A stretch of 64,000 nt of DNA. Source: an uncultured Bdellovibrionales bacterium (GTDB lineage Bacteria; Bdellovibrionota; Bdellovibrionia; Bdellovibrionales; UBA1609). Shown here one piece after another: positions 1-64,000 of this stretch. The stretch spans positions 9,709 to 73,708 of the forward strand of contig CALLBC010000007.1 in assembly GCA_938001965.1 (NCBI GenBank), written 5' to 3'. Below the pieces are notes generated by a model. That model saw only the letters and a list, made by a program, of their open reading frames with translations, made no database searches and was not told where the DNA came from. Positions within the stretch are counted from its first letter, which is position 1, and every line of letters starts with the position of its first letter. Both the position numbers and the translations under genes were made by a program.

Positions 1-602
1 TACATGGATAGAGGACTAACTATTTTTTCGTTTAAATTTAACTCTTTGTTTATACTTCCATAGCGCTTTAAAACTAAGTCCTTAATATAAGGACCATCTA
101 AATTAAACTCTCTGATTTCCTGCATAGTGCCTGGTGACTTATTAAAGGCATTTATAAACCCTTTATATACAAACTCACTACAGTAAATTTTATCGTCAGA
201 CCACTCAAAGTATATATCATAGTTTAAACCCAAATATTTTTTTAAACTCTCTTTTAATAAATTTTGATTTCGCAAATCACTCAAATCAACAAAGTTTTTC
301 TTAACACGTTTTATAGTTACTCTTTCTTCCTTTCCATTTTTAATGAATCGCTTAATAGGGGTTATTTTTACAGGCTGCACAGCCTCATAAACATTCCATT
401 TGCCAGCCTCTTTAAACAATACTCCCACATGAGTAATATGAGACCCAGAACCTTCCTGCAAAGCCTCAGACTGACTACTTAAACTAGATTGAAATATTAA
501 ATCACCACTCTGAGCATGCTGATTAAGATACCTTTCAAAAGAAGAGCCCCAAGCGTTATTAACTATGGTAAAAACTAAAAGTGAAAATAAAAATTTTAAC
601 AT
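1..602 (-). CDS. YiiX/YaeF-family permuted papain-like (peptidase C92-type) secreted enzyme; 3' end lies outside the window
   Basis: Absent from the ORF track because it runs off the left edge. My minus-strand translation from ATG (602-600) is open to base 1. It reads MLKFLFSLLVFTIVNNAWG (signal peptide) ...GDLIFQSS...GSHITHVGVLF...DDKIYCSEFVYKGF. His-then-Cys motif order (HVG ... YCSEFV) is typical of this family. GGAG lies 7 nt upstream (613-610). Confidence 0.75.
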   Translation of the reverse strand, partial: MLKFLFSLLVFTIVNNAWGSSFERYLNQHAQSGDLIFQSSLSSQSEALQEGSGSHITHVGVLFKEAGKWNVYEAVQPVKITPIKRFIKNGKEERVTIKRVKKNFVDLSDLRNQNLLKESLKKYLGLNYDIYFEWSDDKIYCSEFVYKGFINAFNKSPGTMQEIREFNLDGPYIKDLVLKRYGSINKELNLNEKIVSPLSM

Positions 603-720
603 CACAAATCTCCTAATATTAAAAATAATCTGTACATAAATGATAATTCTAATCATAAAAATTACAAACACTAAAAATATAAGCTGATTGAAGAATGGAA
701 TAATTAGTTAACTGTACGCG

Positions 721-1020
721 CCAAGCCTCTAGCTTTACATCTGATTTTGAAGTGGAGTTTATTTACTCCACGCGCAGTTCCGTTAACTCGCGACTTCACG
801 AAGTGGAGTTGCGCCATTAATAGCTGCTTGAATGGGATAACTGACTATATGTTACTCGCTACACACACCAAACCTCTAGCTTTACGCTTGAGTTTGAAAT
901 AGAGTTTATTTACTCCACGCGCAGTTCCGTTAGCGCGTGACTTCACGAAGTGGAGTTCCGCGATTAACGGCTGTCTGAGCATGGAGTGAATAAACTCCAC
1001 TTCAAAATCAGATGTAAAGC
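721..1020. repeat. Composite structured intergenic repeat: two ~115-bp direct copies (721-835, 868-985; period 147 bp) plus a terminal 38-bp inverted copy (983-1020 vs 731-768)
   Basis: Read directly. The two units share CCTCTAGCTTTAC..GAGTTTATTTACTCCACGCGCAGTTCCGTTA..GACTTCACGAAGTGGAGTT at about 85% identity. 983-1020 is the reverse complement of 731-768 with 1 mismatch. The region is visibly GC-richer than its flanks. Each unit contains GAAGTGGAGTT / ACTCCAC / GAAGTGGAGTT, which allows alternative hairpins. Confidence 0.85.
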
Positions 1021-1027
1021 GGGCCCT

Positions 1028-1414
1028 CTATTCGTTGGCTCCCGAAATTATATCTTCTAACTGCTGCTCGGAAATATTTTCTGGTTTATTTTTTGGATTT
1101 AGATCATAGCGGATTTTATGCACCCAGCGACGCCCCACAAATGCGTTAATTTTTCTTTTTAACTCAAGCTCAATAAATTGTAAGTTCTGCATATGCACTG
1201 GGTGAGCGACCCATAAAGTCAGTAAACCCTGATCATACTGTATGGGAGAGGAGTATTGGCTAATTTGAGGACCCACAAGTTCTGCCCATTGGTTCCAAAC
1301 CTTCCACCTTGTAAACTGTTGAGATAAGGGCGATTTTTGAAAAAAACTTTTCAATACCTCTGAGCTTGTTTCTAACTGCGCCTTTTTCTTGCGCAACTTC
1401 TTTTTGTCTGACAT
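1028..1414 (-). CDS. DUF721 (DciA-like) protein
   Basis: 128-aa ORF. The pattern W..VWNQWAELVGPQI...P..YDQGLLTLWVAHPVHMQNLQF.ELELKRKIN matches the DUF721 pattern (W..ivG..i..h..p..l.dg.L.v.v.s..w..eL) as I recall it. Confidence 0.6.
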   Translation of the reverse strand: MSDKKKLRKKKAQLETSSEVLKSFFQKSPLSQQFTRWKVWNQWAELVGPQISQYSSPIQYDQGLLTLWVAHPVHMQNLQFIELELKRKINAFVGRRWVHKIRYDLNPKNKPENISEQQLEDIISGANE

Positions 1415-1439
1415 AAACTCACTTTAAAGGGATTATAAT

Positions 1440-2750
1440 ATGAAGTCTATATGCGTAGTGGGAGCCGGTTTAGCTGGAAGTGAATGTGCTTATCAATTAG
1501 CTCAATTAGGTCACAAAGTGGACCTCATCGAGATGAGACCAAAAGTAACTACACCTGCACATAAAACCGCATTATTTGCTGAGCTTGTTTGTTCAAATTC
1601 ATTTGGCAGCAAAACAGACTATTCAGCCCCAGGCCAACTTAAGTGGGAGGCTAGAAAACACGGCAGCCTTATTTTACAGGCTGCTGAAGTTGCAACGGTT
1701 CCAGCTGGTATGGCTCTTGGAGTGGATAGAGTTGTTTTCTCTGAGTTTATTACAGATAAAATCCGCAACCACCCCAATATTACAGTTATTGAAAAAGTTG
1801 TTCGCTCATTAGATGAGGTTCCAAGACCCGCAGTTATTGCCACAGGGCCACTAACCCATGATGATCTTTCCCATAGTATGAAAGAACACTTTGATGATGA
1901 CTTTTTATATTTTTATGATGCCATTGCACCAATCATTGATACTGAAAGTATAAATCACGATATCACCTGGAAAGGTGATCGCTGGGGTAAGGGAACTAAT
2001 GACTATATTAATTGCCCATTAAACAAAGAACAGTATTATAACTTAATTGAAGAAATTAAAGCCGCCCGCAAAGTAGAGCCAAAAGAATTTGAAAAAGATG
2101 CTAAATACTTTGAAGGCTGCATGCCCATTGAAGCCATTATTGAGCGCGGTGACCGCACACTAAGGTTTGGCCCAATGTCACCTAAAGGCTTAGATAATCC
2201 TAAAACTGAAAAATGGGAATATGCCATAGTTCAGTTACGCCAAGAAAATAAAGAGGCCACAGCCTATAATATGGTGGGGTTTCAAACTAAAATGGCCTAC
2301 GGCGAACAAAAAAGAATTTTTAGAATGATACCCGGCCTAGAAGATGCTGAATTTTTAAAACTGGGAAGCATTCACAGAAATTTATATATTCACTCTCCTA
2401 AAAAGCTAACTCCACACTTATCAAGTAAAAAAGATCCGCAATTATTTTTTGCAGGCCAAATAACAGGGGTTGAGGGTTATTTTGATTCTACTTGTATTGG
2501 GCTGTTAGTTTCTAGTTTTGTTCACCAACAAGTTAATGGTAATGAAATCAAACTTCCTAATAGATTCACCGCTTTTGGCTCTTTACTTAATGCCATAACT
2601 GAAGACAAAAAACACTTTCAGCCCACTAATATAAACTTCAGTTTATTTCCTGCTATTACCGGAGATGGCCTAAGAGGCCGCAAAGGACGAGAGCAAAGAA
2701 GGGAGCTTCAATTGAAAAATGCTCAAGATAACTTTATACCGCTACACTAA
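1440..2750 (+). CDS. trmFO: Methylenetetrahydrofolate--tRNA-(uracil54-C5)-methyltransferase TrmFO (Gid)
   Basis: 436 aa. N-terminal FAD fold VVGAGLAGSECAYQLA, then ELVCSNSF and QITGVEGY motifs. Length and order are typical of TrmFO. Confidence 0.9.
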   Translation: MKSICVVGAGLAGSECAYQLAQLGHKVDLIEMRPKVTTPAHKTALFAELVCSNSFGSKTDYSAPGQLKWEARKHGSLILQAAEVATVPAGMALGVDRVVFSEFITDKIRNHPNITVIEKVVRSLDEVPRPAVIATGPLTHDDLSHSMKEHFDDDFLYFYDAIAPIIDTESINHDITWKGDRWGKGTNDYINCPLNKEQYYNLIEEIKAARKVEPKEFEKDAKYFEGCMPIEAIIERGDRTLRFGPMSPKGLDNPKTEKWEYAIVQLRQENKEATAYNMVGFQTKMAYGEQKRIFRMIPGLEDAEFLKLGSIHRNLYIHSPKKLTPHLSSKKDPQLFFAGQITGVEGYFDSTCIGLLVSSFVHQQVNGNEIKLPNRFTAFGSLLNAITEDKKHFQPTNINFSLFPAITGDGLRGRKGREQRRELQLKNAQDNFIPLH

Positions 2751-2768
2751 TTACGAGGACATTATACT

Positions 2769-4874
2769 ATGAAAAAATTTATTTATATTTTAATTTTTTT
2801 AACTCTTGGCGGATGCATGAACATCAAAAAAGGAACGAGTAGTACCAACTTAGATAATCTTTTATGGCTTGAAAAAGTTGAAGGAGATAAGGCTATTAAT
2901 TGGGTTAAAGCCCAAAATAAAGTTACGGACCATAAAAATAAAATATCAAAAAATTATAATACTCTAAAAAAGCAGGCTCTAGAAATTTTAGAAGATAAAA
3001 ATAAAATTCCTTACATGAGCATGAGGGGAAACTATGTTTATAATTTTTGGCAAGATAAAAACCATGCAAAAGGTATATGGAGAAGAACTACGCTTAATAG
3101 TTATAAATCAAAAAATCCAAGATGGACTACACTTATTGATGTCGATCTTCTGGCAAAAAAAGAAAATGAAAATTGGGTATTTAAAGAGACCGATTGTTTT
3201 ATAGATGACTATGATAAGTGTTTAATACATTTATCTCGCGGAGGAAAAGACGCAACTGTCATTAGAGAGTTTAACCTCAAAACCAAAAAATTTGTTACAA
3301 ATGGATTTCAACTCCCAGAAGCTAAATCATGGGTCAGTTGGAGAGATAAAGACTCTTTATATGTTGGAACTGATTTTGGCAAAGATACCATGACTAAAAG
3401 TGGGTATCCAAAAATTGTAAAAATTTGGAATAGAAATACTTCATTATCATCAGCTAAAGAGGTTTTTTCTGGCATAAATGACGACATGGGTGTCTATGGC
3501 TACTTCATGAAAGATGGCGACCAATACTTTCACACTATCACTCAATATAAAAATTTCTATGCTTCAAAAAAGTGGAGTATTTCCAAAGATGGATTAAAGT
3601 TAATTCCGCTGCAAGACAGTGCTAAAATTGAAGGGCTGTTTAATGGCTTCCTTATAGTTTCACTAAAGAAAGATTGGACAATTGAAGACACTACTTTTAA
3701 ATCAGGCTCCGCCTTAGCTGTAAAAAGAAAAATCGTTGATAGTGGAAAAGTGACTACAGATGATATTTTAATTTTAAAGGAACCTTCTGCAAAAGAGTCT
3801 ATTCAGTCTATTCGTAAATCAAGAAATAAGTTAATTATTAGTACAATTGATAATGTTCGTGGAAAAATTTATCAAATTGATTATAAGAATAAATTATTTA
3901 CTCAACCAAAATTATTAAATATAAACTCTAGTGGCGATATCAGGCTTTCTGCAACAGACGACAGCACTAATCTAATTACTTTTTATGACGAAGGCTTTTT
4001 ACAACCCAGATCACTAAACTTATATAACCTTGACGCCAATAAGGTTACGCCACTTAAATCTTTAAAAGCAAAGTTTAATATTAATGGAATGACTGTAGAG
4101 CAGCGATGGGCAACCAGTAAAGACGGAACAAAAATTCCTTACTTTATTGTTGGTAAAAAAGAGGTCCTTGCAAAAGGAAATGCCCCCACTGAACTTTATG
4201 GCTATGGTGGATTTAATATCTCTAGTAAGCCGTATTACAATGATGTGCTTGGAAAGCTATGGCTTGAAAAAAATGGCGTTTATGTTTTAGCTAACATTAG
4301 AGGTGGTGGAGAGTTTGGTCCTAGCTGGCATCAATCCGCAATATTAAAAAATAAACATAAATCTTACGAGGATTTTATTTCTGTTGCTGAGCATTTAATT
4401 TCCACAGGTGTAACTAGTAATAGCAGGCTTGCTATCAGTGGAGGAAGCAATGGAGGCCTTTTAGTAGGAGCAGTGATGGTAAAACGACCAGACTTATTTA
4501 ATTCAGTTATATGCCAAGTTCCACTGCTTGATATGTTGAGGTATCATAAACTATTAGCAGGAGCGAGCTGGATGGCTGAATACGGCGACCCAGATAAACC
4601 TGATATGCGTGAATATATTTTAACTTACTCGCCATACCAAAATGTGAAAAAGAATGTTAAATACCCAAATGTGCTTTTTATGACTTCTACAAAAGATGAT
4701 CGTGTCCACCCTGGACATGCTAGAAAAATGGCTGCTCGAATGATGGAACAAGGACACCAAGGAATTAGTTACTATGAAAATACAGAAGGCGGTCATTCAG
4801 CCAGCTCTGACTTAAAACAAAGAGCAAAAATGAAAGCAATAAAATATAACTTCTTACTTGAAAACCTTAAGTAA
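2769..4874 (+). CDS. Prolyl oligopeptidase family (S9A) lipoprotein
   Basis: 701 aa. Lipobox LTLGGC at the N-terminus. Catalytic serine motif GGSNGGLLVGA, downstream DDRV and GGH motifs of the Ser-Asp-His triad. N-terminal beta-propeller-length region. Confidence 0.85.
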   Translation: MKKFIYILIFLTLGGCMNIKKGTSSTNLDNLLWLEKVEGDKAINWVKAQNKVTDHKNKISKNYNTLKKQALEILEDKNKIPYMSMRGNYVYNFWQDKNHAKGIWRRTTLNSYKSKNPRWTTLIDVDLLAKKENENWVFKETDCFIDDYDKCLIHLSRGGKDATVIREFNLKTKKFVTNGFQLPEAKSWVSWRDKDSLYVGTDFGKDTMTKSGYPKIVKIWNRNTSLSSAKEVFSGINDDMGVYGYFMKDGDQYFHTITQYKNFYASKKWSISKDGLKLIPLQDSAKIEGLFNGFLIVSLKKDWTIEDTTFKSGSALAVKRKIVDSGKVTTDDILILKEPSAKESIQSIRKSRNKLIISTIDNVRGKIYQIDYKNKLFTQPKLLNINSSGDIRLSATDDSTNLITFYDEGFLQPRSLNLYNLDANKVTPLKSLKAKFNINGMTVEQRWATSKDGTKIPYFIVGKKEVLAKGNAPTELYGYGGFNISSKPYYNDVLGKLWLEKNGVYVLANIRGGGEFGPSWHQSAILKNKHKSYEDFISVAEHLISTGVTSNSRLAISGGSNGGLLVGAVMVKRPDLFNSVICQVPLLDMLRYHKLLAGASWMAEYGDPDKPDMREYILTYSPYQNVKKNVKYPNVLFMTSTKDDRVHPGHARKMAARMMEQGHQGISYYENTEGGHSASSDLKQRAKMKAIKYNFLLENLK

Positions 4875-4882
4875 CCCTATTA

Positions 4883-4909
4883 GCCCGTATATACTTTGTG
4901 CATACGGAC
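4883..4909. terminator. Possible bidirectional hairpin between convergent genes
   Basis: CCGTAT (4885-4890) pairs with ATACGG (4902-4907) around an 11-nt loop, in the 35-bp gap between the convergent S9A and glmS genes. The stem is short and there is no clear U-run. Confidence 0.35.
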
Positions 4910-6739
4910 TTATTCAACCGTTACTGACTTGGCTAAGTTTCTTGGCTGATCTACATCATGACCCAATGCACTTGCTACATGTAATGATAGCAGCTGCAAC
5001 GGAATAACCGCTAAAAATGGATTAATATTCCATGGAACCTCAGGAATAGATAAGAAGTTAATACTTAAATTTTTTAGTCTCTCATCATTCACAGTACCAA
5101 TGGAAATGACTTGAGCTCCCCTGGCTTTTGCAGTTTCTAGGTTACTAATTGCTTTATCGTACAAATCATCTTTTGGTGCTATCATAACAACAGCCATTTG
5201 TTCATCAATTAGTGCAAGCGGGCCATGCTTCATTTCCCCAGCTGCGTAACCTTCTGCGTGCATATAGGCTAACTCTTTAAGTTTTAAAGCGCCTTCTAAA
5301 GCTATTGGAAAGTTAACTCCTCTTCCAAGGTACAAAAAGCCTTTATAATCTTTTAATCTTTCAGCAGCTTCAGCAAAGAATTTGTCATAAGTTAAAACTG
5401 ACTCCATATGGCTTGGAGTCGCTAGTAATGACTTTACCAAAGCCCTTTCTTCTTCAGGCTTCATATTACCGTTCACTTTAGCAATATACCCTGCAAGTAA
5501 ATTTAAAATTGATAATGAACAAATAAATGCTTTTGTACTGGCAACACCAATTTCTACCCCAGCATTCATATATAGCTGAATATCTGATTCACGATCCATG
5601 CTTGAGTGCTGAACATTACAAAGGGATAAAGTACGAACCCCTTGCTCTTTAGCCAAACGCAAAGCCGCCAGAGTATCCGCTGTTTCCCCACTTTGAGAAA
5701 TTACTATTAATAATGAGTTTTTAACTAGCTTAGGACTTCTGTACCTAAATTCACTGGCAATATCTACCTTACAAGACACACCAGACATTTTTTCAAGTAA
5801 GTACTCACCGACCATGCCTGAGTAAAAGCTTGTCCCGCAAGACACTATATATATTTGCTCTAATGATTTAATATCAGATACGTAACTCTCTAAAGCAGGC
5901 ATCTCAATACTTTGTGTTTCAATATTAATATAAGGCTCTAATGACTTAGCCATACTTCTTGGCTGCTCAAATATTTCTTTTAACATATAGTAAGGATAAC
6001 CTGACTTTTCAACTTGCTCGGCAGACCAACTAATTTCCTCTATTTTTTTATCTATAGGCTTTAGATCATTAGAATAAAATTTATAACTATCTTTCTGAAT
6101 ATGTACTACTTCATTTTCCGACAAGTAGGCGATGTTTTTAGTGTATGGAACAATAGCTAACATATCACTTGCAACAATAAATGATTTTTCAGCAAAACCC
6201 ACTAATAATGGGGGGCCGTTAGTAAAAGCCACCATTTCATCAGGGTGCCTTTCAGATAAAACTAAAACTGCATAAGCCCCCTGTAATCTTGGAATAACTT
6301 CTTTAACAGCAGTTAACAAATCATTAGTTTGCTTTACTTTAATATTGATTAAGTGGGCTATTAGCTCTGTGTCAGTGTCTGAATAAATTTCTGAACCACC
6401 AGCGATCAATTCATCACGTAGCTCTGCATAGTTTTCAATAATTCCATTATGCACCACACTCACTCCACCAATCATATGAGGATGAGCGTTTTTTTCAGTG
6501 GCAGGACCGTGTGTCGCCCAGCGCGTATGACCAATTCCTAAATTACCTCTAATAGGTTCTTCATTAAGCTTTTTTTCTAGGTTAACTAGTTTTCCACGGG
6601 CTCTAGATCTATTTATAAATTCACCATTATGAATAGCAACTCCTGCGCTATCATAACCTCTATACTCTAGAGTTTTTAATCCCTTAACAATTACTTCTTG
6701 AGCGTCTTCTCTGCCCAAGCATCCAACAATTCCACACAT
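4910..6739 (-). CDS. glmS: Glutamine--fructose-6-phosphate aminotransferase (isomerising)
   Basis: 609 aa. Starts MCGIVG (N-terminal nucleophile Cys), has two SIS-domain regions and ends ...NLAKSVTVE, the canonical GlmS C-terminus. Confidence 0.95.
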   Translation of the reverse strand: MCGIVGCLGREDAQEVIVKGLKTLEYRGYDSAGVAIHNGEFINRSRARGKLVNLEKKLNEEPIRGNLGIGHTRWATHGPATEKNAHPHMIGGVSVVHNGIIENYAELRDELIAGGSEIYSDTDTELIAHLINIKVKQTNDLLTAVKEVIPRLQGAYAVLVLSERHPDEMVAFTNGPPLLVGFAEKSFIVASDMLAIVPYTKNIAYLSENEVVHIQKDSYKFYSNDLKPIDKKIEEISWSAEQVEKSGYPYYMLKEIFEQPRSMAKSLEPYINIETQSIEMPALESYVSDIKSLEQIYIVSCGTSFYSGMVGEYLLEKMSGVSCKVDIASEFRYRSPKLVKNSLLIVISQSGETADTLAALRLAKEQGVRTLSLCNVQHSSMDRESDIQLYMNAGVEIGVASTKAFICSLSILNLLAGYIAKVNGNMKPEEERALVKSLLATPSHMESVLTYDKFFAEAAERLKDYKGFLYLGRGVNFPIALEGALKLKELAYMHAEGYAAGEMKHGPLALIDEQMAVVMIAPKDDLYDKAISNLETAKARGAQVISIGTVNDERLKNLSINFLSIPEVPWNINPFLAVIPLQLLSLHVASALGHDVDQPRNLAKSVTVE

Positions 6740-6753
6740 ATATTAATTACCTT

Positions 6754-8118
6754 TTATTTTCTGTAGTTTTCTTTGATAACTTGTTTGCCTCGCGCAACAG
6801 CCAAAGCATTATCAGGAACATCTTTCGTTATAGTTGAACCAGAACCAATTACAGTATTTTTTCCAATTTCAACTGGAGCAACAAACTGAGAATCACTTCC
6901 TATAAACGACCCATCACCAATTTTAGTGACATATTTCTTTTTATCTGCAGCGTAGTTACAAGTTATAGTACCACAACCAATATTTACATCTTCACCAATA
7001 ATTGCATCACCCAAATAAGTTAAGTGACTGGCTTTAGATTTATTGCCAAATTTTACTTTTTTCATCTCCACAAAATTACCAATTTTTGCTTCCTCACCAA
7101 TTACTGTTTCAGGTCGGATGTGGGCATAAGGGCCAACCTTAGACTTATTACCAATAAAGCATTTGCTTAAGTAACTACCAGCCTTAACCTCTACTGAATC
7201 ACCCACCTCTGAATTTTGAATAAATACATTTGGCTCTAATATGCAGTATTTACCAATTTTAGTTTTTTCTTTTAAATAAACACCAGGATATAAAATTGTT
7301 CCTTCACCAACTGTAACATCTTCCTCAACGTACGTGCTATCTGGATCAATCACTATAACACCATCGTCTAATAGCTGGTTAATTTTATTTTTAAAAACAT
7401 CTTTTGTGGCCATTGCTAGCTCCTTTTGATTATTAACTCCAAATGCAATCCTTGAATCACCAATAATTGCACCAACCTTCTGACCCTTTTCCTGACATAA
7501 CGAAATTATATCCGTTAAGTAGTATTCACCTTGAGCATTATGGCAAGTGATCATAGGCAAATACTCAGAAAGTAATTCAGCGTCCGTGATGTATACACCC
7601 GTATTAACTTCCTTAATTTTTAAAGTCTCATGAGAAGCATCTTTTGCCTCAACAATGGCACGTAACTGTCCGTGGTGCCGCACAATCCTTCCAAAAGATT
7701 TCGCATCATCTAATTCACAGGAAACAACTGATAAGTCATTCGACTTTTTAATATGTTCGTTAATAATAAACTTAATGTCATCGGGCTTTAATAAGGGATG
7801 GTCACCATTTAATATTAATGTGGTCCCTGTTAAATCATCTGGGTTGGCGGCCTGAACAGCCTTGGCAGTTCCATTTTGAACTTTTTGTTTGAAGCATACC
7901 CCACCAATAGGTTCAACAACTTGACGAACTAAATTTTCACCAAAGCCAACTATGACTCTTATCTCGCCAGCTCCAGCGGCCTTAACAGTTTCAATGGTTT
8001 TGTAAATCATTGGTACGCCGGCAACGGGGTGTAAAACCTTTGGTAATGTCGACTTCATTCTTGTGCCCTTACCTGCTGCCAATATTATTACTGAGAATTG
8101 TGGATCTTTCATAGGCAC
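6754..8118 (-). CDS. glmU: Bifunctional UDP-N-acetylglucosamine pyrophosphorylase / GlcN-1-P N-acetyltransferase
   Basis: 454 aa. N-terminal LAAGKGTRMKS nucleotidyltransferase motif. C-terminal left-handed beta-helix hexapeptide repeats (IG..V.IG). Sits 14 nt upstream of glmS on the same strand. Confidence 0.95.
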   Translation of the reverse strand: MPMKDPQFSVIILAAGKGTRMKSTLPKVLHPVAGVPMIYKTIETVKAAGAGEIRVIVGFGENLVRQVVEPIGGVCFKQKVQNGTAKAVQAANPDDLTGTTLILNGDHPLLKPDDIKFIINEHIKKSNDLSVVSCELDDAKSFGRIVRHHGQLRAIVEAKDASHETLKIKEVNTGVYITDAELLSEYLPMITCHNAQGEYYLTDIISLCQEKGQKVGAIIGDSRIAFGVNNQKELAMATKDVFKNKINQLLDDGVIVIDPDSTYVEEDVTVGEGTILYPGVYLKEKTKIGKYCILEPNVFIQNSEVGDSVEVKAGSYLSKCFIGNKSKVGPYAHIRPETVIGEEAKIGNFVEMKKVKFGNKSKASHLTYLGDAIIGEDVNIGCGTITCNYAADKKKYVTKIGDGSFIGSDSQFVAPVEIGKNTVIGSGSTITKDVPDNALAVARGKQVIKENYRK

Positions 8119-8612
8119 ATAATGTCTCTTTAATCACATTTTGGGTCAATAATTGCCCCTATTATTAAAATTTTAAATTCTTAATTCGATGCTTTTTAGA
8201 GACTGTTAGCCAATAATCTAGGCCTATACTGGGCACTATATGACCCCCATACTAAGAGATAATAGAGCATTCCCGCTAAACTTTTGTAATTACTGATTAA
8301 TTCAATATTAACAGTAATATAACCCATGATTAACTTGGAATGTTTTGGAGTGTATTTAGCCTACCTGGTTAGGTTTTACATGGCTTTGTTAGAGTTTATC
8401 TATAGTTTTATAAATTTTTATCACGAACTAAAAAATAAATAGTCAAAAGATTTCTAGCTTAAGAAGACTCGCTGTAAAGTGATTCTAATACGAGACTTTA
8501 GGTCATAAAAAACCAAGCTTATCTTTTTGTATACTGCTTAATTACTACTGTAGCCCAAACTCTAAGCAATACATTACTTGCCCTGATTAAAAGACTCAGA
8601 TAAATTTACTAT

Positions 8613-8975
8613 ATGACGTACTTAAATATTAAAAAAATAGAAGGACTAAGTGAGTGGGAATACTTTGTTTGGCGCCATAAGAATACTGGTAATTTAATTA
8701 TTCATTTTATTAGCTTTGTTTCTTCATTTGTATTTATTGTGTTGTCTATATATTTAAAAAATTACTGGCTCTTGTTAGGGGTACTGCCTTCACAGTACAT
8801 AGGATTTTTAGGGCATGTATTCTTCAAAGAAGGAGGAGCTAGAAATAAAGACTTTATATCGCCAATGACAACAATCTACCTCTCAAAAATTTTCTACCTA
8901 ATAGCTATAAATAAATATAAACATGAAGTTTCTTTGGTTGAAAAGAAAATCATTAGTATAAATAATAAATCTTAG
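8613..8975 (+). CDS. Small membrane protein, DUF962/Mpo1-like paralog (short)
   Basis: 120 aa, 2-3 hydrophobic helices. HKNTGNLIIHFIS and LGHVFFKEGG motifs parallel HTKKINIWIHEIS and LGHKHEGKKP of the neighbouring DUF962 protein. Confidence 0.55.
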   Translation: MTYLNIKKIEGLSEWEYFVWRHKNTGNLIIHFISFVSSFVFIVLSIYLKNYWLLLGVLPSQYIGFLGHVFFKEGGARNKDFISPMTTIYLSKIFYLIAINKYKHEVSLVEKKIISINNKS

Positions 8976-9451
8976 AATTTTATTTTTAAAAATTTATATA
9001 AATTAGCAAGAACCCATAATGGCCCTATAAGTAAAAAATTTAAATCATGAGCAAAAGAAGGCTTCTTCCCTTCATGTTTATGGCCCAATAATTGAGCAGC
9101 CCAAGTCATCAAATACATAACCATAAGTATATACAAATATTTTACTCCATAATTACCCTTCAACAACAATGAAATTAATAGCATTAGTATGAGCTGCAAA
9201 GCTATGCCGATATAGAGTTTAAAGTTATTAAAACGAACGTAAGCAATTAACATAGCTACTACCAGGAGTGTCCCCCAGCCAAGGTACTTACTTAAAAATA
9301 AATCTGGAAACGGAAGAAAACAAGCTAAACCAATAGTTGCATGAAGATTCAATGGAACAGAAATTTCATGAATCCATATATTAATTTTTTTTGTATGACT
9401 ATTTGAGTATTCCTTTAGATATTCATAAATTTTATTTTTTGCAAAAATCAT
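8972..9451 (-). CDS. DUF962 / Mpo1-like membrane protein (family of the yeast 2-hydroxy fatty-acid dioxygenase)
   Basis: 159 aa. H.....N.WIHEISVPL near the N-terminus, 3-4 TM helices, then GHKHEGKKPSF...LLIGPLWVL. This matches the DUF962 pattern as I recall it. Lies 21 nt downstream of the GH3 gene on the same strand. Confidence 0.65.
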   Translation of the reverse strand: MIFAKNKIYEYLKEYSNSHTKKINIWIHEISVPLNLHATIGLACFLPFPDLFLSKYLGWGTLLVVAMLIAYVRFNNFKLYIGIALQLILMLLISLLLKGNYGVKYLYILMVMYLMTWAAQLLGHKHEGKKPSFAHDLNFLLIGPLWVLANLYKFLKIKF

Positions 9452-9472
9452 TCTATCTCTACTTTATCTTTT

Positions 9473-11032
9473 CTAATTAAAACCTAATATTTTTTTAGAC
9501 TCTTCCGAAGTCACAAGGTTAATTGCTTCTATCTTAATATTACCCTTTATCATCCCCTGAGCTTCCATTATAGAAAAATATATGTCACTAGCATGTGAAC
9601 TAGTTATGACTTTAAAGTCTCCTAATTGCCCCACTTCTTTTGCTAACCGATAATGAAAATAATTTTTTAATTCATTTTCAAATGATAATAACTGCTGCTG
9701 CTCAGAACTTGACTCCACAAGTACTGAATAAAATGGCTTACTATCATCATTAAAGTTACAGGCAAGTAAACTTATAATTGTATATTCAGATGACTGATCA
9801 TTAAATTTTCGAATCAGCTCTGCTATAGAATTTTGCTCAAGTTTTTCACCAACTAAATCCATATGTCCAGCCCGACCCTGAAAAGTTAAACAAGGCACAT
9901 TATTCCACATTTTATCCACCAAGAGTACATCTTTAATTAAGTATCTCAAGAAGCCTGAGCCAGTGCTTAAAATTGGCATGACCCTCATCCCGGCCTTTAA
10001 TTTCCAACTTGGTATGACTTCATCATTTTCAAGATTCTTAAACTCATAAAAGTGTGATCGATACGCTAAAAGGAAATTACCTTCAAAAGGAATAGTTACA
10101 ACAGCCTCTGTAGACCAAAGCCCTTTACCTTGAAATTGTGTATTTGGAAAAATATTTTTTAATTGTTCAAATGAATTTATCGCTAAGCCCGTATCCCAAC
10201 AACTAATCAAACTTAACTTAGGCCATAGCTCTGACCATATTTTTGCCTGATTTTCTTTTGTCAATTTTTGCAATATCTTTGCTGCTTTAATATTTTTAGG
10301 AGCTTTTAGGTTTTTACTATTAACTGGACTATCCTGCCAGCTACCTGTTTCTAATACATTAATTATTTCACTTTTATAATTAAAAATATTATCTACAATT
10401 GATATAAGAAAACTAGGACTCCAAACTGATATTAAAGATAAGTTTTTATCCGAGACCAAAAATGTTGCTGTTGCAAAAAATGAAAGCTCTGAACTTTCTA
10501 GCAGGGCAACACCTTTTGGAACACTAAATATTTTATTGATTATAAGTTTTTTCCAAAATGAAAACAGTTCACCATCATCTACCATACCCATAACTTTTCT
10601 ATCTTTCGTTGGGATCCAAGACAGTGACCAATAGTGTGAACCCTTCATGACTTGAGGGAAGTTTAAGAATAAGTTATACATCCAGGCTGAAGCTGCTTTA
10701 TCAAATTCATCTAAAAGTTCTGGCGTATAAGGTATCCATTTCTGTTTACCACTTGAACCACTTGTGGGCTGATACCTGTTAACATTTTTACAAACTAATG
10801 GCTCACCAAATTCTTTTTGTCGATCAATTTTATTTCGCCAGTCATCATATGTTGTTACTTTATAAGATTGAGTAAAACTCTCATATTCCATAGATTCCTT
10901 ACCTAATGCTCGTAGTAAATTATGTAACTGTTTTTTTTGCACTTCCTCGAGGTTATGTAAATTAGTATTGAATTTTTTATAGCTCCTATAATTCAATAAC
11001 TTGTATATATTATTTAAAAGCCAATAAATCAT
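9473..11032 (-). CDS. GH3-family acyl-acid amido synthetase (adenylate-forming)
   Basis: 519 aa. ANL/GH3 phosphate-binding motif QPTSGSSGKQKWIPYT. Length and overall layout match bacterial 'GH3 auxin-responsive promoter' family proteins. The start overlaps the upstream stop (TAATG at 11030-11034). Confidence 0.75.
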   Translation of the reverse strand: MIYWLLNNIYKLLNYRSYKKFNTNLHNLEEVQKKQLHNLLRALGKESMEYESFTQSYKVTTYDDWRNKIDRQKEFGEPLVCKNVNRYQPTSGSSGKQKWIPYTPELLDEFDKAASAWMYNLFLNFPQVMKGSHYWSLSWIPTKDRKVMGMVDDGELFSFWKKLIINKIFSVPKGVALLESSELSFFATATFLVSDKNLSLISVWSPSFLISIVDNIFNYKSEIINVLETGSWQDSPVNSKNLKAPKNIKAAKILQKLTKENQAKIWSELWPKLSLISCWDTGLAINSFEQLKNIFPNTQFQGKGLWSTEAVVTIPFEGNFLLAYRSHFYEFKNLENDEVIPSWKLKAGMRVMPILSTGSGFLRYLIKDVLLVDKMWNNVPCLTFQGRAGHMDLVGEKLEQNSIAELIRKFNDQSSEYTIISLLACNFNDDSKPFYSVLVESSSEQQQLLSFENELKNYFHYRLAKEVGQLGDFKVITSSHASDIYFSIMEAQGMIKGNIKIEAINLVTSEESKKILGFN

Positions 11033-12306
11033 TAACTACTAGCTCCCAGCGAAAGATCACGCTTAAAATATTCTATAAACTTATTTACAATTTCCTCAGA
11101 ATATTCAGGCTTACAATAAGTTAATGTTATTTGGAGGCTGTTACTATATTCAATAACAACAGCACCAAACCCTGGGCTTTTAAAAACAGCAGACATTAAA
11201 GAAATATTTTTTGTTTTTAATTGCGGTGGCAATATGGCATCATCTACCTTCAGGTAAGAAACCATCATTGATGAGTTAAAACTTTTAATTTTACTAGTCT
11301 TTGCTTCAAACATTCGCTTAAGTGTTTTCAGGCTAAAAATCGAGTTCAAACCAAATAGTATTTTTTGAGAATACTCAAGGAACTCTTTATTAATTGTAGA
11401 TCTTAAAGCTTTATTTAAAAACTTAATGGATGTTTTATCTTCAAAACTAGATGCTGGGACTTCTAGCCTAGTTAGTGTTACTAAATTTCCTATATATAAC
11501 TTTAACTTAAAAATAGGTCTTAAATTAATGGGCATAGCTAGCACTATGTTTTTATTACAACTAGGCTTAGTGCTTCTCAGCGACTTGCACATTGAATTCA
11601 CTATATATGCAAATAACGTACACTTATTAATCTTAGCTTCAGCTTTTAATTTACAATAATCTTCTTTTATGATTTCAATATTTACTGTGCCGTATTCTTG
11701 CCTAGACTCATTACTCATATCACCAATATTTAAGCAATCATATTTTCTAGAAAAGGACTTGAGTAAATATTTAAACTTTTTATTAAACAGTAATTTAAAC
11801 ACACACCATTTACTTAAAGTGTATTCAGCAAGTGATGGTCTTAAATATTTAATATTAGAAGGCTCATTATTTAAATATATATATAGTAATTCTTTAAGTA
11901 AAAATGCTTGGGAGATGCCATCCACCAACGTATGATGAATATAAAAATATAATTTTGAGCTCTTAGGCATATTTACTAAAATAAATTTAAAAGCCGGTTT
12001 TTTTGATAATTCAAATTTATCAATAAAGGTAGTCTTAACTTCTCTTTCCGAATTATAAACCTCAAATACTTCACTAAGCTTGACAGAATTTAAACTCATG
12101 CGCTGAACTTTCTTTTGTGAAACAATTTTTGATTTTAAAAAAGGGAACCTCTCAATAAGTTTTAAAATACTCTCGCCGAACTTAGACTCATTAATTTTAG
12201 CTTGAAACTCTAAACTCAACCCGCAATTAAAGGCAAAGGAAGAGGATTCATGAGCGTAAATTATTTTTTCAATAGGATTAAAATTTACGTCAAAGGCGTT
12301 ATTCAT
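11032..12306 (-). CDS. Free-standing condensation-domain superfamily acyltransferase (HHxxxDG)
   Basis: 424 aa. Catalytic motif HHTLVDGIS sits at about residue 125, the position expected for NRPS C / PapA5 / WS-DGAT-type enzymes. No adjacent A or T domain. TAATG overlap with the P450 stop (12304-12308). Confidence 0.7.
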   Translation of the reverse strand: MNNAFDVNFNPIEKIIYAHESSSFAFNCGLSLEFQAKINESKFGESILKLIERFPFLKSKIVSQKKVQRMSLNSVKLSEVFEVYNSEREVKTTFIDKFELSKKPAFKFILVNMPKSSKLYFYIHHTLVDGISQAFLLKELLYIYLNNEPSNIKYLRPSLAEYTLSKWCVFKLLFNKKFKYLLKSFSRKYDCLNIGDMSNESRQEYGTVNIEIIKEDYCKLKAEAKINKCTLFAYIVNSMCKSLRSTKPSCNKNIVLAMPINLRPIFKLKLYIGNLVTLTRLEVPASSFEDKTSIKFLNKALRSTINKEFLEYSQKILFGLNSIFSLKTLKRMFEAKTSKIKSFNSSMMVSYLKVDDAILPPQLKTKNISLMSAVFKSPGFGAVVIEYSNSLQITLTYCKPEYSEEIVNKFIEYFKRDLSLGASS

Positions 12307-13601
12307 TATTCTTCCCTAGCAGAGAAATTGACGTAGTATTTTTCTTTAGGAGCTAAAGTAATACCAGCTTTAACACTTACCTCCTTGTTTTCCACAGGAG
12401 TAATATCAATTTTTTTAAATAACTCTTTTAGAATTATAGCTAATTCTAAATTCGCCATTCCCTTGCCAATACAGGTATTTTTGCCTCCACCAAATGGTAT
12501 AAAAGCAAATCGATTGATATTTTTATCTAAAAAACGGTTCGGCTTGAATACAGCAGGCTCTGTCCAAAACTCTTTATTTCTTTGGACAAGATAAATACTA
12601 GCCCACACAGTTGTACCTTTTGGCACGAAGTAATCACCCACTTGAGTATCTTTAGCACATAATCTTGAACGAAACCATGCTGGAGGGTAAAGTCTCATAG
12701 ACTCTTTAATAACATTATTAATACTTTTATAATTTGATAAATCTTTTAGTGTTTTAATTATCAAATTTGAATTAGAGGCTTCCTTGTAAATTTCATTTTT
12801 AATATTTTCATTTCTAGAAAGTAAATAAAGAGACCAAAACAAACAGTTTGCTGTAGTTTCAAAAGAAGCTACAAAAAATGTGAGTGCTTCATTTACTAGC
12901 TCCTCAGGAGTTGCCAAAGGATCCTTTTCCATAAAAGACATAAAGCTGGTTTTGTTTTGTTTTTTTGACTCAACAATAATTTCATTAATGTGATCAAATA
13001 ATTGTTTTTTTATTTTATGAAATTTTTTATGACTCTTTAAGGGCAACCATAGAGGCCACTTTATTAGTTGAGCCGGCCTTGAACGCACAAAATCTATCAT
13101 CTCATCAACTAGCGGAGACAAGTCAGGGAGTAGTTTTATCTCGTCCATACCGTAAATAACTTTAATTACCAGTGAGTACATTATTTTCACACTAAAAGCG
13201 TGCAAATCAACTTTACCGCTATAGTCTTTCAACTGCTTAACTATTATTTTTTCCATATCTGGAATTAAGCTATTAATATTGTCTCTAGTGAAGTAAGTTT
13301 GAGCGTACTTTCTTTGACGCTTCCATGTTTCTCCTTCAGAGGTAAGAACTGTCTCCCCTAGAACAATGCGTGGCCCCCTTTCTTTAACCATAACTTCATC
13401 ATTAAGTGTAAATAAACTTTTTATTTCCCTTGGTTCTGAAAAAATGAATATTGACTTAGGCCCAGCTTTTACACGAAATGTATTGCCATACTTATTTTGA
13501 CATTCAGTTATAAAGTTTAATGGAGCATTTAAAAACTCTTTTGCAGAGCCAAACAAGAGGCTATTAGATGGAACTAATGGTGGTAGTTTTTTATTATTCA
13601 T
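12306..13601 (-). CDS. Cytochrome P450
   Basis: 431 aa. Heme-thiolate loop FIPFGGGKNTCIGKGMA, I-helix FFVASFETTAN, K-helix ESMRLYPP (ExxR). Confidence 0.9.
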   Translation of the reverse strand: MNNKKLPPLVPSNSLLFGSAKEFLNAPLNFITECQNKYGNTFRVKAGPKSIFIFSEPREIKSLFTLNDEVMVKERGPRIVLGETVLTSEGETWKRQRKYAQTYFTRDNINSLIPDMEKIIVKQLKDYSGKVDLHAFSVKIMYSLVIKVIYGMDEIKLLPDLSPLVDEMIDFVRSRPAQLIKWPLWLPLKSHKKFHKIKKQLFDHINEIIVESKKQNKTSFMSFMEKDPLATPEELVNEALTFFVASFETTANCLFWSLYLLSRNENIKNEIYKEASNSNLIIKTLKDLSNYKSINNVIKESMRLYPPAWFRSRLCAKDTQVGDYFVPKGTTVWASIYLVQRNKEFWTEPAVFKPNRFLDKNINRFAFIPFGGGKNTCIGKGMANLELAIILKELFKKIDITPVENKEVSVKAGITLAPKEKYYVNFSAREE

Positions 13602-14518
13602 TCAGTGTACACCTTATAGCCAGGCATTGAATGAACCTTTTTAACCCACTTCAACCAATGCTCTTTACTGCCAATATTATAACTATCTTCATTAATTTTG
13701 TGCAAATGATAATGTGAGATATACGGAAGTATATGATGTAAATTATGTTTGTCAAAATTAAGTAATACATGACGGCCAATAAATTTTGCTAATATTAGAT
13801 CTTTTGTTACACGCTTATGGTCCCACACAGCTAAAGGAAATTCCTTTTTGTCAATTTTGTTACAATCCAATAAGTTATGTTGACTGATAATAAGAAAGTC
13901 TGAAGTAAATAAATACAAAAAAAATGGTAATAAAAACAACTTAAAATATATTGATTCTAAAAAGATTAATAGCAACAAATGACTACTTACCAAAAATACA
14001 AAAGATAAACTGATTGTTGGCTTTTTATTTTTATTGATCTTAGGTTTCACCGTTTTTAATAACACTACTAAAAAACTAAATATTGGAATATGTAACTTCC
14101 AACAAAAATTTAATATTTTAATATTCATTGAGCTTATCTGATCAGACCTTGGAAAATTTAAGGAAGGATCTCTATCTCTATCTCCCACCCATATATGATG
14201 ATCTAAATGACTTTGTTTCCAATCCTGAAATGAAAGAAGGCTCAATACAGAGCATAAATGCCCAACTAAAAGGTTCAATTTTTTATTTTTAAAAAATGTA
14301 TCATGAGCACAAGAGTGTAAGGTGCTGAACTGTCTCCAGACACATACAAAGATCAATAACTGGCCCACAAACCATGTGATTAAACTTTCACTATGGCTTA
14401 AATAAAGACCTAAACCAATAAGCATTAACTCTAGGAATAATTGCCTAATCGCATTTAAATTATTAATTTTTAAATTCCTGGTCTCTTGCTTTAATTTTAA
14501 ATATTGCTTTTTATCCAA
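13598..14518 (-). CDS. Membrane fatty-acid desaturase/hydroxylase family protein (three His boxes)
   Basis: 306 aa. His boxes HSCAHD, HLDHH and HNLHH are separated by hydrophobic helices. Probable TTG start 3 nt after the Rieske stop, with GGAG upstream. ATGA overlap with the P450 start (13598-13601). Confidence 0.8.
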   Translation of the reverse strand: MDKKQYLKLKQETRNLKINNLNAIRQLFLELMLIGLGLYLSHSESLITWFVGQLLIFVCVWRQFSTLHSCAHDTFFKNKKLNLLVGHLCSVLSLLSFQDWKQSHLDHHIWVGDRDRDPSLNFPRSDQISSMNIKILNFCWKLHIPIFSFLVVLLKTVKPKINKNKKPTISLSFVFLVSSHLLLLIFLESIYFKLFLLPFFLYLFTSDFLIISQHNLLDCNKIDKKEFPLAVWDHKRVTKDLILAKFIGRHVLLNFDKHNLHHILPYISHYHLHKINEDSYNIGSKEHWLKWVKKVHSMPGYKVYTE

Positions 14519-14521
14519 ATC

Positions 14522-15538
14522 TTAGAGCTCCATAAAGAATCTAAATTCTTTCCCTTCGTATTTTTCACGAGATAAAGACAAACTATGCTCATATAGCCTT
14601 ATCACTTCACTTATAGCTTTATCAGTTACAAAGAATACAGAAGCTGGATAATTATATTCTTCCAATTGCTGGGCTTGATTTTCAAGTATAACAATATCTT
14701 GATCTAGTATTTTTTTCGTATATTGTTTTAATATTAACTTCAAAAGTGGACCACCAAAGCCTCCCTTAAAACTTATAAATGTATGTACTTTAGATAATAA
14801 TTTAGAAATTGGCGTAATTACTGAGACAGTTGTTACCTCCAAAGATCCAATTGTATAAATAACCTTAACGTTATACGGTGCTATATACTCATCAATATGG
14901 GTTATAGGTTTGTTTTTTGGGTTTAAAAATTTATTTAAAGCTGATTCACTAGAGTTTTCACCAATGGTCTCTATTTTCACTGAACTCTCATCGCTTTTAA
15001 CTAATACTTCAACTTTTTTATGAGATTTTCCACGAAAAAGACCCTTATGAACGACTCCTGTATGCGCAGTATCAATAAAATTTTCTATAATAGTTAATGC
15101 TGGAGCTTTAATTTCATACTTAAAAGTCAGATTATTTTTACTTTGCTCATCATATAAAAAATAGTTTGGAGTATCATGATCATTATTTGATAAATTAACC
15201 CAAATATAATCATATTTATCGATGTGATGCTTATAAGACTTAACTTTTCTTCTAGGTAAGCGATCTCCCTCTGGAACAGAAGGCACCTTAACACATGCTC
15301 CAGAAATATCAAAACTAGCACCATGGTATGGACAAACTAAGCAGTCATTCTTAACCCAACCTTGAGACAGGCTCACATGGCGATGGATGCACTTATCTTG
15401 TAATATTGATATTTTATTCGCTTTATTTTTAAATATAACAAGCTTAGTGTCTGCAATGGTCAGTCCAACTGGTTTATTTTTAATTTCTCTAGCTGCACAG
15501 ACTAACATCCAGCCAGAGTCTTTATTAACAGAGTACAT
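14522..15538 (-). CDS. Rieske [2Fe-2S] non-heme iron oxygenase (PaO/KshA-like alpha subunit type)
   Basis: 338 aa. Rieske motif CIHRH...CPYHG. Mononuclear iron motif ENFIDTAHTGVVH (D-x2-H-x4-H). Confidence 0.85.
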   Translation of the reverse strand: MYSVNKDSGWMLVCAAREIKNKPVGLTIADTKLVIFKNKANKISILQDKCIHRHVSLSQGWVKNDCLVCPYHGASFDISGACVKVPSVPEGDRLPRRKVKSYKHHIDKYDYIWVNLSNNDHDTPNYFLYDEQSKNNLTFKYEIKAPALTIIENFIDTAHTGVVHKGLFRGKSHKKVEVLVKSDESSVKIETIGENSSESALNKFLNPKNKPITHIDEYIAPYNVKVIYTIGSLEVTTVSVITPISKLLSKVHTFISFKGGFGGPLLKLILKQYTKKILDQDIVILENQAQQLEEYNYPASVFFVTDKAISEVIRLYEHSLSLSREKYEGKEFRFFMEL

Positions 15539-15557
15539 ATATTTCCAATTAAGTTAT

Positions 15558-16337
15558 TTAAGCTCTCTTAGAAAATAATACCTTTAATTTTGTCTTTCTA
15601 GTAACATTTTTTATGATCCTTCTAAAAATCAAGTCCAAAGTGAACTCACCAATACAAACTAGCTCATCACCACTTCTCCAATTAGGATTTTTTTCTTGAA
15701 AAAACGCAATTTTTTTATTCTTCTTTAAAAGGCCTTCAGTAATTTCACATAAGCCTGCTTTTAAACAGTCTTTTTCAGCACTGGAATCAGTTGGAAACTC
15801 AATACACCCTGTAGATCTATTATAATTACTAGAATATAAGTACTCTCCACAGCTATCAATAATATTTTTAATCTCAGCAGGTGTATTTTTGAAAGGGTGC
15901 GGATAATAATTAACAAAGTTATTCGCTAATAATAAATAAGTTTTATAACCTTTTGAAATCAAATTCCAATAAATCTTCGTAAAAGGACTTTTCAACTTCT
16001 GCTTAAGTAAGTATTTTGAAAATTCAGACCCTAAATTATTATTACCCCAATATCTCTTATCTACAATAGTGTCACCACTAAATATAAATTTAGCTTTAAA
16101 TTGAGCTAAGGAAAATACTTTAGCTGTGCTGAAACCAACGATTTCGTCTGTTAAAATATCAATTATTAAAAAAACAAAAGATTTATCATTTAAGTCTGTT
16201 ATGAACTGATTGTAATTCACATTAGAATAGTATGACTGAAAAAGTCCCCACATATCAGCTATATGTGACTCACTGAGTTTAGATATGGGCACAGTTGTAT
16301 TTCTTGTTTTCATTGAAATTATTCCATAAATTGTCAT
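15558..16337 (-). CDS. Hypothetical protein, first gene of the operon; possibly a GNAT-fold acyltransferase
   Basis: 259 aa, no signal peptide. The functional guess rests only on a loose GNAT-like pattern (..IVGFSTAKV...FIFSGDTIVDKRYWGNN..G). No catalytic motif recognised with confidence. Confidence 0.4.
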   Translation of the reverse strand: MTIYGIISMKTRNTTVPISKLSESHIADMWGLFQSYYSNVNYNQFITDLNDKSFVFLIIDILTDEIVGFSTAKVFSLAQFKAKFIFSGDTIVDKRYWGNNNLGSEFSKYLLKQKLKSPFTKIYWNLISKGYKTYLLLANNFVNYYPHPFKNTPAEIKNIIDSCGEYLYSSNYNRSTGCIEFPTDSSAEKDCLKAGLCEITEGLLKKNKKIAFFQEKNPNWRSGDELVCIGEFTLDLIFRRIIKNVTRKTKLKVLFSKRA

Positions 16338-16749
16338 TTAGGTAACAAATAAGGTTCCTAAAAATCAATTAGCTAAAACCTCGTTTATAATCAGTTCTTT
16401 CAGAGATAAAAAGAGCAATTATTGTGCCATTAAAATTAAGAAGAAGCTGAACTTAAAGTGCCAGCCCTCATTAATACATTGTAAAGCAATATTGTTATTG
16501 GAAGAGTTGCACTGGAAAATTGAATTCAGATCCGCACCTTCTATAAAAATACTAGTTAATTATTTTGATTAAAACTACACCACCAGACTAAACTTGCTAG
16601 GAAAGCTTCTACCCCAACAATTGATACTTATATTTATTAATAAATTCAAGTGCTTGGCCTGGTTAATGTGTAGGAATTCTTTATTGGGAGTGGCATAAAC
16701 TCATATCTTGATTTACTAAATACCTTATTTCTCATATAATTTTACGGTT

Positions 16750-17409
16750 ATGATCAAGTTGTTAAATTGGACTAAAACTAAGCAAAGTAAAACTATTGAA
16801 CTTTATTCTTCACATGAACTGAATGAGCTTTATAAACCCATTCTCTTTATTGGTGGCATGCATGGCGACGAGCCAGAAGGTGTGGCATTGGCTGAAAACC
16901 TTTTAACATTAATTGAGCAAAAGCATAGCCCAGAGCACTGGGCCCTAATCCCCTGTCTAAATCCAGATGGCTTTACAAATAACTTGCGCACAAATGGAAA
17001 CGGAGTGGACCTTAACAGAAACTTTCCTTCTCCTGACTGGAGTGCAGCTTTTGAAAAAGAAAGATACAACCCTGGCCCATCCCCTTGTTCTGAACCCGAA
17101 ACGAAAGCTTTAACACAACTCATCATAAATATTAAACCTCGTATAATAATTCACTTTCACTCATGGAAACCTTCAATCATCTTAACTGGCCCTGAGAATA
17201 ATGAGGAGGCAAAAATATTAAGTGAAACCTCTGGTTACCCTTTAGAGCTTGATATTGGCTACCCCACACCTGGCAGTCTTGGACAATATGCTTGGCTGTC
17301 TTTAAATATTCCTGTTGTTTGTATTGAGGAAAAAGAGAAGGAATCACCTCAAAACTCATGGCAGAGGTTTCGTCCCGCCTTTGAAAGTATTTTGAATATC
17401 AATCAATAA
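16750..17409 (+). CDS. M14-family zinc carboxypeptidase, MpaA-like (murein peptide amidase type), cytoplasmic
   Basis: 219 aa. Zinc/substrate motifs GGMHGDEPEG (HxxE), DLNRNFP and a later IIHFHSW histidine. No signal peptide. Confidence 0.75.
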   Translation: MIKLLNWTKTKQSKTIELYSSHELNELYKPILFIGGMHGDEPEGVALAENLLTLIEQKHSPEHWALIPCLNPDGFTNNLRTNGNGVDLNRNFPSPDWSAAFEKERYNPGPSPCSEPETKALTQLIINIKPRIIIHFHSWKPSIILTGPENNEEAKILSETSGYPLELDIGYPTPGSLGQYAWLSLNIPVVCIEEKEKESPQNSWQRFRPAFESILNINQ

Positions 17410-17425
17410 AGGCTAATATAAAACT

Positions 17426-18838
17426 ATGAGCGTTTTAAATATTTATTCTGTATTGTCAGACTTGCAGCAAGCACGCAGCATTGGCTCATTAGAAAATCTA
17501 ATTTATCAAAATTTAAAACACCAAATCGGTGTTCTATGTGCAAAAATTACTTTTGAAGACAACGACCCAAGAATTGATAAGTACTCCGGCAGAAAAAGTA
17601 TTGAACTTTTGAGATTAAAATTGGGGTTGGACTATTTTCCTGATGCTAGTTTAAGTGTAGCTAAAGAAAAAAAATTCAGTAAAACTGAACTCAAATTTTT
17701 AGATAAAGTTATTAATACCGTACATATTAACTTAGACCGGCTCATAAAAATTGAACAAACTGAAAATTTAAAACAGCAGTGGGACTCAACTTTTGACGCC
17801 ATCTCTACTCCCCTATGCCTGACAAACGAGAAATTTTCAATTTTAAGAACTAATAAATCTTTTACAGAAAAATTATCTTCTAAACCAACCACAATTGTTG
17901 GCGAAAATGCTTTTCGCTTATTTTTGGGATCACAGGAAATTAGTTTTAAAATGGAAAAGGGACAGAGCCATTTAACTGCTTTAGCTAATAAAGAAATCAA
18001 TAATACGATTTTAAATTACGAGATCCACTGCCAACTCATTTCCCAGCCTCAACAAAGCAATGATTTAAAAAATAAACAATACTTAGTCATGTTTCGCGAC
18101 ATTACTGAACAAAAGAAACTTGAAAAACAAATTTTTGAGTCAGCAAAAATGGCTGAGCTTGGCACTATTGGTAGCAGTATTGCCCACGAGCTCAATAACC
18201 CACTAGCTGGAATGTTATCTTTTATACAAATTATTAAAATGGATTTAAATAAAGAGTCTCCATACTACAGTGATATTAAAGAAATGGAGACAGCCACTTT
18301 AAAATGTAAGGATATAGTTGAAAACCTCTTAGGCTTTTCAAGAAAACATAATCTTGAAGAACAAGAAGAGATAAATTTAACCGAAATTGTAAATCAATCT
18401 ATTAAGATTAATGAGCTTCAAACAAAAGCTAAAGGAATTAAGCTTGAGTTTCCCGAAAATATTGATGAGAACTATTATACTCTTGGCAACAGGAATTTAC
18501 TTACACAAGCCTTAGGTCACCTCATACAAGAGGCTAGTCTAAGTTTACAAGAAAATATGGAAACACACCCAGGCTTTCAGGGTGTCATTAATATTGCATT
18601 ATCTAATAATGATGATGGTCCTGTTCTTAAAATTAACGACAACCGAAAAACAACAGAGAGCTACGATCCTTTTCAAGGCGGCAAGAGCCTTGGCGTAACT
18701 GTTGCCTATAAAATTATGAAAGACCATCAAGTTATCATGGAATTAATTTCCCAGCCTAACATTGGGGTACAGGCAAAATTATCATTCAAACGACCAGATT
18801 TGTTAAACAAGAGACAAGTTTTTGACGGAGAAATTTGA
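17426..18838 (+). CDS. Soluble sensor histidine kinase (PAS + HisKA + HATPase)
   Basis: 470 aa. H-box SIAHELNNPLAGM, C-terminal ATPase region, PAS-like segment (WDSTFDAISTPLCLTN...). No obvious transmembrane helices. Confidence 0.8.
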   Translation: MSVLNIYSVLSDLQQARSIGSLENLIYQNLKHQIGVLCAKITFEDNDPRIDKYSGRKSIELLRLKLGLDYFPDASLSVAKEKKFSKTELKFLDKVINTVHINLDRLIKIEQTENLKQQWDSTFDAISTPLCLTNEKFSILRTNKSFTEKLSSKPTTIVGENAFRLFLGSQEISFKMEKGQSHLTALANKEINNTILNYEIHCQLISQPQQSNDLKNKQYLVMFRDITEQKKLEKQIFESAKMAELGTIGSSIAHELNNPLAGMLSFIQIIKMDLNKESPYYSDIKEMETATLKCKDIVENLLGFSRKHNLEEQEEINLTEIVNQSIKINELQTKAKGIKLEFPENIDENYYTLGNRNLLTQALGHLIQEASLSLQENMETHPGFQGVINIALSNNDDGPVLKINDNRKTTESYDPFQGGKSLGVTVAYKIMKDHQVIMELISQPNIGVQAKLSFKRPDLLNKRQVFDGEI

Positions 18839-18942
18839 CACTTCTGCACACCGTTCTATAACATTATAAATGTAGCAATCCTCTAGAAATAACCATACTA
18901 AAGGCTTTCAGGGGACAAGTAGCAAGACCAAGGATGGTGTAA

Positions 18943-20334
18943 GTGAGTGGTATTCAGAGAATTCTAGTTGTTGATGATGAAAGTAGTTTACGTTCTGCCC
19001 TATTTAGAGCACTTAATAAAAAGTATCAAGTTATAACTGCAAGCAATGCTACTGAAGCCATTGCCTTAGCTCAAGGTGACCTAAACTTAGACTTAGCCCT
19101 CATTGATTTACGACTTCCTGATGGCAATGGCATCGAACTAATGACACAACTTCGCTCTAATCATGCCAACATGAAGACTATTATATTAACTGGTCATGGA
19201 ACGGTTGAACTCGCTGTTGAAGCCACTAAAAAAGGGGCATCACACTTTATTACTAAACCTTTTAATTTAGAAGAAGTTTTAAGTATTACCGAAAATCTAG
19301 TTTCACAAAAACAGTTAGAAATTGAAAATATTCAATTAAAAGCATCTATACAAACTAAGTATAAGTTTGAAAATATTGTGGGCCAAAGTGAAGAGTTAAC
19401 CCAAGTATTAAACTTAGTAGATAAAGTGGCCGGAACTGACTCAACAGTTCTGATCACTGGTGAAAGTGGAACCGGTAAAGAGTTAATCGCTCGTGCATTA
19501 CATTTTAATTCTAATCGATCAACAGCTCCATTTATTCCAATTAACTGCGGAGCCATTCCAAGTGAGTTACTTGAAAGTGAGTTATTCGGCCATGTAAAAG
19601 GCGCCTTTACTAATGCTGTTAATAGTCGCGCTGGACGTTTTGAGTTAGCTGAGGGCGGAACCATATTTTTTGATGAGATTGGTGATATGAGCCCACATTT
19701 ACAGGTAAAACTATTAAGAGTTTTACAAGACCGTAAATATGAGCCCATTGGGTCAACTAAAACTAAAACGGCTAATGTTAGAATTGTGGCAGCAACAAAC
19801 TTAAAACTTGAAGAAGCCGTGAAAAAGGGAACCTTCAGAGAAGACCTTTATTATAGACTAAATGTAATTCCCGTGACTTTACCAGCTCTAAGGGAGCGTA
19901 AATCTGATATTGCAGTTTTATTCCAGCACTTCATGGAAGCTTTTAATCGTAAAAACAAAACAGAAATTAAAGGACTATCTCCTGATACACTAAATATTTT
20001 GACTCATTATACTTGGCCAGGAAATATCCGTGAATTAGAAAACTTAGTTGAGCGCTTAAGTATTATCAAAGGAAAGGGAATCATTGAAACTTATGATTTA
20101 CCGCCTAAGTACAAGTCACAATCTAATTATTCGTTTAACTCTGATAAAATAGAAATTCCAGACACTGGTTTAGACTATAACTCAGCTGTTAATGCGTATG
20201 AAAACCAGTTAATCTTAAAAGCACTAGAAAAAACAGGCTGGAACAGAAACCAAGCCGCAATACTTTTAAAATTAAACCGCACCACCTTAGTTGAAAAGAT
20301 TAAGAAAAAGGGCCTAAAGCCTGCTGAAATATAA
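18943..20334 (+). CDS. Sigma-54-dependent response regulator (NtrC family)
   Basis: 463 aa, GTG start with AAGGA upstream. Receiver domain (ILVVDDE...D..LPDG), AAA+ Walker A GESGTGKE, GAFTNA (GAFTGA variant), C-terminal Fis-type HTH. Confidence 0.9.
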   Translation: MSGIQRILVVDDESSLRSALFRALNKKYQVITASNATEAIALAQGDLNLDLALIDLRLPDGNGIELMTQLRSNHANMKTIILTGHGTVELAVEATKKGASHFITKPFNLEEVLSITENLVSQKQLEIENIQLKASIQTKYKFENIVGQSEELTQVLNLVDKVAGTDSTVLITGESGTGKELIARALHFNSNRSTAPFIPINCGAIPSELLESELFGHVKGAFTNAVNSRAGRFELAEGGTIFFDEIGDMSPHLQVKLLRVLQDRKYEPIGSTKTKTANVRIVAATNLKLEEAVKKGTFREDLYYRLNVIPVTLPALRERKSDIAVLFQHFMEAFNRKNKTEIKGLSPDTLNILTHYTWPGNIRELENLVERLSIIKGKGIIETYDLPPKYKSQSNYSFNSDKIEIPDTGLDYNSAVNAYENQLILKALEKTGWNRNQAAILLKLNRTTLVEKIKKKGLKPAEI

Positions 20335-20556
20335 TTACAGCACTAAGGCTCATAAATAGCTATTATCAGCCAGTATAATAATTTATCCAAACCACAATCT
20401 ATTACCCAATCAGAAGTGCACTTCAGTCATTAAGAGCCTTAAATAAACTTAATATTGTGACGAAAAAAAAAATTGGATAGTCAAAAGATACAATAGAACT
20501 GTTTAATGTTTTTTTACAAACACATGCTTAATTTGTAAGCAAAAAGGGGAAATTGA

Positions 20557-21438
20557 ATGGAAATGACTACATGGTTAAATACTGCAATTGAAAAAGGAAC
20601 TGAATTTGCTGTCTCTTATGGGCCTAAAATTATTGGTGCCATATTAACATACTGGATAGGATCCATAATTATTCGAAAAATTTCAGGTTTTGCTAGAAAA
20701 AGAATTGAAAACTCAGGCGTAGACGCCACTTTAGCACCCTTCTTTGCTAATATGTTTCAATCGATTTTAAAAGTTTTATTAGTACTTAGTGTGGTTGGAA
20801 TACTTGGAGTTGAAACAACTTCTTTTGCAGCTATATTAGCTGCTGCTGGTCTTGCGATTGGTATGGCACTACAAGGCTCGCTTGGTAACTTTGCTGGTGG
20901 AGTTTTACTTTTAATTTTCAGACCCTTTAGTGTTGGCGATGTAATCAAGGCACAAAACTTTGAAGGTGAAGTACAAGAGATTTTATTATTCGTTACGATT
21001 TTAAAGACTTTAGATAACAGAGTTATATATATCCCAAATGGTCCATTAGCTGGTGGACCAATTGAAAACTACTCTCGTGAAGAGTGGAGAAGAGTTGATA
21101 TGGACTTTAAAATCAGTGGAGCGCAGGATATCGATCAAGCTAGAAGTGTAATGCTAACTGCCATGAATAATGTTCAAGGTGTTGCCAAAACTCCCGAAGC
21201 CACAGTTGCCGTTACTGGTTTAACTGAGTACGCCACTCAACTACAAGCTCGCCCATACTGTAAACCTGCTGATTACTATAATGTTTGGGTAGCTTGCCAA
21301 GAAGCTATTAAAAAATCTTTAGCTACCCATAATATTATTGGTCCAACACCAAGCCAAAATGTAATTGTTAGCCAAGCTTCTGATTACTTAGGACATAAAA
21401 CAAAAGGAAATAACAACTCTGCTACAATAGTTCAATAG
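20557..21438 (+). CDS. Small-conductance mechanosensitive channel (MscS family)
   Basis: 293 aa. Three N-terminal TM helices with the Gly/Ala-rich pore helix (AAGLAIGMALQGSLGNFAGG) followed by FRPFSVGD and a beta domain. Confidence 0.85.
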   Translation: MEMTTWLNTAIEKGTEFAVSYGPKIIGAILTYWIGSIIIRKISGFARKRIENSGVDATLAPFFANMFQSILKVLLVLSVVGILGVETTSFAAILAAAGLAIGMALQGSLGNFAGGVLLLIFRPFSVGDVIKAQNFEGEVQEILLFVTILKTLDNRVIYIPNGPLAGGPIENYSREEWRRVDMDFKISGAQDIDQARSVMLTAMNNVQGVAKTPEATVAVTGLTEYATQLQARPYCKPADYYNVWVACQEAIKKSLATHNIIGPTPSQNVIVSQASDYLGHKTKGNNNSATIVQ

Positions 21439-21448
21439 CCATAAAAAG

Positions 21449-21478
21449 GGGGCATCGTTAATAAAATTTCGATGCACC
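21449..21478. terminator. Possible bidirectional intrinsic terminator
   Basis: GGGGCATCG (21449-21457) pairs with CGATGCACC (21470-21478) with one mismatch. On the minus strand it is followed by CTTTTTAT, on the plus strand by T-rich TATATTTATTT. Confidence 0.45.
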
Positions 21479-21664
21479 TATATTTATTTATAAATTAATA
21501 AAAGCTTATTGTTTTACTCTCTATGCAGCTCGTAAACAACTCTTACCACTTTATCAAATTCATTTCCTATATTGCATATAACCTCTAAACACTCATTCAA
21601 ATGATCACTGCAATTTATTAATACTTTTTTAACAGATCTGATAAATTAATTGATGGTACAGCTA

Positions 21665-22294
21665 TTAATTTTGCATTATTTCATAACCTAACTTATCGAA
21701 TAGTGGAATTAGCTTTTCAACAGGCCAAGCCCCTTTGCGAATAACTTTTATACTATCACCAGAAGTTTTTAAAATGGTGCTTGGTAAATTTCTATCTGAT
21801 TTAACTTCAGGCTGCCAGTCCACCACTTTTACCTCTTCAGGTAACCAACCCAAACCCTTCACATCAACTGCTGGTGGCTGACCACTTAAGTTAGCGCTAG
21901 TTGAAACAATTGGTGATTCAACTAGTAAAATAAATCGCTTTAACCAATCATGATTAGAGCATCTAAGACATAAAGTCCCATCATTACTACCTAATGAACT
22001 TGCAATTTTTTTATCTAGGGCAGGAAAAATAAAACTAACTGGACCTGGCCAAAATGATTTTAATAGTCTTTTTTCTTTTTGATTCAACATAACTAAGGTT
22101 TTAGCCATTTCTACGTCACGCACTAAAACACTAAGAGCTTGGTTGGTATTACGTCCCTTAATTTCGAAAATTTTATCAACAGCTGCTTGTTTATATATAG
22201 ATGCACCTAGGCCCCATACAGTTTCAGTGGGGTAAGCTATAACCTCACCATTATTAATTGCTTCAGATATATCAACAATATTAAATAACTTCAT
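21665..22294 (-). CDS. tsaC: L-threonylcarbamoyladenylate synthase (YrdC/TsaC type)
   Basis: 209 aa. YrdC-domain motifs YPTETVWGLG and STSANLSG. Confidence 0.85.
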   Translation of the reverse strand: MKLFNIVDISEAINNGEVIAYPTETVWGLGASIYKQAAVDKIFEIKGRNTNQALSVLVRDVEMAKTLVMLNQKEKRLLKSFWPGPVSFIFPALDKKIASSLGSNDGTLCLRCSNHDWLKRFILLVESPIVSTSANLSGQPPAVDVKGLGWLPEEVKVVDWQPEVKSDRNLPSTILKTSGDSIKVIRKGAWPVEKLIPLFDKLGYEIMQN

Positions 22295-23586
22295 TATATA
22301 CTAGATATCCCCGCACCTATATCTCGGCGCAATTGCATACCTTCCCAAGAAATTTCTTCTGATAGTTTATAAGCTTGGCTTAATGCTTCTTCATGTGTTG
22401 CACCCAAGCCAATTAGGTTTAATACTCGTCCACCATTGGTCACCCAATCACCCACATCATTTCGTTTAGTGCCAGCATGTAAAATGTAGCTAAAAGCACT
22501 ACTCGACTGTAAATTACCTTCAATCTTAACCCCTTTAACTGGGCTTGCCGGGTAATTTTCAGCCGCTAAAACTACACAGGAGATGCATTGTGTTTTCCAA
22601 GTTAACGGCTTTACTGTGCCGTCAGCAATATCAGAAAATACTTCTCCCCAATCCCCATCTAACAAAGGCAAGAGGGTTTGAGTTTCTGGGTCACCAAACC
22701 TTACATTATATTCAATAACCATTGGGCCACTTTCAGTAATCATTAAACCAACAAACACCACTCCCCTAAAATCAATGGAACTCTTATTAATATGATCCAC
22801 TGTGGGCTTAAGTATTTTTTCATGAATTTCTTTTTCAAGGTTAACATGGATGTTTAGTGGCGCAACCACACCCATTCCGCCAGTATTAGGGCCCTTACCA
22901 CCTTCTAACAGAGCTTTATGATCCTGAGCCAAAGGCATCGCCTGATACTCTTTACCATTTGTTAAAATTAAAAAACTTAATTCATAGCCCGGCTGAAACT
23001 CTTCTAATAAAGCCTTTTCACCTGAGGCCCCAAAAATTTTATCTTCAAAGCACCTTACTGCAAATGCTTTTAACTCTTTCAGAGTCTGGCAAACTGCCAC
23101 GCCCTTACCGGCAGCAAGTCCATCAGCCTTAAAAACATATGGTGCACTAAAGTTTTTAGCAGCTTCCATAGTTTCATCAACACTATTAACTACTTCAAAG
23201 TTAGCCGTTGGAATATTTGCATTTTTCATGAACTGCTTTGCAAAAACCTTACTCTCTTCTAACCTGGCACCACTCTTAGATGGGCCGAACACTTTTACGC
23301 CCCACGATCTTAAGTGATCAGCCAAACCGCTCACTAAATAGTTTTCTGGGCCAATAACAACTAAGTCGATTCTTTTTTGGCTAACAAAAGTTTTGAGTAA
23401 ATCTAAATTTTCTAAATCTATATCGTGAATGAAGGCTTCTTTCTTCATCCCTTCATTACCTGGAGCACAATGAAGTTCATGTATAGTTTGCGAAAAACTA
23501 AGAGCTTTTACTATTGCATGCTCTCTTCCACCCTTTCCTATAACTAATACATTCATATCTAAAACCTTATTAAAGTTTCTTATCAA
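22294..23586 (-). CDS. purD: Phosphoribosylamine--glycine ligase
   Basis: 430 aa. VLVIGKGGREHA N-terminus, ATP-grasp core, C-terminal GGRVL motif. Confidence 0.95.
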   Translation of the reverse strand: MIRNFNKVLDMNVLVIGKGGREHAIVKALSFSQTIHELHCAPGNEGMKKEAFIHDIDLENLDLLKTFVSQKRIDLVVIGPENYLVSGLADHLRSWGVKVFGPSKSGARLEESKVFAKQFMKNANIPTANFEVVNSVDETMEAAKNFSAPYVFKADGLAAGKGVAVCQTLKELKAFAVRCFEDKIFGASGEKALLEEFQPGYELSFLILTNGKEYQAMPLAQDHKALLEGGKGPNTGGMGVVAPLNIHVNLEKEIHEKILKPTVDHINKSSIDFRGVVFVGLMITESGPMVIEYNVRFGDPETQTLLPLLDGDWGEVFSDIADGTVKPLTWKTQCISCVVLAAENYPASPVKGVKIEGNLQSSSAFSYILHAGTKRNDVGDWVTNGGRVLNLIGLGATHEEALSQAYKLSEEISWEGMQLRRDIGAGISSI

Positions 23587-24880
23587 TTATTAACTTTTGC
23601 GAACTAGAAAACTTCTCTGGCTCAACATACAAACGTTCAATCAATCTGATCTCTTCATACTTTTGAAAGATTTCTGTACTTTCTTCAATTGAGTATGGCT
23701 TTGCTTGAGTATCATACTGGTCAACCACATAAATTGGAAAAGATTTTTCAGCCTGTGAAGCAGTATGATATTTACTAACACGTGCATAGGAACTAGACAA
23801 AATTGATGGAACACCAGATTTCTCTAACTCTGCTTGCATATTTTCAGTTCTATTATTGTTACCTGTTGAGTGAAGCTCAAAAAGCACTTTATAAGGTCTT
23901 CTCTCCGAAATCCTCTTCGCCCACTCATTATTAGACCCAGCTAAATGTTGATATAATAAATAATCATTATACTTAATGTACTCTTCTATATTACTTGGCA
24001 AAGCAAATTGATTATCTTTAGAGGTAAAGTACCTATAAAGCATTTCTTCGTAAATTACGCTTTTATGGTGAAAATACACCATTAAGTGCATATGATGTCT
24101 AGATAGTAAAAAATCATCAAATGTATATAAAGCTCTACGGTTTAAAGCTAAAAAAGCCTCATCATCTTTTATATGCATAGTTAAGTTTGCAATTAACCAG
24201 TGTAAGTCTACTTTCCCGTAACTAGTTCCACAATAATAGGCGTCTCTTTCCAGGTAGTCCATGCGGTCCACATCTATTTCAGAACTCACCATCTGGCTTA
24301 ATAAAGTTCTATAATCTACCCCTTGATCAACAAAAAAATCATCTGGGCAAATTAAACTTTTATCAATAAGGCAGGCCACATGAATTGGACTAATATCCTT
24401 AAAAGAGCTTTTTAAAATTTTTGTTAAACTGGAGTCCGTAATAAACTTAATTGAGTAATCTTCATGGTTGGCTTGTGTCTCTGGAGTGATCTCATCTGTG
24501 GCAACATCACTTCTTCTTTTGTCATAAGCTTTTACTTCAAGACCATTTAACTTTGGCATAACCTCTTCAGTGGTGTGACTTAAAGGCCCATGACCAATAT
24601 CGTGCAGCAATGCACCAAGCTTAACAGCTTCTCTCATTCTTAATTTCACATCGGAAGTACTAAAGTTATAGTTTTTAAATATATTATCAAAAACCACGCC
24701 GGCTAAGTGAGAAACACCCAAGGAGTGTAAGTATCGATTATGTGTGGCTCCTGGAAAACTAAATTCAGAAAAGCCCAACTGCTTAATAGCTCGCAACCTT
24801 TGATAAGCAGCGCTATCTATCACCTGATTAAATTCTGGACTGATTTCTATTGCACCATGAATGGGGTCTCTAATTTCCAT
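23570..24880 (-). CDS. HD-domain phosphohydrolase (dNTP triphosphohydrolase/SAMHD1-like family)
   Basis: 436 aa. HNRYLHSLGVSHL...LLHDIGHGPLSH...DRMDYLERD motifs. Overlaps the purD start by 17 nt. Confidence 0.8.
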   Translation of the reverse strand: MEIRDPIHGAIEISPEFNQVIDSAAYQRLRAIKQLGFSEFSFPGATHNRYLHSLGVSHLAGVVFDNIFKNYNFSTSDVKLRMREAVKLGALLHDIGHGPLSHTTEEVMPKLNGLEVKAYDKRRSDVATDEITPETQANHEDYSIKFITDSSLTKILKSSFKDISPIHVACLIDKSLICPDDFFVDQGVDYRTLLSQMVSSEIDVDRMDYLERDAYYCGTSYGKVDLHWLIANLTMHIKDDEAFLALNRRALYTFDDFLLSRHHMHLMVYFHHKSVIYEEMLYRYFTSKDNQFALPSNIEEYIKYNDYLLYQHLAGSNNEWAKRISERRPYKVLFELHSTGNNNRTENMQAELEKSGVPSILSSSYARVSKYHTASQAEKSFPIYVVDQYDTQAKPYSIEESTEIFQKYEEIRLIERLYVEPEKFSSSQKLIIDKKL

Positions 24881-25263
24881 ATTAAAAAAGGCCTCTTATT
24901 AAAAAGTAACTATATCAAGCATTTAACACATTATATTGCAGGAAGCCAACAGAAGCCCACAAATTCACCACCTAATGAAAAAACAACAATATATTACGAA
25001 TTCTAAGGACTTACTACGCCTGCCGCCCAAATTAAATTTGGTCAAAGTTTTAATTCGTAAGTAAACTTAATTTCTTAATTTTATAGCAAAGTCCTAAAAC
25101 CTTGAGTCATAGCCAATTATCTCTATCCCACCGCCATTTTTTACTGTTAAAATAAATCAACTCAAGGGTGACAAAAAGACAATCCACTTCAACAGATAGT
25201 TGTCTATAACCCCTTTAGTCCTTCTCTAACTTTATATCTTTACACTCTAAAGGGAGGTCAAAA

Positions 25264-26058
25264 ATGAAAACATACCTAAACCTAATTGAACATGTTTTAA
25301 AACACGGTGAGGAAAAAACTGACCGCACAGGAACAGGAACTAAAAGTGTTTTTGGGCACCAAATGAGATTCAACATTGAAAAAAGTTTCCCTTTATTAAC
25401 CACTAAAAAAGTTCATCTAAAGTCTATTATTCATGAACTTCTTTGGTTCTTAAGTGGTGACACTAATATTAAATACTTAAAAGATAATAAAGTTCGCATA
25501 TGGGATGAGTGGGCCGATGAAAACGGTGATCTTGGCCGAGTGTATGGTGCTCAGTGGAGGTCATGGCAGTCTCCTGATGGAAGCACCGTTGACCAAATTT
25601 CAAATGTCATTGATCAGATTAAAAACAACCCTGACTCTAGACGACTATTAGTAGTTGCCTATAACCCAGGAGAAGTTTCCACAATGGCTCTACCTCCTTG
25701 TCATGCTTTTTTTCAATTTTATGTAAGTAATGGTAAACTTTCCTGCCAACTTTACCAAAGAAGTGCTGATATTTTTCTTGGAGTTCCATTTAACATTGCT
25801 AGTTACGCATTACTAACAATGATGATTGCTCAAGTTTGCGATTTAGTTCCCCACGAGTTTATCCACACTTTAGGTGATGCACATATTTATAGTAATCATA
25901 TGGATCAAGTAAAACTACAACTTTCTAGAGACACTCGCGAACTTCCTAAGATGTCTATTAATCCAGATGTAAAAAGTATTTTTGACTTTAAATATGAAGA
26001 CTTTCAATTGTTAGACTATAACCCTCATCCTGGCATTAAAGGTCGGGTGGCTGTATGA
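25264..26058 (+). CDS. thyA: Thymidylate synthase (ThyA)
   Basis: 264 aa. DRTGTGT, active-site [12 protein letters not shown], and the C-terminus ...VAV. Confidence 0.97.
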
Positions 26059-26552
26059 GTGAAATTACTTTTTCACATATAGTTGCAGCTTCTGAAAACA
26101 ATGTGATTGGCTGCGACGGCGGTTTACCTTGGGATATTCCTGAAGATATGAAGTTTTTCCGCGATAAAACAAAGGGAAAAATAATTATTATGGGGCGCAA
26201 AACTTTTGAGTCTGTTGGGCATCCACTCCCTAAAAGACTCAACTTAGTTGTAACTCGTCAAAAAGACTATAAAGCTGAAGGCGCAGAAGTGTTTCCAAGC
26301 CTTGAAGCAGCTATGGAGTACGCAAAAACTCGTATTAGTGATTATGATTCAGAAATTTTTGTTATCGGCGGTGGTGAGATTTACAAACAAAGCCTTAACC
26401 AAATGAATACAGTGTATTTAACCCGAATTCATAAAACAATTGATGGCGATGCTTATTATCCAGAAATCGATGAAGCGCAATTTGAGCTGTCAGCTAAAGA
26501 AGACCGAACAGAGCCTGTTCCCTTTAGCTTTTTAACTTATAAAAAAATATAA
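26055..26552 (+). CDS. folA: Dihydrofolate reductase
   Basis: 165 aa. [17 protein letters not shown] and VIGGGEIY motifs. ATGA overlap with thyA. Confidence 0.95.
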
Positions 26553-26595
26553 TTACCCAAAAACCTTTACATCTTATTAATAAATAGATATTGAG

Positions 26596-26747
26596 AGAGT
26601 TAAGTACCAGGGGCGCCTATAGGCTGAGATGGTTTTAACCAGTCCCTTTGAACCTGATCTGGTTAATACCAGCGTAGGAAGAGTGCAAAACAATAGGGAT
26701 CCCTCCCTAATGTCGCCCTACTCCTATGATTTTATATAGGAGCTTAT
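26596..26747 (+). promoter_or_regulatory. TPP (THI-box) riboswitch with SD-sequestering expression platform
   Basis: Aptamer core read directly: CCAGGGGCGCC..GGCTGAGA..ACCAGTCCCTTTGAACCTGATCTGGTTAATACCAGCGTAGGAA (26607-26680). Downstream, CTCCTAT (26721-26727) can pair with ATAGGAG (26736-26742), covering the AGGAG Shine-Dalgarno of thiM (ATG 26748). Confidence 0.9.
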
Positions 26748-27566
26748 ATGAAACAAGTTAATACCGATACTTTATGGAGCCACCTCAACAGCATTAGAGA
26801 ACAAGGCCCTCTAGTTCATAATATTACAAACTCTGTTGTTACCAATTTTACAGCCAATGCTTTATTAGCCACAGGTGCATCACCCTTAATGGCTCACGCC
26901 CCAGAGGAGCTCGAAGAGATTGTTTCAATCTCCGATTGTCTTGTGATTAATATTGGAACTTTAGATGCTAAACAAATACTATCCATGGAAAAGGCTATTC
27001 AATTTGCCAATCAAAAAAATAATCCTATCATCATTGATCCCGTTGGTGCTGGAGCGAGCAAGTTGCGCACAGAAACTGCCATTAAGTTAATTCAACAATC
27101 TAATAACTGCATCATTAAAGGTAATGGAAGCGAGATCATGTCACTGGCTTCATTAGCCATGACCCCCTCTAAAGGGGTCGATAGCACTGCTACTTCTAAT
27201 GAAGCTTTAACTGCTGCACAAAATTTAATTCATGAAAATAATAATATTAAAGTCATCATAATTACTGGTGAAACTGATTATGTAATTTCAAATTCACAAT
27301 CATCAAGTCACAGCAATGGCCACTGTATTATGAGTAAAGTTACTGGCATGGGTTGTTCTCTCGCCGCAATTACAGGAGCTTTTTGCTCTAACACCAATGA
27401 TTACTTCAAAGCCTCACAAAATGCAGTCAACTTTGTGGGCCTATGTGGAGAGCTTGCCAATGAAAAATCCAATGGACCAGGCTCTTTTACTATTAGCTTT
27501 TTTGACCAATTACATAATTTAACAGACCAAGAGATTAATAATAATTTAAGGTTTAATAAATGTTAG
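26748..27566 (+). CDS. thiM: Hydroxyethylthiazole kinase
   Basis: 272 aa. VHNITNSVVTNFTANALLATGASPLMA and ITGETD..., GMGC motifs. Confidence 0.92.
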   Translation: MKQVNTDTLWSHLNSIREQGPLVHNITNSVVTNFTANALLATGASPLMAHAPEELEEIVSISDCLVINIGTLDAKQILSMEKAIQFANQKNNPIIIDPVGAGASKLRTETAIKLIQQSNNCIIKGNGSEIMSLASLAMTPSKGVDSTATSNEALTAAQNLIHENNNIKVIIITGETDYVISNSQSSSHSNGHCIMSKVTGMGCSLAAITGAFCSNTNDYFKASQNAVNFVGLCGELANEKSNGPGSFTISFFDQLHNLTDQEINNNLRFNKC

Positions 27567-28207
27567 ATCCTTTTAGATTTCAATTGGTCACAGACAGCCA
27601 CTTGATGGCTCACCTTGGGGTGGAGAGCATTGTATTATCCGCCGTAAAAGCGGGAGTTAACCTTATTCAATTAAGAGAAAAAAATAATTCAACCAGGGAA
27701 TTCATAACTCTTGCTAAAAAAATAAAATTGTTATTAGCACCACACCAAATTCCCTTAGTTATAAATGATCGTGTTGATGTAGCTTTAGCCAGTAATGCCC
27801 ATGGCGTACACTTGGGGCAAACAGATATGACTTACACAGATGCAAGGAAATTACTGGGCCCCAGAGCCATTATTGGAATAACTCTAGAAAACAAATCACA
27901 GTTACAAAAAACAAAAGGTGAAAACATCAGCTACTTTGGAATTAGTTCTATTTATCCAACTAATACTAAAAATGATGTTTCAAACATATGGAATAACAGA
28001 GACATCATGGAGGTCAAAGAACAATCTACTAAACCCCTTATTGGAATTGGTGGAATTAACACTAATAATGTTAGAGATACTTTAAAAAAAGGGTTAGATG
28101 GCATTGCCGTCGTATCAGCAATTTGTAGCTCTAAATCATTAGAACAAGTGCAGAACAACACAGAGCAATTATTTAATGCTTTAAGAGAGAGTAATGGAAT
28201 CCACTGA
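27560..28207 (+). CDS. thiE: Thiamine-phosphate synthase
   Basis: 215 aa. LIQLREK, INDRVDVALA..A.GVHLGQ.D and GGI motifs. Overlaps thiM by 7 nt. Confidence 0.9.
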   Translation: MLDPFRFQLVTDSHLMAHLGVESIVLSAVKAGVNLIQLREKNNSTREFITLAKKIKLLLAPHQIPLVINDRVDVALASNAHGVHLGQTDMTYTDARKLLGPRAIIGITLENKSQLQKTKGENISYFGISSIYPTNTKNDVSNIWNNRDIMEVKEQSTKPLIGIGGINTNNVRDTLKKGLDGIAVVSAICSSKSLEQVQNNTEQLFNALRESNGIH

Positions 28208-29999
28208 ATTTAACTTCATTAACTCCATTAAAAGTAAGTTTTCTAATCAATATAGGGAAAACTCTATTGGTATTGGCGATGACTGCAGTGTCATCCCATT
28301 AAATGAAACTACATATCAACTAACCACAACCGACTTACTTGTTGAAAACATACACTTTATACGGAGTAAAAGTACTGGCTTTCAATTAGGTTACAAATCT
28401 TTAATGGTAAATTTAAGCGATATTGCCGCTATGGGTGGATATCCAAGCCAAGTGTACCTTTCCTTAGCAATACCAAAAAATTTGAATGAAAAATTTTTAG
28501 ATGAATTTATAAATGGATTTCATAACGGCTGCAAAGAATATGACTTACCTCTTTTGGGTGGAGACACAACGAGCTCAAAAAAAGAACTAACAATCAGTAT
28601 AACTGTACAAGGCACTGTAGATAAAAGTAACTTAAAGTTGAGGTCTGGTGCAAAAAGTGGCGATCTTATATGTGTCACATCAAACCTTGGTGATTCCGCA
28701 ATGGGACTAGAAGTAATTATAAATAATTTAAAAACAACTAATAACAAATTTTTCTTAGACAAGCACAACTTACCTAAAGCGCACATTAAAGAGGGAAATT
28801 TATTAGCAAGCCTCAATGGGGTAAATGCAATGATGGATATATCTGATGGTGTATCCTCAGATATTAAGCATATCTGCAATCTATCAAATTTGGGAGCCAA
28901 CATTCACCTTGACCAACTCCCTCTATCAGAGGACTACAAGCGCACCTGTAAACTGCATAATTTTGACTTATATGAAAAGGCCCTCAGTGGAGGAGAAGAC
29001 TACAATCTTATTTTCACCACCAATAAAAATGATTATCCTCTAATTGAAAATTCTTTTTTTAGTAAATTTAAGTCTCCAATCACTATAATTGGTCAAATGA
29101 CTTCTAATTCAAAAATTACTTACTTCGAAAACAACAAACCCACTGCCAAAGTATACTTGGGCTTTGACCATTTTAAGGAAGCACCCTCCCAAGAACTAAA
29201 AAAATATGAATGTGTCATGAGTATTGCAGGCTCTGACTCTGGTGGTGGAGCTGGAATACAAGCTGATCTTAAAACTATTTCTGCTTTGGGTGGGTACCCC
29301 ACTACCGCCATCACTTGTATTACAGCGCAAAACACAGTTGGAGTACAAAGTGTTCACCCTTTACCTATAGACATAATTACCAATCAGATATCAAGTATTA
29401 TCTCTGACATAAATACTAATACTATTAAAATTGGGCTACTTGCCAACAATAAAATCATTAAAGCAGTTTCTGATCTATTAGGAAAACTAAATAAAAATAA
29501 TTCTTATAAAATTATACTAGACCCCGTCATGATCGCAACTAGTGGAGATTTGCTATTAGAGGAAATAGCAATTAATACTATGATTCAAAATTTATTACCA
29601 CTCACTTATTTAGTTACACCAAATATTCATGAGGCTGAAACTTTAACAAAATTAAAAATCACATCTGAAGACGACGTAAAAAAATCTTGTCTTATGCTCC
29701 ATGAAATGGGAGCGAAAAATGTTTTAATTAAAGGTGGGCATATTAATAGTAATTTAGCTACAGACATACTTTTTATTAGTAATACAAAATCTTTTCATAA
29801 GTTCACAACAAATAAAATAATAACAAAAAATACTCACGGCACAGGCTGCACATTTTCAGCAGCCATAGCCACATTTTTAGCTAAAGGACTACCACTTAAA
29901 GACAGCGTAAAGCTCTCTAAAAATTTTATTCAAAATGCAATTTACGAAGGATCAAAATATCAACTGGGCAAGGGAGCAGGGCCTCTTAAACTCAATTAA
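28194..29999 (+). CDS. thiL-thiD: Fusion protein: thiamine-monophosphate kinase (ThiL, N-terminal ~325 aa) + hydroxymethylpyrimidine/phosphomethylpyrimidine kinase (ThiD, C-terminal ~270 aa)
   Basis: 601 aa, single uninterrupted ORF. The N-terminal half has ThiL motifs: [60 protein letters not shown]. From about residue 333 come ThiD motifs: [35 protein letters not shown], ...[11 protein letters not shown]. Confidence 0.9.
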
Positions 30000-30004
30000 A
30001 ATAA

Positions 30005-32605
<2,601 letters not shown>

Positions 32606-32737
32606 TAAACATAATGTTTACATAAAACAGTTATACTAATCAATTAAATACTTCTATTTTAAAAGAAATCTTTATTTTTTAAACCCATATCGCTCAAAAG
32701 CCCCAACAGTGGGTAATTTAAGGCCAAGGAGATAATC

Positions 32738-33406
32738 ATGAATTTCAGCGACACACTTAAAAATCATATCAGCGACAAACACTTACTTAATCACCCCTTC
32801 TACCAAGCTTGGATGGAAGGAAAGTTATCTATGGACACTTTAAAAGAATATGCCGGCCAGTACTATCATCATGTTTCGGCTTTCCCGAGATACATTAGTG
32901 CTACCCACTCAAACTGTACCGATGCTAGTAAGCGAGAAATTTTACTTGAAAACTTGAATGAGGAAGAAGGTTTAAATAATACGTCTCATCCCCAGCTTTG
33001 GTTGGATTTTGCAGAAGGGCTTGGCCTCAAGGAAGGTGAAGTTAAAATAGCAAAGGAGAAAACTGCTATACAAAATGTAATTAAAACTTTCCTTGGTTAT
33101 GGAAAAAAATCTTATGCTGAGGGCTTAGCAGCTCTGTACGCTTATGAGTATCAAGTTCCAGAAGTGGCGAGCTCTAAAATTGAAGGTCTTGAAAAAAATT
33201 ATTCGATTAACGATGATAAAACACTTAAATTTTTTAGAGTTCATCAAGAGGCTGATATTTACCACCGTGAAGCTTGCGAAAAGTTAATTAATCAATTTTC
33301 ACCTGAAGAACAAAAACAGGCTTTAAAATCTGCCAGGGATGCAAGCTCTGCCCTATGGGACTTCTTATCAAGCCTACCAATTGAGAGCACTACTCATGCT
33401 GCCTAG
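32738..33406 (+). CDS. CADD/CT610-like heme-oxygenase-like diiron protein (TENA/PqqC fold); candidate non-canonical p-aminobenzoate synthase
   Basis: 222 aa. HPFYQAWMEGKLS..L..YA.QYYHHV.AFPRY, E-x6-H (EGLNNTSH), AALYAYEYQVP, H-x3-D-x2-H (HQEADIYH). This is the same ligand layout and block order I recall for chlamydial CADD. Located directly upstream of folB-folKP. Confidence 0.75.
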   Translation: MNFSDTLKNHISDKHLLNHPFYQAWMEGKLSMDTLKEYAGQYYHHVSAFPRYISATHSNCTDASKREILLENLNEEEGLNNTSHPQLWLDFAEGLGLKEGEVKIAKEKTAIQNVIKTFLGYGKKSYAEGLAALYAYEYQVPEVASSKIEGLEKNYSINDDKTLKFFRVHQEADIYHREACEKLINQFSPEEQKQALKSARDASSALWDFLSSLPIESTTHAA

Positions 33407-33419
33407 TAATTATTCCTCA

Positions 33420-33764
33420 ATGCATGTAAAGGATTACTCTGTGTACGTACACCTTGGTTGTAGTAAAGAAGAACGTACTCACAAACAAGAAGTACGCTTT
33501 AACATTGATCTTAGCTTCCCTGAAAATCCTCCCGGAGAAGTAACAGATCAGCTTAGCGACACTGTATGCTATTTTGAAATTTGTGAAATAATCAAAAAAC
33601 ATGTTGCTGAAAGAGAGTTTCAACTTATTGAAACTCTCTCTTATAACTGTTTAAAATTAATTAAAGAGAGATATCCGCAGCCCAACATTTCAGTGAGTTG
33701 TCACAAAGTAACCCCTCCTGTTGAAAATCTAAAAGGTGGAGTTGAGTATGTTTGTAGAGGATAA
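33420..33764 (+). CDS. folB: Dihydroneopterin aldolase family protein (FolB/FolX)
   Basis: The ORF track opens at 33339 but that overlaps the previous gene. In-frame ATGs at 33396 or 33420 give a ~115-aa protein (MHVKDYSVYVHLGCSKEERTHKQEVRFNIDLSF...TVCY..I...) of typical FolB size and pattern. The exact start is uncertain. Confidence 0.7.
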   Translation: MHVKDYSVYVHLGCSKEERTHKQEVRFNIDLSFPENPPGEVTDQLSDTVCYFEICEIIKKHVAEREFQLIETLSYNCLKLIKERYPQPNISVSCHKVTPPVENLKGGVEYVCRG

Positions 33765-34995
33765 AAAGAAATACCTCTCACTTGGGTCAAATTTAGGTGA
33801 TCGTTTTAAAAATATTGAAGGAGCATTAAATAAACTTAACGCCATTTGCGAAATAAAAAGAATTTCACCTCTATACGAAACCAAAGCTCTACTTTCAGAT
33901 ACCCCCAATGAAAATGACGATTTATTTTTTTTAAATCTAGTCATAGAAATTGATACTAACAAAAGCCCCGAAGACTTCTTAGCCCATACTAAAAAAATTG
34001 AACAATCATTTAATAATAATAAAATTCAACAGTGGTCCCCTCGATATATTGATATAGATATACTAACTTGGGATAATATATCTATAAAATCAAAAGACTT
34101 AACAATACCCCATCCAGAAATTCTCAAAAGATCATTTGTCTTAGACCCCTTAAAAGATCTTGATGCTAGATGGTTACAGCCTGCTCGAAAATTAAAAAAG
34201 AGAAACGCCACAATAATGAAAATTTACAACATCACTCCTGATTCCTTTTCTGGAGGTCTTGATTATAAGAATATGGATGAATTTAAGAGTATACTTTTAA
34301 ATGAATTTAATAATGGTGTTTCCTATTTTGACTTTGGTGCAGAGTCTACTCGACCAAACGCCACATATGTAGACGAATATAAAGAGTGGGAGCGTTTACA
34401 CCCCTATATCAATATTTTTAATAATGTCTTTAAAAATAAAATTTTAAGACCTAAACTTTCCATTGATACCTACAAAGCATCTATTGCCAAAAAGTCTCTT
34501 CAAATGGGAGCTGACTTAATTAATGATGTTAGTGGTTTAGCTGACCCACAGATGATAAATGTTATTAAAGATTCCAATTGTCAGTATATTCTTATGCATA
34601 GCCTTGGAGCTCCGGCCCAAAAAGAAAATATAATTTGTGGCGACCCTGTCACAACTCTATGTCAATGGCTTGAGAGTAAATTAGAACTATTTTTAAAAAA
34701 TAATATTCCGCTAAAAAACATAATCTTTGATCCTGGAATTGGGTTTGGGAAAAACACACAACAATCCGCCTTACTTATCAGACATATTGACCAATTTAAA
34801 AAATACCCAGTCAGGTTACTTGTTGGGCACTCAAGGAAGTCCTTCCTAACCCCGATAATTCATGACTCCTATAAGCAGCGTGACCTCGAAACCATTGGCG
34901 TATCACTAAAACTACTAAGTAAAGGGGTCGATATTTTACGCGTTCACAATACCCAAGACCATTTAAAAGTTCTTAAAGGATGGATGTATGCTTAA
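33736..34995 (+). CDS. folKP: Bifunctional HPPK (FolK) / dihydropteroate synthase (FolP)
   Basis: 419 aa. The N-terminus has HPPK motifs (YLSLGSNLGDR, PRYIDIDIL, IPHP). The C-terminus has DHPS motifs (NITPDSFSGG, DFGAESTRP, SIDT, INDVSG, DPGIGFGK). Confidence 0.9.
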   Translation: MELSMFVEDKKKYLSLGSNLGDRFKNIEGALNKLNAICEIKRISPLYETKALLSDTPNENDDLFFLNLVIEIDTNKSPEDFLAHTKKIEQSFNNNKIQQWSPRYIDIDILTWDNISIKSKDLTIPHPEILKRSFVLDPLKDLDARWLQPARKLKKRNATIMKIYNITPDSFSGGLDYKNMDEFKSILLNEFNNGVSYFDFGAESTRPNATYVDEYKEWERLHPYINIFNNVFKNKILRPKLSIDTYKASIAKKSLQMGADLINDVSGLADPQMINVIKDSNCQYILMHSLGAPAQKENIICGDPVTTLCQWLESKLELFLKNNIPLKNIIFDPGIGFGKNTQQSALLIRHIDQFKKYPVRLLVGHSRKSFLTPIIHDSYKQRDLETIGVSLKLLSKGVDILRVHNTQDHLKVLKGWMYA

Positions 34996-35701
34996 AATTA
35001 AACCCATTAAAACTAATATATATAACTTAGGCGATGACTTTAATAATTTTTTATATCAATCTTTAAAAGGTATTAATTTAGAAAATAAAATTTTAGCAAT
35101 TACCTCAAAAATAGTAAGTATCTCAGAAAATGAAATTGTTAAAAAAAATAGTATCTCTAAAGAAGAGCTCATTAAAAATGAGGCCGACATTTACTTAGGA
35201 AAAACATTATATGATTGCCATCTAACAATTAAGCATGGGCTTGTTATTCCTTCAGCTGGTATTGATGAATCAAATATTTCAGATGAAAATTATTTACTCT
35301 TCCCAAATAACCCATTTTTGTCTGCTAAAAAAATTCACAACCTAATTAAGTCATTATTTAATTTAAAAAATTTTGGCCTAATAATCACTGATTCTAAGAC
35401 TTTACCTTTAAAAAGAGGGGTTGTTGGAACTTGCTTAGCCTACCATGGGTTTTCAGGATTAATTAATAAGATTGGATGCAAAGACCTTTATGGAAAGCCT
35501 CTTGAACACACCCAAGTTAATATTTGCGAGGCCTTAGCTGCCGCGTCAACTTTATTAATGGGGGAAGCCAGCGAGCGACAACCTATGGCATTAATAGACA
35601 CTAAGGTGTCATTTAGTGAGTTTGATGCCTTTCAGGAGCAAGTTATTCCCATTGATGAGGATATCTACTCACCAATTTTCATGAAATTATTACAAAATTA
35701 A
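34988..35701 (+). CDS. CofE-like (F420:gamma-glutamyl ligase family) protein; candidate alternative folylglutamate synthase (FolC2 type)
   Basis: 237 aa. ITSKIVS, PSAGIDESN and GE..E..P motifs of the CofE fold. Overlaps folKP by 8 nt as the last gene of the folate operon. Confidence 0.65.
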   Translation: MLKIKPIKTNIYNLGDDFNNFLYQSLKGINLENKILAITSKIVSISENEIVKKNSISKEELIKNEADIYLGKTLYDCHLTIKHGLVIPSAGIDESNISDENYLLFPNNPFLSAKKIHNLIKSLFNLKNFGLIITDSKTLPLKRGVVGTCLAYHGFSGLINKIGCKDLYGKPLEHTQVNICEALAAASTLLMGEASERQPMALIDTKVSFSEFDAFQEQVIPIDEDIYSPIFMKLLQN

Positions 35702-35815
35702 TGCACCACTCCTGACGACTAAGTGAACTTTTTGTCTAACTCTAAAGGTTCTATATACTTAAATTAATTATGTGCTATTTAGTGAGTAAGTAAAACTATT
35801 TTTAAGGAGCACAAT

Positions 35816-36187
35816 ATGAACAAACTACTTTCAATTTTAATGGTATTAATGACATCTAACGCTTTTGCAGCTGGAGCACAAAGCTATATTTGTGGTGGAA
35901 CACTTGAAACTAACACAAATACTATTCCAATTAGTTTTGAAGTTAACTACTCTGACTGGGTTCTTGGACAAGGTTACACAACTGAAGTTTTATCAGTGAC
36001 AGCTCCTGCTACTGCAGTGACCGGAATTGACTTAGCTATTTTCAGAACTAACGTTGAAAACAACTCTAACTGCTTTTCATTAAACGAGCTTGAGTATCAA
36101 AGTGTTAATGGCAATGAGTATTATAAGCTTGATTTAAATTTTAAATGTTCTAGCGTTCGCATTTCTGGATTCTGCGGAAAAAACTAA
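35816..36187 (+). CDS. Small secreted hypothetical protein
   Basis: 123 aa. Signal peptide MNKLLSILMVLMTSNAFA/AG, four Cys, AAGGAG RBS. Followed by a strong terminator. Confidence 0.7.
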   Translation: MNKLLSILMVLMTSNAFAAGAQSYICGGTLETNTNTIPISFEVNYSDWVLGQGYTTEVLSVTAPATAVTGIDLAIFRTNVENNSNCFSLNELEYQSVNGNEYYKLDLNFKCSSVRISGFCGKN

Positions 36188-36215
36188 TTAGAATAATTAT
36201 TTATAAACTATTAAG

Positions 36216-36244
36216 CCTCATTATTTTTAATGAGGTTTTTTTTA
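36216..36244 (+). terminator. Rho-independent terminator
   Basis: CCTCATTA (36216-36223), TTTT loop, TAATGAGG (36228-36235), followed by a 9-T run. Confidence 0.85.
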
Positions 36245-36612
36245 TTTATAGGGTGTATTGACGCTTCACTTAGTCATTTAAAAACCTATCTAGGCTTATC
36301 TTCTTCGTCGAGTTTAAAAGTTTAATCCTCAACTCAAATTTAAACCAATCTAGTCTCTTAACTAGATGAAACGTCAACACACTCTAAACTAAAATACTTT
36401 TTATTTCTTTTGTTCTGTAAAAAATTTTTTCATTTAATAACACATATGTATAGATAAACTCTGTATAATTAGTTTTCATCCTAGCAAATATTTTTACATT
36501 TTAAAAAACTATTTCTAAAACTAAAGTCTGTTAATTCTTATTAAAATACACACCATAGTCTTGGAAATCTCAAAAAATAGGTCTAGTAATCTCATTTTTT
36601 AGCGTTTTTACT

Positions 36613-36639
36613 TAAAGCTACATAATGATACACCGATTA
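36613..36639 (+). promoter_or_regulatory. Sigma-28 (FliA)-type promoter of flagellin 1
   Basis: TAAA (36613-36616), N15, then ACCGATTA (36632-36639), versus the consensus TAAA-N15-GCCGATAA. Lies about 73 nt upstream of the flagellin ATG. Confidence 0.75.
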
Positions 36640-36711
36640 ATACCTTGAGAAAGAAAAACCCCCCGGATGCTATGGATAGTGTTTGGAATTTCTTCAAGGA
36701 GGAAGTAATAA

Positions 36712-37557
36712 ATGGGTTTGCGAATTAATACCAATGTAGCTTCTCTGAATGCTCAGAAGAATTTATTTGGTACTAAACTTAGACTTGATAAGAGTTTGGA
36801 GCGCTTGGGAACAGGCCTTCGAATTAATCATGCAGCAGATGACGCTGCAGGGTTAGCTATATCAGAAAATCTAAGAGCAACTATACGAGGTGAAAAACAA
36901 GCTCGTAGAAATGCTCAAGATGGGATATCGTTCGTTCAAGTTGCAGAAGGTGCACTTAACGAAGTTAGTAATATACTAATTAGACTTCGTGAGTTAGGTG
37001 TTCAAGCTGCCTCTGATACTATCGGACCTGTTGAAAGACAGTTCTTGAATACTGAGTATGATCAGTTAATTCAAGAAATCGATCGTATCGCAGACGGAAC
37101 TGAGTATAATGGATCTCAGTTACTTAGTGGAACAGGAACCGTTTTAGACTTCCAAGTGGGAGTTCATAACGATCCTATGATTGATCGTATCTCTTTTGAT
37201 GCTTCAAAAGCAGATGCAAATTCAGCCGCATTAGGTGTAAACCTAACAAGCGTATCTGATAAAGTTTCAGCACAGAATAGTTTGGCTGCAGTTGATGCTG
37301 CCTTGATTAGCGTAAATGCTATGAGAGCAGATTTCGGTGCAATCCAAAGTAGAATGATGTCTACAATACAGAACTTATCTGTATCAATAGAAAATCAGTC
37401 TGCTGCTTTTTCTAGAATCAGAGATGTGGATGTTGCTGAAGAAACCGCTGAATTAACAAAACAAAATGTGTTAATGCAAGCTGGTACTTCTGTACTTGCT
37501 CAGGCGAATCAATCACAACAACTTGCACTAGGACTCTTGAACAAAACCTTAGGGTAG
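36712..37557 (+). CDS. fliC: Flagellin (short type, no hypervariable D2/D3 insert)
   Basis: 281 aa. N-terminus MGLRINTNVASLNAQ, DDAAGLAISE. C-terminus ...LAQANQSQQLALGLL. GGAGG RBS. Confidence 0.95.
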   Translation: MGLRINTNVASLNAQKNLFGTKLRLDKSLERLGTGLRINHAADDAAGLAISENLRATIRGEKQARRNAQDGISFVQVAEGALNEVSNILIRLRELGVQAASDTIGPVERQFLNTEYDQLIQEIDRIADGTEYNGSQLLSGTGTVLDFQVGVHNDPMIDRISFDASKADANSAALGVNLTSVSDKVSAQNSLAAVDAALISVNAMRADFGAIQSRMMSTIQNLSVSIENQSAAFSRIRDVDVAEETAELTKQNVLMQAGTSVLAQANQSQQLALGLLNKTLG

Positions 37558-37695
37558 TTTAGTAACAAATACTGACCTATGACTTTAGGACTACGTACTT
37601 TAGCTCTGTTTTTTCACCGACCAGGTGAAAGACTAGCCTATTCGCAAAACTCGGTTAATACTGGTTTTTTATAAGTGAGTTTCCTGCTAAAACAC

Positions 37696-37732
37696 AGGAC
37701 TACCAAGGCTTTTGGTAGTCCTATTTTTTTTT
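37696..37732 (+). terminator. Rho-independent terminator between the flagellin genes
   Basis: AGGACTACCAA (37696-37706), GGCTT loop, TTGGTAGTCCT (37712-37722), then ATTTTTTTTT. Confidence 0.85.
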
Positions 37733-37842
37733 CTAGACTACAGCCCTATTATTTATATTCCGAAAAATAGTTACAAGTAATTAGTTTTTTACAGGATGTT
37801 TAAAACTTAACTATTCAGGACGAGTAATTTTAGAGGTTTAAT

Positions 37843-38676
37843 TTGCCAATAAGAATTAATACTAACATGCCAGCTATAAGTGCACAGACTAATCTGTTTA
37901 AAACAGATATGTCACTTGCACGTGCTATGAAAAGATTAGCAACTGGCGATAGAATTACTCAAGCCGGTGACGATGCCGCAGGCCTTGCAATATCAGAAAA
38001 TTTAAAAGCACAAATTCGTGGAATGAAACAAGCAAGGAGAAATGCCAGTGATGGTATTTCAATGGTGCAAGTTGCTGAAGGTGGTTTAAACCAAGTTTCA
38101 AATATGTTAATTCGCTTACGTGAGTTAGCAGTGCAATCAGCTTCAGACACAATTGGTGATTCTGAAAGAGAAATGGTCGATGTTGAATACCAACAAATTA
38201 AAGCCGAATTACAAAGAACAACTGAAGCCACCGAATTTAATGGCATGACATTACTGAACGGACAAGGTGGAGTTGTAGATATACAAATTGGTATACACAA
38301 TGATCCAAGACTAGATCGCTTATCTTTTGATGCATCTAAAACAGATGCCTCAATTGAAGCTCTCGGTATTGTTGCTGAAACTGTAATTACAAAACAGGGA
38401 GCACAAGCCAGCCTTGGTGTTATTGACGCCGCTCTTTTATCAGTTAATGGTATGCGAGCAAACTTTGGTGCTGTACAAAATAGACTTACCCATGTTGTTG
38501 ATAACTTATCGGTTGCTCATGAAAACTTAGCAGCAGCTAACTCTAGAATAAGAGACACAGACTATGCCGAAGTTTCTGCAGAACTGGCCAAACAAAATAT
38601 TTTAAAACAAGCTGGTGTAGCAACACTGGCCCAAGCTAACAACTTAAATCAATTAGCTCTGAAGCTTATTGGCTAA
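37843..38676 (+). CDS. fliC: Flagellin paralog (short type), TTG start
   Basis: 277 aa. (TTG)PIRINTNMPAISAQ, DDAAGLAISE, ...LAQANNLNQLALKLIG. Roughly 60% identical to the upstream copy by eye. AGAGG lies 7 nt upstream of the TTG. Confidence 0.9.
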   Translation: MPIRINTNMPAISAQTNLFKTDMSLARAMKRLATGDRITQAGDDAAGLAISENLKAQIRGMKQARRNASDGISMVQVAEGGLNQVSNMLIRLRELAVQSASDTIGDSEREMVDVEYQQIKAELQRTTEATEFNGMTLLNGQGGVVDIQIGIHNDPRLDRLSFDASKTDASIEALGIVAETVITKQGAQASLGVIDAALLSVNGMRANFGAVQNRLTHVVDNLSVAHENLAAANSRIRDTDYAEVSAELAKQNILKQAGVATLAQANNLNQLALKLIG

Positions 38677-38709
38677 ACTACAAATTCACCTTAATACTTT
38701 AAATCACCA

Positions 38710-38806
38710 TTGAAAATTGATATGGAATATACTTACCTCGTACTCAAACAGCTACCCTTCGGGTAGAACTCCGTGCGAGCCAAGTATATTCCATATCAAT
38801 TTTCAA
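38710..38806. repeat. 97-bp nested palindrome (25-bp perfect inverted repeat enclosing a GC hairpin) between convergent genes
   Basis: TTGAAAATTGATATGGAATATACTT (38710-38734) is the exact reverse complement of 38782-38806. The inner CTACCC-TTC-GGGTAG hairpin is at about 38752-38766. No flanking U-run on either strand. Confidence 0.85.
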
Positions 38807-38841
38807 AATAACTCTCACTAGCTATAAAGCGAATAATTATT

Positions 38842-40407
38842 TTATAGATTTAAGGCCTCCACAGCCCTTTTTAAATAGTCTTTATAGCCATTAAAATAAT
38901 CTTCTTTGGTCATTTCATATAAGTAATGGGGAGTTACTCCATTGTCTTCTATACGATCGCCATTGGGACTGTAAAAAAGTGACCGTGTAATTTGAGCTCT
39001 CACCTTTGAATGAGTGAGTTGAAAGGGCTTTTCAGGATGAGTGTAAACATGCCCACCTGCACCAACAGTTTGTTGCCCCACTAATGTAGCTAAACCTAAA
39101 TCTTTCATAAATGAAGGAAACATATCTCCACCAGATGCTGACATTTCATTAATTAAAAGGACCACTGGCTTTGTGAACTTAACAGAACTAGGTTCAATCT
39201 GGTGCTCACCCATTGGCTCAAAAGCATAATCATAAAAACCCCATAGCGGGATTTTTGGTGTTAAAAACTCATTATTAAGAGCAGACTGTGTGACTTGATC
39301 AATAACAGATTTAAATTGATCATATTGAAAAGTTCCTTTTTGATAATACTTTGTAAAATGATAGTTCAAAGTGTTTAACTGTTGTTGGCCAGTTCTAAAC
39401 TCCATCAAAACAGGGTCAAAAGGTTTATCAGTAAAATAACTGACCATCTTATGAACTAATGCCACACTACCACCACAATTATAATCTTGATCAATTATCA
39501 AGCCATCAACACTCTTTTCAAAGTACACAATTGCAGTTTCATAATTTTTTAACCACTTATGAACAGCATCATCACCTTGAGAATAAGGCATGTATTGAGG
39601 GATTTTCATAAGACCTACAACTCCCTTGTCAGTTTCAAAGGTGAAGGCTGAAAACGGCAAATCCAGTTCTATTGCATTTTTTGGAGCCTTAATCCTACTC
39701 ACTGGATTACAAAAGTCTTTTCTTGCTAAGTGATATTTTGCAAATGCTTGATTCGTTTGCGGAGCCACTTCAAAATTTTCATTCACAAGCCATTTAACAT
39801 TTGTAAGTTCCGGCTGTAACTTTCCAGATTTTAAAATTGATAGTTCTAACTGCCCATTAGGCAATGGCATATTTTTCTCTGGTCTGCGGGCCAACATCAT
39901 AGTTGCAAAAGAGTGCCTTGACCTTTCATTCGATAGACCAAGATATTTATAAATTGTGTTTTTTAAATATTTTTTAACTGGCTTATTATTTACTTTAACT
40001 AATTCATCACCTATTTCAAAGTTAAATGACTCTTTGGGAAGTAAAACTCGATCAATAGAAGAGAGGTAGTACTTACCTTTAGAGTATTCAACCTCAAACC
40101 CTAACACAGCAGTTCTCCTAGACCCATTACTAATTCCAAAATGTAAATCCTTTAGTTCATTGGCAAATAAAATCATATGATAATAGAACTCTGTATCAGC
40201 CATACCTTGTTTAATTTCACCTCTGTACTTTGCTGATAATTTATCAAAGTTGAAGTTAAATAGTTTTTCTTTATGCTTCAAAGGGCCGTATTCGTTTTTT
40301 ATTTCTAATACTAACTGGTTAAAATCTTCTAGCTTTTGATCATAAGTTAAGGCCGAAGCCGTCGATGTAATTAATACCAAAACAATAAAATTAAAAATTA
40401 ACTTCAT
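38842..40407 (-). CDS. S41-family (tail-specific/C-terminal processing-type) secreted peptidase
   Basis: 521 aa. Signal peptide MKLIFNFIVLVLITSTASA. PDZ-like segment (FEIGDELVKVNNKPV). LINEMSASGGDMFPSFMKDLGLATLVGQQTVGAGG matches the S41 serine block. Confidence 0.7.
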   Translation of the reverse strand: MKLIFNFIVLVLITSTASALTYDQKLEDFNQLVLEIKNEYGPLKHKEKLFNFNFDKLSAKYRGEIKQGMADTEFYYHMILFANELKDLHFGISNGSRRTAVLGFEVEYSKGKYYLSSIDRVLLPKESFNFEIGDELVKVNNKPVKKYLKNTIYKYLGLSNERSRHSFATMMLARRPEKNMPLPNGQLELSILKSGKLQPELTNVKWLVNENFEVAPQTNQAFAKYHLARKDFCNPVSRIKAPKNAIELDLPFSAFTFETDKGVVGLMKIPQYMPYSQGDDAVHKWLKNYETAIVYFEKSVDGLIIDQDYNCGGSVALVHKMVSYFTDKPFDPVLMEFRTGQQQLNTLNYHFTKYYQKGTFQYDQFKSVIDQVTQSALNNEFLTPKIPLWGFYDYAFEPMGEHQIEPSSVKFTKPVVLLINEMSASGGDMFPSFMKDLGLATLVGQQTVGAGGHVYTHPEKPFQLTHSKVRAQITRSLFYSPNGDRIEDNGVTPHYLYEMTKEDYFNGYKDYLKRAVEALNL

Positions 40408-40530
40408 ATTAAACCCCCAAATTTAATGAATGAAGTAAATTTAACAGATAGAAATTTAATTTGTTACTTAAATAAAATTATATGTATAGATTAATAGCTG
40501 ATTGATTTAGTCAGATATAAGCTATCGAAA

Positions 40531-40986
40531 CTACGGATTAATTATCACTTTTGTGTTGATTTTTATTTTTTCAAAAATTGACTCTATATCTTTATTATAC
40601 ATACGTATACAGCCTTCAGACCACGCTTTATCCTCTAGGCCACCATGAATATATATCTCACCACCAATTGGAGTCGACCAATCTGAGCCACCATGTGAAC
40701 TTATAGCTGATAAAATTGAATTATATTGCTCTCTAGTAATACGCTCCTCTTTCAAAGCTCTTTCGGCATCATCTTTGTTTGGGTAGTTTAAACCTAGGCT
40801 TAGATAAAACTTTGATTTATCATTTTTAACACACACATGATACTCCCCTTCCGGAGTTTTTTGATCATCACGCAACTCTTTTTGGCCAACTTCGGATTTA
40901 CCAATGCCAACAGAATATAACTGATCTACGCCATCTTCATTAACCACTTTTAATATTTTTTTAGACTTACTAATCTCAATCCACAT
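40531..40986 (-). CDS. L,D-transpeptidase (YkuD) domain protein
   Basis: 151 aa. IYIHGG...WSEGCIRM catalytic His / Cys motifs. Confidence 0.8.
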   Translation of the reverse strand: MWIEISKSKKILKVVNEDGVDQLYSVGIGKSEVGQKELRDDQKTPEGEYHVCVKNDKSKFYLSLGLNYPNKDDAERALKEERITREQYNSILSAISSHGGSDWSTPIGGEIYIHGGLEDKAWSEGCIRMYNKDIESIFEKIKINTKVIINP

Positions 40987-41006
40987 ATTTATACAGGTCC
41001 TAGTTT

Positions 41007-41037
41007 AAAAAAATTAGGCTCGGAATATACCGAGCCT
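41007..41037 (-). terminator. Rho-independent terminator (minus strand)
   Basis: AGGCTCGG (41016-41023), AATATA loop, CCGAGCCT (41030-41037). The plus-strand A7 run at 41007-41013 is the U-run on the minus strand, downstream of the 41077-41613 gene. Confidence 0.85.
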
Positions 41038-41076
41038 AAAAGTGATTATATCTACTTTTAACAACTTAAACAATTA

Positions 41077-41613
41077 CTATGCATTAGTTGATGTTTTTAG
41101 CATCCCTTCTATTTTTGTTAGTAAAACTTTTTCGTTTTCACTCACTTGCTCTCCGCCAAAGCCTAAAAATCCACCTTCTGATGCTGACTCTGCAACTTTT
41201 TGAGCAACACTTTTTACCCACTGACCGTATTGGCTGGCCTCAGTCGCGCTACAATTTGCTTTGATTAACTTCATTGCTTTTCCACAGTTCTCAAGCATAT
41301 AGTTTTGAAACTCTCCATTAGTTTTAATATTTTTATTTTTGATATCAGCCATTAATTTTTCTCTGTAAAGGCTCGCTTTTTCTTTTGCCTCAGAAAAATT
41401 TTCTGCTCCCTGTAAAATACAGCCAATTAATTCATTATCTGGGTACTCATTTTTTCCTGACATTAAAGACTTCATGTTCGCCATAGCCTCTTTTATAGTT
41501 CCAAGAAAACCACTCTTTCCAGCTTTAGCCATTGATGCGCCAATTAATGATGGTGCACTCGATACTAAAAACCACTCCTCATCAGAAAATTTATCTCTTA
41601 TTGAATTACTCAT
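41077..41613 (-). CDS. Hypothetical protein
   Basis: 178 aa, all-helical-looking, no signal peptide. GGAGAG RBS and its own terminator. No family recognised. Confidence 0.6.
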   Translation of the reverse strand: MSNSIRDKFSDEEWFLVSSAPSLIGASMAKAGKSGFLGTIKEAMANMKSLMSGKNEYPDNELIGCILQGAENFSEAKEKASLYREKLMADIKNKNIKTNGEFQNYMLENCGKAMKLIKANCSATEASQYGQWVKSVAQKVAESASEGGFLGFGGEQVSENEKVLLTKIEGMLKTSTNA

Positions 41614-41804
41614 AGTACTCTCCTTTGTTAGGGTTCAAAAAAAATAGTACTTTTTTATATAACTGTCACTTAGTTTTAGTTTCAAGACTGATAAAGCAAC
41701 TTCTCAACTCTACTAAAGAGCGGCTTTTCAATAAAAGTAATTTATATGCTGTGTATTAATTATCATATAAATTGTTTAGTACATTTTTAACTACAAATAG
41801 AAAC

Positions 41805-43943
41805 TTACCTTGATCTCTTTTTTCCAGTTTTCTTACGAGAGCTTCTACTGCCGGATCTTTTCTTTTTTGAGCCAGCTTTCTTTTTCCCAGAATTTTTTTT
41901 AGATTTTTTACCAGTTTTTTTATTAGAAGAACTTTTCTTTTTTCTCGCTAAGGCTGCTTTTTTCTTTTTGTCTTTGGTCCATTTTTCTTTTTTAGGCTTC
42001 TTGGCTGTTTTATTAATCTGCGCAAGATATTCTTCATCAAAAATTGGCTTGAAATCAATTTGCCCTTCTTCCTCGTTAACACCTGCCACTTGAATTTTTA
42101 ATTCATCACCCACTTTAAACTCAGTACCCGAGCGCTCACCTACAAGCTTCATAAATTCTTCTTCAAAGACAAAGTAGTCATTAGGCAGGTCATCAATTTT
42201 TACTAAACCATCAATATCGTACTCACGCAGCGAAACAAAAACTCCAAACTTAGCTACACCACTTATATAGCCTTCAAACTCTTCTCCTAAAAACTTTTTC
42301 ATAAACCTAGCTTTTTTAATGGATATAAGTTGTCTTTCAGCTTTTACTGAACGTTGCTCACAAGCACTAAACCAAGTGGCCTTAGATGATATCTTTTCTT
42401 CATCCATTTTTTGATAAGCTTTACTCGCTTTATGATATGCTTTCAACTGCCTATGAACCATTAAATCTGGATACCTTCTAATTGGCGATGTGAAGTGAGT
42501 ATAGTTATTAAACCCTAAGCCAAAATGACCAATATTATCTAATGAGTACTTAGCTTGGCTCATTGATCTAAGAGCTAATAAACTTAAAACCTTATGTTCA
42601 GGCTTACCTTCAAATTGCCTTAGTGCTTTAGTCATTTTTTTCTGCTGCCCAGGCCTTTGTATACGAACACTCTCTCCCAAGCTGGATAAATAAACCTCTA
42701 GCTTATCTATCATCTCAGGCTTGGGCGGCTCATGAATTCTATAAACTGATGGAATTTCTTTTTCTACAAAAAAACTAGCTACAGCAACATTGGCCGCTAA
42801 CATCATTTCTTCAATCAACTTATGAGCAAATAATCTTTGAGTCTGCGAAACATCTATAACTTCACCAGCATCATCCACATTTACCTGTGTTTCAGGAATT
42901 TCTAACTCAAGGCTTCCATTTTTAAACCTTCTTTTTTGTAAAATTTTAGCAAAGTCAGCCGCCAAAAGTATTTGATCTCTCACATGTTCATGCGGGGTTT
43001 TACCCACCCCTTCAATAATTTCCTGAGCTTCGCCATAAGTAACACGAGCGTGACTTTTAATAACAGCTTCATAAAAATCTGATTTCACTAGCATTCCCGA
43101 GTGGTCAAAATTCATGTCTGCTACATAAGCTAAACGGTCAACATTTGGCTTTAATGAACATAACTCATTACTCAACTCTTCAGGCAACATTGGGTTAACA
43201 AAATTTGGTAAATAAGTACTGGTGCCTCGCTCATCGGCATCAATGTCAATGGCACCGCCTTGCTCAACATAAAAACTTACATCAGCTATGGCCACTAAAC
43301 ATTTAAAACCAGACCCTGCTTTTTCTACAAATACAGCATCATCAAAATCTTTAGCCGTTTCTCCGTCAATAGTGATAAATGGAGTTTTCCTAAGATCTTT
43401 TCTATTTTTTAATTCATCTTTAATTGTTTGCGGACTTAACTGTTTAGCCTCATCCAAGCAGGCCTTACTAAATTCACTTGGGATTTGATGGGCAAAAATA
43501 ATCCTGATGTTATCGTTAGATGGGTTAAGCCCATCACCAATCACTTGCACTACTTTTCCGGTAAATCCTTTGGGGTGATCTGGGAAGGTTTTAATTTGGG
43601 CTGCTACCCAAGTTCCCTTTTCTAGATCCTCTTCACTTTCAATGACAAGATCTGCCCCCCAAGAGTGACTGCTATCAGCTAAAATAGGAGTTCCATCTCC
43701 GAGTAAATAAACTTGTCCAACAACATTATCAAAGGCTCTTTTAGTGACCCTTACAATCTTAGCTCGAAACCTAGAACCACCAGGCTCAGGCTTAATGTGA
43801 ACTTCCACTTTATCGTTGGTCATTATTCCACGCATATCTGGCTTAGATATATATGCATCTGGTGTGGATCTATCATCTGGTATAAAAAAGCCAAATCCAT
43901 CAGGATGTCTTTTTACCATTCCACTTACTTTCTTTGTCTTCAT
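41805..43943 (-). CDS. rnr: Ribonuclease R
   Basis: 712 aa. Cold-shock-like N-terminus (HPDGFGFF), RNB domain blocks (ITIDGETAKDFDDAV, YRIHE.P, FTSPIRRYPDL.VHR), an S1 domain, and a ~70-aa Lys/Ser-rich basic tail. Confidence 0.92.
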   Translation of the reverse strand: MKTKKVSGMVKRHPDGFGFFIPDDRSTPDAYISKPDMRGIMTNDKVEVHIKPEPGGSRFRAKIVRVTKRAFDNVVGQVYLLGDGTPILADSSHSWGADLVIESEEDLEKGTWVAAQIKTFPDHPKGFTGKVVQVIGDGLNPSNDNIRIIFAHQIPSEFSKACLDEAKQLSPQTIKDELKNRKDLRKTPFITIDGETAKDFDDAVFVEKAGSGFKCLVAIADVSFYVEQGGAIDIDADERGTSTYLPNFVNPMLPEELSNELCSLKPNVDRLAYVADMNFDHSGMLVKSDFYEAVIKSHARVTYGEAQEIIEGVGKTPHEHVRDQILLAADFAKILQKRRFKNGSLELEIPETQVNVDDAGEVIDVSQTQRLFAHKLIEEMMLAANVAVASFFVEKEIPSVYRIHEPPKPEMIDKLEVYLSSLGESVRIQRPGQQKKMTKALRQFEGKPEHKVLSLLALRSMSQAKYSLDNIGHFGLGFNNYTHFTSPIRRYPDLMVHRQLKAYHKASKAYQKMDEEKISSKATWFSACEQRSVKAERQLISIKKARFMKKFLGEEFEGYISGVAKFGVFVSLREYDIDGLVKIDDLPNDYFVFEEEFMKLVGERSGTEFKVGDELKIQVAGVNEEEGQIDFKPIFDEEYLAQINKTAKKPKKEKWTKDKKKKAALARKKKSSSNKKTGKKSKKNSGKKKAGSKKKRSGSRSSRKKTGKKRSR

Positions 43944-44180
43944 TTTTAAAATTTTAATACTTATCTCCTTATAATGCAGCTTAATGCCTTAATGACATTA
44001 TGAGTTATATACTTGAAATTACTTGATCTACCTGTTCTCAGATACTTTTTGGATTGATCTCTACCTAAATAGCAGCTATTAACAATTTTCTGCTTATAGC
44101 TTAATTTTTAGGCTGATTTACTACGCCCTGATTACTACATATTTGTTGCTATAAGCTCTATATTATTAATTGGGGGATTA

Positions 44181-45128
44181 ATGTCTTTGCTAAAAAAAGT
44201 TCCTGAACTGAGTCTTGATCAGTACACCGACGGTAATACAAATGATCGTCAGCAATTTATTGATGATTTATTCACTGGCCTAAAATATTTTGGCTTTATC
44301 ATTATTAAAGATCACCCTATCCCAGTTCCTCTTTTAGATAAAGCTTATAATTTTTGTGAACAGTTTTTTACGCAAGATGAAACAACAAAAAATAAATATA
44401 TTTGCACTGAAGGTGGAGGCCAAAGAGGCTACACACCTTTTGGAACTGAGCACGCTAAAGGGAATAACTTTCCAGATTTAAAAGAATTTTGGCATGTTGG
44501 TCAATTCCTAGAAGAGGGCCATGAGTATTATAAACAATATCCAAAAAATATTTGGCCCACTGAACTTCCTGAATTCAAAAGCACATTCACGGATATTTAT
44601 AAGTCATTAGAAGATGTTGGCAAGACTTTACTTTCTGCCCTTGGACATTCTTTAGAAGTTGAAAGTGATTATTTCAAAAATATGGTTGATGATGGTAATT
44701 CCATTTTAAGATTACTTCATTACCCGCCTATTCCTGAAGGAGCTGACCCAAACTGTGTTCGAGCTGCTGCTCATGAAGACATTAACTTAATTACTATTTT
44801 AGTTAGTGCCACAACTTCTGGCCTTGAGCTGCTTGATCGTGACGGAACCTGGCTACCAGTGGAAACAGATAAAAATAACTTAATTGTGGACGCAGGTGAT
44901 ATGTTATCTAGAATAACCAATGAGGTTATACCATCCACTACTCACAGAGTAGTAAACCCTAAAGGTGAAAATAAAACACGATATTCAATGCCATTTTTTA
45001 TGCACCCACACCCAAAAGCTATGCTTTCATGTATCGAGTCTTGCAAGCAAGATAAAGTGAAGTATCCCGATATTTTATCTCATGACTTTTTAATGAAACG
45101 CCTTAAAGAAATTGGCCTAACTAAGTAA
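44181..45128 (+). CDS. 2-oxoglutarate/Fe(II)-dependent oxygenase (isopenicillin-N-synthase-like family)
   Basis: 315 aa. HxD facial-triad motif (AAHEDINLITIL), distal His (PSTTHRV) and RYSMPFF (2OG-binding Arg-x-Ser). Confidence 0.8.
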   Translation: MSLLKKVPELSLDQYTDGNTNDRQQFIDDLFTGLKYFGFIIIKDHPIPVPLLDKAYNFCEQFFTQDETTKNKYICTEGGGQRGYTPFGTEHAKGNNFPDLKEFWHVGQFLEEGHEYYKQYPKNIWPTELPEFKSTFTDIYKSLEDVGKTLLSALGHSLEVESDYFKNMVDDGNSILRLLHYPPIPEGADPNCVRAAAHEDINLITILVSATTSGLELLDRDGTWLPVETDKNNLIVDAGDMLSRITNEVIPSTTHRVVNPKGENKTRYSMPFFMHPHPKAMLSCIESCKQDKVKYPDILSHDFLMKRLKEIGLTK

Positions 45129-45286
45129 CAACCCAAGTCTCTGGACTAATTTTTGTATACGAATATTGCATTAACTTACCAGCCTTAAGTTAATTGATGT
45201 GGATTTCAGTGAATTCGGTTTATTGCATTAAACTCATTGTAATTTTACTGGTAACTCATCATAATACTAAATAACTAGGACTACAT

Positions 45287-46840
45287 ATGAACATACAGCA
45301 GCAGCTTTCAACTCAATTTAAATTAAAAGAATTTCGTTACGGCCAAAAAGAAATTATTGAATCTTTAATGAAGAAACAAGATGTTTTAGCCATAATGCCC
45401 ACTGGTGGTGGAAAGTCTTTATGTTATCAACTTCCAGCATTTGCGCAGCCAGGCCTAACCATTGTTGTCTCTCCCCTTATTGCCTTGATGAATGATCAAG
45501 TTCGACACTTAAAAAAATTAAATCTTAATGCCAATTGCATTCACTCAGGCATTGAGGACGATGTTAAAAAAGAAATCTTTGCCCATATGGCTGCCGCCTT
45601 AAGTAATAATGAAAGTTATATACTGTTTGTTTCTCCTGAGCGTGTGCAAAAACCCGGCTTTTCAGTTTGGCTAAAAAAACAAAAAGTAAACTACTTCGCA
45701 GTGGATGAGGCTCATTGTGTATCTAAGTGGGGGCATGACTTCAGAACTGAGTACACTCAAATTTCATTACTTAGAGAAATTTTTCCAGATGTGCCTATGA
45801 TTGCACTCACTGCAACAGCAACACCTATTGTAAAAAATGACATCAAGCAAAACCTCACTTTAAGAAAACCCGATGAACATGTTTATGGCTTCTATCGCCC
45901 CAACCTATATTACCAAGTTGAATTTTGTGACATTGAATCTGACAAAGATCAATTTGTACAAGGGGCAATTAAACAGTTTCCTGAAGGAAGAGTATTAATT
46001 TACTGTGGCACACGGAAAAAAACAGAAAGCTGGTATCAATTCCTATCCGTAGAAAATTCTAAGGTGGGATTTTATCATGCTGGCCTCAGCGCAAAGGAGC
46101 GTCATGATATAGAGGCCAAATACGCTAGTGGAGAAATTCGGATCCTCGCTGCAACAAACGCCTTTGGTATGGGAATTGACCACCCTGATATTAGATTAGT
46201 CATGCATACACAAATTCCAGGGAATATAGAATCATATTATCAAGAAGTGGGACGTGCTGGAAGAGACGGCAAAGACTCTACATGCCTAATGCTATATTCT
46301 AAAAAAGATAAAGGCCTGCAATCATTCTTTATTACTCAGTCTAAAGCTCCAAAAGAAATTAAAGACAAACGATGGCGTGCACTAGATGCCATGGTTAACT
46401 TCGCCGAAGGTGGTGAATGTCGTCACTCTGATATTTTAATATATTTTAATGATAAAGATCGTATTAAAAAATGTGGGCATTGTGATAGCTGTGACTTAAA
46501 GTCACCAAGACGAGTACTTCCAGTAAAAGTACCTTTTGCGATCAAAACCCCTGAAAAGAAACCAACAAAAAAATCAAAATATGACAAATTATTTGCTACC
46601 GAAGTCCCTGCTGATAAGCAATGGCTGATCCAGGTTCTTAAAGATTGGCGTAGAGACTACGCAGAAGAAGAAGGGATTCCTGCCTTCATGGTATTTAGTG
46701 ATAAGTCATTGCGTGACTTAATTGTTAAAAATCCAACTGATGAAACTGAGCTTGAGTCTGTTTATGGTTTCGGGGAAAAAAAGATTGAAACTATTGGACA
46801 TTTAATTCTAGATGTTTTGAGTAATGCAAAAGAAGGCTAA
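45287..46840 (+). CDS. recQ: RecQ-family ATP-dependent DNA helicase (short form with Zn-binding and HRDC-like C-terminus)
   Basis: 517 aa. Walker A PTGGGKSLCYQ, DEAH box VDEAHCVSKWGHDFR, TATAT, AFGMGID, QE.GRAGRDG, Cys cluster C..H....CGHCDSC. Confidence 0.88.
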   Translation: MNIQQQLSTQFKLKEFRYGQKEIIESLMKKQDVLAIMPTGGGKSLCYQLPAFAQPGLTIVVSPLIALMNDQVRHLKKLNLNANCIHSGIEDDVKKEIFAHMAAALSNNESYILFVSPERVQKPGFSVWLKKQKVNYFAVDEAHCVSKWGHDFRTEYTQISLLREIFPDVPMIALTATATPIVKNDIKQNLTLRKPDEHVYGFYRPNLYYQVEFCDIESDKDQFVQGAIKQFPEGRVLIYCGTRKKTESWYQFLSVENSKVGFYHAGLSAKERHDIEAKYASGEIRILAATNAFGMGIDHPDIRLVMHTQIPGNIESYYQEVGRAGRDGKDSTCLMLYSKKDKGLQSFFITQSKAPKEIKDKRWRALDAMVNFAEGGECRHSDILIYFNDKDRIKKCGHCDSCDLKSPRRVLPVKVPFAIKTPEKKPTKKSKYDKLFATEVPADKQWLIQVLKDWRRDYAEEEGIPAFMVFSDKSLRDLIVKNPTDETELESVYGFGEKKIETIGHLILDVLSNAKEG

Positions 46841-47124
46841 GCCTTCTTTTTTATATCCATTTCGCTATAAATAGCTTCTATACTATATTTAATCATTAAA
46901 TCAGCGATTATTTTTGGTTTGATTTTATATAATTCTGCAATTTTTTTAAGTTTTTTCAAAGGAGGCGCACACAAGCCACGCTCATAATTAGAAATAAACT
47001 GAGGGCTACTATAGCCTAATTTATCTGAAACGTCTTTTTGACTTAAACCAGCTTTAATTCTTTTTTCATATAGAAACTTACCAATTTCCGCATGCATTTC
47101 TTTTTTCTTTTTAACTGAAAACAT
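46837..47124 (-). CDS. XRE-family helix-turn-helix transcriptional regulator
   Basis: 95 aa. HTH_3 pattern (IKAGLSQKDVSDKLGYSSPQFISNYERG). GGAGGG RBS. 4-bp convergent overlap with recQ. Divergent from the 47522 cassette. Confidence 0.8.
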   Translation of the reverse strand: MFSVKKKKEMHAEIGKFLYEKRIKAGLSQKDVSDKLGYSSPQFISNYERGLCAPPLKKLKKIAELYKIKPKIIADLMIKYSIEAIYSEMDIKKKA

Positions 47125-47450
47125 TCAGCCCTCCAAATTAACCAACTTTTTGGCACCATCTTAAGTTTACTATATAAAAACAAGTAACTAATTATTTCTA
47201 CATACTTATAATCTGGTTAATAAAGTTATTTTTTTTACCCAAACTAAATAAAAATTATATATGAAATAGCTTATAATTACTATTTACTAGTTTACAATAA
47301 CAGCTAAATACATATTTCTAAAGATAAATTCACAAATAGATCAATATCTTTGCATTAAATACACATTGTTTTGTAAATAAATTAAATTTAACTAATTATA
47401 CATACTAACTGTCTCAATAAGACTCAAAGTAATAAATTTTATAAAATTAT

Positions 47451-47477
47451 TAAACTATATTTATTTAATGCCGATTA
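47451..47477 (+). promoter_or_regulatory. Sigma-28 (FliA)-type promoter candidate upstream of the HDO cassette
   Basis: TAAA (47451-47454), N15, then GCCGATTA (47470-47477), a 7/8 match to the GCCGATAA -10 box. It has the same TTAAA-N15-(A/G)CCGATTA variant as the flagellin promoter at 36613. The GC-rich -10 box stands out in a very AT-rich 376-bp spacer. Confidence 0.6.
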
Positions 47478-47521
47478 GTTACAATAATTACTATTAATCC
47501 GTGCAAATCATAAGAGATATT

Positions 47522-48238
47522 ATGTTAAACCTTAAGTTAATTATAATTGATGACGCTATTCACCTGCGTGAACAGAGTCAAATTTGTGAACTCTGGAGGA
47601 AGTGCCTTTGGGCAAAAGTTGAAAGCTATGAAAATCATTATAAACACTCAATTTTAACGGTGGGAACTGATGATTTTATTGGATCTCATTTAATTTTAGC
47701 CAATAAACTTCCAGGTGGCAAACTTGATCCTGTCATGATGTACAAAGCTGTTAGGCTATCAAAGTACAAACAGTTTAGCCTGCCTTTCGGACTAAACAAA
47801 ACGCTCAAGGGAACACACCTTGAAAACTCAATAATTCTGAATAAAATTTTGAAATCTGGTGATGAGGTTTCCTATAATTCATCTTTTACAGTTAACCCTA
47901 AATATCAAAATCACCCTGCCAGATCTTCATTTAAAGATTATATTTCTATTTTACTTTATCATTATAATATTGTTTTTAATGTTAAACAGTGGGTTTCAAT
48001 TGCAGCTATAAAGTATAAAGTTGATAAATACTTTTTATCCCTGGGAGCCAAACCTATTCATGATGCATTCTCTGTTAAAGCTTCGGACATGGAGCCCGTA
48101 CAGCTATTTCACCACTCTGACACCAATATAGTTCCTGACCATATTTTAAAAACCGTAAAAAAATATAAACATATTAGTGATTCATTAAAGATTTATCACA
48201 GTAATGATGAAGATATAAAATATAAAATAGTCGCTTAG
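47522..48238 (+). CDS. Hypothetical protein; possible GNAT/LuxI-like-fold N-acyltransferase (weak)
   Basis: The ORF track opens at GTG 47501. ATG 47522 has an AAGAGA SD-like box and fits the predicted promoter better. The fold guess rests only on loose resemblance of the C-terminal half (..EVSYNSSFTV...WVSIAAIKYKVDKYFLSLGAKPI..) to acyl-HSL / N-acyl amino acid synthase cores. Confidence 0.35.
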   Translation: MLNLKLIIIDDAIHLREQSQICELWRKCLWAKVESYENHYKHSILTVGTDDFIGSHLILANKLPGGKLDPVMMYKAVRLSKYKQFSLPFGLNKTLKGTHLENSIILNKILKSGDEVSYNSSFTVNPKYQNHPARSSFKDYISILLYHYNIVFNVKQWVSIAAIKYKVDKYFLSLGAKPIHDAFSVKASDMEPVQLFHHSDTNIVPDHILKTVKKYKHISDSLKIYHSNDEDIKYKIVA

Positions 48239-48260
48239 CTAAACATACAGGGAGAATATT

Positions 48261-48908
48261 ATGAATTTCAAACAATTTAAAGAGTTATACGATCAAAATT
48301 TAAATAATGTTGCTAATGAATGCAAAGCATTTCCATGGGATAACAAATATGCATATTCAACTTGGCTAGCCAACACACATTACTACGCCAAAGAAACTCC
48401 GAGGATGCTATCCCTATCTGCTAGCGTAATGCCCGAAAAAAATAGAGCCGTTTGCTATAGGTTTATTAGACATGCCTGCGAAGAGATGGGACATGAAAAA
48501 CAAATTGAAAGAGATTTAAAATTTCTAGGGTATAAACTCAATGACCTTCCTATTACAAATGAAATGAAAATGTGTCATCGCTCACTAAGTTATTGGGGAC
48601 AATTATCTGAAAATGCCATTGGCTTTATGGGTTGGGTTGTTTTAGTTGAAGGGTTAGCTGTAGAGGCTGGCGAACATGTATATAATCAGATAATAAAGCA
48701 TTACTCACCAAAAGCAGCCAACTTCTTGAAAAGCCACTCTGATGAGGATCCTGACCATATCAACAAAGCTTTTATGGTACTTAAACAACTAGATGTTGTT
48801 GACTTGGAGGTTATTGCAGACTCAATTAATATGTACAGTCACCAGTATATTTCGTTCCTGAATTCTGCCAAATCTAAAATACAGGCCATTAGCAAAGAAG
48901 CATCTTAA
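48261..48908 (+). CDS. Heme-oxygenase-like diiron oxidase/oxygenase (HDO; 'iron-containing redox enzyme' family)
   Basis: 215 aa, helical. Candidate ligand motifs in canonical order: E-x2-H (CEEMGHE), Glu-rich core helix (LVEGLAVEAGEH), H-x3-D-x2-H (HSDEDPDH). The last spacing is also seen in the CADD-like protein at 32738. Confidence 0.65.
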   Translation: MNFKQFKELYDQNLNNVANECKAFPWDNKYAYSTWLANTHYYAKETPRMLSLSASVMPEKNRAVCYRFIRHACEEMGHEKQIERDLKFLGYKLNDLPITNEMKMCHRSLSYWGQLSENAIGFMGWVVLVEGLAVEAGEHVYNQIIKHYSPKAANFLKSHSDEDPDHINKAFMVLKQLDVVDLEVIADSINMYSHQYISFLNSAKSKIQAISKEAS

Positions 48909-48989
48909 AAAATATTACAATTTTATTCACAATAAAGTTATTTTAAGATAACCTGCCTCGGTAAACTACTTATATTTATTGAGGTTTTT

Positions 48990-49697
48990 ATGGAAGTAAC
49001 AAATATCACAAGTAACGATAGATCCCTATCTGACAACTTTAAGGTGATTGTATCTAAAATCACAGCCATTTTAAAACAACACGATATAACTGTAAAACCC
49101 TTTCACTCAGATTCGCTGCCAGCATTTAATAAGTTAAGTCCAGAAGATCAAATGCAAGCTATTCAACACGCACAAAATTACTTAGAGGTACTAAATTCTG
49201 TTAATGATGCAAAGTGGTCATATAAAGATGATTTACACTTCTTGTGGCGATCCCTTAAAGTTCTTAAGTTGACTCCAAGTTCTGATATTTTTGAACATAT
49301 TAAAAAAAATGATGCTGTTGAGATATTTAACCTAAACAACATACAAGTTTGGCGTAACCTAGCTAGTTTAGATCTACTATCTTACACATTAGAGGAAATT
49401 TATTGTTACTCTTGGGAAGACCGTTATATTAGAAACGAGCAGACTCTTGCCGAAATTAAAGTGGTTTTTGAAAAAATGTTCGCATTGAAACCTCCTGCCA
49501 CATACCAGTGTAATGTTCAAAATATTATTACAGAAGTGTTTAGCGAAGAAAAATTAACTATTAACGCTAACCATAAAGCTATTTGTTTACTGTTTGATTC
49601 CAATAGCAACCCAAGTGGCTACCTTGTTGTTTCTGACGCAAAAATATTACGTAAAAATAGCCTATTTGAAAAGCCACACAGGTTACATAGTGTTTAA
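48990..49697 (+). CDS. Hypothetical protein (possibly PAS-like fold), last gene of the cassette
   Basis: 235 aa, no signal peptide or TM helix, GAGG RBS. No catalytic or DNA-binding motif recognised. Confidence 0.5.
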   Translation: MEVTNITSNDRSLSDNFKVIVSKITAILKQHDITVKPFHSDSLPAFNKLSPEDQMQAIQHAQNYLEVLNSVNDAKWSYKDDLHFLWRSLKVLKLTPSSDIFEHIKKNDAVEIFNLNNIQVWRNLASLDLLSYTLEEIYCYSWEDRYIRNEQTLAEIKVVFEKMFALKPPATYQCNVQNIITEVFSEEKLTINANHKAICLLFDSNSNPSGYLVVSDAKILRKNSLFEKPHRLHSV

Positions 49698-50270
49698 TCA
49701 ATTGTGAGCTGCATAGGTTACCACACTAAATCCTTTCGCCTTCTTAGTTAAACTCTCATTTTCATAGGCATGTGGCTCATCACCTGGGAAAGCTAATAAG
49801 TCTCCTTTAGTTAGTTCATATTTGCTCTTATCTACGTAAATATTGATCTTTCCTTCTAAACAATAAAAGTATTCTTTTGTTTGTGAAATATGAGGGGTCC
49901 CTTTAAACCGACCGTTCGGCTTTAGAGTTAATAGATCTATCTCCATTCCAGGTATTGGATCAGGCAGTATTTTTTTTACTTCTGTATGAACTTTAGTTCT
50001 ATCTAATGTGGGTATATCTACCGCCTTAATATGCCTTACCTTAAGTTGCGGACGACTAATCAACTCACCAATTGATATTTGTAGTGCTCCAGTAATCTTC
50101 ATTAGGTTTGATAGCGAGGGGTTGCCGGACCCAGACTCAATATAAGTAAGTGTCGATCTTGGAATTAATGCCTTCTTAGCTAATTGCAACTGACTTAAGC
50201 CTTGCTTTTTTCTAATGGCTATAACGTTGAGGGCTAAATTCTGCCTAGTTTGCTCTAATAATTTATCCAT
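49698..50270 (-). CDS. XRE-family HTH regulator with C-terminal cupin sensor domain
   Basis: 190 aa. N-terminal HTH_3 (IRKKQGLSQLQLAKKALIPRSTLTYIESG..NPSL.NL.KI). C-terminal cupin (G..H.....EYFYCLEG......D......GD...FPGDEPHAYEN). Abuts the 48990 gene stop with zero gap. Confidence 0.8.
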   Translation of the reverse strand: MDKLLEQTRQNLALNVIAIRKKQGLSQLQLAKKALIPRSTLTYIESGSGNPSLSNLMKITGALQISIGELISRPQLKVRHIKAVDIPTLDRTKVHTEVKKILPDPIPGMEIDLLTLKPNGRFKGTPHISQTKEYFYCLEGKINIYVDKSKYELTKGDLLAFPGDEPHAYENESLTKKAKGFSVVTYAAHN

Positions 50271-50356
50271 ATGCCAATATATTAGCGTAAATGTTTAATT
50301 ATCGTCAAACTTCGACGATCATTTAAACAGATAAACAACACAAAAAAGGACAGAAA

Positions 50357-50758
50357 ATGAAATCTAAAATTACTTTTGATCACTTAAATCTAACTGTTGA
50401 TAACTTTCAAAATTCTAAAGATTGGTACGAGAAAATATTTAACTTTAAAATTGTGGAATCAGGTACTGAGCCCGATGGTCGAGAATGGGGAATATTAAAA
50501 AATGGAGACCAAATGTTGGCTTTATATGAATACCCAAACAGACAACAGTATGAAGGAGATAAATATCACACACTAAACCACTTCTCATTCAGAATTAGAA
50601 ACAGAAAGGAGTGGGAACAAATAATGAAGAAACACAAACTAAAGACTTACTACATGAGTCCATTTGTTTATCCAAATTCATTATCTTGGTACATCAGGGA
50701 TCCTAGCGGATATAAGATCGAGATCAGTCTTTGGAATAATAATAAAGTAACATTTTAA
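50357..50758 (+). CDS. VOC-family (glyoxalase/bleomycin-resistance/dioxygenase fold) protein
   Basis: 133 aa. FDHLNLTVDNF..S..WY..IF.F begins the protein, then HFSFRI and Y.RDPSGYKIEIS, a typical VOC beta-alpha-beta-beta-beta pair. Confidence 0.75.
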   Translation: MKSKITFDHLNLTVDNFQNSKDWYEKIFNFKIVESGTEPDGREWGILKNGDQMLALYEYPNRQQYEGDKYHTLNHFSFRIRNRKEWEQIMKKHKLKTYYMSPFVYPNSLSWYIRDPSGYKIEISLWNNNKVTF

Positions 50759-50913
50759 CCACAAAAATTTTTAACACAAACTACCTGAAAATCACGATTA
50801 GGGGAAAACTATGGAAGCATTTATATATTTCAAATCTTTTGATAAGTACAAAAATATAAACAAAAAATATAAATTAAAATCGAACTGACCATCATCGGAG
50901 CACAGCTTTATAG

Positions 50914-50940
50914 GTCATCCTGAACGCAGTGAAGGATGAC
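50914..50940. terminator. Hairpin between convergent genes (possible terminator)
   Basis: GTCATCCT (50914-50921), 11-nt loop GAACGCAGTGA, AGGATGAC (50933-50940). The plus strand continues GTAAAGTTTTATT. Located 38 nt from the valS stop. Confidence 0.45.
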
Positions 50941-50977
50941 GTAAAGTTTTATTCAAGGTGAGTTTAGATTATTATAT

Positions 50978-53671
50978 TTATTGTAATCGAACTAAACTCT
51001 GCTCTAGGCTTTCAATTTGAGTTTTAAACTCCACGAGTTGTTTATTGGCCTCATCAACAATTTCTTTGGGAGCATTAGCAACAAAATTTTTATTGGCCAA
51101 TCTTTTATTAATTCCCATTACTTCAGACTTTTTCTTATCAATCATTTTTTGCAATCTCTTTTTTTCTTCGTCAAAATCTACGAGACCTTCAAGGTGAACA
51201 ACAACATCCACTTTATAAGATTTTAAACTTACCGGAGATACAGCACATTTACTCAAATTATCAAACTGACCAATTTCACATTCACTAAGGCGAGCAATAT
51301 TCATAATATAATCTTTGTTTTCACCTAAAACTTTTTGAGTAATTGCATCACTTGGCAATAACTTAACTTTAATTTTTTCCCCAGGCTTAATTCTATTTTC
51401 ACCACGAATATTTCTAATCGCTGTAATCACATCACAAGTTAAATCAATTTTTCCTGCCACTTCTTCTGAGCCAAGACTAATCCAAGTCTTATCATTTTGT
51501 ACGGTTGGATAAGTATCAATCATTACACTTTCTTTTTTTATAGGGAGCTTCTGATAAATTTCCTCTGTAATAAACGGAGTAAATGGATGTAATAACCTCA
51601 CTAATCTATTTAAGGTTTGAGCCAACACCAGCTGTGTTGCCTTTTTTTGAGTCTCATCATCACCATATACAACAGGCTTAATAAACTCTAAGTACCAATC
51701 ACAAAATTGATTCCAAGCAAAGGTATAAACATATTTAGCAGCATCAGCAAAGCGCATTTGCTCTAAAGCCTCCCCTACATTTTTTTCACACTCGCCCAAC
51801 TTATTAATTATCCATTGGTCAGCCTCAGAAAGCTCACTTTTATTTAGAACGGCTTTATCACCTTCAGCTGGAGCTTCAAAACCCTCAAGAACATTTAATG
51901 AGAACCTTGCAGCATTCCAAACCTTGTTCATAAAATTTCTATAGCCCTCAAGTCGTTGTGTGGAGAACTTTAAATCTCTCCCAGACATTACTGATGATAA
52001 TAAAGTAAACCTTAGTGCGTCTGCCCCACTTTTTTCAATCACTTCAATTGGATCAACAGAATTACCAATTGATTTAGACATTTTAATTCCTTTTGAGTCG
52101 CGCACCAAACCATGTATGTACACAGTCCTAAAAGGAACATCTTTTTGAAATTCAAGCCCCATCATCATCATACGAGCAACCCAGAAAAATATAATATCGT
52201 GCCCTGTAACTAGTACGCTCGTTGGGTAAAAAGTTTTTAAGGCTTCCGAATCATCCGGCCATCCTAGGGTACTGAATGGCCAGAGCGCAGAACTGAACCA
52301 TGTATCCAATACGTCTTCTTCTTGATTGATATTTTTACTATTACAACCCGCACATTCTCCAGGTGAAGTTTCAGCAACAGTAATATGCTCACAATCGTCA
52401 CAATGCCAAGCAGGTATTTGATGCCCCCACCAAAGCTGCCTTGAAATACACCAGTCTTGAATAATATTCATCCAATGAAGATAAGTTTTTGTCCAATTCT
52501 CTGGCTCAAAGTTTGTAGTTCCACTTTCCACAGCTCGTTTTGCTTGTGTAGAAATTTCTTCTGTTTTAACAAACCATTGTGCAGACAAGTAAGGTTCAAC
52601 TACACAGTTAGACCTGGAACAATGCCCTACTGAATGTTTATGGTCTTCTACTTTCACTAAAAAGCCGAGCTCCTCTAAATCACTCACAACTTGCTCTCTA
52701 GCTTTTTTAACTTTTAGACCTTTATAGTTTCCTGCATTTTCATTCAATGTGCCGTTTGTATTTAATAAGTTAATAGACTCTAAGTTGTGGCGCTTACCCA
52801 TTTCATAATCATTAAAGTCATGAGCCGGTGTAATTTTAACTGCCCCAGAACCAAACCCTTTATCCACATACTCATCAGCAATTATTTGTATTTTACGATT
52901 GATTAGGGGAAGTAAAATATTTTTTCCAATCAAGTCAGCATATCGATCATCATCGGGATGTACAGCAACAGCAGTATCGCCAAGCATTGTTTCAGGACGA
53001 GTGGTTGCAACCACTAAAAACTTATCTTTTTCTCCCTCTATAGGGTACTTAATATGCCATAAATGACCTTTAACTTCTCTGTGCTCTACTTCCAGATCTG
53101 ATAAAGCGGATTCTAATTTAGGACTCCAATTTATTAATCTTGTACCTCTATATATCAAACCTTTCTTATATAAATTTACGAATACTTTTTTAACAGACTT
53201 TGAAACGCTTTCATCCAAAGTAAACGTTAATCGATCCCAATCACAAGAATCGCCCAGCCTTTTCATTTGCTCCACAATTCTATTTCCGTACTGATGCTTC
53301 CAGTCCCAAACTTTTTCCACAAATTCTTTGCGGCCCATTTCTTTACGATTTAAACCCTCTTTATCTAATTTTTTTTCAACAACATTTTGCGTAGCAATGC
53401 CGGCATGATCTGTTCCTGGCAACCATAAGGTATTAAATCCAGACATACGCTTCCAACGAATTAAACAGTCTTGAATACTGTGATCTAAGGCATGACCAAT
53501 ATGCAACGAACCCGTTACATTAGGAGGAGGAAGAATTATACAATAAGGGGGTTTTGTTGAAGTGTCTTCAGCTTTAAAATATTTATTTTCTTCCCACCAA
53601 GAGTATAAGCGCTGCTCGACATCCTGAGGATTATATCTATCTGATAATTGGTTATTCTTTGATTCTGACAT
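50978..53671 (-). CDS. valS: Valine--tRNA ligase
   Basis: HIGH motif (PPNVTGSLHIGHAL), KMSKS, editing domain, C-terminal coiled coil. The ORF track starts at 53695, but ATG 53671 (MSESKNN...) has AGGTG 5 nt upstream and is preferred. Confidence 0.95.
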   Translation of the reverse strand: MSESKNNQLSDRYNPQDVEQRLYSWWEENKYFKAEDTSTKPPYCIILPPPNVTGSLHIGHALDHSIQDCLIRWKRMSGFNTLWLPGTDHAGIATQNVVEKKLDKEGLNRKEMGRKEFVEKVWDWKHQYGNRIVEQMKRLGDSCDWDRLTFTLDESVSKSVKKVFVNLYKKGLIYRGTRLINWSPKLESALSDLEVEHREVKGHLWHIKYPIEGEKDKFLVVATTRPETMLGDTAVAVHPDDDRYADLIGKNILLPLINRKIQIIADEYVDKGFGSGAVKITPAHDFNDYEMGKRHNLESINLLNTNGTLNENAGNYKGLKVKKAREQVVSDLEELGFLVKVEDHKHSVGHCSRSNCVVEPYLSAQWFVKTEEISTQAKRAVESGTTNFEPENWTKTYLHWMNIIQDWCISRQLWWGHQIPAWHCDDCEHITVAETSPGECAGCNSKNINQEEDVLDTWFSSALWPFSTLGWPDDSEALKTFYPTSVLVTGHDIIFFWVARMMMMGLEFQKDVPFRTVYIHGLVRDSKGIKMSKSIGNSVDPIEVIEKSGADALRFTLLSSVMSGRDLKFSTQRLEGYRNFMNKVWNAARFSLNVLEGFEAPAEGDKAVLNKSELSEADQWIINKLGECEKNVGEALEQMRFADAAKYVYTFAWNQFCDWYLEFIKPVVYGDDETQKKATQLVLAQTLNRLVRLLHPFTPFITEEIYQKLPIKKESVMIDTYPTVQNDKTWISLGSEEVAGKIDLTCDVITAIRNIRGENRIKPGEKIKVKLLPSDAITQKVLGENKDYIMNIARLSECEIGQFDNLSKCAVSPVSLKSYKVDVVVHLEGLVDFDEEKKRLQKMIDKKKSEVMGINKRLANKNFVANAPKEIVDEANKQLVEFKTQIESLEQSLVRLQ

Positions 53672-53746
53672 ACTTACACCTAAACTAGGGCCCATTGACC
53701 CACTACTACAAAAAGTTAGTCTAAAAGCTTATCAAATAATTGGATT

Positions 53747-54211
53747 TTATAGTATTATTTTTTCCATAAAAATACTGAGCGGATCCTGCTTATAATTCCC
53801 ATAAGGCCCTCTTTCTTTATACCCAAGCTTTTTATAAAAACTTAGCGCCTCAACTTGCCGTATACCCGTCTCAAGTCTTGCAAGTGGTAAGTCTGCCAAC
53901 ATAATTAGTTTTTCAATTTCTTGAGCAATACGGGTTGCTATCCCATCACCGCGGCTAGCGGGATCTACATAAAATCGCTTTAACTCACCATAGCCATCAA
54001 AAAATTTACAAGCGCCTATACCTACTAAACTTCCATCAACAAAGGCTCCTAATAACTTACAATCGGGAGCATCCAGTTCATTAGGCCCCATCAAATAATT
54101 ACTCTCGGGCGGGTATAAACTTTCTTGGTATTTATCTAACTTTGATATTAACTCCATGACCTTATTATCATGGACAGAGACGAAGCCAATTTTTATTTTT
54201 TTTAAACCCAC
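53747..54211 (-). CDS. GNAT-family N-acetyltransferase
   Basis: 154 aa. Motif A region LKRFYVDPASRGDGIATRIAQEIE (R-G-x-G-x-A). Confidence 0.8.
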   Translation of the reverse strand: MGLKKIKIGFVSVHDNKVMELISKLDKYQESLYPPESNYLMGPNELDAPDCKLLGAFVDGSLVGIGACKFFDGYGELKRFYVDPASRGDGIATRIAQEIEKLIMLADLPLARLETGIRQVEALSFYKKLGYKERGPYGNYKQDPLSIFMEKIIL

Positions 54212-54219
54212 TATAACCT

Positions 54220-54540
54220 TTACTTTTCCACTGTTTTAAAACCATTTTCTACAAAATAAACATTTGTATACCCAAGCTCCACAGCCTTTTTCACAGCCTT
54301 CTTTGATTTTTTACTATTTTTACAGACAAAAACAACAGGTGATTCTTTGTTAATTATATTTTTTTCTAACTCAGGCATTGGATTATCCAAAAATTGAATA
54401 GACTTAATCAATAACTTATTCTTATCCGGCAATGGGTCTAAGCTATAAAACGTAAATGGCACTATGCTCGTCGACAAGTTTTCAATTTGAAATCTTTCCA
54501 GCTTATAATCATCAAATTTAAAAAATAAATTTTTTAACAC
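54220..54540 (-). CDS. Rhodanese-like domain protein
   Basis: 106 aa. PVVFVCKNSKKSKKAVKKAVELGYTNVYFVENGF resembles the rhodanese active-site loop plus the C-terminal G(G) motif, but the loop lacks the usual Arg. Confidence 0.5.
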   Translation of the reverse strand: MLKNLFFKFDDYKLERFQIENLSTSIVPFTFYSLDPLPDKNKLLIKSIQFLDNPMPELEKNIINKESPVVFVCKNSKKSKKAVKKAVELGYTNVYFVENGFKTVEK

Positions 54541-54543
54541 TTT

Positions 54544-55758
54544 TTAACTCGCTTTTTTAGCTGCCACTGGCATTTGTTTATACGACTTTATTGCCAACAA
54601 TATTCCAATAAACATTATAAAGCCTGCAAAGAAAAATGGTGATGAAGGGCCATAATCTCTATATAGCCACCCACCTAATATTGGACCAATAATTCTTCCT
54701 AAAGCAGACAAACTCTGCGAAACGCCTAAGGCCTCCCCTTGTTCACTGTCTTTGGCTAATAAACTAATCATTCCATTTACCGATGGACTAATAACACCAA
54801 TTCCAAAACCCAAGATTGTAACTACAATGGCAAGTGAAGTCATTGAATTTGCTAATCCAATACCGGCAAAACCAACACCTGCAGTCACCAAACCTAAGAA
54901 TAACATTTTACTCTCTCCAAGCTTACCTATATATTTTCTAACAAAATAACCCTGAACAAATACCTGTAATAAACCCATATAGGCAAAGCCAAGACTAGCA
55001 ACACCCACACCCCAACCAAACTTATCTTTAACATATAAAAATAATGGAATCTCCATGTTTGCCATAGCCACTGAGTAACATGTGAATATTAACAATAGAC
55101 TGGATACAACAGGGACAGAGAAGTACTTTTTTAAATTTTTAAATCTTGATGATAACTTTTTTTCTTCCGCTTGAGGTTTAATATTTAAACTTTCTTTCAA
55201 ATAAAAATAGGCAAAAACAAAATTTAATAAACAAATAACTGCAGCCATAATTGCAGCAAAACTACTTCCAAATGGTGCGGCTGTACCCAACTTATTACCC
55301 ACTTCAATAAAAAAGTAACCTAGGAATGGACCAACAGTAAAACCCAAACCAAATGCAGCTCCTATCATACCCATAGCTTTTGATCGATTTGCTCGATCTG
55401 TTCTGTCGGCCATATAGGCCATTGCCGTAGAAATATTTGCACCAAAAAAACCAGCAAAAGCCCTCGCAATCACCAGCATATAGAATTCTCCAGCTAGACC
55501 AAAAGCCAAGTGAGACAACCCAACACCCAGTAAACTAATTAGTATTACTGGACGCCTACCAATGCGATCACTTAATTGCCCCCAAAAAGGTGAGCATAGA
55601 AACTGCATAAAGGAATAAATAGCCACCAAAAGACCAATTGAGACTTCATCGGCACCAAAATCTGCAGCCAGGTATGGGTGCAGAGGAATAATTATTCCAA
55701 AACCAACTAAATCAATAAAAACGGTCAAAAAAATTATAAATTGTTCTTTGTTTTTCAT
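54544..55758 (-). CDS. MFS transporter (drug:H+ antiporter/Tet-like 12-TMS type)
   Basis: 404 aa, about 12 TM helices. Motif A GQLSDRIGRRPVIL between TM2 and TM3. Confidence 0.85.
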   Translation of the reverse strand: MKNKEQFIIFLTVFIDLVGFGIIIPLHPYLAADFGADEVSIGLLVAIYSFMQFLCSPFWGQLSDRIGRRPVILISLLGVGLSHLAFGLAGEFYMLVIARAFAGFFGANISTAMAYMADRTDRANRSKAMGMIGAAFGLGFTVGPFLGYFFIEVGNKLGTAAPFGSSFAAIMAAVICLLNFVFAYFYLKESLNIKPQAEEKKLSSRFKNLKKYFSVPVVSSLLLIFTCYSVAMANMEIPLFLYVKDKFGWGVGVASLGFAYMGLLQVFVQGYFVRKYIGKLGESKMLFLGLVTAGVGFAGIGLANSMTSLAIVVTILGFGIGVISPSVNGMISLLAKDSEQGEALGVSQSLSALGRIIGPILGGWLYRDYGPSSPFFFAGFIMFIGILLAIKSYKQMPVAAKKAS

Positions 55759-55841
55759 GCTATTTTTTACTTATAATGTCTTATGGTTAAAAGTTCTCTC
55801 AGTTTATACCCAGATCTGAAACTAGAATCGAGGAAAAAATC

Positions 55842-56939
55842 TTGAAAAGTGCTATTAAAGTTGAAAACGGAGAGTTTTTGAAAAGAATCGTACCTAATGG
55901 TACGTTGAGTTTCAAAAAATTGAGTATTTCAGATTTAAGAGTGCTTTTCATGTTTTTTTACCGATCTCTAGTTTCAGGTTTGGGTATGTACACCATTATT
56001 GCTTTATTACTAACTAGTCACTTAGTTGTTGCTGCAACGCCACCTAAATATAAATCTGGCCAACTCAAAGGTAGCCTACACGCCGAGTATTACAGCACTG
56101 ACTCAAACTATGATAAGGCTGGAGGTGGCTTTGAAAAGTTACCAGGTGAGAATACATTTTCATTTATGTCGGCAAGGCCTGAGCTTGTATATGGCCTAAG
56201 TAACGACTGGGGCATTAGTGGCGCATTTAAGTACACATATGGACAGAGTGAAAACTCTTCTGCACAAAGAACTAACAGCTCAATCACTGATATTGATGGA
56301 AGCATTTATTATAAACTCTACAAGAAGAAATTTTATTTACTCCCACAACTTCACATATCTTTTCCACTCACTACCTTTGACCCCAATCAAGATAATACCA
56401 TCATTAATGAAGGAGCACTAAAAGTTGAAGTTGGCTCATGGATTGAAAAAAAATTTTTAGCACATCGCTTTTATGCCTACCTTGCCTACGCTTATCAAGG
56501 AGACGGCAGAGCCCATCTACTTCCTTGGGAGATTGGAGCATATAACTCCCTAGGGAGACTTTTATACGGTTTTTCAGCCCTTGGAAATGAGGTCATTACA
56601 GATGATGAGCTCATTGCGAGCCCACAAGCCAGAAGTAACCGCACAGATAGCCTTAATGGTGGAAGTAAAAAATTCTATTCAGTAAACCCAACTGAAATTA
56701 ATTTAAAAGGATGGGTTGGCGCACGCATAGCCAAAAATTTTATCGTTTACCTGAAATATAAAAAATCAATTAATGGATCCAACTCTGCAAATGGTCAAAG
56801 CATTATGGCAGAGATCAAATGGAGAATATTAAACCCATACAGTAAAAAATCTATTGAAGAGACTTCTGGATTTAAAATTGATGGAATTAATCAAGACGAG
56901 CAAAAAGCACTTGATAATTTACCCGAAGTTCCAGAGTAA
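55842..56939 (+). CDS. Hypothetical secreted protein (possibly outer-membrane beta-barrel); the true start is probably ATG 55986
   Basis: The ORF track opens at TTG 55842. A signal-peptide-like segment MYTIIALLLTSHLVVAA begins at ATG 55986. The mature part is rich in alternating aromatic/Gly/Ser/Asn beta-strand-like segments. Confidence 0.55.
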   Translation: MKSAIKVENGEFLKRIVPNGTLSFKKLSISDLRVLFMFFYRSLVSGLGMYTIIALLLTSHLVVAATPPKYKSGQLKGSLHAEYYSTDSNYDKAGGGFEKLPGENTFSFMSARPELVYGLSNDWGISGAFKYTYGQSENSSAQRTNSSITDIDGSIYYKLYKKKFYLLPQLHISFPLTTFDPNQDNTIINEGALKVEVGSWIEKKFLAHRFYAYLAYAYQGDGRAHLLPWEIGAYNSLGRLLYGFSALGNEVITDDELIASPQARSNRTDSLNGGSKKFYSVNPTEINLKGWVGARIAKNFIVYLKYKKSINGSNSANGQSIMAEIKWRILNPYSKKSIEETSGFKIDGINQDEQKALDNLPEVPE

Positions 56940-56945
56940 ATTGAG

Positions 56946-57767
56946 CTATTGATCTATTAATGGAAAAGTTGGAAAGGCATTATTCAACTCGTGCTCTGGC
57001 TTACCCATTTGGCTAAATATATTTTTTAAGCTCTCAAAATGTTTTAAATACTCAATAGGCTCTATGGATACACCATTAAAGTATCTATAATGAGTGTAAA
57101 CTTCACCATCTTCGGATACAGGCTGAGAAATAGTTAAAAAATTAGCTTTTTTATTACCACCATGACTTTCAAAATTAAAATCATATTCCCATCGAACCTC
57201 ATGATCTTGGTATTCAGAGCGTATAAACTTTATATAAAATTTTAAACCAAATGCCTCTTTTTCTAAAGTCATTACTTTTTGATAATAATTTGGAGTATCA
57301 AAAGTTAATTTTAATTTTGCAGAGTCCACTTCTAATACAAAGTGTTTTTGCTCTTCAATATTGAACTCACTACTCTTTAGACTTAAATCAATTATACTTT
57401 TACTATCTAATTCACTTAAATTATCGCCATATCTAATAAAACTAACGGCATCGTGCAGATCATCACAAGCAAAAACAACCCAGTCTTGCTTTTTACCTTC
57501 AACACTGACATTAATTACTTTAGCTTGAAAGATATTATCTAATGAGCATTTCTCATTTTGCACAGAGAACACCGTATCTCGACCGTGCTCTTTTACTACC
57601 TCTGATCGGCCACTATAATTTCGTGGTAGCTCAGACTTTTTGGAGCTCAAAATACTGGCGAAAATTTGTTGAAAGGTCTGAACTTCATCTGGTTTTTGCT
57701 CAAAAAAACTCGCTAATGAATTTACAGAAAACATAATAGTAAAAAGAAAACAAATCAACTTACTCAT
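56946..57767 (-). CDS. Secreted hypothetical protein (operon gene 3)
   Basis: 273 aa. Signal peptide MSKLICFLFTIMFSVNSLAS. ATGA overlap with the upstream gene. No family recognised. Confidence 0.65.
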   Translation of the reverse strand: MSKLICFLFTIMFSVNSLASFFEQKPDEVQTFQQIFASILSSKKSELPRNYSGRSEVVKEHGRDTVFSVQNEKCSLDNIFQAKVINVSVEGKKQDWVVFACDDLHDAVSFIRYGDNLSELDSKSIIDLSLKSSEFNIEEQKHFVLEVDSAKLKLTFDTPNYYQKVMTLEKEAFGLKFYIKFIRSEYQDHEVRWEYDFNFESHGGNKKANFLTISQPVSEDGEVYTHYRYFNGVSIEPIEYLKHFESLKNIFSQMGKPEHELNNAFPTFPLIDQ

Positions 57768-58861
57768 CTAGCATCCAAAATTTTCTCATTTTTTACATCT
57801 TGTAAGAGCTGTCTCATTTTATCTAAGGTAATTACAGTATCTCCTGACTCAATAAAAGTAATTATCTCTTCAATTTCCTTTCTCAACTTCTTATTTTTAT
57901 CTTCCGCTACGTCACTAGAAAACTTTGGAATATGTTTTTCAAAAAATAATACAAACAGCTCTTTTGCACGATCTAAATAGCGTAAAGTTTCATACTTTCC
58001 ACAATTCTCTTTAAATGTTTCATAAGGTAGGCCAAATTTTCTAGAACTTTTGGATGAGCGTATTAATTCTTTGCCATACTTATCTCTAGAAAAAATAACT
58101 TCTGATCTAAAGCAAGGGTCAAAACGAGAACGCCATCTTTTGGCAAAAGAGTAAATAGGTGATTCAAAATAAAATTTATAAGAATTCTTACCATGCAAAT
58201 TAGTTGTTTGTGTAAATAGTTGTTTATCAAATAGCCAAACTTTACTCACCACTTTACTATTTTGCGCTAAACTAATCTCACTTGATTTTTCTCTGCTATA
58301 TGTACTTCTGTAAATTACATTCGCGTGTATGCTCCCAAATGAAAAGTACTTTTCCGGAACCTTGTACCTATTCACATTACTGGTTAAATAAAAATCTTTA
58401 AAGTCCTCGTTATTTACCAAAGAAACAGTCCTCTTTTTATGCAAATAAATGTTTCTTTTTTCAAATTTATTAAGGGGTTTTAAATTTTTTCCTTTTATTT
58501 CCCAGTGCTCGGTAAAAAAGCTCTCTGCACCACAGCCTGTATAGTGCACTTCATACTTTTTATGTGTTTTAGTATCAATTAAAACATTAATACTAATTTC
58601 GGCCATTACAGACTTTGTAAAATTAAGGTGACGGCAGTGCTTGCCATCAGATTTAAACGAAACCAAATCTTCACTACTATTATCAATAGTAAAAAACTCA
58701 CTCCATTTTTCTTGAGAGTCAAAAATATTTTTTAATAGCTGCTTTGACATTTGACAAGCATAGTCCATTTCATGGCAACCACTAATATCCTGTGCACAGT
58801 AAAGCCTTGCATAGGCAGTACTAGAGCTTAGTAATATAAGTAAAATTAACCACTTTAACAT
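57764..58861 (-). CDS. Secreted hypothetical protein (operon gene 2)
   Basis: 365 aa. Signal peptide MLKWLILLILLSSSTAYA, several Cys. No family recognised. Confidence 0.65.
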   Translation of the reverse strand: MLKWLILLILLSSSTAYARLYCAQDISGCHEMDYACQMSKQLLKNIFDSQEKWSEFFTIDNSSEDLVSFKSDGKHCRHLNFTKSVMAEISINVLIDTKTHKKYEVHYTGCGAESFFTEHWEIKGKNLKPLNKFEKRNIYLHKKRTVSLVNNEDFKDFYLTSNVNRYKVPEKYFSFGSIHANVIYRSTYSREKSSEISLAQNSKVVSKVWLFDKQLFTQTTNLHGKNSYKFYFESPIYSFAKRWRSRFDPCFRSEVIFSRDKYGKELIRSSKSSRKFGLPYETFKENCGKYETLRYLDRAKELFVLFFEKHIPKFSSDVAEDKNKKLRKEIEEIITFIESGDTVITLDKMRQLLQDVKNEKILDAR

Positions 58862-58867
58862 CAGTGC

Positions 58868-60586
58868 TTATCTCCAAGGAATATGGCCATAATTTTTAGA
58901 CTCAAGATAAACTGAAGAATCAAATATATAGTGATCTAAATAAAATACGGCGGCATTATTAACACCTTGGCTTGACCAGTTAGATTTTTTTCTAACACTT
59001 TCACGATCAATAGACATAACCAGCTCAAACTTCAATGGATTTATTGGAATTTGAACGCCATTCTTAGGCTCAACCCCAAAGTATAGCCCTTTATTTATTA
59101 AGTCTTTAAGTGTTACACTGGCAGAACCACCCCCCATAAAGGTAACATCACTGTCTGGTGTAGTGTAAATTCTTATTCTTGAATTTAAATACTGTTGATA
59201 TCCATCTGGCAATTTACTTGCATCAAGCTGCATATAGTAGGGTTTAACTTTATAATCAAAATCTGTACGACTATTAGCACTCTTAGGGTCTAAATCAATT
59301 GGAGAATTTAGTTTTACTGCAGATACTATTGGGTCATAATCCACTCTTAAGCTAGCCTCATTTAGGTATTTAGCAATATTCATTTCTGCAAATGACTGTC
59401 TTCCAGACACACCTTGCTTACTGTCAGATTTTCTTTCAACTTCTTCTATAAATAAAACACCCATTAGGTTTATATTCTTTTTTACTTTAACATTATTCCA
59501 AAACAACAAACCAGCACCCTTTTCTTTTTGTAATTCAACCGTTGTTAAATCAAAAAGTAATTTTGGCTTATTAAGTTCTACTTCTAATTCAAAAGAAGAG
59601 TGACCATTTAAATTAATTTGTCGTGTTAACGAAAATGAATCGGGAGCGCTACTTGAACCATCGGTAGCCGTTGCGTATTGCAAAGTTCCCCTTTTAAACA
59701 ATACCCTGTTTGGCATACCATCTATAGCTTCAATCTCACCAGAAAATACTAATCCTGTTTTCTCTTTACTGTCTTCATCTGGTGAAGATGTTATGTTTTT
59801 TGCAAATCGAACTTCTTTCAAAGGCTCAGACGAAAAGTACTTACTTTCACGAATCTCTAAAGGCCTAAACTTTTTATAGGTGGTTATATTTCCACCCAGG
59901 TTACCTAAACTTAATTTTAAAGATAATAAGCCAGTGCTTGCGTTTTTAATATCTAATGAAAACACAGAGGCCAAAGACTGCAAGAAGCCTGAGTCACCAT
60001 CTTTAGTGTTACTCACTACTGAATCATTAGTTAGGCTGCCAGATCTTGAAGCCTGAGTGGTGTCCTCGTCCAACATTCCATTAAAACCAAGCTTAAAACC
60101 AGTTTCTTTACGTTTGTTAAATTCATAAATAATAATGTTAGCTACAAATGATCTTTTCTTAGAACCTAGCTTGGCTTTGTCATGTTTTATTAACCAATAC
60201 TCAATAAGGTCCTTACATTTAATACCAGTTTTATAATCAGCATCACCCTCTTCACCCATAGTGCATTTACGCGATCCAGATCTAAATTGAACTCTATCTC
60301 CAGATGCTCTTTCAACTTTAGTCTCTTTCCCCACCACATGATGATGAGCTTCCACAAAACGACGACCTTCTACAGCACCAATTTCACTACGAACAATATT
60401 TAAGTACTCAGACATTTCATCTTCACTAATATTTGTTGGTGTATAAAAACAGGTTTTTCCACCACTAGCACAATCGGTGTATGCCTGGTTAGTTACTGAG
60501 TTTATTTTTGCTTCAGCCACTAAACCAACTGACTGAATTGCAATAAAAACAGACAAAATTATATTTTTCTTTGTAATATTAAACAT
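58868..60586 (-). CDS. Secreted hypothetical protein (operon gene 1)
   Basis: 572 aa. Signal peptide MFNITKKNIILSVFIAIQSVGLVAEA. AGAGG RBS. No family recognised. Confidence 0.65.
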   Translation of the reverse strand: MFNITKKNIILSVFIAIQSVGLVAEAKINSVTNQAYTDCASGGKTCFYTPTNISEDEMSEYLNIVRSEIGAVEGRRFVEAHHHVVGKETKVERASGDRVQFRSGSRKCTMGEEGDADYKTGIKCKDLIEYWLIKHDKAKLGSKKRSFVANIIIYEFNKRKETGFKLGFNGMLDEDTTQASRSGSLTNDSVVSNTKDGDSGFLQSLASVFSLDIKNASTGLLSLKLSLGNLGGNITTYKKFRPLEIRESKYFSSEPLKEVRFAKNITSSPDEDSKEKTGLVFSGEIEAIDGMPNRVLFKRGTLQYATATDGSSSAPDSFSLTRQINLNGHSSFELEVELNKPKLLFDLTTVELQKEKGAGLLFWNNVKVKKNINLMGVLFIEEVERKSDSKQGVSGRQSFAEMNIAKYLNEASLRVDYDPIVSAVKLNSPIDLDPKSANSRTDFDYKVKPYYMQLDASKLPDGYQQYLNSRIRIYTTPDSDVTFMGGGSASVTLKDLINKGLYFGVEPKNGVQIPINPLKFELVMSIDRESVRKKSNWSSQGVNNAAVFYLDHYIFDSSVYLESKNYGHIPWR

Positions 60587-60848
60587 TTAACAACCTCTTT
60601 CTGATTTTTTATAGAATTATGACACAGTACATTAATATCTATACTCCTTCAAATTAATGATAAAAATAACCCACTCATTTGTAGTTTTTTCCCATCAACC
60701 TACCCTTGATTTCACCTCAGGATATGGAGCCCTAGTACTTAAAATTTTTAAGTAAATTAGGTGCTTAGCAACCTTGAGTTCTAATGTAAATTAAGGTAGT
60801 TATTTGAGCTTACACCTACCAAATCAGGTGATGTGCTTGGAGGCCATA

Positions 60849-62570
60849 ATGAGTGACACTTTATTAAAAGTAGAGAACTTATCCATTGAATTTAAAACTG
60901 AAGGCGGAACAGTTAAAGCCCTTAAAAATATTTCTTTTGAAATCCCAAAAGGAAAAACTGTTGGTTTAGTTGGAGAGTCGGGGTCTGGAAAAAGTGTTTC
61001 ATCACTGGCAGTGATGGGTTTAATTCCCATGCCTCCTGGTAAAGTAACTTCAGGTAAAATTTTGTATAATGGCGAAGATTTGCTAACTAAATCTGATGCT
61101 GAAATGAGAAAGATTCGTGGAAATCAAATTTCAATGATTTTCCAAGAGCCAATGACATCTTTAAACCCAGTTTTCACTGTTGGTGATCAAATTTGTGAAA
61201 CATTAATGCTTCATCAAAATATGACTAAAAAAGAAGCCATGGCTGAAGCTTTAGAGCTTTTAGATCAAGTGGGAATTCCTGATCCAGCTGGACGTATCTT
61301 ATCTTACCCCCATGAAATGAGTGGAGGACAACGTCAGCGTGTTATGATTGCAATGGCCATTGCCTGTAAACCAGATTTACTAATTGCCGATGAGCCAACA
61401 ACAGCTCTTGATGTTACAATTCAAAAACAAATTTTAGAACTTCTTGCCTCTTTACAAAAAAAATATGGTATGAGTGTTTTATTTATTACTCATGATTTAG
61501 CAGTTATTGCTGACATCGCTGACGAAGTTATTGTTATGTACCGAGGCGATATCGTCGAAAAGGGTGATACAGTAAAAATATTTACAGAAGCTAAACACCC
61601 ATACACAAAGGGCTTACTAGCTTGCCGACCAGCACTAGATAGAAACCCTGAGCGCCTACCTACTGTGGATGACTTTATGACAGAAGATGGCAAAGAAAAG
61701 CCATTTGATGTGAGCGGATTAAAAGTGGCCAAAGGCTTTAGGCCCATCACTGACGACAATCCAGTGATCATGGAAGTTAAAAATTTAAAAAAATACTTCC
61801 CATTAAAAAAGAATTTCTGGGGAAAAGTTAAAAAGCATGTAAAGGCCGTTGATGATGTTTCTTTACAAGTAAGGCAAGGTCGTACTCTTGGATTAGTTGG
61901 TGAGTCCGGCTGTGGTAAAACAACTTTAGGACGAACTGTACTTCGCCTTCTTGAAGCCACAGATGGGCAAATTATTTATAAAGGCCAAGACATTACCAAC
62001 ATGAAAGGTAGTGAATTGCGTGATTTACGTAGAAATATTCAAATCATTTTCCAAGATCCATATGCATCATTAAATCCAAGAATGACTGTTGGCGCTGCTA
62101 TTATGGAGCCTTTAGTAATACATGGAGTTGGTAAAGATAAAGCCGAACGTAAAAAAATGGCCGGAGACCTAATGGACAAAGTTGGACTTAATCGTTCAAT
62201 GCTTAACCGTTACCCCCACGAGTTTTCTGGTGGCCAAAGGCAGCGTATTTGTATAGCTCGAGCTCTTGCTGTTAAGCCTGATTTCATAGTTTGTGACGAG
62301 TCTGTGTCAGCTCTTGATGTATCAGTTCAAGCACAAATCTTAAATCTACTTTTAGACTTACAAGAAGAGTTTAACTTAACTTATATATTTATTTCCCATG
62401 ACTTAGCTGTGGTTAAATTTATTTCAGATGAGTTAGCTGTAATGAATAGTGGACAGGTTGTTGAGTTTGCCGATGCCGTTGGAATTTATGAAAATCCAAA
62501 AATGGATTATACAAAAAAATTACTTAGCGCAATCCCTAAAGGAAAGCCAAAAGCTTTACTTAACACTTAA
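60849..62570 (+). CDS. ABC transporter ATP-binding protein with duplicated ATPase domains (DppD/DppF-fusion, YejF-like)
   Basis: Two Walker A sites ([16 protein letters not shown]), two signature motifs ([16 protein letters not shown]), two Walker B sites ([18 protein letters not shown]). ATG 60849 is preferred over the track start 60804 (GGAGG 5 nt upstream). Confidence 0.9.
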
Positions 62571-62594
62571 ATTTAAAAAATTGGTTTTTAAATA

Positions 62595-62984
62595 ATGAAA
62601 TTATTAACTAGCATATTGTTTGTTTACGTCCTAGCATCCTGTGCTAGCCACTATAACAAACCTCAATTAAGTATTAGAAACTCCAGCATGGCAGACCCTT
62701 ATAAGGAGCAAATTCGCAACGTTATTAGGGCCAATAAACTATCTATTAAAAAGTGTTACGAAGAAGGTCTTAAGCAAAATAAAAACTTATACGGCAAAAT
62801 CATATTAAAATGGCACTATATAAAAGGCGGCATTGTCACCAAAACTGAAGTAATATCTAATACACTAGGTGATGATATAGTTGCCCCGTGTATTTCAAAA
62901 GAAATAAAAACATTCATATTCCCTGAGCCTGGAGACGACAAAGAGGCAATAGTAACCTTCCCATTTGTCTTTAGCCCAAATTAA
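62595..62984 (+). CDS. Lipoprotein with AgmX/PglI-like (TonB-C-like) C-terminal domain
   Basis: 129 aa. Lipobox VLASC. The pattern I...I......KKCYE.GL..N..L.GKI.L.W.I...G.V........N.L.D..V..C....IK...FP.P is as I recall for this domain family. Confidence 0.6.
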   Translation: MKLLTSILFVYVLASCASHYNKPQLSIRNSSMADPYKEQIRNVIRANKLSIKKCYEEGLKQNKNLYGKIILKWHYIKGGIVTKTEVISNTLGDDIVAPCISKEIKTFIFPEPGDDKEAIVTFPFVFSPN

Positions 62985-63009
62985 CAAATAAATGACGGAA
63001 AAATAGTAT

Positions 63010-64000
63010 ATGAAAAAAAGAAATATTGTAGTTACACCAGCCTTGCCATATGCAAATGCTCCTTTACACATCGGACACTTGCTTGAGCACACACAAGCCA
63101 ATATTTGGTACTTATTCCAAAAGCTTCGTGGCCATAACTGCAAATTTATTTGTGGGTCTGATAGTCACGGCACCCCAATCATGCTTGCTGCGCGCAAACA
63201 AAAAATTGCTGAAGATAAATTTGTTGAAAACATGCGCCTTAACCATATTAAAGATCTTAATGACTTTGGAATTTACTACGATAAATTTTCATCCACTCAT
63301 ACAGAAACTCACAAAAAATACGTTTATGAGTTTTATGAGCAAATTAAAAAGTCAGATGCCATTGATGTGAGAACCATTGATCAATTGTACTCTGAAAATG
63401 AAGGAATGTTTTTGCCGGATCGATACATAAAAGGCACATGCCCTAAATGTAAGTCTGAAAATCAAAACGGTGATAATTGCGATAGCTGTGGAGCAACCTA
63501 CTCCCCTATGGATATGATAAATCCAAGAAGTGCTGAATCTGGCGAAGAGCTTGTGATTCGTCAGTCTGAGCATGTCTTTTTTAAACTAAACCAATACAAA
63601 GATTTTTTAACTAAATGGCTTCCTGAACACACCAACAAAGAAACTCACAATAAGGTTAAAGAATGGTTTAATGATGATTTAAAAGACTGGGATATCTCGA
63701 GGGACAATCCATACTTTGGCTTTGAAATTCCGGATAAGCCCGGAAAGTATTTTTATGTGTGGGCCGACGCCCCCATTGGATACTTATCAGCCACAGCAGA
63801 GGCTTGTGCTGAAAGCGGCGAAAACGTAGATGATTTCTGGAGAAACCCTGAGGCTGAAATTTATCATTTTATTGGTAAAGACATCGTTAACTTTCACTGC
63901 CTGTTTTGGCCTGCATTTTTAAGCTGCACTGACTTTAATTTACCAAATAGAATTTTTGTTCATGGCTTTTTAAATACTAATAATGAAAAAATGAGTAAAT
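63010..64000 (+). CDS. metG: Methionine--tRNA ligase, 5' partial (continues beyond the window)
   Basis: Not in the ORF track (open at the right edge). My translation from ATG 63010: MKKRNIVVTPALPYANAPLHIGHLLEH (HIGH motif)...CPKCKSENQNGDNCDSCG (zinc knuckles)...WDISRD...YVWADAPIGY...FVHGFLNTNNEKMSK (KMSKS at the window end). Confidence 0.93.
   Translation, partial: MKKRNIVVTPALPYANAPLHIGHLLEHTQANIWYLFQKLRGHNCKFICGSDSHGTPIMLAARKQKIAEDKFVENMRLNHIKDLNDFGIYYDKFSSTHTETHKKYVYEFYEQIKKSDAIDVRTIDQLYSENEGMFLPDRYIKGTCPKCKSENQNGDNCDSCGATYSPMDMINPRSAESGEELVIRQSEHVFFKLNQYKDFLTKWLPEHTNKETHNKVKEWFNDDLKDWDISRDNPYFGFEIPDKPGKYFYVWADAPIGYLSATAEACAESGENVDDFWRNPEAEIYHFIGKDIVNFHCLFWPAFLSCTDFNLPNRIFVHGFLNTNNEKMSK

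Follow-up and report, generated by a model that had tools for sequence, protein, structure and literature searches.

What kind of element is the self-complementary repeat that lies between dciA and a YiiX-like gene in the 64,000-nucleotide stretch of DNA analysed here (64 kb, hereafter the window)? The preliminary description of this locus presented it as a composite architecture, a 147-bp tandem duplication of about 85% identity closed by a 38-bp inverted repeat and arranged as mutually exclusive hairpins, and named a MITE/REP-like repeat and a cis-regulatory leader or terminator among the candidates. The flanking genes were defined as follows.

1028-1414, minus strand: dciA (DUF721, PF05258), with its stop codon at 1028-1030, 7 nt from the element.
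1-602, minus strand: YiiX-like (Peptidase_C92) gene, truncated by the window start, with its start codon at 602.

Between the start of the YiiX-like gene and position 721 there are 118 nt, and the distal 3' arm of the element ends (at 732) 129 nt from that start; the spacings given earlier (7 bp from the DUF721 stop and about 120 bp to the YiiX-like gene) were thus correct. The AT-rich spacer between the element and the YiiX-like gene holds a promoter-like site (667-640, minus strand). The genes of the window are ordinary chromosomal ones (glmS/glmU, purD, thyA/folA, valS, flagellins and recQ) and include a thiamine operon behind a TPP riboswitch and a gene for an RNase II/R-family protein. 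GC skew declines monotonically across the window, and a replication origin or DnaA site next to dciA was rejected on this ground and on the best DnaA-box-like strings, which matched at 6/9 positions.

The repeat search aligned 716-831 with 863-978 (period 147, 84% identity over 116 nt), and blastn against the window gave 88% identity over 100 nt (E 1e-24), values that bracket the earlier estimate. The similarity extends at lower identity into 685-715 and 832-862, so that there are two full 147-bp units. The inverted repeat was recovered by blastn as 732-770 against 982-1020 (38/39 complementary, E 2e-14), in line with the 38 bp first reported, and its arms could be extended to 46 nt at 93% (732-777 and 975-1020), whereas the proximal copy at 879-924 was just 80% complementary to the 5' arm. 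The string GAAGTGGAGTT occurs at 749-759, 800-810 and 947-957 on the plus strand and at 993-1003 on the minus strand and nowhere else in the window; its upstream copy in unit 2 is degenerate (GAAATAGAGTT). The element had been called far GC-richer than its surroundings. It is indeed richer (44.7%, where the window as a whole has 34.6% and the adjoining spacer 21%), but many coding stretches of the window reach 39-48%. The fold of 700-1030 (331 nt) was far more stable than those of shuffled sequences (z -11.2 and -12.5 for the two strands). By sequence alone, blastn of the element against the 64-kb window detected no further copy.

The element was resolved into the parts listed below. Scores refer to R1, a covariance model built on the window copy and its ortholog in contig L005, and to R2, a model trained on AT-rich copies only.

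879-1020, minus strand: H2, a complete family hairpin of 142 nt (MFE -72.3 kcal/mol, z -11.7; R2 143.5 bits).
979-1020, minus strand: 5' arm with the 5' strand of helix I; its complementarity is 97% with 732-770 and 80% with 879-924.
971-978, minus strand: conserved 5' loop motif UCAGACAG, which occurs once in the window.
942-952, minus strand: apical tip of unit B, CACUUCGUGAA, which recurs unchanged in unit A (795-805) and in the L005 ortholog.
921-926, minus strand: conserved 3' loop motif of unit B (AACUGC); unit A has the duplicate at 774-779.
879-916, minus strand: proximal 3' arm (B), which differs from arm A by six substitutions; at three of these a G.U pair with the 5' arm is kept.
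732-864, minus strand: H1, a partial tandem duplicate (R1 42.6 bits, R2 38.2 bits).
685-978, no strand assigned: the two 147-bp tandem units (832-978 and 685-831), from the repeat search, blastn and the junction alignment.
1025-1030, minus strand: TAGAGG (the dciA stop codon plus AGG), present again directly after the 3' arms at 873-878 and 726-731.

In H2 the 5' arm and helix I lead to an asymmetric internal loop and an apical domain of 44 nt, after which helix I' and the proximal 3' arm complete the hairpin. It has the core on a long lower stem that defines the family, with all core positions present, and the core model R3, of 61 positions with 20 pairs, matched it at 907-992 with 65.2 bits in the sense direction compared with 17 in the antisense direction. 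Its UCAGACAG is preceded by helix I, which bears the U of a U.G pair that is invariant in the family. H1, on the other hand, has a 5' part derived from the junction, then the apical tip, the 3' loop motif and helix I', and last the distal 3' arm (732-769), with neither a 5' arm nor a UCAGACAG of its own; the flank CUAGAGGYUUGG is also repeated in it, beyond the 3' arm.

For the junction analysis three segments were aligned, namely the 5' core, the inter-unit junction and the sequence past the second unit. The left side of the junction matches the downstream flank and the right side matches the core, the switch occurring at CAGC, a microhomology of 4 nt that the core (GACAGCCGUUAAU) shares with the downstream flank (AAUCAGCUUAUAU) and that marks the crossover. 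The tandem duplication copied the 3' two-thirds of the hairpin together with 47 nt of flank. The locus is a single ancestral hairpin plus a 147-bp microhomology duplication, with one 5' arm and two 3' arms, and the composite architecture proposed at first dissolves into these two components. The 5' arm can pair with either 3' arm, and the impression of a duplication closed by an inverted repeat arises because the sole 5' arm pairs with the distal copy of the 3' arm, which is still 37/38 complementary to it. The proximal unit retains an intact apical helix, whereas that of the distal unit has degraded. The 147-bp duplication is most likely a neutral accident. Contigs assembled from short reads are interrupted at both of its ends.

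In the dciA-locus copy ACUCCAC can pair either upstream (-11.2 kcal/mol) or downstream (-15.0 kcal/mol), because GGAGU is present in the outer arm and again in helix I. These alternatives, together with the position of the element upstream of a gene on the same strand, would suit a cis-regulatory leader (riboswitch or attenuator) that controls the YiiX-like gene through mutually exclusive hairpins. We consider this very improbable. The GGAGU/ACUCC redundancy is missing from the ortholog in L005 and from all paralogs described below, so that the alternative helices, and with them the mutually exclusive layout of the preliminary description, belong to the window copy only and do not form a conserved attenuator or riboswitch platform. 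Moreover, one long hairpin is strongly preferred: the long-range pairing reached -135.6 kcal/mol over 726-1030 and -140.7 kcal/mol over 700-1030, compared with about -112 kcal/mol for the compact hairpin plus the rest of the region, and is thus thermodynamically favoured. The ribosome-binding site and start codon of the YiiX-like gene are at least 118 nt away, past the AT-rich spacer and its promoter-like site, and the other members of the family adjoin unrelated genes (flagellin, archease/rtcB and a gene for a 193-aa protein). The notion of a leader or terminator was further weakened by a scan of 400-1600 on both strands, in which no terminator-like site was found; no T run (U-tract) follows the hairpin stems at the dciA and flagellin loci.

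The search for a known identity agreed with the earlier statement that the element resembles none of the common structured RNAs. The Rfam search of the whole window at the gathering threshold gave no family match, a search of four regions against Rfam 15 at E<=10 returned generic miRNA-precursor models only (18-28 bits against thresholds of 90-200), and no tRNA or tmRNA was detected. There were no blastn matches in the plasmid and phage collections, and no member of the family turned up in the viral collections. The pattern CACTTCGTGAA..AACTGCGCGTGG, which is too specific to the ortholog pair, had 0 matches in genome, metagenome and viral collections, and literature searches yielded nothing relevant. 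A parS-like reading of the apical ACTTCGTGAAGT was rejected, as this sequence is 2 nt short of the 16-bp palindrome and absent from short-form members.

DciA has four close homologs in the protein collection, and the DNA downstream of each was inspected. In a sister species (L005/L006, short ENA contigs; 91% DciA identity) a related hairpin is present at the matching place and overlaps the stop codon. No hairpin of this kind follows dciA in L003/L004 (81%), L002 (76%), L007 (62%) or L010 (61% DciA identity), and in L002 an ordinary terminator-like hairpin stands in the place of the element. Between the dciA genes of the window and L005, 14/35 four-fold degenerate sites are identical, which means that neutral sites are near saturation, and identity at third codon positions is 58%. 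The two hairpins nevertheless have in common three perfect blocks of 12, 11 and 13 nt (CAUGCUCAGACA, CACUUCGUGAA and AACUGCGCGUGGA). The rod-like fold is retained in L005, the apical part is expanded in both orthologs, to 44-45 nt, and 7/33 predicted pairs are changed on both sides. Because the core blocks and the pairing persist against near-saturated neutral divergence, the hairpin appears to carry the signature of purifying selection on the pairing and on particular unpaired nucleotides. A conserved small ORF (MLRQP...) was rejected as the source of this conservation: the 3' block is read in different frames among members, a 1-nt indel separates the second and third blocks by a frame shift, and the ORF has no start codon and an early stop at the flagellin-locus copy.

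The empty sites in close relatives (L003, L002 and L010) would also be expected of a selfish DNA palindrome of the MITE/REP type. According to this explanation, which we regard as a serious alternative but less probable than the one preferred below, copies would insert between genes, the core would be recognised as a hairpin by an enzyme acting in trans from another locus, such as a transposase, an HUH nuclease or a recombinase, and the arms would be built from the flanks or homogenised against them. Variable gene content beside the element is in its favour, as is TAGAGG, which flanks the element on both sides at the dciA locus (with a left-hand offset of 4 nt) and may be a target-site duplication of 6 bp: the element-free relative L003 has a single TAGAGGCT at the dciA stop, which resembles the right flank in the window and would represent the empty site. 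However, the orthologs retain the core and the tip at saturated divergence, which a decaying non-autonomous copy would not, and the Pfam search of the 64 kb revealed no transposase, RAYT (Y1 transposase, PF01797) or integrase among the approximately 52 ORFs of the window. The lack of matches in the phage, plasmid and viral collections likewise speaks against a selfish element.

Further copies became apparent when structure was searched together with sequence. R1 matched two more loci of the same genome, 38702-38814 of the window (plus strand, 59 bits) and L008:2573-2675 (42 bits), L008 being a Logan contig of the same organism that runs past the window start.

38706-38810, plus strand: paralogous hairpin with its core at 38730-38786 (R1 59.3, R2 108.2 and R3 61 bits).

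This hairpin (MFE -51.3, z -13; the L008 hairpin has z -7.3) is located about 33 nt past the second flagellin gene (37843-38676), and a convergent S41 peptidase gene (38842-40407) has its stop about 35 nt away. It is the sole hairpin between the two convergent genes, and its arms have A/T runs. The L008 copy is located between divergent genes, outside any 3' UTR. The inner motif reads CUCGUAC UCAAACAG CUACCC UUC GGGUAG AACUCC GUGCGAG in one paralog and CUCGUGC UCAGACAG CCACCC UCC GGGCGG AACUGC ACGCGAG in the other, and both share this motif and a short GC-rich apical hairpin. Their lower stems are near-perfect but unrelated to one another and to that of the dciA copy: pairwise comparison of paralog arms gave similarities at the level of shuffles (z -0.5 to 2.1), whereas scores above that level came from H2 and its ortholog in L005 (z 5.1) and from H2 and its duplicate H1 (z 9.3). 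Searches with R2 and R3 found no further copy in the window or in 228 kb of relatives' loci, and the known density is three loci per about 71 kb of one genome.

Dispersal over three strictly intergenic loci in about 71 kb would fit the selfish palindrome. At the same time, the dissimilar arms of the paralogs mean that there are no shared terminal inverted repeats, and inspection of the flanks at 38706-38810, L008, L040 and L051 (the last two described below) showed no convincing target-site repeat. The copies are also old and diverged, with no recent burst. Thus, of the MITE/REP-like repeat suggested in the preliminary description, a structured intergenic repeat with further copies stands, but the terminal repeats common to such elements are absent. 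Arms that are perfect and yet locus-unique could result from palindrome regeneration at the DNA level rather than from selection on RNA.

Members were also found outside the Bdellovibrionota. A core pattern, GCTCAGACAGCC ... GGAACTGCRCG, taken from the two most typical cores and searched as an exact match, had seven matches in JGI metagenomes, six of which were chance occurrences in GC-rich coding DNA without a hairpin. The seventh, L040 (67% GC), is a 96-nt hairpin (-85 kcal/mol) between an archease gene and rtcB; its stem is fully paired save for three single-base gaps, and its layout is that of the other members, with CCGUGC/GCGCGG bearing the U.G pair at the equivalent position. A looser pattern had 16 matches in viral contigs, all of them due to chance, with 0-2 contiguous flanking pairs, so that none of the 22 chance matches (6 metagenomic and 16 viral) is surrounded by a comparable hairpin. 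The RtcB homologs of L040 pointed to Candidatus Eisenbacteria and led independently to L051 and L042, which have the same core. In L051/L052/L054 (83% RtcB identity, three independent assemblies) the hairpin is oriented as in L040. In L042-L044 (87%) the core is inverted while the arms keep their orientation, being 17/21 identical to those of L040 on the same strand. L045/L046 (82%) have an inverted copy that has decayed, and in L047-L050 (77%) the hairpin is absent and the spacer length unchanged. R2, in spite of its AT-rich training set, detected L042 at 43 bits. Comparison of the sequences thus shows that the hairpin family spans at least two phyla, the Bdellovibrionota and an Eisenbacteria-like lineage. 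The occurrence in two distant phyla is consistent with horizontal spread, and this, together with the presence of the core in both orientations at one locus, adds to the case for a selfish palindrome.

Alternatively, the hairpins could be devoid of function, that is, neutral by-products of palindrome-generating replication errors (template switching) in which the core is coincidental or hitch-hiking. The 147-bp duplication plainly arose by mutational accident at a microhomology of 4 nt, the copy in L045 is in decay and that in L047 has been lost, and unrelated palindromes exist at 55806-55987 of the window and, as another palindrome family, in L009. This explanation is improbable, however, given that a 15+8-nt core is common to organisms of 35% and 67% GC in hairpins alike in size and layout, that chance matches to the pattern never came with a helix, and that core and tip were conserved against saturated neutral divergence.

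With these additions the family has eight known members, all of them intergenic hairpins of 95-142 nt in which a locus-specific, near-perfect lower stem of 17-36 bp underlies a conserved core of about 45 nt. The core starts with helix I, in which the invariant U.G is the third pair; above it lie a U/C mismatch, a CAG/CUG helix of 3 bp, a 4x2 loop (ACAG/AA) and, at the apex, a GC-rich stem-loop; in linear order it reads helix I, U-CAG-ACAG, apical hairpin, AA-CUG-C. We curated an alignment of seven members that takes in 20 bp of stem, the two loops and the basal part of the apical helix. In this alignment 89.3% of the cells are in standard pairs and 22/28 pairs are altered on both sides, and the covariation among homologs that had been proposed as a check is thus present in the ortholog and the family members. 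None of 500 shuffles reached these values, and when the partners were slid by 1-3 columns only 33-50% remained paired. At the level of sequence, this covariation proves that self-complementarity has been maintained. The unpaired positions are conserved as well: the 5' loop motif UCARACA occurs in 7/7 members, UCA-ACA and AACU-C are invariant, and the U.G, as the third pair from the loop, is present without exception (7/7), which is a further point against the absence of function. A kink-turn was rejected for the ACAG/AA loop, its key G being variable (G, U or C).

The core itself is strongly strand-specific (R3 gave 61-78 bits for the sense direction and 17 for the antisense). Outside the invariant U.G, however, there are 7 G.U wobbles on the sense strand compared with 11 A.C (G.U on the other strand), and sense and antisense strands fold about equally well. 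Because the wobbles are symmetric and both strands fold alike, the covariation does not assign the selected RNA strand. The symmetry of the wobble counts would accord with a selfish palindrome. It would also accord with a site that acts as DNA, double-stranded or as a cruciform, for example an invertible core switch or a recombination or protein-binding site, for which the direction of transcription would be irrelevant. The opposite cores of L040/L051 and L042/L045 on un-flipped arms and the occurrence of copies on both strands within one replichore point in this direction. Even so, we consider a DNA-level site unlikely, as the asymmetric loop and the U.G pair exist only in a folded single strand, no recombinase gene is nearby, the segment between the arms is merely about 50 bp long, and the flip could be a rare event of recombination between the arms instead of a switch.

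The function that we prefer, with less than even confidence, is that of a transcribed stem-loop in 3' UTRs or between cistrons whose loop binds a factor. The hairpin starts 0-33 nt past a stop codon at five loci (dciA in the window, L005, flagellin, L040 and L051), and it is this position, together with the apparently selected unpaired nucleotides and the strand-asymmetric core, that suggests such a role. Transcription from upstream (dciA, the flagellin gene at 38.7 kb, or the archease-rtcB spacer) would produce the hairpin as the 3' end of the mRNA, and the very stable stem-loop would end the transcript, protect it or be processed out of it, the stem blocking or directing ribonucleases or terminating transcription. 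A widely conserved factor, for example a double-strand- or loop-specific ribonuclease or an RNA-binding protein, could then dock at the invariant internal loop and the U.G pair. A function in the sense RNA is made awkward by L042 and L045, because their cores are inverted relative to the archease-rtcB transcript. The missing U-tract, the position of the L008 copy between divergent genes and the small number of members, eight, also count against a transcribed 3' stem-loop.

We tentatively propose that the family represents an undescribed class, in which a strand-asymmetric core of about 45 nt (UCAGACAG / AACUGC, with the invariant U.G) is read by a conserved cellular factor, is carried on fast-evolving self-complementary arms and can be flipped; it may be a new RNA motif or a DNA switch or mobile unit. 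A constant loop on rebuilt stems, in genomes that range from a 35%-GC predator-type organism to a 67%-GC lineage, points to a conserved loop reader, a protein or an enzyme that could be accessible by pull-down or genetics. If the motif acts as RNA, it would serve mRNA 3'-end or intercistronic control. The flip of the core within fixed arms provides a natural test of RNA versus DNA action, and the core can serve as a compact model with which to search for a motif that Rfam lacks. For annotation the lesson is that a striking 'composite repeat' can be an element plus an accidental duplication, with no regulatory switch.

The family resembles several known systems in part. Bidirectional intrinsic terminators are comparable to the flagellin-locus copy with its convergent genes and A/T-run arms, but the family has no U-tract, has a conserved internal loop and is also found between co-directional and divergent genes. 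Integron attC sites likewise conserve structure over sequence, form strand-asymmetric hairpins with extrahelical bases and a variable terminal structure, and are of comparable size (57-141 nt). They differ in that R''/R' boxes (RYYYAAC / GTTRRRY) lie at the hairpin base and that they flank gene cassettes next to an integrase. In the family, an additional 17-36 bp of stem lie below the conserved loop, there is no intI or cassette array, and CC, CT or GC, not the RRRY of attC, comes after the antisense GCAGTT. Correia elements of Neisseria and other MITEs are intergenic hairpins of 100-150 nt that can be co-transcribed and are substrates of double-strand-specific RNases; the family is like them in its possible target duplication, at one locus only. 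MITEs, however, carry conserved terminal inverted repeats and target-site duplications at every copy, whereas the termini of the family are not conserved, and instead of near-identical copies its three loci in about 71 kb cannot be aligned outside the core.

The REP/BIME and ERIC (IRU) sequences of enterobacteria are, like the family, intergenic imperfect palindromes often found past stops or between cistrons. They are transcribed, occur in many copies and in either orientation, and are thought to stabilise the upstream mRNA or to be processed by RNases. REP sequences are 20-40 nt long, with a conserved GTAG head and a link to RAYT, whereas the members of the family measure 95-142 nt and have no conserved GTAG at the foot. 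ERIC copies have the whole 127-bp sequence in common, whereas the family has only the 45-nt apical core in common, with locus-unique arms and a cross-phylum distribution. Bacterial intergenic palindromes (REP, ERIC, Correia, MITEs) are normally lineage-specific, with the whole sequence conserved between copies. Intergenic hairpin repeats are thus well known, and what is new here is a predicted internal-loop core that crosses phyla on locus-unique, near-perfect arms.

The region downstream of dciA was compared between the window (1-1027) and two relatives that lack the element at this locus (L002, 10381-14194, and L010, 3656-4610, with 76% and 61% DciA identity, respectively), and gene content was found to vary among them. 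The YiiX-like gene and the 288-aa gene are missing from both L010 and L002, whereas the subsequent TPR gene, the sigma-54 activator and the flgB/flgC block are common to the compared loci. This variable segment has the element at its edge.

The Logan short-read contigs of the same organism break off at either edge of the element (window 720-1020), one ending there (L001, 4501-4537) and the other starting there (L008, 1-30), as is expected where an internal repeat exceeds the k-mer length. L008 shows three mismatches to the window within its first 25 nt (TAAAGTTAGTTAATT versus TACAGTTAACTAATT), which reflect either a strain variant or an error at the contig tip.

Family hairpins were also observed beside other genes. 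In the window, one follows a flagellin gene:
36712-38810, two tandem flagellin genes with 3' hairpins
Downstream of the first gene lies a short hairpin of the ordinary kind, with a T run (37689-37729); downstream of the second lies the family hairpin (38706-38810).

In Eisenbacteria-like contigs, copies of the conserved core were detected in the archease-rtcB spacer:
L040, 313-408
L051, 1699-1764
L042, 9891-9988
L045, 560-640
Two lineages carry the core in the sense orientation and two others carry it inverted, while the surrounding arms keep their orientation. This inversion could be an evolutionary flip via recombination between the arms, or it could represent a switch. In L047, which carries an RtcB relative without the hairpin, the length of the spacer (9896-10003) is unchanged, and it contains two tandem copies of a 12-nt repeat, GACGGTCCCGCG.

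The window also carries a riboswitch, a further gene run and two AT-rich inverted repeats:
26599-26698, plus strand, TPP riboswitch (RF00059, 80.8 bits)
9473-16337, minus strand, genes for a GH3-family adenylating enzyme, a condensation domain protein, a cytochrome P450, a fatty-acid desaturase and a Rieske oxygenase
55806-55987, nearly perfect AT-rich palindrome of 180 nt (89-nt arms, 4-nt loop, -79.6 kcal/mol)
47352-47471, weak inverted repeat, AT-rich (39-nt arms, 77%)
The riboswitch lies immediately upstream of a thiamine operon (26748-31726) encoding hydroxyethylthiazole kinase, TMP synthase, a fused AIR-synthase-like/HMP-P kinase and ThiC. The gene run possibly represents a small lipid or secondary-metabolite cluster. 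The palindrome lies between an ORF (55842-56939) and, on the minus strand, an MFS transporter gene (54544-55758); it was ruled out as a family member, matching neither of the family's covariance models R2 and R3. The weaker repeat, upstream of an ORF (47501-48238), gives a poor fold (-16 kcal/mol) and is probably of no significance.

A palindromic repeat of about 75 nt, AGGTACCAAGTTACTTTTCGGGCCAC...GTGGCCCGAAAAGTAACTTGGTACCT, was found in a contig from a different organism (L009, Logan SRR25180566):
3905-3975, first copy
5446-5528, second copy
6298-6384, third copy
The copies are highly similar and occupy three consecutive intergenic regions. This is the classic REP/MITE-like pattern, from which the hairpin family of the dciA locus differs.

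Follow-up and report, generated by a model that had tools for sequence, protein, structure and literature searches.

A conserved gene module around a heme-oxygenase-like oxidase in Bdellovibrionota, with a probable role in small-molecule biosynthesis

A 64,000-nucleotide stretch of DNA from an uncultured Bdellovibrionales bacterium (the window) carries, between recQ and valS, three co-directional genes, termed here A, B and C, with regulatory genes on either side. The locus raises the question of whether these genes form a genuine functional unit and, if so, what that unit might make. A preliminary description, drawn from the sequence alone, had proposed a dedicated metabolite or signal pathway. 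On recheck, its coordinates, the two intergenic spacers, the AT-rich region, the zero-gap junction with the XRE-cupin gene and the metal-ligand motifs all proved exact to the base. The features of the locus, in window positions, are as follows.

46837–47124, minus strand: XRE gene, 95 aa; Pfam HTH_3; divergent from the operon
47125–47521, no strand: AT-rich control region separating gene A from the divergent XRE gene
47522–48238, plus strand: gene A, 238 aa; a family without annotation
48261–48908, plus strand: gene B, 215 aa; PF14518 Haem_oxygenas_2
48990–49697, plus strand: gene C, 235 aa; a second family without annotation
49698–50270, minus strand: XRE-cupin gene, 190 aa; Pfam HTH_3 and Cupin_2; convergent
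50357–50758, plus strand: VOC gene, 133 aa; Pfam Glyoxalase

Genes A and B are separated by 22 nt (48239–48260) and genes B and C by 81 nt (48909–48989), and the XRE-cupin gene begins on the base directly after the end of C. At the other edge of the locus, the stop codon of the XRE gene shares 4 nt with that of recQ. Gene A has a second possible start, a GTG at 47501, which would extend the protein to 245 aa. The 376 bp from 47125 to 47500 have a GC content of 20.5%, compared with 34.6% across the whole window. Three short repeats occur in the control region, each in two copies: ATAATTACTATT at 47273 and 47484, TAACTAATTAT at 47185 and 47389, and TAGTT(T)ACAATAA at 47288 and 47476. These repeats may have a regulatory role, and the region presumably carries the promoters of the XRE gene and gene A together with operators; a promoter scan of 47125–47521 was uninformative because the DNA is so AT-rich.

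Comparative sequence analysis indicates that A, B and C are a real operon, beyond chance open reading frames, because each has homologues on other contigs (23–59% identity) and because all three are found together in 14 independent loci. There, A (or its variant A′), B and C occur amid differing flanks and in varying gene orders (co-directional, convergent or divergent), and the co-occurrence is recovered whether A, B or C is used as bait. The expectation that the three genes would travel together in other genomes is thereby borne out. The trio forms a single co-directional operon in five loci, and within the module A always adjoins B. All trio loci that have a taxonomy belong to Bdellovibrionota, and one lies on a plasmid (pBdHM1) of the cultured Bdellovibrio sp. 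HM001. Gene C is encoded in 6 of 185,579 species-representative genomes, all six of them Bdellovibrionota.

The 95-aa XRE protein matches HTH_3 with an E-value of 7.4e-13 (48.8 bits; cut-off 23). In 11 of 16 loci such a gene adjoins the module. Small XRE genes next to C or A′ at 10 other loci are orthologues of the window gene (phmmer 1e-14 to 1e-25), and their products share with its own the signature LGY-x-[ST]-x-QF[IV]SNWERG-x3-PP. No XRE gene is found nearby in three full-length loci (L003, L009 and L011). By these comparisons the XRE gene is identified as the fourth conserved member of the module. The segment 46837–49697 is thus almost certainly a conserved four-gene module (XRE, A, B and C), and as far as sampled it appears limited so far to Bdellovibrionota, the phylum of Bdellovibrio-type predatory bacteria.

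The earlier picture of a cassette bracketed by two regulators needs revision, as the 95-aa XRE protein is the only conserved partner of the two. The XRE-cupin gene has no counterpart at the other loci: among the loci scanned for it (the window and L001–L015), the cupin domain occurs in the window only, and the XRE-cupin protein does not match any of nine module XRE proteins. Similarly, no VOC gene was noticed beside other modules, where none was directly searched for. Neither the XRE-cupin gene nor the VOC gene belongs to the conserved module; the two resemble a divergent regulator/enzyme pair in its own right.

Antitoxin or controller functions are typical of small XRE proteins, and the module shifts position between genomes, up to and including the plasmid of strain HM001. 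The locus could on these grounds be read as a toxin–antitoxin system, anti-phage defence or mobile-element cargo, with the XRE protein as antitoxin or control protein; weak PADLOC and PHROGs matches also exist, confined to the HTH domains of the XRE and XRE-cupin proteins. However, A, B and C match nothing in PADLOC or PHROGs, the module lies between recQ and valS in the window, accompanied by neither an integrase nor repeats, and a putative diiron enzyme activating O2 is no part of a defence or toxin–antitoxin system, and neither is a methyltransferase or a desaturase (both from related modules described below). This reading is considered highly improbable.

Protein B matches PF14518 with 33.5 bits (gathering cut-off 28.9; E 4.6e-8), and precomputed matches to the same family are recorded for its homologues. 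Its sequence contains the motifs E75-x2-H78, E130 and H159-x3-D163-x2-H166, and residues His71, Glu74, Glu75, His78, Glu130, His159, Asp163 and His166 are invariant across 10 homologues of 29–59% identity. The assignment of B to the HDO (heme-oxygenase-like oxidase) family with a full six-ligand set, formed by Glu75, His78, Glu130, His159, Asp163 and His166, therefore stands. In a search of the PDB, the B family profile matched 3dde (E 5.6e-17) and MboA (9ypi; E 0.02), and His78 and Glu130 of B align with the crystallographic iron ligands His89 and Glu143 of MboA. A heme-oxygenase-like fold is suggested for B by its sequence homology to 3dde, which its depositors describe as heme oxygenase-like, and B very probably binds a dimetal cofactor.

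The same E-x2-H / E / H-x3-D-x2-H set is found in the PF14518 HDOs UndA, BesC, SznF, MboA, AetD and CADD, but B is close to none of the characterised enzymes. The nearest structure, 3dde, is of an uncharacterised Shewanella protein; matches to enzymes of known function have E-values of 0.02 or worse; and B is just 215 aa long. In SznF, a glutamate of helix 1 serves as a seventh ligand. Its equivalent is not conserved in the B family, where position 45 is Glu, Asn, Gln or His. In other HDOs the substrate is held through its carboxylate on Fe1.

As the fold family of B takes in TenA, PqqC and CADD, B could instead be a cofactor enzyme of that kind acting in housekeeping, salvage or detoxification, with A and C as accessories. 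The B family profile does match TenA homologues weakly (1rtw, E 0.0054; 3oql, E 0.21). Against this, B retains the full set of six metal ligands without variation among homologues, unlike TenA, and is thus not of the ligand-less TenA/PqqC type. Nor does the distribution suit a housekeeping role: the module is patchy, with C in so few species-representative genomes, and can reside on a plasmid. No cofactor genes are linked to the module, and the CADD role would suit a separate HDO/TenA-type gene that the window already carries within a folate operon. A housekeeping function is accordingly judged very unlikely. Loss of the ligands from B and failure of the three genes to co-occur were two of the three outcomes that the preliminary description had set against its own proposal, and both were examined here; the ligands are retained and the genes occur together.

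Protein A has no match in Pfam (E ≤ 1), NCBIfam, the PDB, PADLOC or PHROGs, and belongs to a family of 281 cluster representatives at E ≤ 1e-3 in a full HMMER search. Of its members, 76 were compared with Pfam, without a match at E ≤ 0.01; up to an E-value of 10, these relatives give scattered one-member matches that include no GNAT or LuxI family and no PF00765. The LuxI structures in the PDB are matched by neither the A sequence nor the A profile. In profile–profile alignment with hhalign, A shows a weak similarity to the LuxI family (score 27.6, P 0.0017, probability 15%, 138 columns), as does a merged profile of A and A′ (score 31.7, P 3.5e-4, probability 37%, 157 columns); A and A′ are themselves homologous (probability 74%, E 2.7e-5). 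For comparison, unrelated controls score 9–20, and 200 column shuffles gave a mean of 12.3 ± 2.4 and a maximum of 20.0, none attaining the real score. The earlier likening of A to GNAT-fold or acyl-HSL synthases thus survives as a weak profile similarity above controls, but fails all direct family tests.

The LuxI synthases (PF00765; LasI 1ro5, TofI 3p2f, BjaI 5w8a and RpaI 6wn0) resemble A in length and in the order of conserved blocks (an acidic D-D-F, a β-strand, Y-K, F-P, S-S-W-T and a C-terminal G), and, as with A, a dedicated transcription factor is paired with them in the genome. Their conserved catalytic and SAM-binding residues, numbered by the alignment, Arg23, Trp33, Glu42, Asp44, Asp47, Arg67, Glu98, Ser100 and Arg101 are not kept as such in A, whose own near-invariant residues (Lys32, Tyr36, Asp51, His56, Phe89, Gly175 and Trp219) lie at roughly analogous places yet are different residues. 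Moreover, the partners of LuxI are LuxR receptors, whereas those of A are XRE-type regulators, and the A subfamily found here, unlike LuxI, has an HDO as obligate neighbour. The N-acyl amino acid synthases (GNATs of the PF13444 type, for example FeeM from the environmental-DNA fee cluster) are small and GNAT-like, and oxidative enzymes encoded nearby modify their N-acyl amino acid products. This chemistry is akin to that proposed for A and B, but A and its 76 relatives match no GNAT family in Pfam. A single-sequence AlphaFold model of A was unusable (pLDDT 32.5). Overall, the chances that A is an acyltransferase appear evenly balanced.

Protein C, described at the outset as having no recognisable motif, indeed has no Pfam or PDB match, even when a 10-sequence profile is used, and no NCBIfam match. 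Members of its family share 23–40% identity and an invariant set of residues: Glu111, Gln119, Arg122, Tyr132, Thr133, Cys139, Trp142, Tyr146, Arg148 and Glu182. A resemblance to PAS domains (A-E-Y..Q-V-W-R-N..Y-T-L-E-E) was seen by eye only; a PAS assignment was rejected, as four members matched no Pfam family at E ≤ 10 and 4- and 10-sequence profiles found no PAS domain in the PDB. The single-sequence AlphaFold model was again unusable (pLDDT 45.7). C is usually paired with an XRE gene, co-directionally and with gaps of 10–110 nt in L010, L014 and L015, and in L015 the XRE gene and C are present without A or B. C is a candidate sensor or co-regulator.

Two related modules hold an additional enzyme, a PF00891 O-methyltransferase in L014 and a PF00487 FA_desaturase in L022, each with the -AA C-terminus that ends the enzymes of most relatives and never C or the XRE protein. 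Among the loci compared for this feature, every ORF of at least 150 aa ending in AA was a module enzyme, and the AA end is present in 92 of 145 A-family representatives; the window enzymes lack it, B ending in KEAS and A in KIVA. Distant relatives of A that lack B and C adjoin XRE-HTH regulators of approximately 250–320 aa, all of one family, in six of seven sampled loci. In these regulators the HTH is joined to a Cys-motif domain with a weak V4R match (E 0.036–0.039) under the Pfam cut-off, and C has no detectable relation to them. The idea of a dedicated metabolite pathway gains added support from the tailoring enzymes and from the association of A-family genes with XRE-type regulators.

An XRE HTH also serves as the N-terminal DNA-binding module of the RRNPP receptors (PlcR, Rgg and ComR), and PlcR, ComR and Rgg-type structures are among the HTH-only matches of the larger regulators' profile. 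RRNPP receptors, however, have TPR domains and bind peptides, whereas the HTH protein here is either just 95 aa long with a separate C or fused to the unrelated Cys-motif domain. Outside Bdellovibrionota, the gammaproteobacterium Photobacterium sp. DA100 (NZ_CP119424.1) encodes a fusion protein in which an acyl-AMP ligase is joined to a B relative with retained ligands (E 4e-26 to the B profile); it adjoins a T_hemolysin-family (PF12261) protein and an SDR. An HDO of the B clade again lies beside a small acyltransferase-like protein, and the fusion protein has the -AA end of the module enzymes; the cluster differs in having neither C nor XRE, and A has no detectable relation to the T_hemolysin protein (hhalign P 0.14–0.21). 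The ligase fusion and its neighbours hint at acyl or carboxylate substrates.

The same co-occurrence and tailoring enzymes would equally fit a lineage-specific secondary-metabolite cluster whose product is not a signal but an antibiotic, metallophore or prey-directed effector. All three of A, B and C would then be biosynthetic, or C an immunity or carrier protein, and XRE an ordinary pathway-specific repressor. Known HDOs act mostly in natural-product pathways, the invariant polar residues of C (Cys139, Glu111, Arg122, Arg148 and Glu182) are enzyme-like, and the single co-directional operon of five loci is consistent with a shared biosynthetic role. Conversely, C is tied more tightly to XRE than to A and B, as L015 illustrates, the wider A family is linked to regulators and not to further enzymes in six of seven loci, and the conserved neighbours include no transporter, NRPS or PKS. 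Such a cluster is regarded as somewhat unlikely.

In the favoured proposal, which is put forward tentatively and as a whole falls a little short of an even chance, A and B make an acyl or amino-acid-derived metabolite, and C and XRE control its synthesis or sense it. The always-adjacent enzyme pair would be the first unit: A would acylate an amine or amino-acid substrate, and B would oxidise the product of A, or its amino-acid or fatty-acid precursor, by decarboxylation, desaturation or N-oxygenation. The resulting small metabolite may in some lineages be tailored by an O-methyltransferase or a membrane fatty-acid-desaturase-type enzyme. C and the 95-aa XRE repressor-type protein, usually side by side, would be the second unit, and would sense the product or control its synthesis at the AT-rich region 47125–47521. 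Where present, the -AA end may act as a ClpX/ssrA-like tail that makes the enzymes short-lived through degradation, and output would therefore track transcription closely. A signalling role for the product, with C and XRE as its sensors, is possible but rather doubtful; that the module serves small-molecule biosynthesis in these bacteria is probable.

Three co-directional genes of the window, encoding the proteins A, B and C, lie with their neighbours as follows.

Genes of the cassette and its flanks (positions in the window)
46837-47124, minus strand: XRE, a 95-aa regulator (Pfam HTH_3)
47522-48238, plus strand: A, 238 aa, no Pfam match
48261-48908, plus strand: B, 215 aa, PF14518 (Haem_oxygenas_2, 'iron-containing redox enzyme') above the gathering score
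48990-49697, plus strand: C, 235 aa, no Pfam match
49698-50270, minus strand: XRE-cupin, 190 aa, HTH_3 and Cupin_2, beginning one base past the stop of C
50357-50758, plus strand: VOC, 133 aa, Glyoxalase/VOC (Pfam)
46837-49697: the module, XRE (minus) with A, B and C (plus), conserved members only

The gene coordinates, spacers and AT-rich region of the preliminary description were reproduced exactly by the ORF list and a GC count. The spacers within the cassette measure 22 nt (A/B) and 81 nt (B/C), and the ORF list holds an alternative in-frame GTG start for A at 47501, giving 245 aa. NCBIfam added nothing specific. On the far side of XRE, recQ (45287-46840, plus strand) forms a convergent pair with it, their stop codons sharing 4 nt (46837-46840) without space for a terminator. 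Upstream of recQ lies a stand-alone 2OG-Fe(II) oxygenase gene (44181-45128, plus strand; DIOX_N and 2OG-FeII_Oxy), which lacks an NCBIfam match and has no evident partner genes.

The 376 bp at 47125-47500 have a GC content of 20.5%, where the window as a whole has 34.6% and the cassette 33.3%. This AT-rich control region contains two copies each of ATAATTACTATT (47273 and 47484), TAACTAATTAT (47185 and 47389) and TAGTT(T)ACAATAA (47288 and 47476), and TAGTTACAATAATTACTATT-type sites are repeated within 47125-47521. The short repeats of 47168-47498 could be operators, or could have arisen by chance at 20% GC. Promoter-like sites number 27 against 19.7 +/- 4.2 expected, and promoter and terminator scans are uninformative in such DNA.

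[quoted passage not shown] Its single sequence matched PDB entry 3dde (E 2e-4), and a profile of 10 homologues again placed 3dde first (E 5.6e-17), followed by MboA (9ypi, the acetylenase for mangotoxin; E 0.02), then by TenA homologues and by 4wwj (E 0.44). The depositors label 3dde a 'TENA/THI-4 protein, domain of unknown function with a heme oxygenase-like fold'; 4wwj, deposited as 'TENA/THI-4 family protein', is UndA. Residues H71, E74, E75, H78, E130, H159, D163 and H166 are invariant in 10/10 B homologues (29-59% identity), with the ligand layout E-x2-H / E / H-x3-D-x2-H. The earlier assignment of B as an HDO with a full ligand set is thus borne out by six invariant ligands and by the PF14518 match. 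As this set is complete in all 10 homologues, B is not a ligand-less protein of the TenA/PqqC type. In the MboA alignment, H78 and E130 pair with chain residues 114 and 168, which, allowing for a 25-residue tag offset, correspond to the MboA Fe ligands His89 and Glu143 (PMC13185094). The substrate carboxylate binds Fe1 in MboA, AetD, UndA, HrmI and PolF (PMC13185094).

A relative of B from Photobacterium sp. DA100 (E 4e-26 to the B profile) keeps the motifs EEKGH, LEG and H-S-x2-D-x2-H. As the C-terminal domain of a 799-aa protein, it is fused to an AMP-binding (acyl-adenylating) enzyme; the fusion ends in -AA, and its gene sits between a T_hemolysin-family (PF12261) gene and an SDR gene (locus L033, NZ_CP119424.1 249844-258377; ORFs 1529-2131, 2195-4594 and 4607-5425). 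This stretch has no features in the PLSDB gene table, which is incomplete, listing 3 features in all for the 2.1-Mb record. Fusion to an acyl-adenylating enzyme, together with the T_hemolysin and SDR flanks, suggests acyl or carboxylate compounds as the substrates of the HDO clade of B. A relationship between A and T_hemolysin was not detectable (hhalign P 0.14-0.21).

The expectation that the three genes would co-occur elsewhere held whichever gene served as bait. With B, the sole close homologue (59%) came from a JGI contig of 1.4 kb, flanked there by incomplete copies of A (49% over 150 aa) and C, and a plasmid tblastn search found plasmid pBdHM1 of Bdellovibrio sp. HM001; the same type of search with one A-family member gave no match. 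With A, the closest relatives (P0005, P0009 and P0015) each lay in an A-B-C operon with different flanks every time: glnA/gcvH with spoVR in one case, an alcohol dehydrogenase with a two-component system in another, and fadA/fadB with an RDD protein in the third. With C, 6 loci were obtained from species-representative genomes and 10 from JGI metagenomes, and a local HMM search placed B next to C everywhere except in a 1.4-kb fragment and at L015. In all, 14 independent loci, the window included, contain B and C with either A or A', a variant protein in A's place at L012, L013, L014, L022, L023, L025 and L032.

Gene order at the 14 loci (L numbers denote fetched loci of relatives)
A>B>C: window, L002, L003, L004, L009
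A>B convergent with C: L010, L012, L014, L022, L025, L032
A>B divergent from C: L011
XRE between B and C: L013
A' divergent from B: L023

At all 14 loci, B has A or A' as an immediate neighbour. This conservation despite rearranged gene order is strong evidence that A, B and C are functionally linked.

The six genome records, like the plasmid, all belong to Bdellovibrionota (Bdellovibrio, Bacteriovorax, Pseudobacteriovorax and unclassified Bdellovibrionales), and the window presumably stems from a low-GC member of this phylum. The 161-kb plasmid pBdHM1 carries the whole module in a cultured strain, with XRE divergent and C convergent; in this one annotated record examined, all four products are called 'hypothetical protein'.

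The module on pBdHM1 (L032, AP029175.1 153295-160999; positions within the locus)
84-425, minus strand: XRE
539/707-1201, plus strand: A'
1211-1837, plus strand: B
1818-2393/2513, minus strand: C

On the plasmid record, the module spans 158.6-160.9 kb. The plasmid A' was apparently called too short, the annotated start giving 164 aa where the ORF reaches 220 aa. A full-text literature search found no description of the module. That the module might serve a housekeeping or salvage pathway is improbable, as its distribution is patchy and plasmid-capable. Furthermore, the window has a separate gene that already fits a CADD-like pABA role: a second HDO-like gene at 32738-33406 (plus strand; PF14518 5.7e-27, TENA_THI-4 1.3e-23). 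It lies directly upstream of folB (33339-33764) and a folK-folP fusion (33736-34995), with a divergent LysR gene adjoining, and a place in a folate operon is the arrangement expected of a CADD-type pABA synthase.

The preliminary description had the cassette bracketed by two regulators, and of these the 95-aa XRE stands as a partner. Its orthologues (phmmer 1e-14 to 1e-25) lie beside C or A' at 10 other loci and share the signature LGY-x-[ST]-x-QF[IV]SNWERG-x3-PP. XRE is co-directional with C, 10-110 nt apart, at L010, L014 and L015, and is co-directional also at L022 and L023; no XRE is present at three loci with full flanks (L003, L009 and L011). At L022, tandem C-family paralogues of 216 and 246 aa (716-1366 and 1439-2179) follow the XRE gene. 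An XRE and C pair occupies 5564-6651 of L015 (Bdellovibrio sp. BIN15, JAGIAF010000141.1), where neither A nor B occurs in the 6 kb upstream or the 1.1 kb downstream; it could be a receptor-only ('solo') pair, or the enzymes could lie elsewhere in the BIN15 genome. The XRE-cupin protein, by contrast with XRE, has no counterpart: it matches no module XRE, and a cupin was undetected at the other loci scanned for one. Nor was a VOC gene noticed beside any other module on inspection of the neighbourhoods. The XRE-cupin and VOC genes are divergent, 86 bp apart; most likely they form a regulator/enzyme pair of their own that merely abuts the cassette. As neither is a conserved partner, the module is taken to comprise XRE, A, B and C.

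Judged by their sequence conservation, A and C are real families that lack annotation. Neither matched Pfam, NCBIfam, PDB, PADLOC or PHROGs, and word-index searches of 5.8 billion proteins returned only the proteins themselves; the word-index search with B gave, besides itself, one relative at 59%. A full HMMER search of 1.84 billion cluster representatives yielded 281 A relatives at E<=1e-3, 60 of them at E<=1e-10, all about 235-265 aa long. None of 76 aligned A members matched Pfam at E<=0.01; up to E 10, they gave scattered one-member matches with no recurrent, GNAT or LuxI family, and 4 C members likewise gave no recurrent family. PDB searches with A, A' and C profiles returned noise only. 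Relatives of C were gathered from neighbouring genes and collection scans, and E111, Q119, R122, Y132, T133, C139, W142, Y146, R148 and E182 are invariant in ten C sequences (23-40% identity). This ten-sequence set matched no Pfam or PDB entry, in keeping with the earlier view that C has no recognisable motif. AlphaFold2 single-sequence models were unusable (pLDDT 32.5 for A and 45.7 for C). A relationship between A and C was not supported (hhalign score 19.7, inside the control range). Since A, B and C are also without any PADLOC or PHROGs match, a defence or toxin-antitoxin system is a very improbable account of the module.

The suggestion that A resembles GNAT-type acyl-HSL synthases survives in part. 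Against a LuxI alignment built from PDB sequences (LasI 1ro5, TofI 3p2f, BjaI 5w8a and RpaI 6wn0), the A profile scored 27.6 (P 0.0017, probability 15%, 138 columns), its F-P, S-S-W-T and C-terminal G blocks pairing with F-P-E-L, L-S-R-F-A and the C-terminal region of LuxI. Under the lenient null of column shuffling, 200 shuffled LuxI profiles scored 12.3 +/- 2.4 against A (maximum 20.0), and the reversed profile 16.3; four unrelated profiles scored 9-20 against A, and four 12-18 against LuxI. A' and A are homologues (hhalign probability 74%, E 2.7e-5, 168 columns), the layout of A' looking more plainly GNAT-like. Merging A and A' raised the LuxI score to 31.7 (P 3.5e-4, probability 37%, 157 columns), and A' alone does not score (15.7). 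The profile scores above controls are thus suggestive of a remote LuxI/GNAT relationship for A, but no Pfam GNAT or LuxI match was found and the canonical LuxI residues are not kept.

Seven distant A-family loci were sampled (P0012, P0014, P0021, P0024, P0044, P0073 and P0100), and 0/7 contain B or C. Six of the seven instead have one to three adjacent genes from a single family of ~250-320-aa proteins, comprising two or three paralogue types, with an N-terminal XRE HTH and a C-terminal C-x-[HY]-x-G-[DS]-x2-C motif.

Distant A-family and regulator loci
L006, 612-4459
L027, 3266-4693
L028, 5948-7818
L030, 1068-3918
L031, 4751-6489

The Cys motif gives a weak V4R match (E 0.036-0.039) under the Pfam cut-off, and for the sensor part neither a Pfam family above cut-off nor a PDB relative was found, profile searches of PDB returning HTH proteins or noise. 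A class-I methyltransferase (3.8e-50) and an alpha/beta hydrolase are common to L006 and L031. From these neighbourhoods, the A family accompanies ligand-type transcription factors across its diversity, as signal synthases do, and the arrangement of a distant A gene with its regulator looks like that of synthase/receptor pairs. C as a detached sensor domain of the ~300-aa regulators was rejected (hhalign P 0.23).

Accessory enzymes and a shared C-terminus bear on the product. The L014 module holds a natural-product-type O-methyltransferase (PF00891 and a dimerisation domain), and the L022 module a membrane fatty-acid-desaturase-family protein (PF00487) encoded between C and B, as expected if the product were a small, partly lipid-like metabolite. 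Among full-length A-family representatives (P0005-P0153), 92/145 end in AA and 14 more in VA, with 117/145 ending in A; typical C-termini are K-K-A-A and K-I-A-A. At the loci fetched to that point, the AA-ending ORFs of >=150 aa were solely A, A', B, the L022 desaturase and the L014 O-methyltransferase, and none of C, XRE or the neighbouring genes ended in AA. The tails were seen on B, A' and accessory enzymes of L002-L004, L010, L012, L014, L022, L023, L032 and L033; on pBdHM1, A' ends in NIAA and B in RLAA. The feature is weak in the window, where A (stop at 48238) ends in KIVA and B in KEAS. ssrA-tagged proteins and ClpX substrates of the 'C-motif 1' type have LAA-like C-termini, and by this likeness we infer that the common -AA tail may be an ssrA/ClpX-type degron keeping the module enzymes short-lived.

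The best reading, held tentatively and falling somewhat short of probable, is that A and B would make a small acyl or amino-acid-derived metabolite, which C and XRE, acting at the AT-rich region between the divergent genes, would sense or control. More doubtful is the reading in which the A family (at least 281 clusters) comprises a so far unrecognised class of autoinducer-type synthases, remote relatives of LuxI with XRE-type receptors; in this window, a diiron HDO would build or tailor the signal, and the enzymes making it would be degron-tagged and short-lived. The receptor would then be the ~300-aa fused HTH-sensor or, here, a split pair of C and the 95-aa XRE. We also think it possible, if rather unlikely, that the same biosynthetic logic yields a non-signal product, C being a third enzyme or an immunity protein.

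As a whole, the module represents a known kind of system in a new form: a probable regulator-linked small-molecule pathway, possibly a synthase/receptor circuit. It combines an O2-activating enzyme class of unusual chemistry with two unannotated families and a dedicated regulator. Its presence in the cultured Bdellovibrio sp. HM001, on pBdHM1, makes its product and role directly testable. Bdellovibrio-like predators are studied as living antibiotics, and the small molecules that they make or sense are almost unstudied; to our knowledge, no AHL-type system is known in predatory Bdellovibrionota. The conservative outcome would still give a new HDO reaction. Should the A family prove to be synthases of a new class, paired with XRE-type receptors, this would extend the known bacterial signalling circuits by a further type and give two new families to annotate. 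An autoinducer made by A would give predatory Bdellovibrionota a private chemical language, in which 'solo' receptor pairs such as that of L015 could listen in.

Follow-up and report, generated by a model that had tools for sequence, protein, structure and literature searches.

The locus considered here raises the question of what controls a small oxygenase-containing gene cassette in a predatory lineage of bacteria, and in particular whether a short motif in front of the cassette, TTAAA-N15-GCCGATTA at 47450-47477, is a promoter for the flagellar sigma factor, sigma-28 (FliA). The window, i.e. the whole stretch of 64,000 nucleotides that was analysed, belongs on its sequence to a member of the Bdellovibrionales, and thus of the Bdellovibrionota; its flagellin 1 is 97%, 94% and 93% identical to flagellins from metagenome-assembled genomes of uncultured Bdellovibrionales. 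No fliA gene is present within the 64-kb window; its presence in the source genome is assumed because the window contains two flagellin genes.

The cassette comprises three genes on the + strand, i.e. ORF1 (238 aa, 47522-48238), HDO (a heme-oxygenase-like diiron oxidase/oxygenase of 215 aa, 48261-48908) and ORF3 (235 aa, 48990-49697), with gaps of 22 nt between ORF1 and HDO and 81 nt between HDO and ORF3. A gene for a 95-aa XRE-family HTH regulator (46837-47124, - strand) diverges from ORF1, and a gene for an unrelated HTH-cupin regulator (49698-50270) is convergent to the cassette. The true start of ORF1 is the ATG at 47522, rather than the GTG at 47501 given by the ORF finder, as supported by gene callers and by homologue N-termini (MLNLKLIIID / MNIKLIIID / MINLRLVIID); a ribosome-binding site, AAGAGA (47512-47517, + strand), is located 4 nt before this ATG.

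The motif is present as originally described. It is intergenic, outside any ORF, and on the sense strand relative to ORF1, in a spacer of 397 nt with a G+C content of 21%. Its -35 element, TTAAAC (47450-47455, + strand; TAAA core 47451-47454), has a C where the flagellin promoters carry a G. The -10 element, GCCGATTA (47470-47477, + strand; CCGA core 47471-47474), contains the invariant CGA core of sigma-28 -10 elements, and 15 nt (47455-47469) separate it from TTAAA (47450-47454). The motif ends 44 nt upstream of the ORF1 ATG, with the first C of CCGA 51 nt upstream. No match to an Rfam family was found in the 397-nt spacer. In Escherichia coli and Salmonella, class 3 flagellar promoters have the form TAAAGTTT-N11-GCCGATAA; compared with these, the cassette site matches seven of the eight -10 positions (GCCGAT-A) and has its TAAA at the E. 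coli spacing (TAAA-N16-CCGAT).

The proposal of a sigma-28 promoter had been made in an earlier note by comparison with the site upstream of flagellin 1 (36612-36639, + strand), which reads TTAAAG-N14-ACCGATTA, i.e. TTAAA at 36612-36616, then 15 nt, then ACCGATTA at 36632-36639. The sequence confirms the equal spacing and the CCGATTA heptamer at both sites; the description of the flagellin site as TTAAAG-N15 was off by one, TTAAAG-N14 being the equivalent of TTAAA-N15. Both sites do have T at the sixth position (CCGAT-T-A), which few mapped Bdellovibrio bacteriovorus promoters have (2/87, with A there in 74/87); however, the shared variant carries little weight as evidence, because flagellin orthologues in close relatives have either C or T at this position, the flagellin promoters of the clade usually having CCGATC or CCGATT. 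The flagellin orthologues in L002-L004 keep cTTAAAG-N14-ACCGAT approximately 100 nt upstream, and all flagellin promoters in related Bdellovibrionota loci that were caught by the TAAA-N-CCGA pattern have the -35 G.

A further reference is provided by B. bacteriovorus HD100, in which 140 attack-phase transcription start sites (TSSs) have been mapped (Karunker et al. 2013; PMC3627812). A FliA-like motif, TTAAG-N16-CCGATA, is present at 92 of the 140, many of them before non-flagellar genes, so bearing out the statement in the earlier note that a sigma-28-like motif is associated with attack-phase genes. The targets listed in that work include genes for surface proteins, proteases and regulators, as well as a P450-like operon, and several such promoters have been found to be active in attack-phase cells in a 2025 toolbox paper (PMC12622784). 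The cassette site, which is from the same phylum, has the same blocks as the B. bacteriovorus promoters, i.e. C-T-(T/A)-A-A-G, 15-16 nt and CCGA(T/A)AA; the latter promoters serve flagellin as well as non-flagellar targets, often producing leaderless mRNAs. The cassette site differs from these blocks in that its -35 element, TTAAAC, is without the G, and its -10 element is CCGATTA. Approximately two thirds of the mapped B. bacteriovorus sites carry the -35 G, and TAAAC is found in some of the TSS-mapped FliA-type promoters, e.g. those of Bd0209, Bd0161 and Bd0878. The cassette site shares its 15-nt spacing with flagellin 1 and with 25/87 B. bacteriovorus sites, a spacing of 16 nt being found in 59/87. 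Thus, the cassette site has all of the sequence-level defining features of a FliA-type promoter.

To score the site independently of the window, a matrix was built from 87 of the 92 TSS-mapped promoters annotated 'FliA site: yes' in Table S2 of Karunker et al., aligned on the CCGA core, and was used to scan the window against an intergenic background. In 59 sites its -35 block, C-T-(T/A)-A-A-G, is separated from CCGA by 16 nt and in 25 sites by 15 nt, and the distance from the first C of CCGA to the TSS is 14 nt in 68/87 and 13 nt in 14/87 promoters; by these distances, the predicted TSS of the cassette is at 47484-47485 (+ strand). The best intergenic match is a sigma-28-type promoter upstream of flagellin 2 (37738-37767, + strand; CTACAG-N16-CCGAAAAA), which scores 18.5-18.7 bits (p = 0.0007-0.001); it had been missed by the pattern of the earlier note, and serves as a positive control for the matrix. 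The cassette site is second among intergenic positions, with 13.1-14.3 bits, which is within the range of the training set, near its 10th percentile (12.5; median 17.2). The -10 block contributes 11.5-13.1 bits and the -35 block, given the AT-rich background, no more than 1.2-1.6 bits, the total being lowered by the missing -35 G and by the T at the sixth position of CCGATTA. The flagellin 1 site, with the same heptamer, scores 10.9 bits for the same reason, so that the B. bacteriovorus matrix is somewhat mismatched to the clade of the host. Seven intragenic positions in the window outscore the cassette site with this matrix, so that the matrix alone is unconvincing.

The latter result, together with the modest score, is in keeping with a chance match. 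In a spacer that is 79% A+T, TAAA is nearly free, with 14 copies in the 397 nt, and a single CCGAT at the right distance would complete the motif. By contrast, dinucleotide shuffles of the 397-nt spacer yield the motif with P = 0.001 (0.001-0.004 across tests). Within the window as a whole, TAAA-N16-CCGAT has four matches compared with 0.56 expected, and none of 100 shuffles reached four. Two of these four matches are intragenic and are accounted for by coding sequence, one (54760) being antisense in an MFS transporter gene and the other (61367) in the Walker B region (LLIADEP) of an ABC ATPase. Intergenic DNA totals 7.1 kb, and its + strand contains CCGAT at just two positions, 36633 and 47471; each copy precedes a gene and has a TAAA located 16 nt upstream.

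Evidence of a different type comes from other lineages with the same module. XRE, ORF1, HDO and ORF3 recur together in L081/82/84, L085-87, L088, L089/90, L091/92, L093, L095, L096 and L097, with L094 being partial (ORF3 and a truncated HDO only). Word-index homologue searches with ORF1, HDO and an ORF1 profile returned only the source organism and one marine lineage (L081, L082 and L084), in which the ORF1-HDO-ORF3 order is kept and the proteins are 49-59% identical to those of the window. The family became visible only via an exhaustive search with ORF3, itself the member of a large uncharacterised family with 781 representative clusters. All nine ORF3-family members that were placed on contigs adjoin an HDO, and eight of the nine placed loci, the exception being L094, also have an ORF1 homologue and a small XRE gene orthologous to 46837-47124. 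The identity of ORF3 to that of the window is 31-40% in the lineages reached through ORF3, and that of ORF1/HDO is 19-59% in the loci aligned. The ORF1-HDO unit invariably begins with ORF1, and an orthologue of the XRE gene is present in every lineage checked. The XRE gene directly precedes ORF3 in L095 and L097, where the two form a separately transcribed XRE-ORF3 unit; ORF3 is transcribed separately, and alone, in L091. Two cassette-bearing assemblies have NCBI names, i.e. Bdellovibrionales bacterium and Bdellovibrio sp.

For each lineage, the best matrix match in the 130 nt upstream of ORF1 was compared with shuffled sequence, with resulting p values of 0.0003-0.22. Compared with TTAAAC-N15-CCGATTA in the window, the strongest matches (all p <= 0.003) are TAAAC-N15-CCGATAA in L084, TAAAT-N16-CCGATAG in L085, CTAAAG-N15-CCGATCT in L093 and CTAAAG-N15-CCGAACA in L097. 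L091 (TTAAG-N15-CCGAATT), L089 (a weak -35 with CCGATCA) and L095 (a weak -35 with CCGAAAA) have p = 0.02-0.04, and L088 has TAAAC-N15-CCGTTGA with p = 0.13; L096 has no match (p = 0.22). The nine non-window lineages thus have four strong and three partial matches, with a Fisher combined p of 1.3e-10; among all ten lineages, window included, L088 and L096 are without a convincing match and three have a good -10 element only. The strict pattern TAAA-N15..17-CCGAT is present in 4/8 of the first lineages, window included, the probability of its occurrence by chance in at least 3/7 non-window lineages being 3.8e-7. As a control, upstream matches with p <= 0.005 were found for 5/10 ORF1 genes, compared with 3/103 other genes of the window and the loci, one of these three being flagellin 2. 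When the upstream regions of the window and L084 were aligned globally with MAFFT, the two motifs were not placed opposite each other, because the AT-rich flanks are ambiguous; motif-anchored comparison and shuffles were used instead.

Recurrence at the equivalent place in diverged cassettes makes a chance match unlikely. It includes contigs with 42-48% G+C (L093 and L097), where composition does not favour the motif, and protein identities of 19-59% argue against near-identical recent transfers as its cause. Taking the comparative and the composition-based evidence together, coincidence is hardly credible as an explanation. The motif at 47450-47477 is, in all likelihood, a functional sigma-28 (FliA)-type promoter of the ORF1-HDO cassette, as had first been proposed for the window alone, and it is the comparative data, i.e. 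the motif recurring before ORF1-HDO in other lineages, that are decisive in this regard.

The same conservation could have another cause, in that the block might be mainly an operator for XRE, with or without ORF3, its sigma-28 likeness being coincidental or secondary. An orthologous XRE gene is indeed located beside every cassette, and the three AT-rich lineages also resemble one another in the sequence between the elements (TATTTATTT), which has short A/T dyads. However, the lineages have no conserved dyad in common; in L093 and L097 the sequence between the elements is unrelated, and only the TAAA/TAAG and CCGA blocks, corresponding to the -35 and -10 elements, are shared. The conserved positions are exactly the informative positions of the independently derived FliA-type matrix. 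Further, the motif is absent upstream of the separately transcribed XRE-ORF3 units (L095 and L097), where autoregulation would be expected, and of the lone ORF3 (L091); it marks the ORF1-HDO unit and not the XRE-ORF3 unit.

The position of the motif relative to the start codon also fits a promoter and not an operator. Counted back from the A of the annotated ATG, the first C of CCGA is at exactly 14 nt in L091 and L097 and at 15 nt in L093; with the modal distance of 14 nt, the predicted TSS of L091 and of L097 coincides with that A, and that of L093 precedes it by 1 nt. The probability of such placement in 3/9 lineages by chance is 0.002; in B. bacteriovorus, by our own count from Table S2, transcription from about one in five of the mapped FliA-type promoters likewise begins at the annotated gene start. 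An operator as the main function of the block is thus very improbable, although an operator that overlaps the promoter is possible and would be compatible with sigma-28 control. A further candidate cause of the conservation is a - strand sigma-70-like site whose -35 is TCGGCA, the complement of the -10 element; this site was discarded because it is 320 nt from the XRE start and because XRE is not divergent in the other lineages.

A sigma-28 promoter might also be real yet minor, with a housekeeping promoter upstream, or with ORF3 having a promoter of its own, so that expression would be independent of motility. In favour of this are the length and AT-richness of the spacer, the 81-nt gap before ORF3 and the separate transcription of ORF3, without the motif, in L091, L095 and L097. 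Against this, a simple scan (>=9/12 matches) of the 397-nt spacer revealed no + strand sigma-70-like promoter, and in L085, L091, L093 and L097 there is either little intergenic room or a predicted mRNA that is leaderless or nearly so. This arrangement is considered unlikely, albeit less so than the operator. With the motif as the principal promoter of ORF1-HDO, ORF3 is probably on the same mRNA in the window organism, because there is no intervening terminator; no + strand terminator-like site was found between 47400 and 50400.

The cassette proteins themselves are mostly without characterised relatives. HDO matches PF14518 with 33.5 bits (gathering cut-off 28.9; E = 4.6e-8), and its diiron ligands, three His and three carboxylates (E74/E75, H78, E130, H159, D163 and H166), are intact, the ligand columns being invariant in eight cassette HDOs and in the CADD-type HDO of the window. 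It has no NCBIfam equivalog, and its nearest PDB sequence match is 3dde (E = 1.4e-4), a TENA/THI-4 protein of uncharacterised function. Characterised HDO enzymes include UndA, BesC and SznF. The PF14518 fold and the complete diiron ligand set are common to the cassette HDO and characterised HDOs, such as the CADD pABA synthase, even though the cassette HDO is only 21% identical to the window's CADD-type HDO; it is, from its sequence, probably active as an oxidase or oxygenase.

ORF1 has no match in Pfam, NCBIfam, PADLOC or the PDB, including in profile searches, and profile searches of the PDB, Pfam, NCBIfam and PADLOC with ORF3 gave nothing significant. The AlphaFold models of ORF3 (pLDDT 46) and ORF1 (pLDDT 34) are of too low confidence to be used. 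A GNAT-like assignment for ORF1 gained no support from hhalign, which against the window's GNAT aligned only an FY-x-LG-like stretch with 1% probability, and a weak hint of a PAS domain in ORF3 was unsupported by hhalign. The N-termini of the three proteins, as read by eye, reveal no obvious signal peptide. In P0095 and P0104 an XRE HTH and the ORF3 domain are naturally fused, and on this basis XRE and ORF3 may be read as a regulator, with ORF3 as its sensor part, and ORF1-HDO as an enzymatic pair.

Sigma-28 control of a cassette of this type differs from the situation in E. coli and Salmonella, where the sigma-28 regulon is essentially limited to motility and chemotaxis; an oxygenase cassette is located downstream of the promoter here. 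Other organisms use a flagellar-type sigma factor as a life-stage switch for non-flagellar genes, albeit with other targets, the expanded non-flagellar regulons of Legionella pneumophila FliA and Chlamydia sigma-28 being cited in PMC3627812. In Bdellovibrio, non-flagellar attack-phase genes under the control of sigma-28 are known from published work, and the type of promoter is thus not new. The suggestion that such control would be unusual for a biosynthetic module is mildly justified, but overstated for the phylum, because the published list of FliA-type targets already has enzymes, e.g. those of the P450-like operon. What is new is the target, a conserved, widespread and unannotated module that is not described in PMC3627812, and the conservation of the sigma-28 signature across its lineages. 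In HD100, two-gene leaderless operons with a FliA site, such as Bd2587-2586 and Bd2102-2101, come near the size expected of a counterpart, a resemblance in size only.

From the sequence data we infer the sigma-28 dependence, the TSS, the attack-phase timing and the roles of XRE and ORF3, from which the following mechanism can be proposed. RNA polymerase with the flagellar sigma factor would bind TTAAAC and GCCGATTA and initiate near 47484-47485, producing an mRNA with a leader of approximately 37 nt that would span ORF1 and HDO, and probably ORF3. The enzyme pair would then be synthesised alongside flagellin, in the free-swimming, flagellated phase; expression in the attack phase is proposed because the host is a member of the Bdellovibrionales, in which much of the attack-phase programme is under FliA. 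The divergently encoded XRE, with ORF3, would probably constitute a second, cassette-specific layer of control. A role for the cassette in prey encounter, as had also been raised, is speculation.

It is conceivable, though doubtful, that the module is a hitherto unrecognised small-molecule signalling system, so far recorded only in the Bdellovibrionota, to which all of its named carriers belong. With their operon read by sigma-28, ORF1 and the diiron HDO would produce a metabolite solely in flagellated, hunting cells, and the ORF3 sensor domain, with the XRE HTH, would detect the metabolite and set gene expression. The arrangement recalls LuxI/LuxR-like logic by analogy only, in that the cassette likewise has an enzyme pair beside a DNA-binding regulator, the putative sensor ORF3 being fused to an HTH in P0095 and P0104 and the units being sometimes separately transcribed. 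Unlike for LuxI/LuxR systems, searches of Pfam, NCBIfam and the PDB detected no homology of the cassette proteins to LuxI, LuxR or a known autoinducer synthase. A search of the literature for HDO in combination with Bdellovibrio, autoinducer or XRE found no reports. Were the module a signalling system, attack-phase cells would be able to sense their own state or density chemically.

The candidate promoter would give an unannotated module a regulatory address, i.e. the flagellar, attack-phase programme, and so may narrow when and where the product of an orphan diiron oxygenase should be sought. The sigma-28 regulon would also gain a conserved non-flagellar target beyond B. bacteriovorus HD100. 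The pairing of ORF1-HDO with XRE-ORF3 offers a concrete hypothesis for the family, in which an enzyme pair may work with a sensor-regulator.

Flagellin 2 (37843-38676, TTG start) has a sigma-28-type promoter of its own at 37738-37767 (+), with the sequence CTACAG-N16-CCGAAAAA. It is of the form found in B. bacteriovorus and, when the window was scanned with the independent matrix derived from 87 TSS-mapped FliA-type promoters of that species, was the top intergenic match (18.5 bits). It was not caught by the TAAA-N15-CCGAT pattern, which the earlier note had described at the flagellin 1 and cassette sites. The maximum of the whole-window scan (20.3 bits), CTCAAG-N16-CCGATAA at 34830-34860 (+), lies inside the folK-folP coding sequence (33736-34995), 136 nt upstream of an F420-ligase-like gene (34988-35701). 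Matches of this strength are expected about 0.1 times per 128 kb; the site may represent either an internal promoter or a chance occurrence.

The folK-folP fusion belongs to an operon (32738-35701, +) that is headed by the second HDO of the window, which is of the CADD type (TIGR04305, E = 4e-85) and is followed by folB, folK-folP and the F420-ligase-like gene. A LysR gene (31718-32605, -) is adjacent, and thyA, folA and a thiamine operon (25264-31726) are located just upstream. The position of the CADD-type HDO at the head of a folate operon suggests the CADD route to p-aminobenzoate.

On the minus strand, a weak sigma-28-like site, GTAAAC...GCCAAAAA (47130-47161; p = 0.005 against shuffles), precedes the divergent XRE gene (46837-47124) by 29 nt; its core, from 47153, is CCAA and lacks the G of CCGA that is elsewhere invariant. 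The sole terminator-like hairpin near the cassette spacer (47003-47017, +) lies antisense within the XRE gene and may be the terminator of the recQ-like gene (45287-46840), which ends ~160 nt before it. In homologous cassettes of three other lineages, sigma-28-type -10 elements are found very close to the ORF1 ATG (L091 6192-6230, -; L093 1160-1203, +; L097 6109-6150, -). The predicted TSS is the A of that ATG in L091 and L097, and 1 nt before it in L093, so the ORF1-HDO mRNA is predicted to be leaderless, or nearly so, in these lineages.

Elsewhere in the window, an apparent cluster for lipid or small-molecule biosynthesis (8613-16337, mostly -) encodes two Mpo1-like proteins, a GH3-type acyl-amido synthetase, a condensation-domain protein, a P450, a fatty-acid desaturase, a Rieske/VanA oxygenase and an uncharacterised 259-aa protein. 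In GCA_023299885.1 (L085 5715-7357, -), the cassette adjoins a bufferin-type RiPP locus (BufA1, MbnB/TglH/ChrH, HvfC_N), an arrangement that may be coincidental.

The XRE-type HTH and ORF3 domains are naturally fused in the ORF3-family proteins P0095 (306 aa) and P0104 (356 aa), and XRE-ORF3 gene pairs occur in L095 (3210-4193) and L097 (3702-4789). This Rosetta-stone link suggests a role for ORF3 as the XRE regulator's sensor or effector half.
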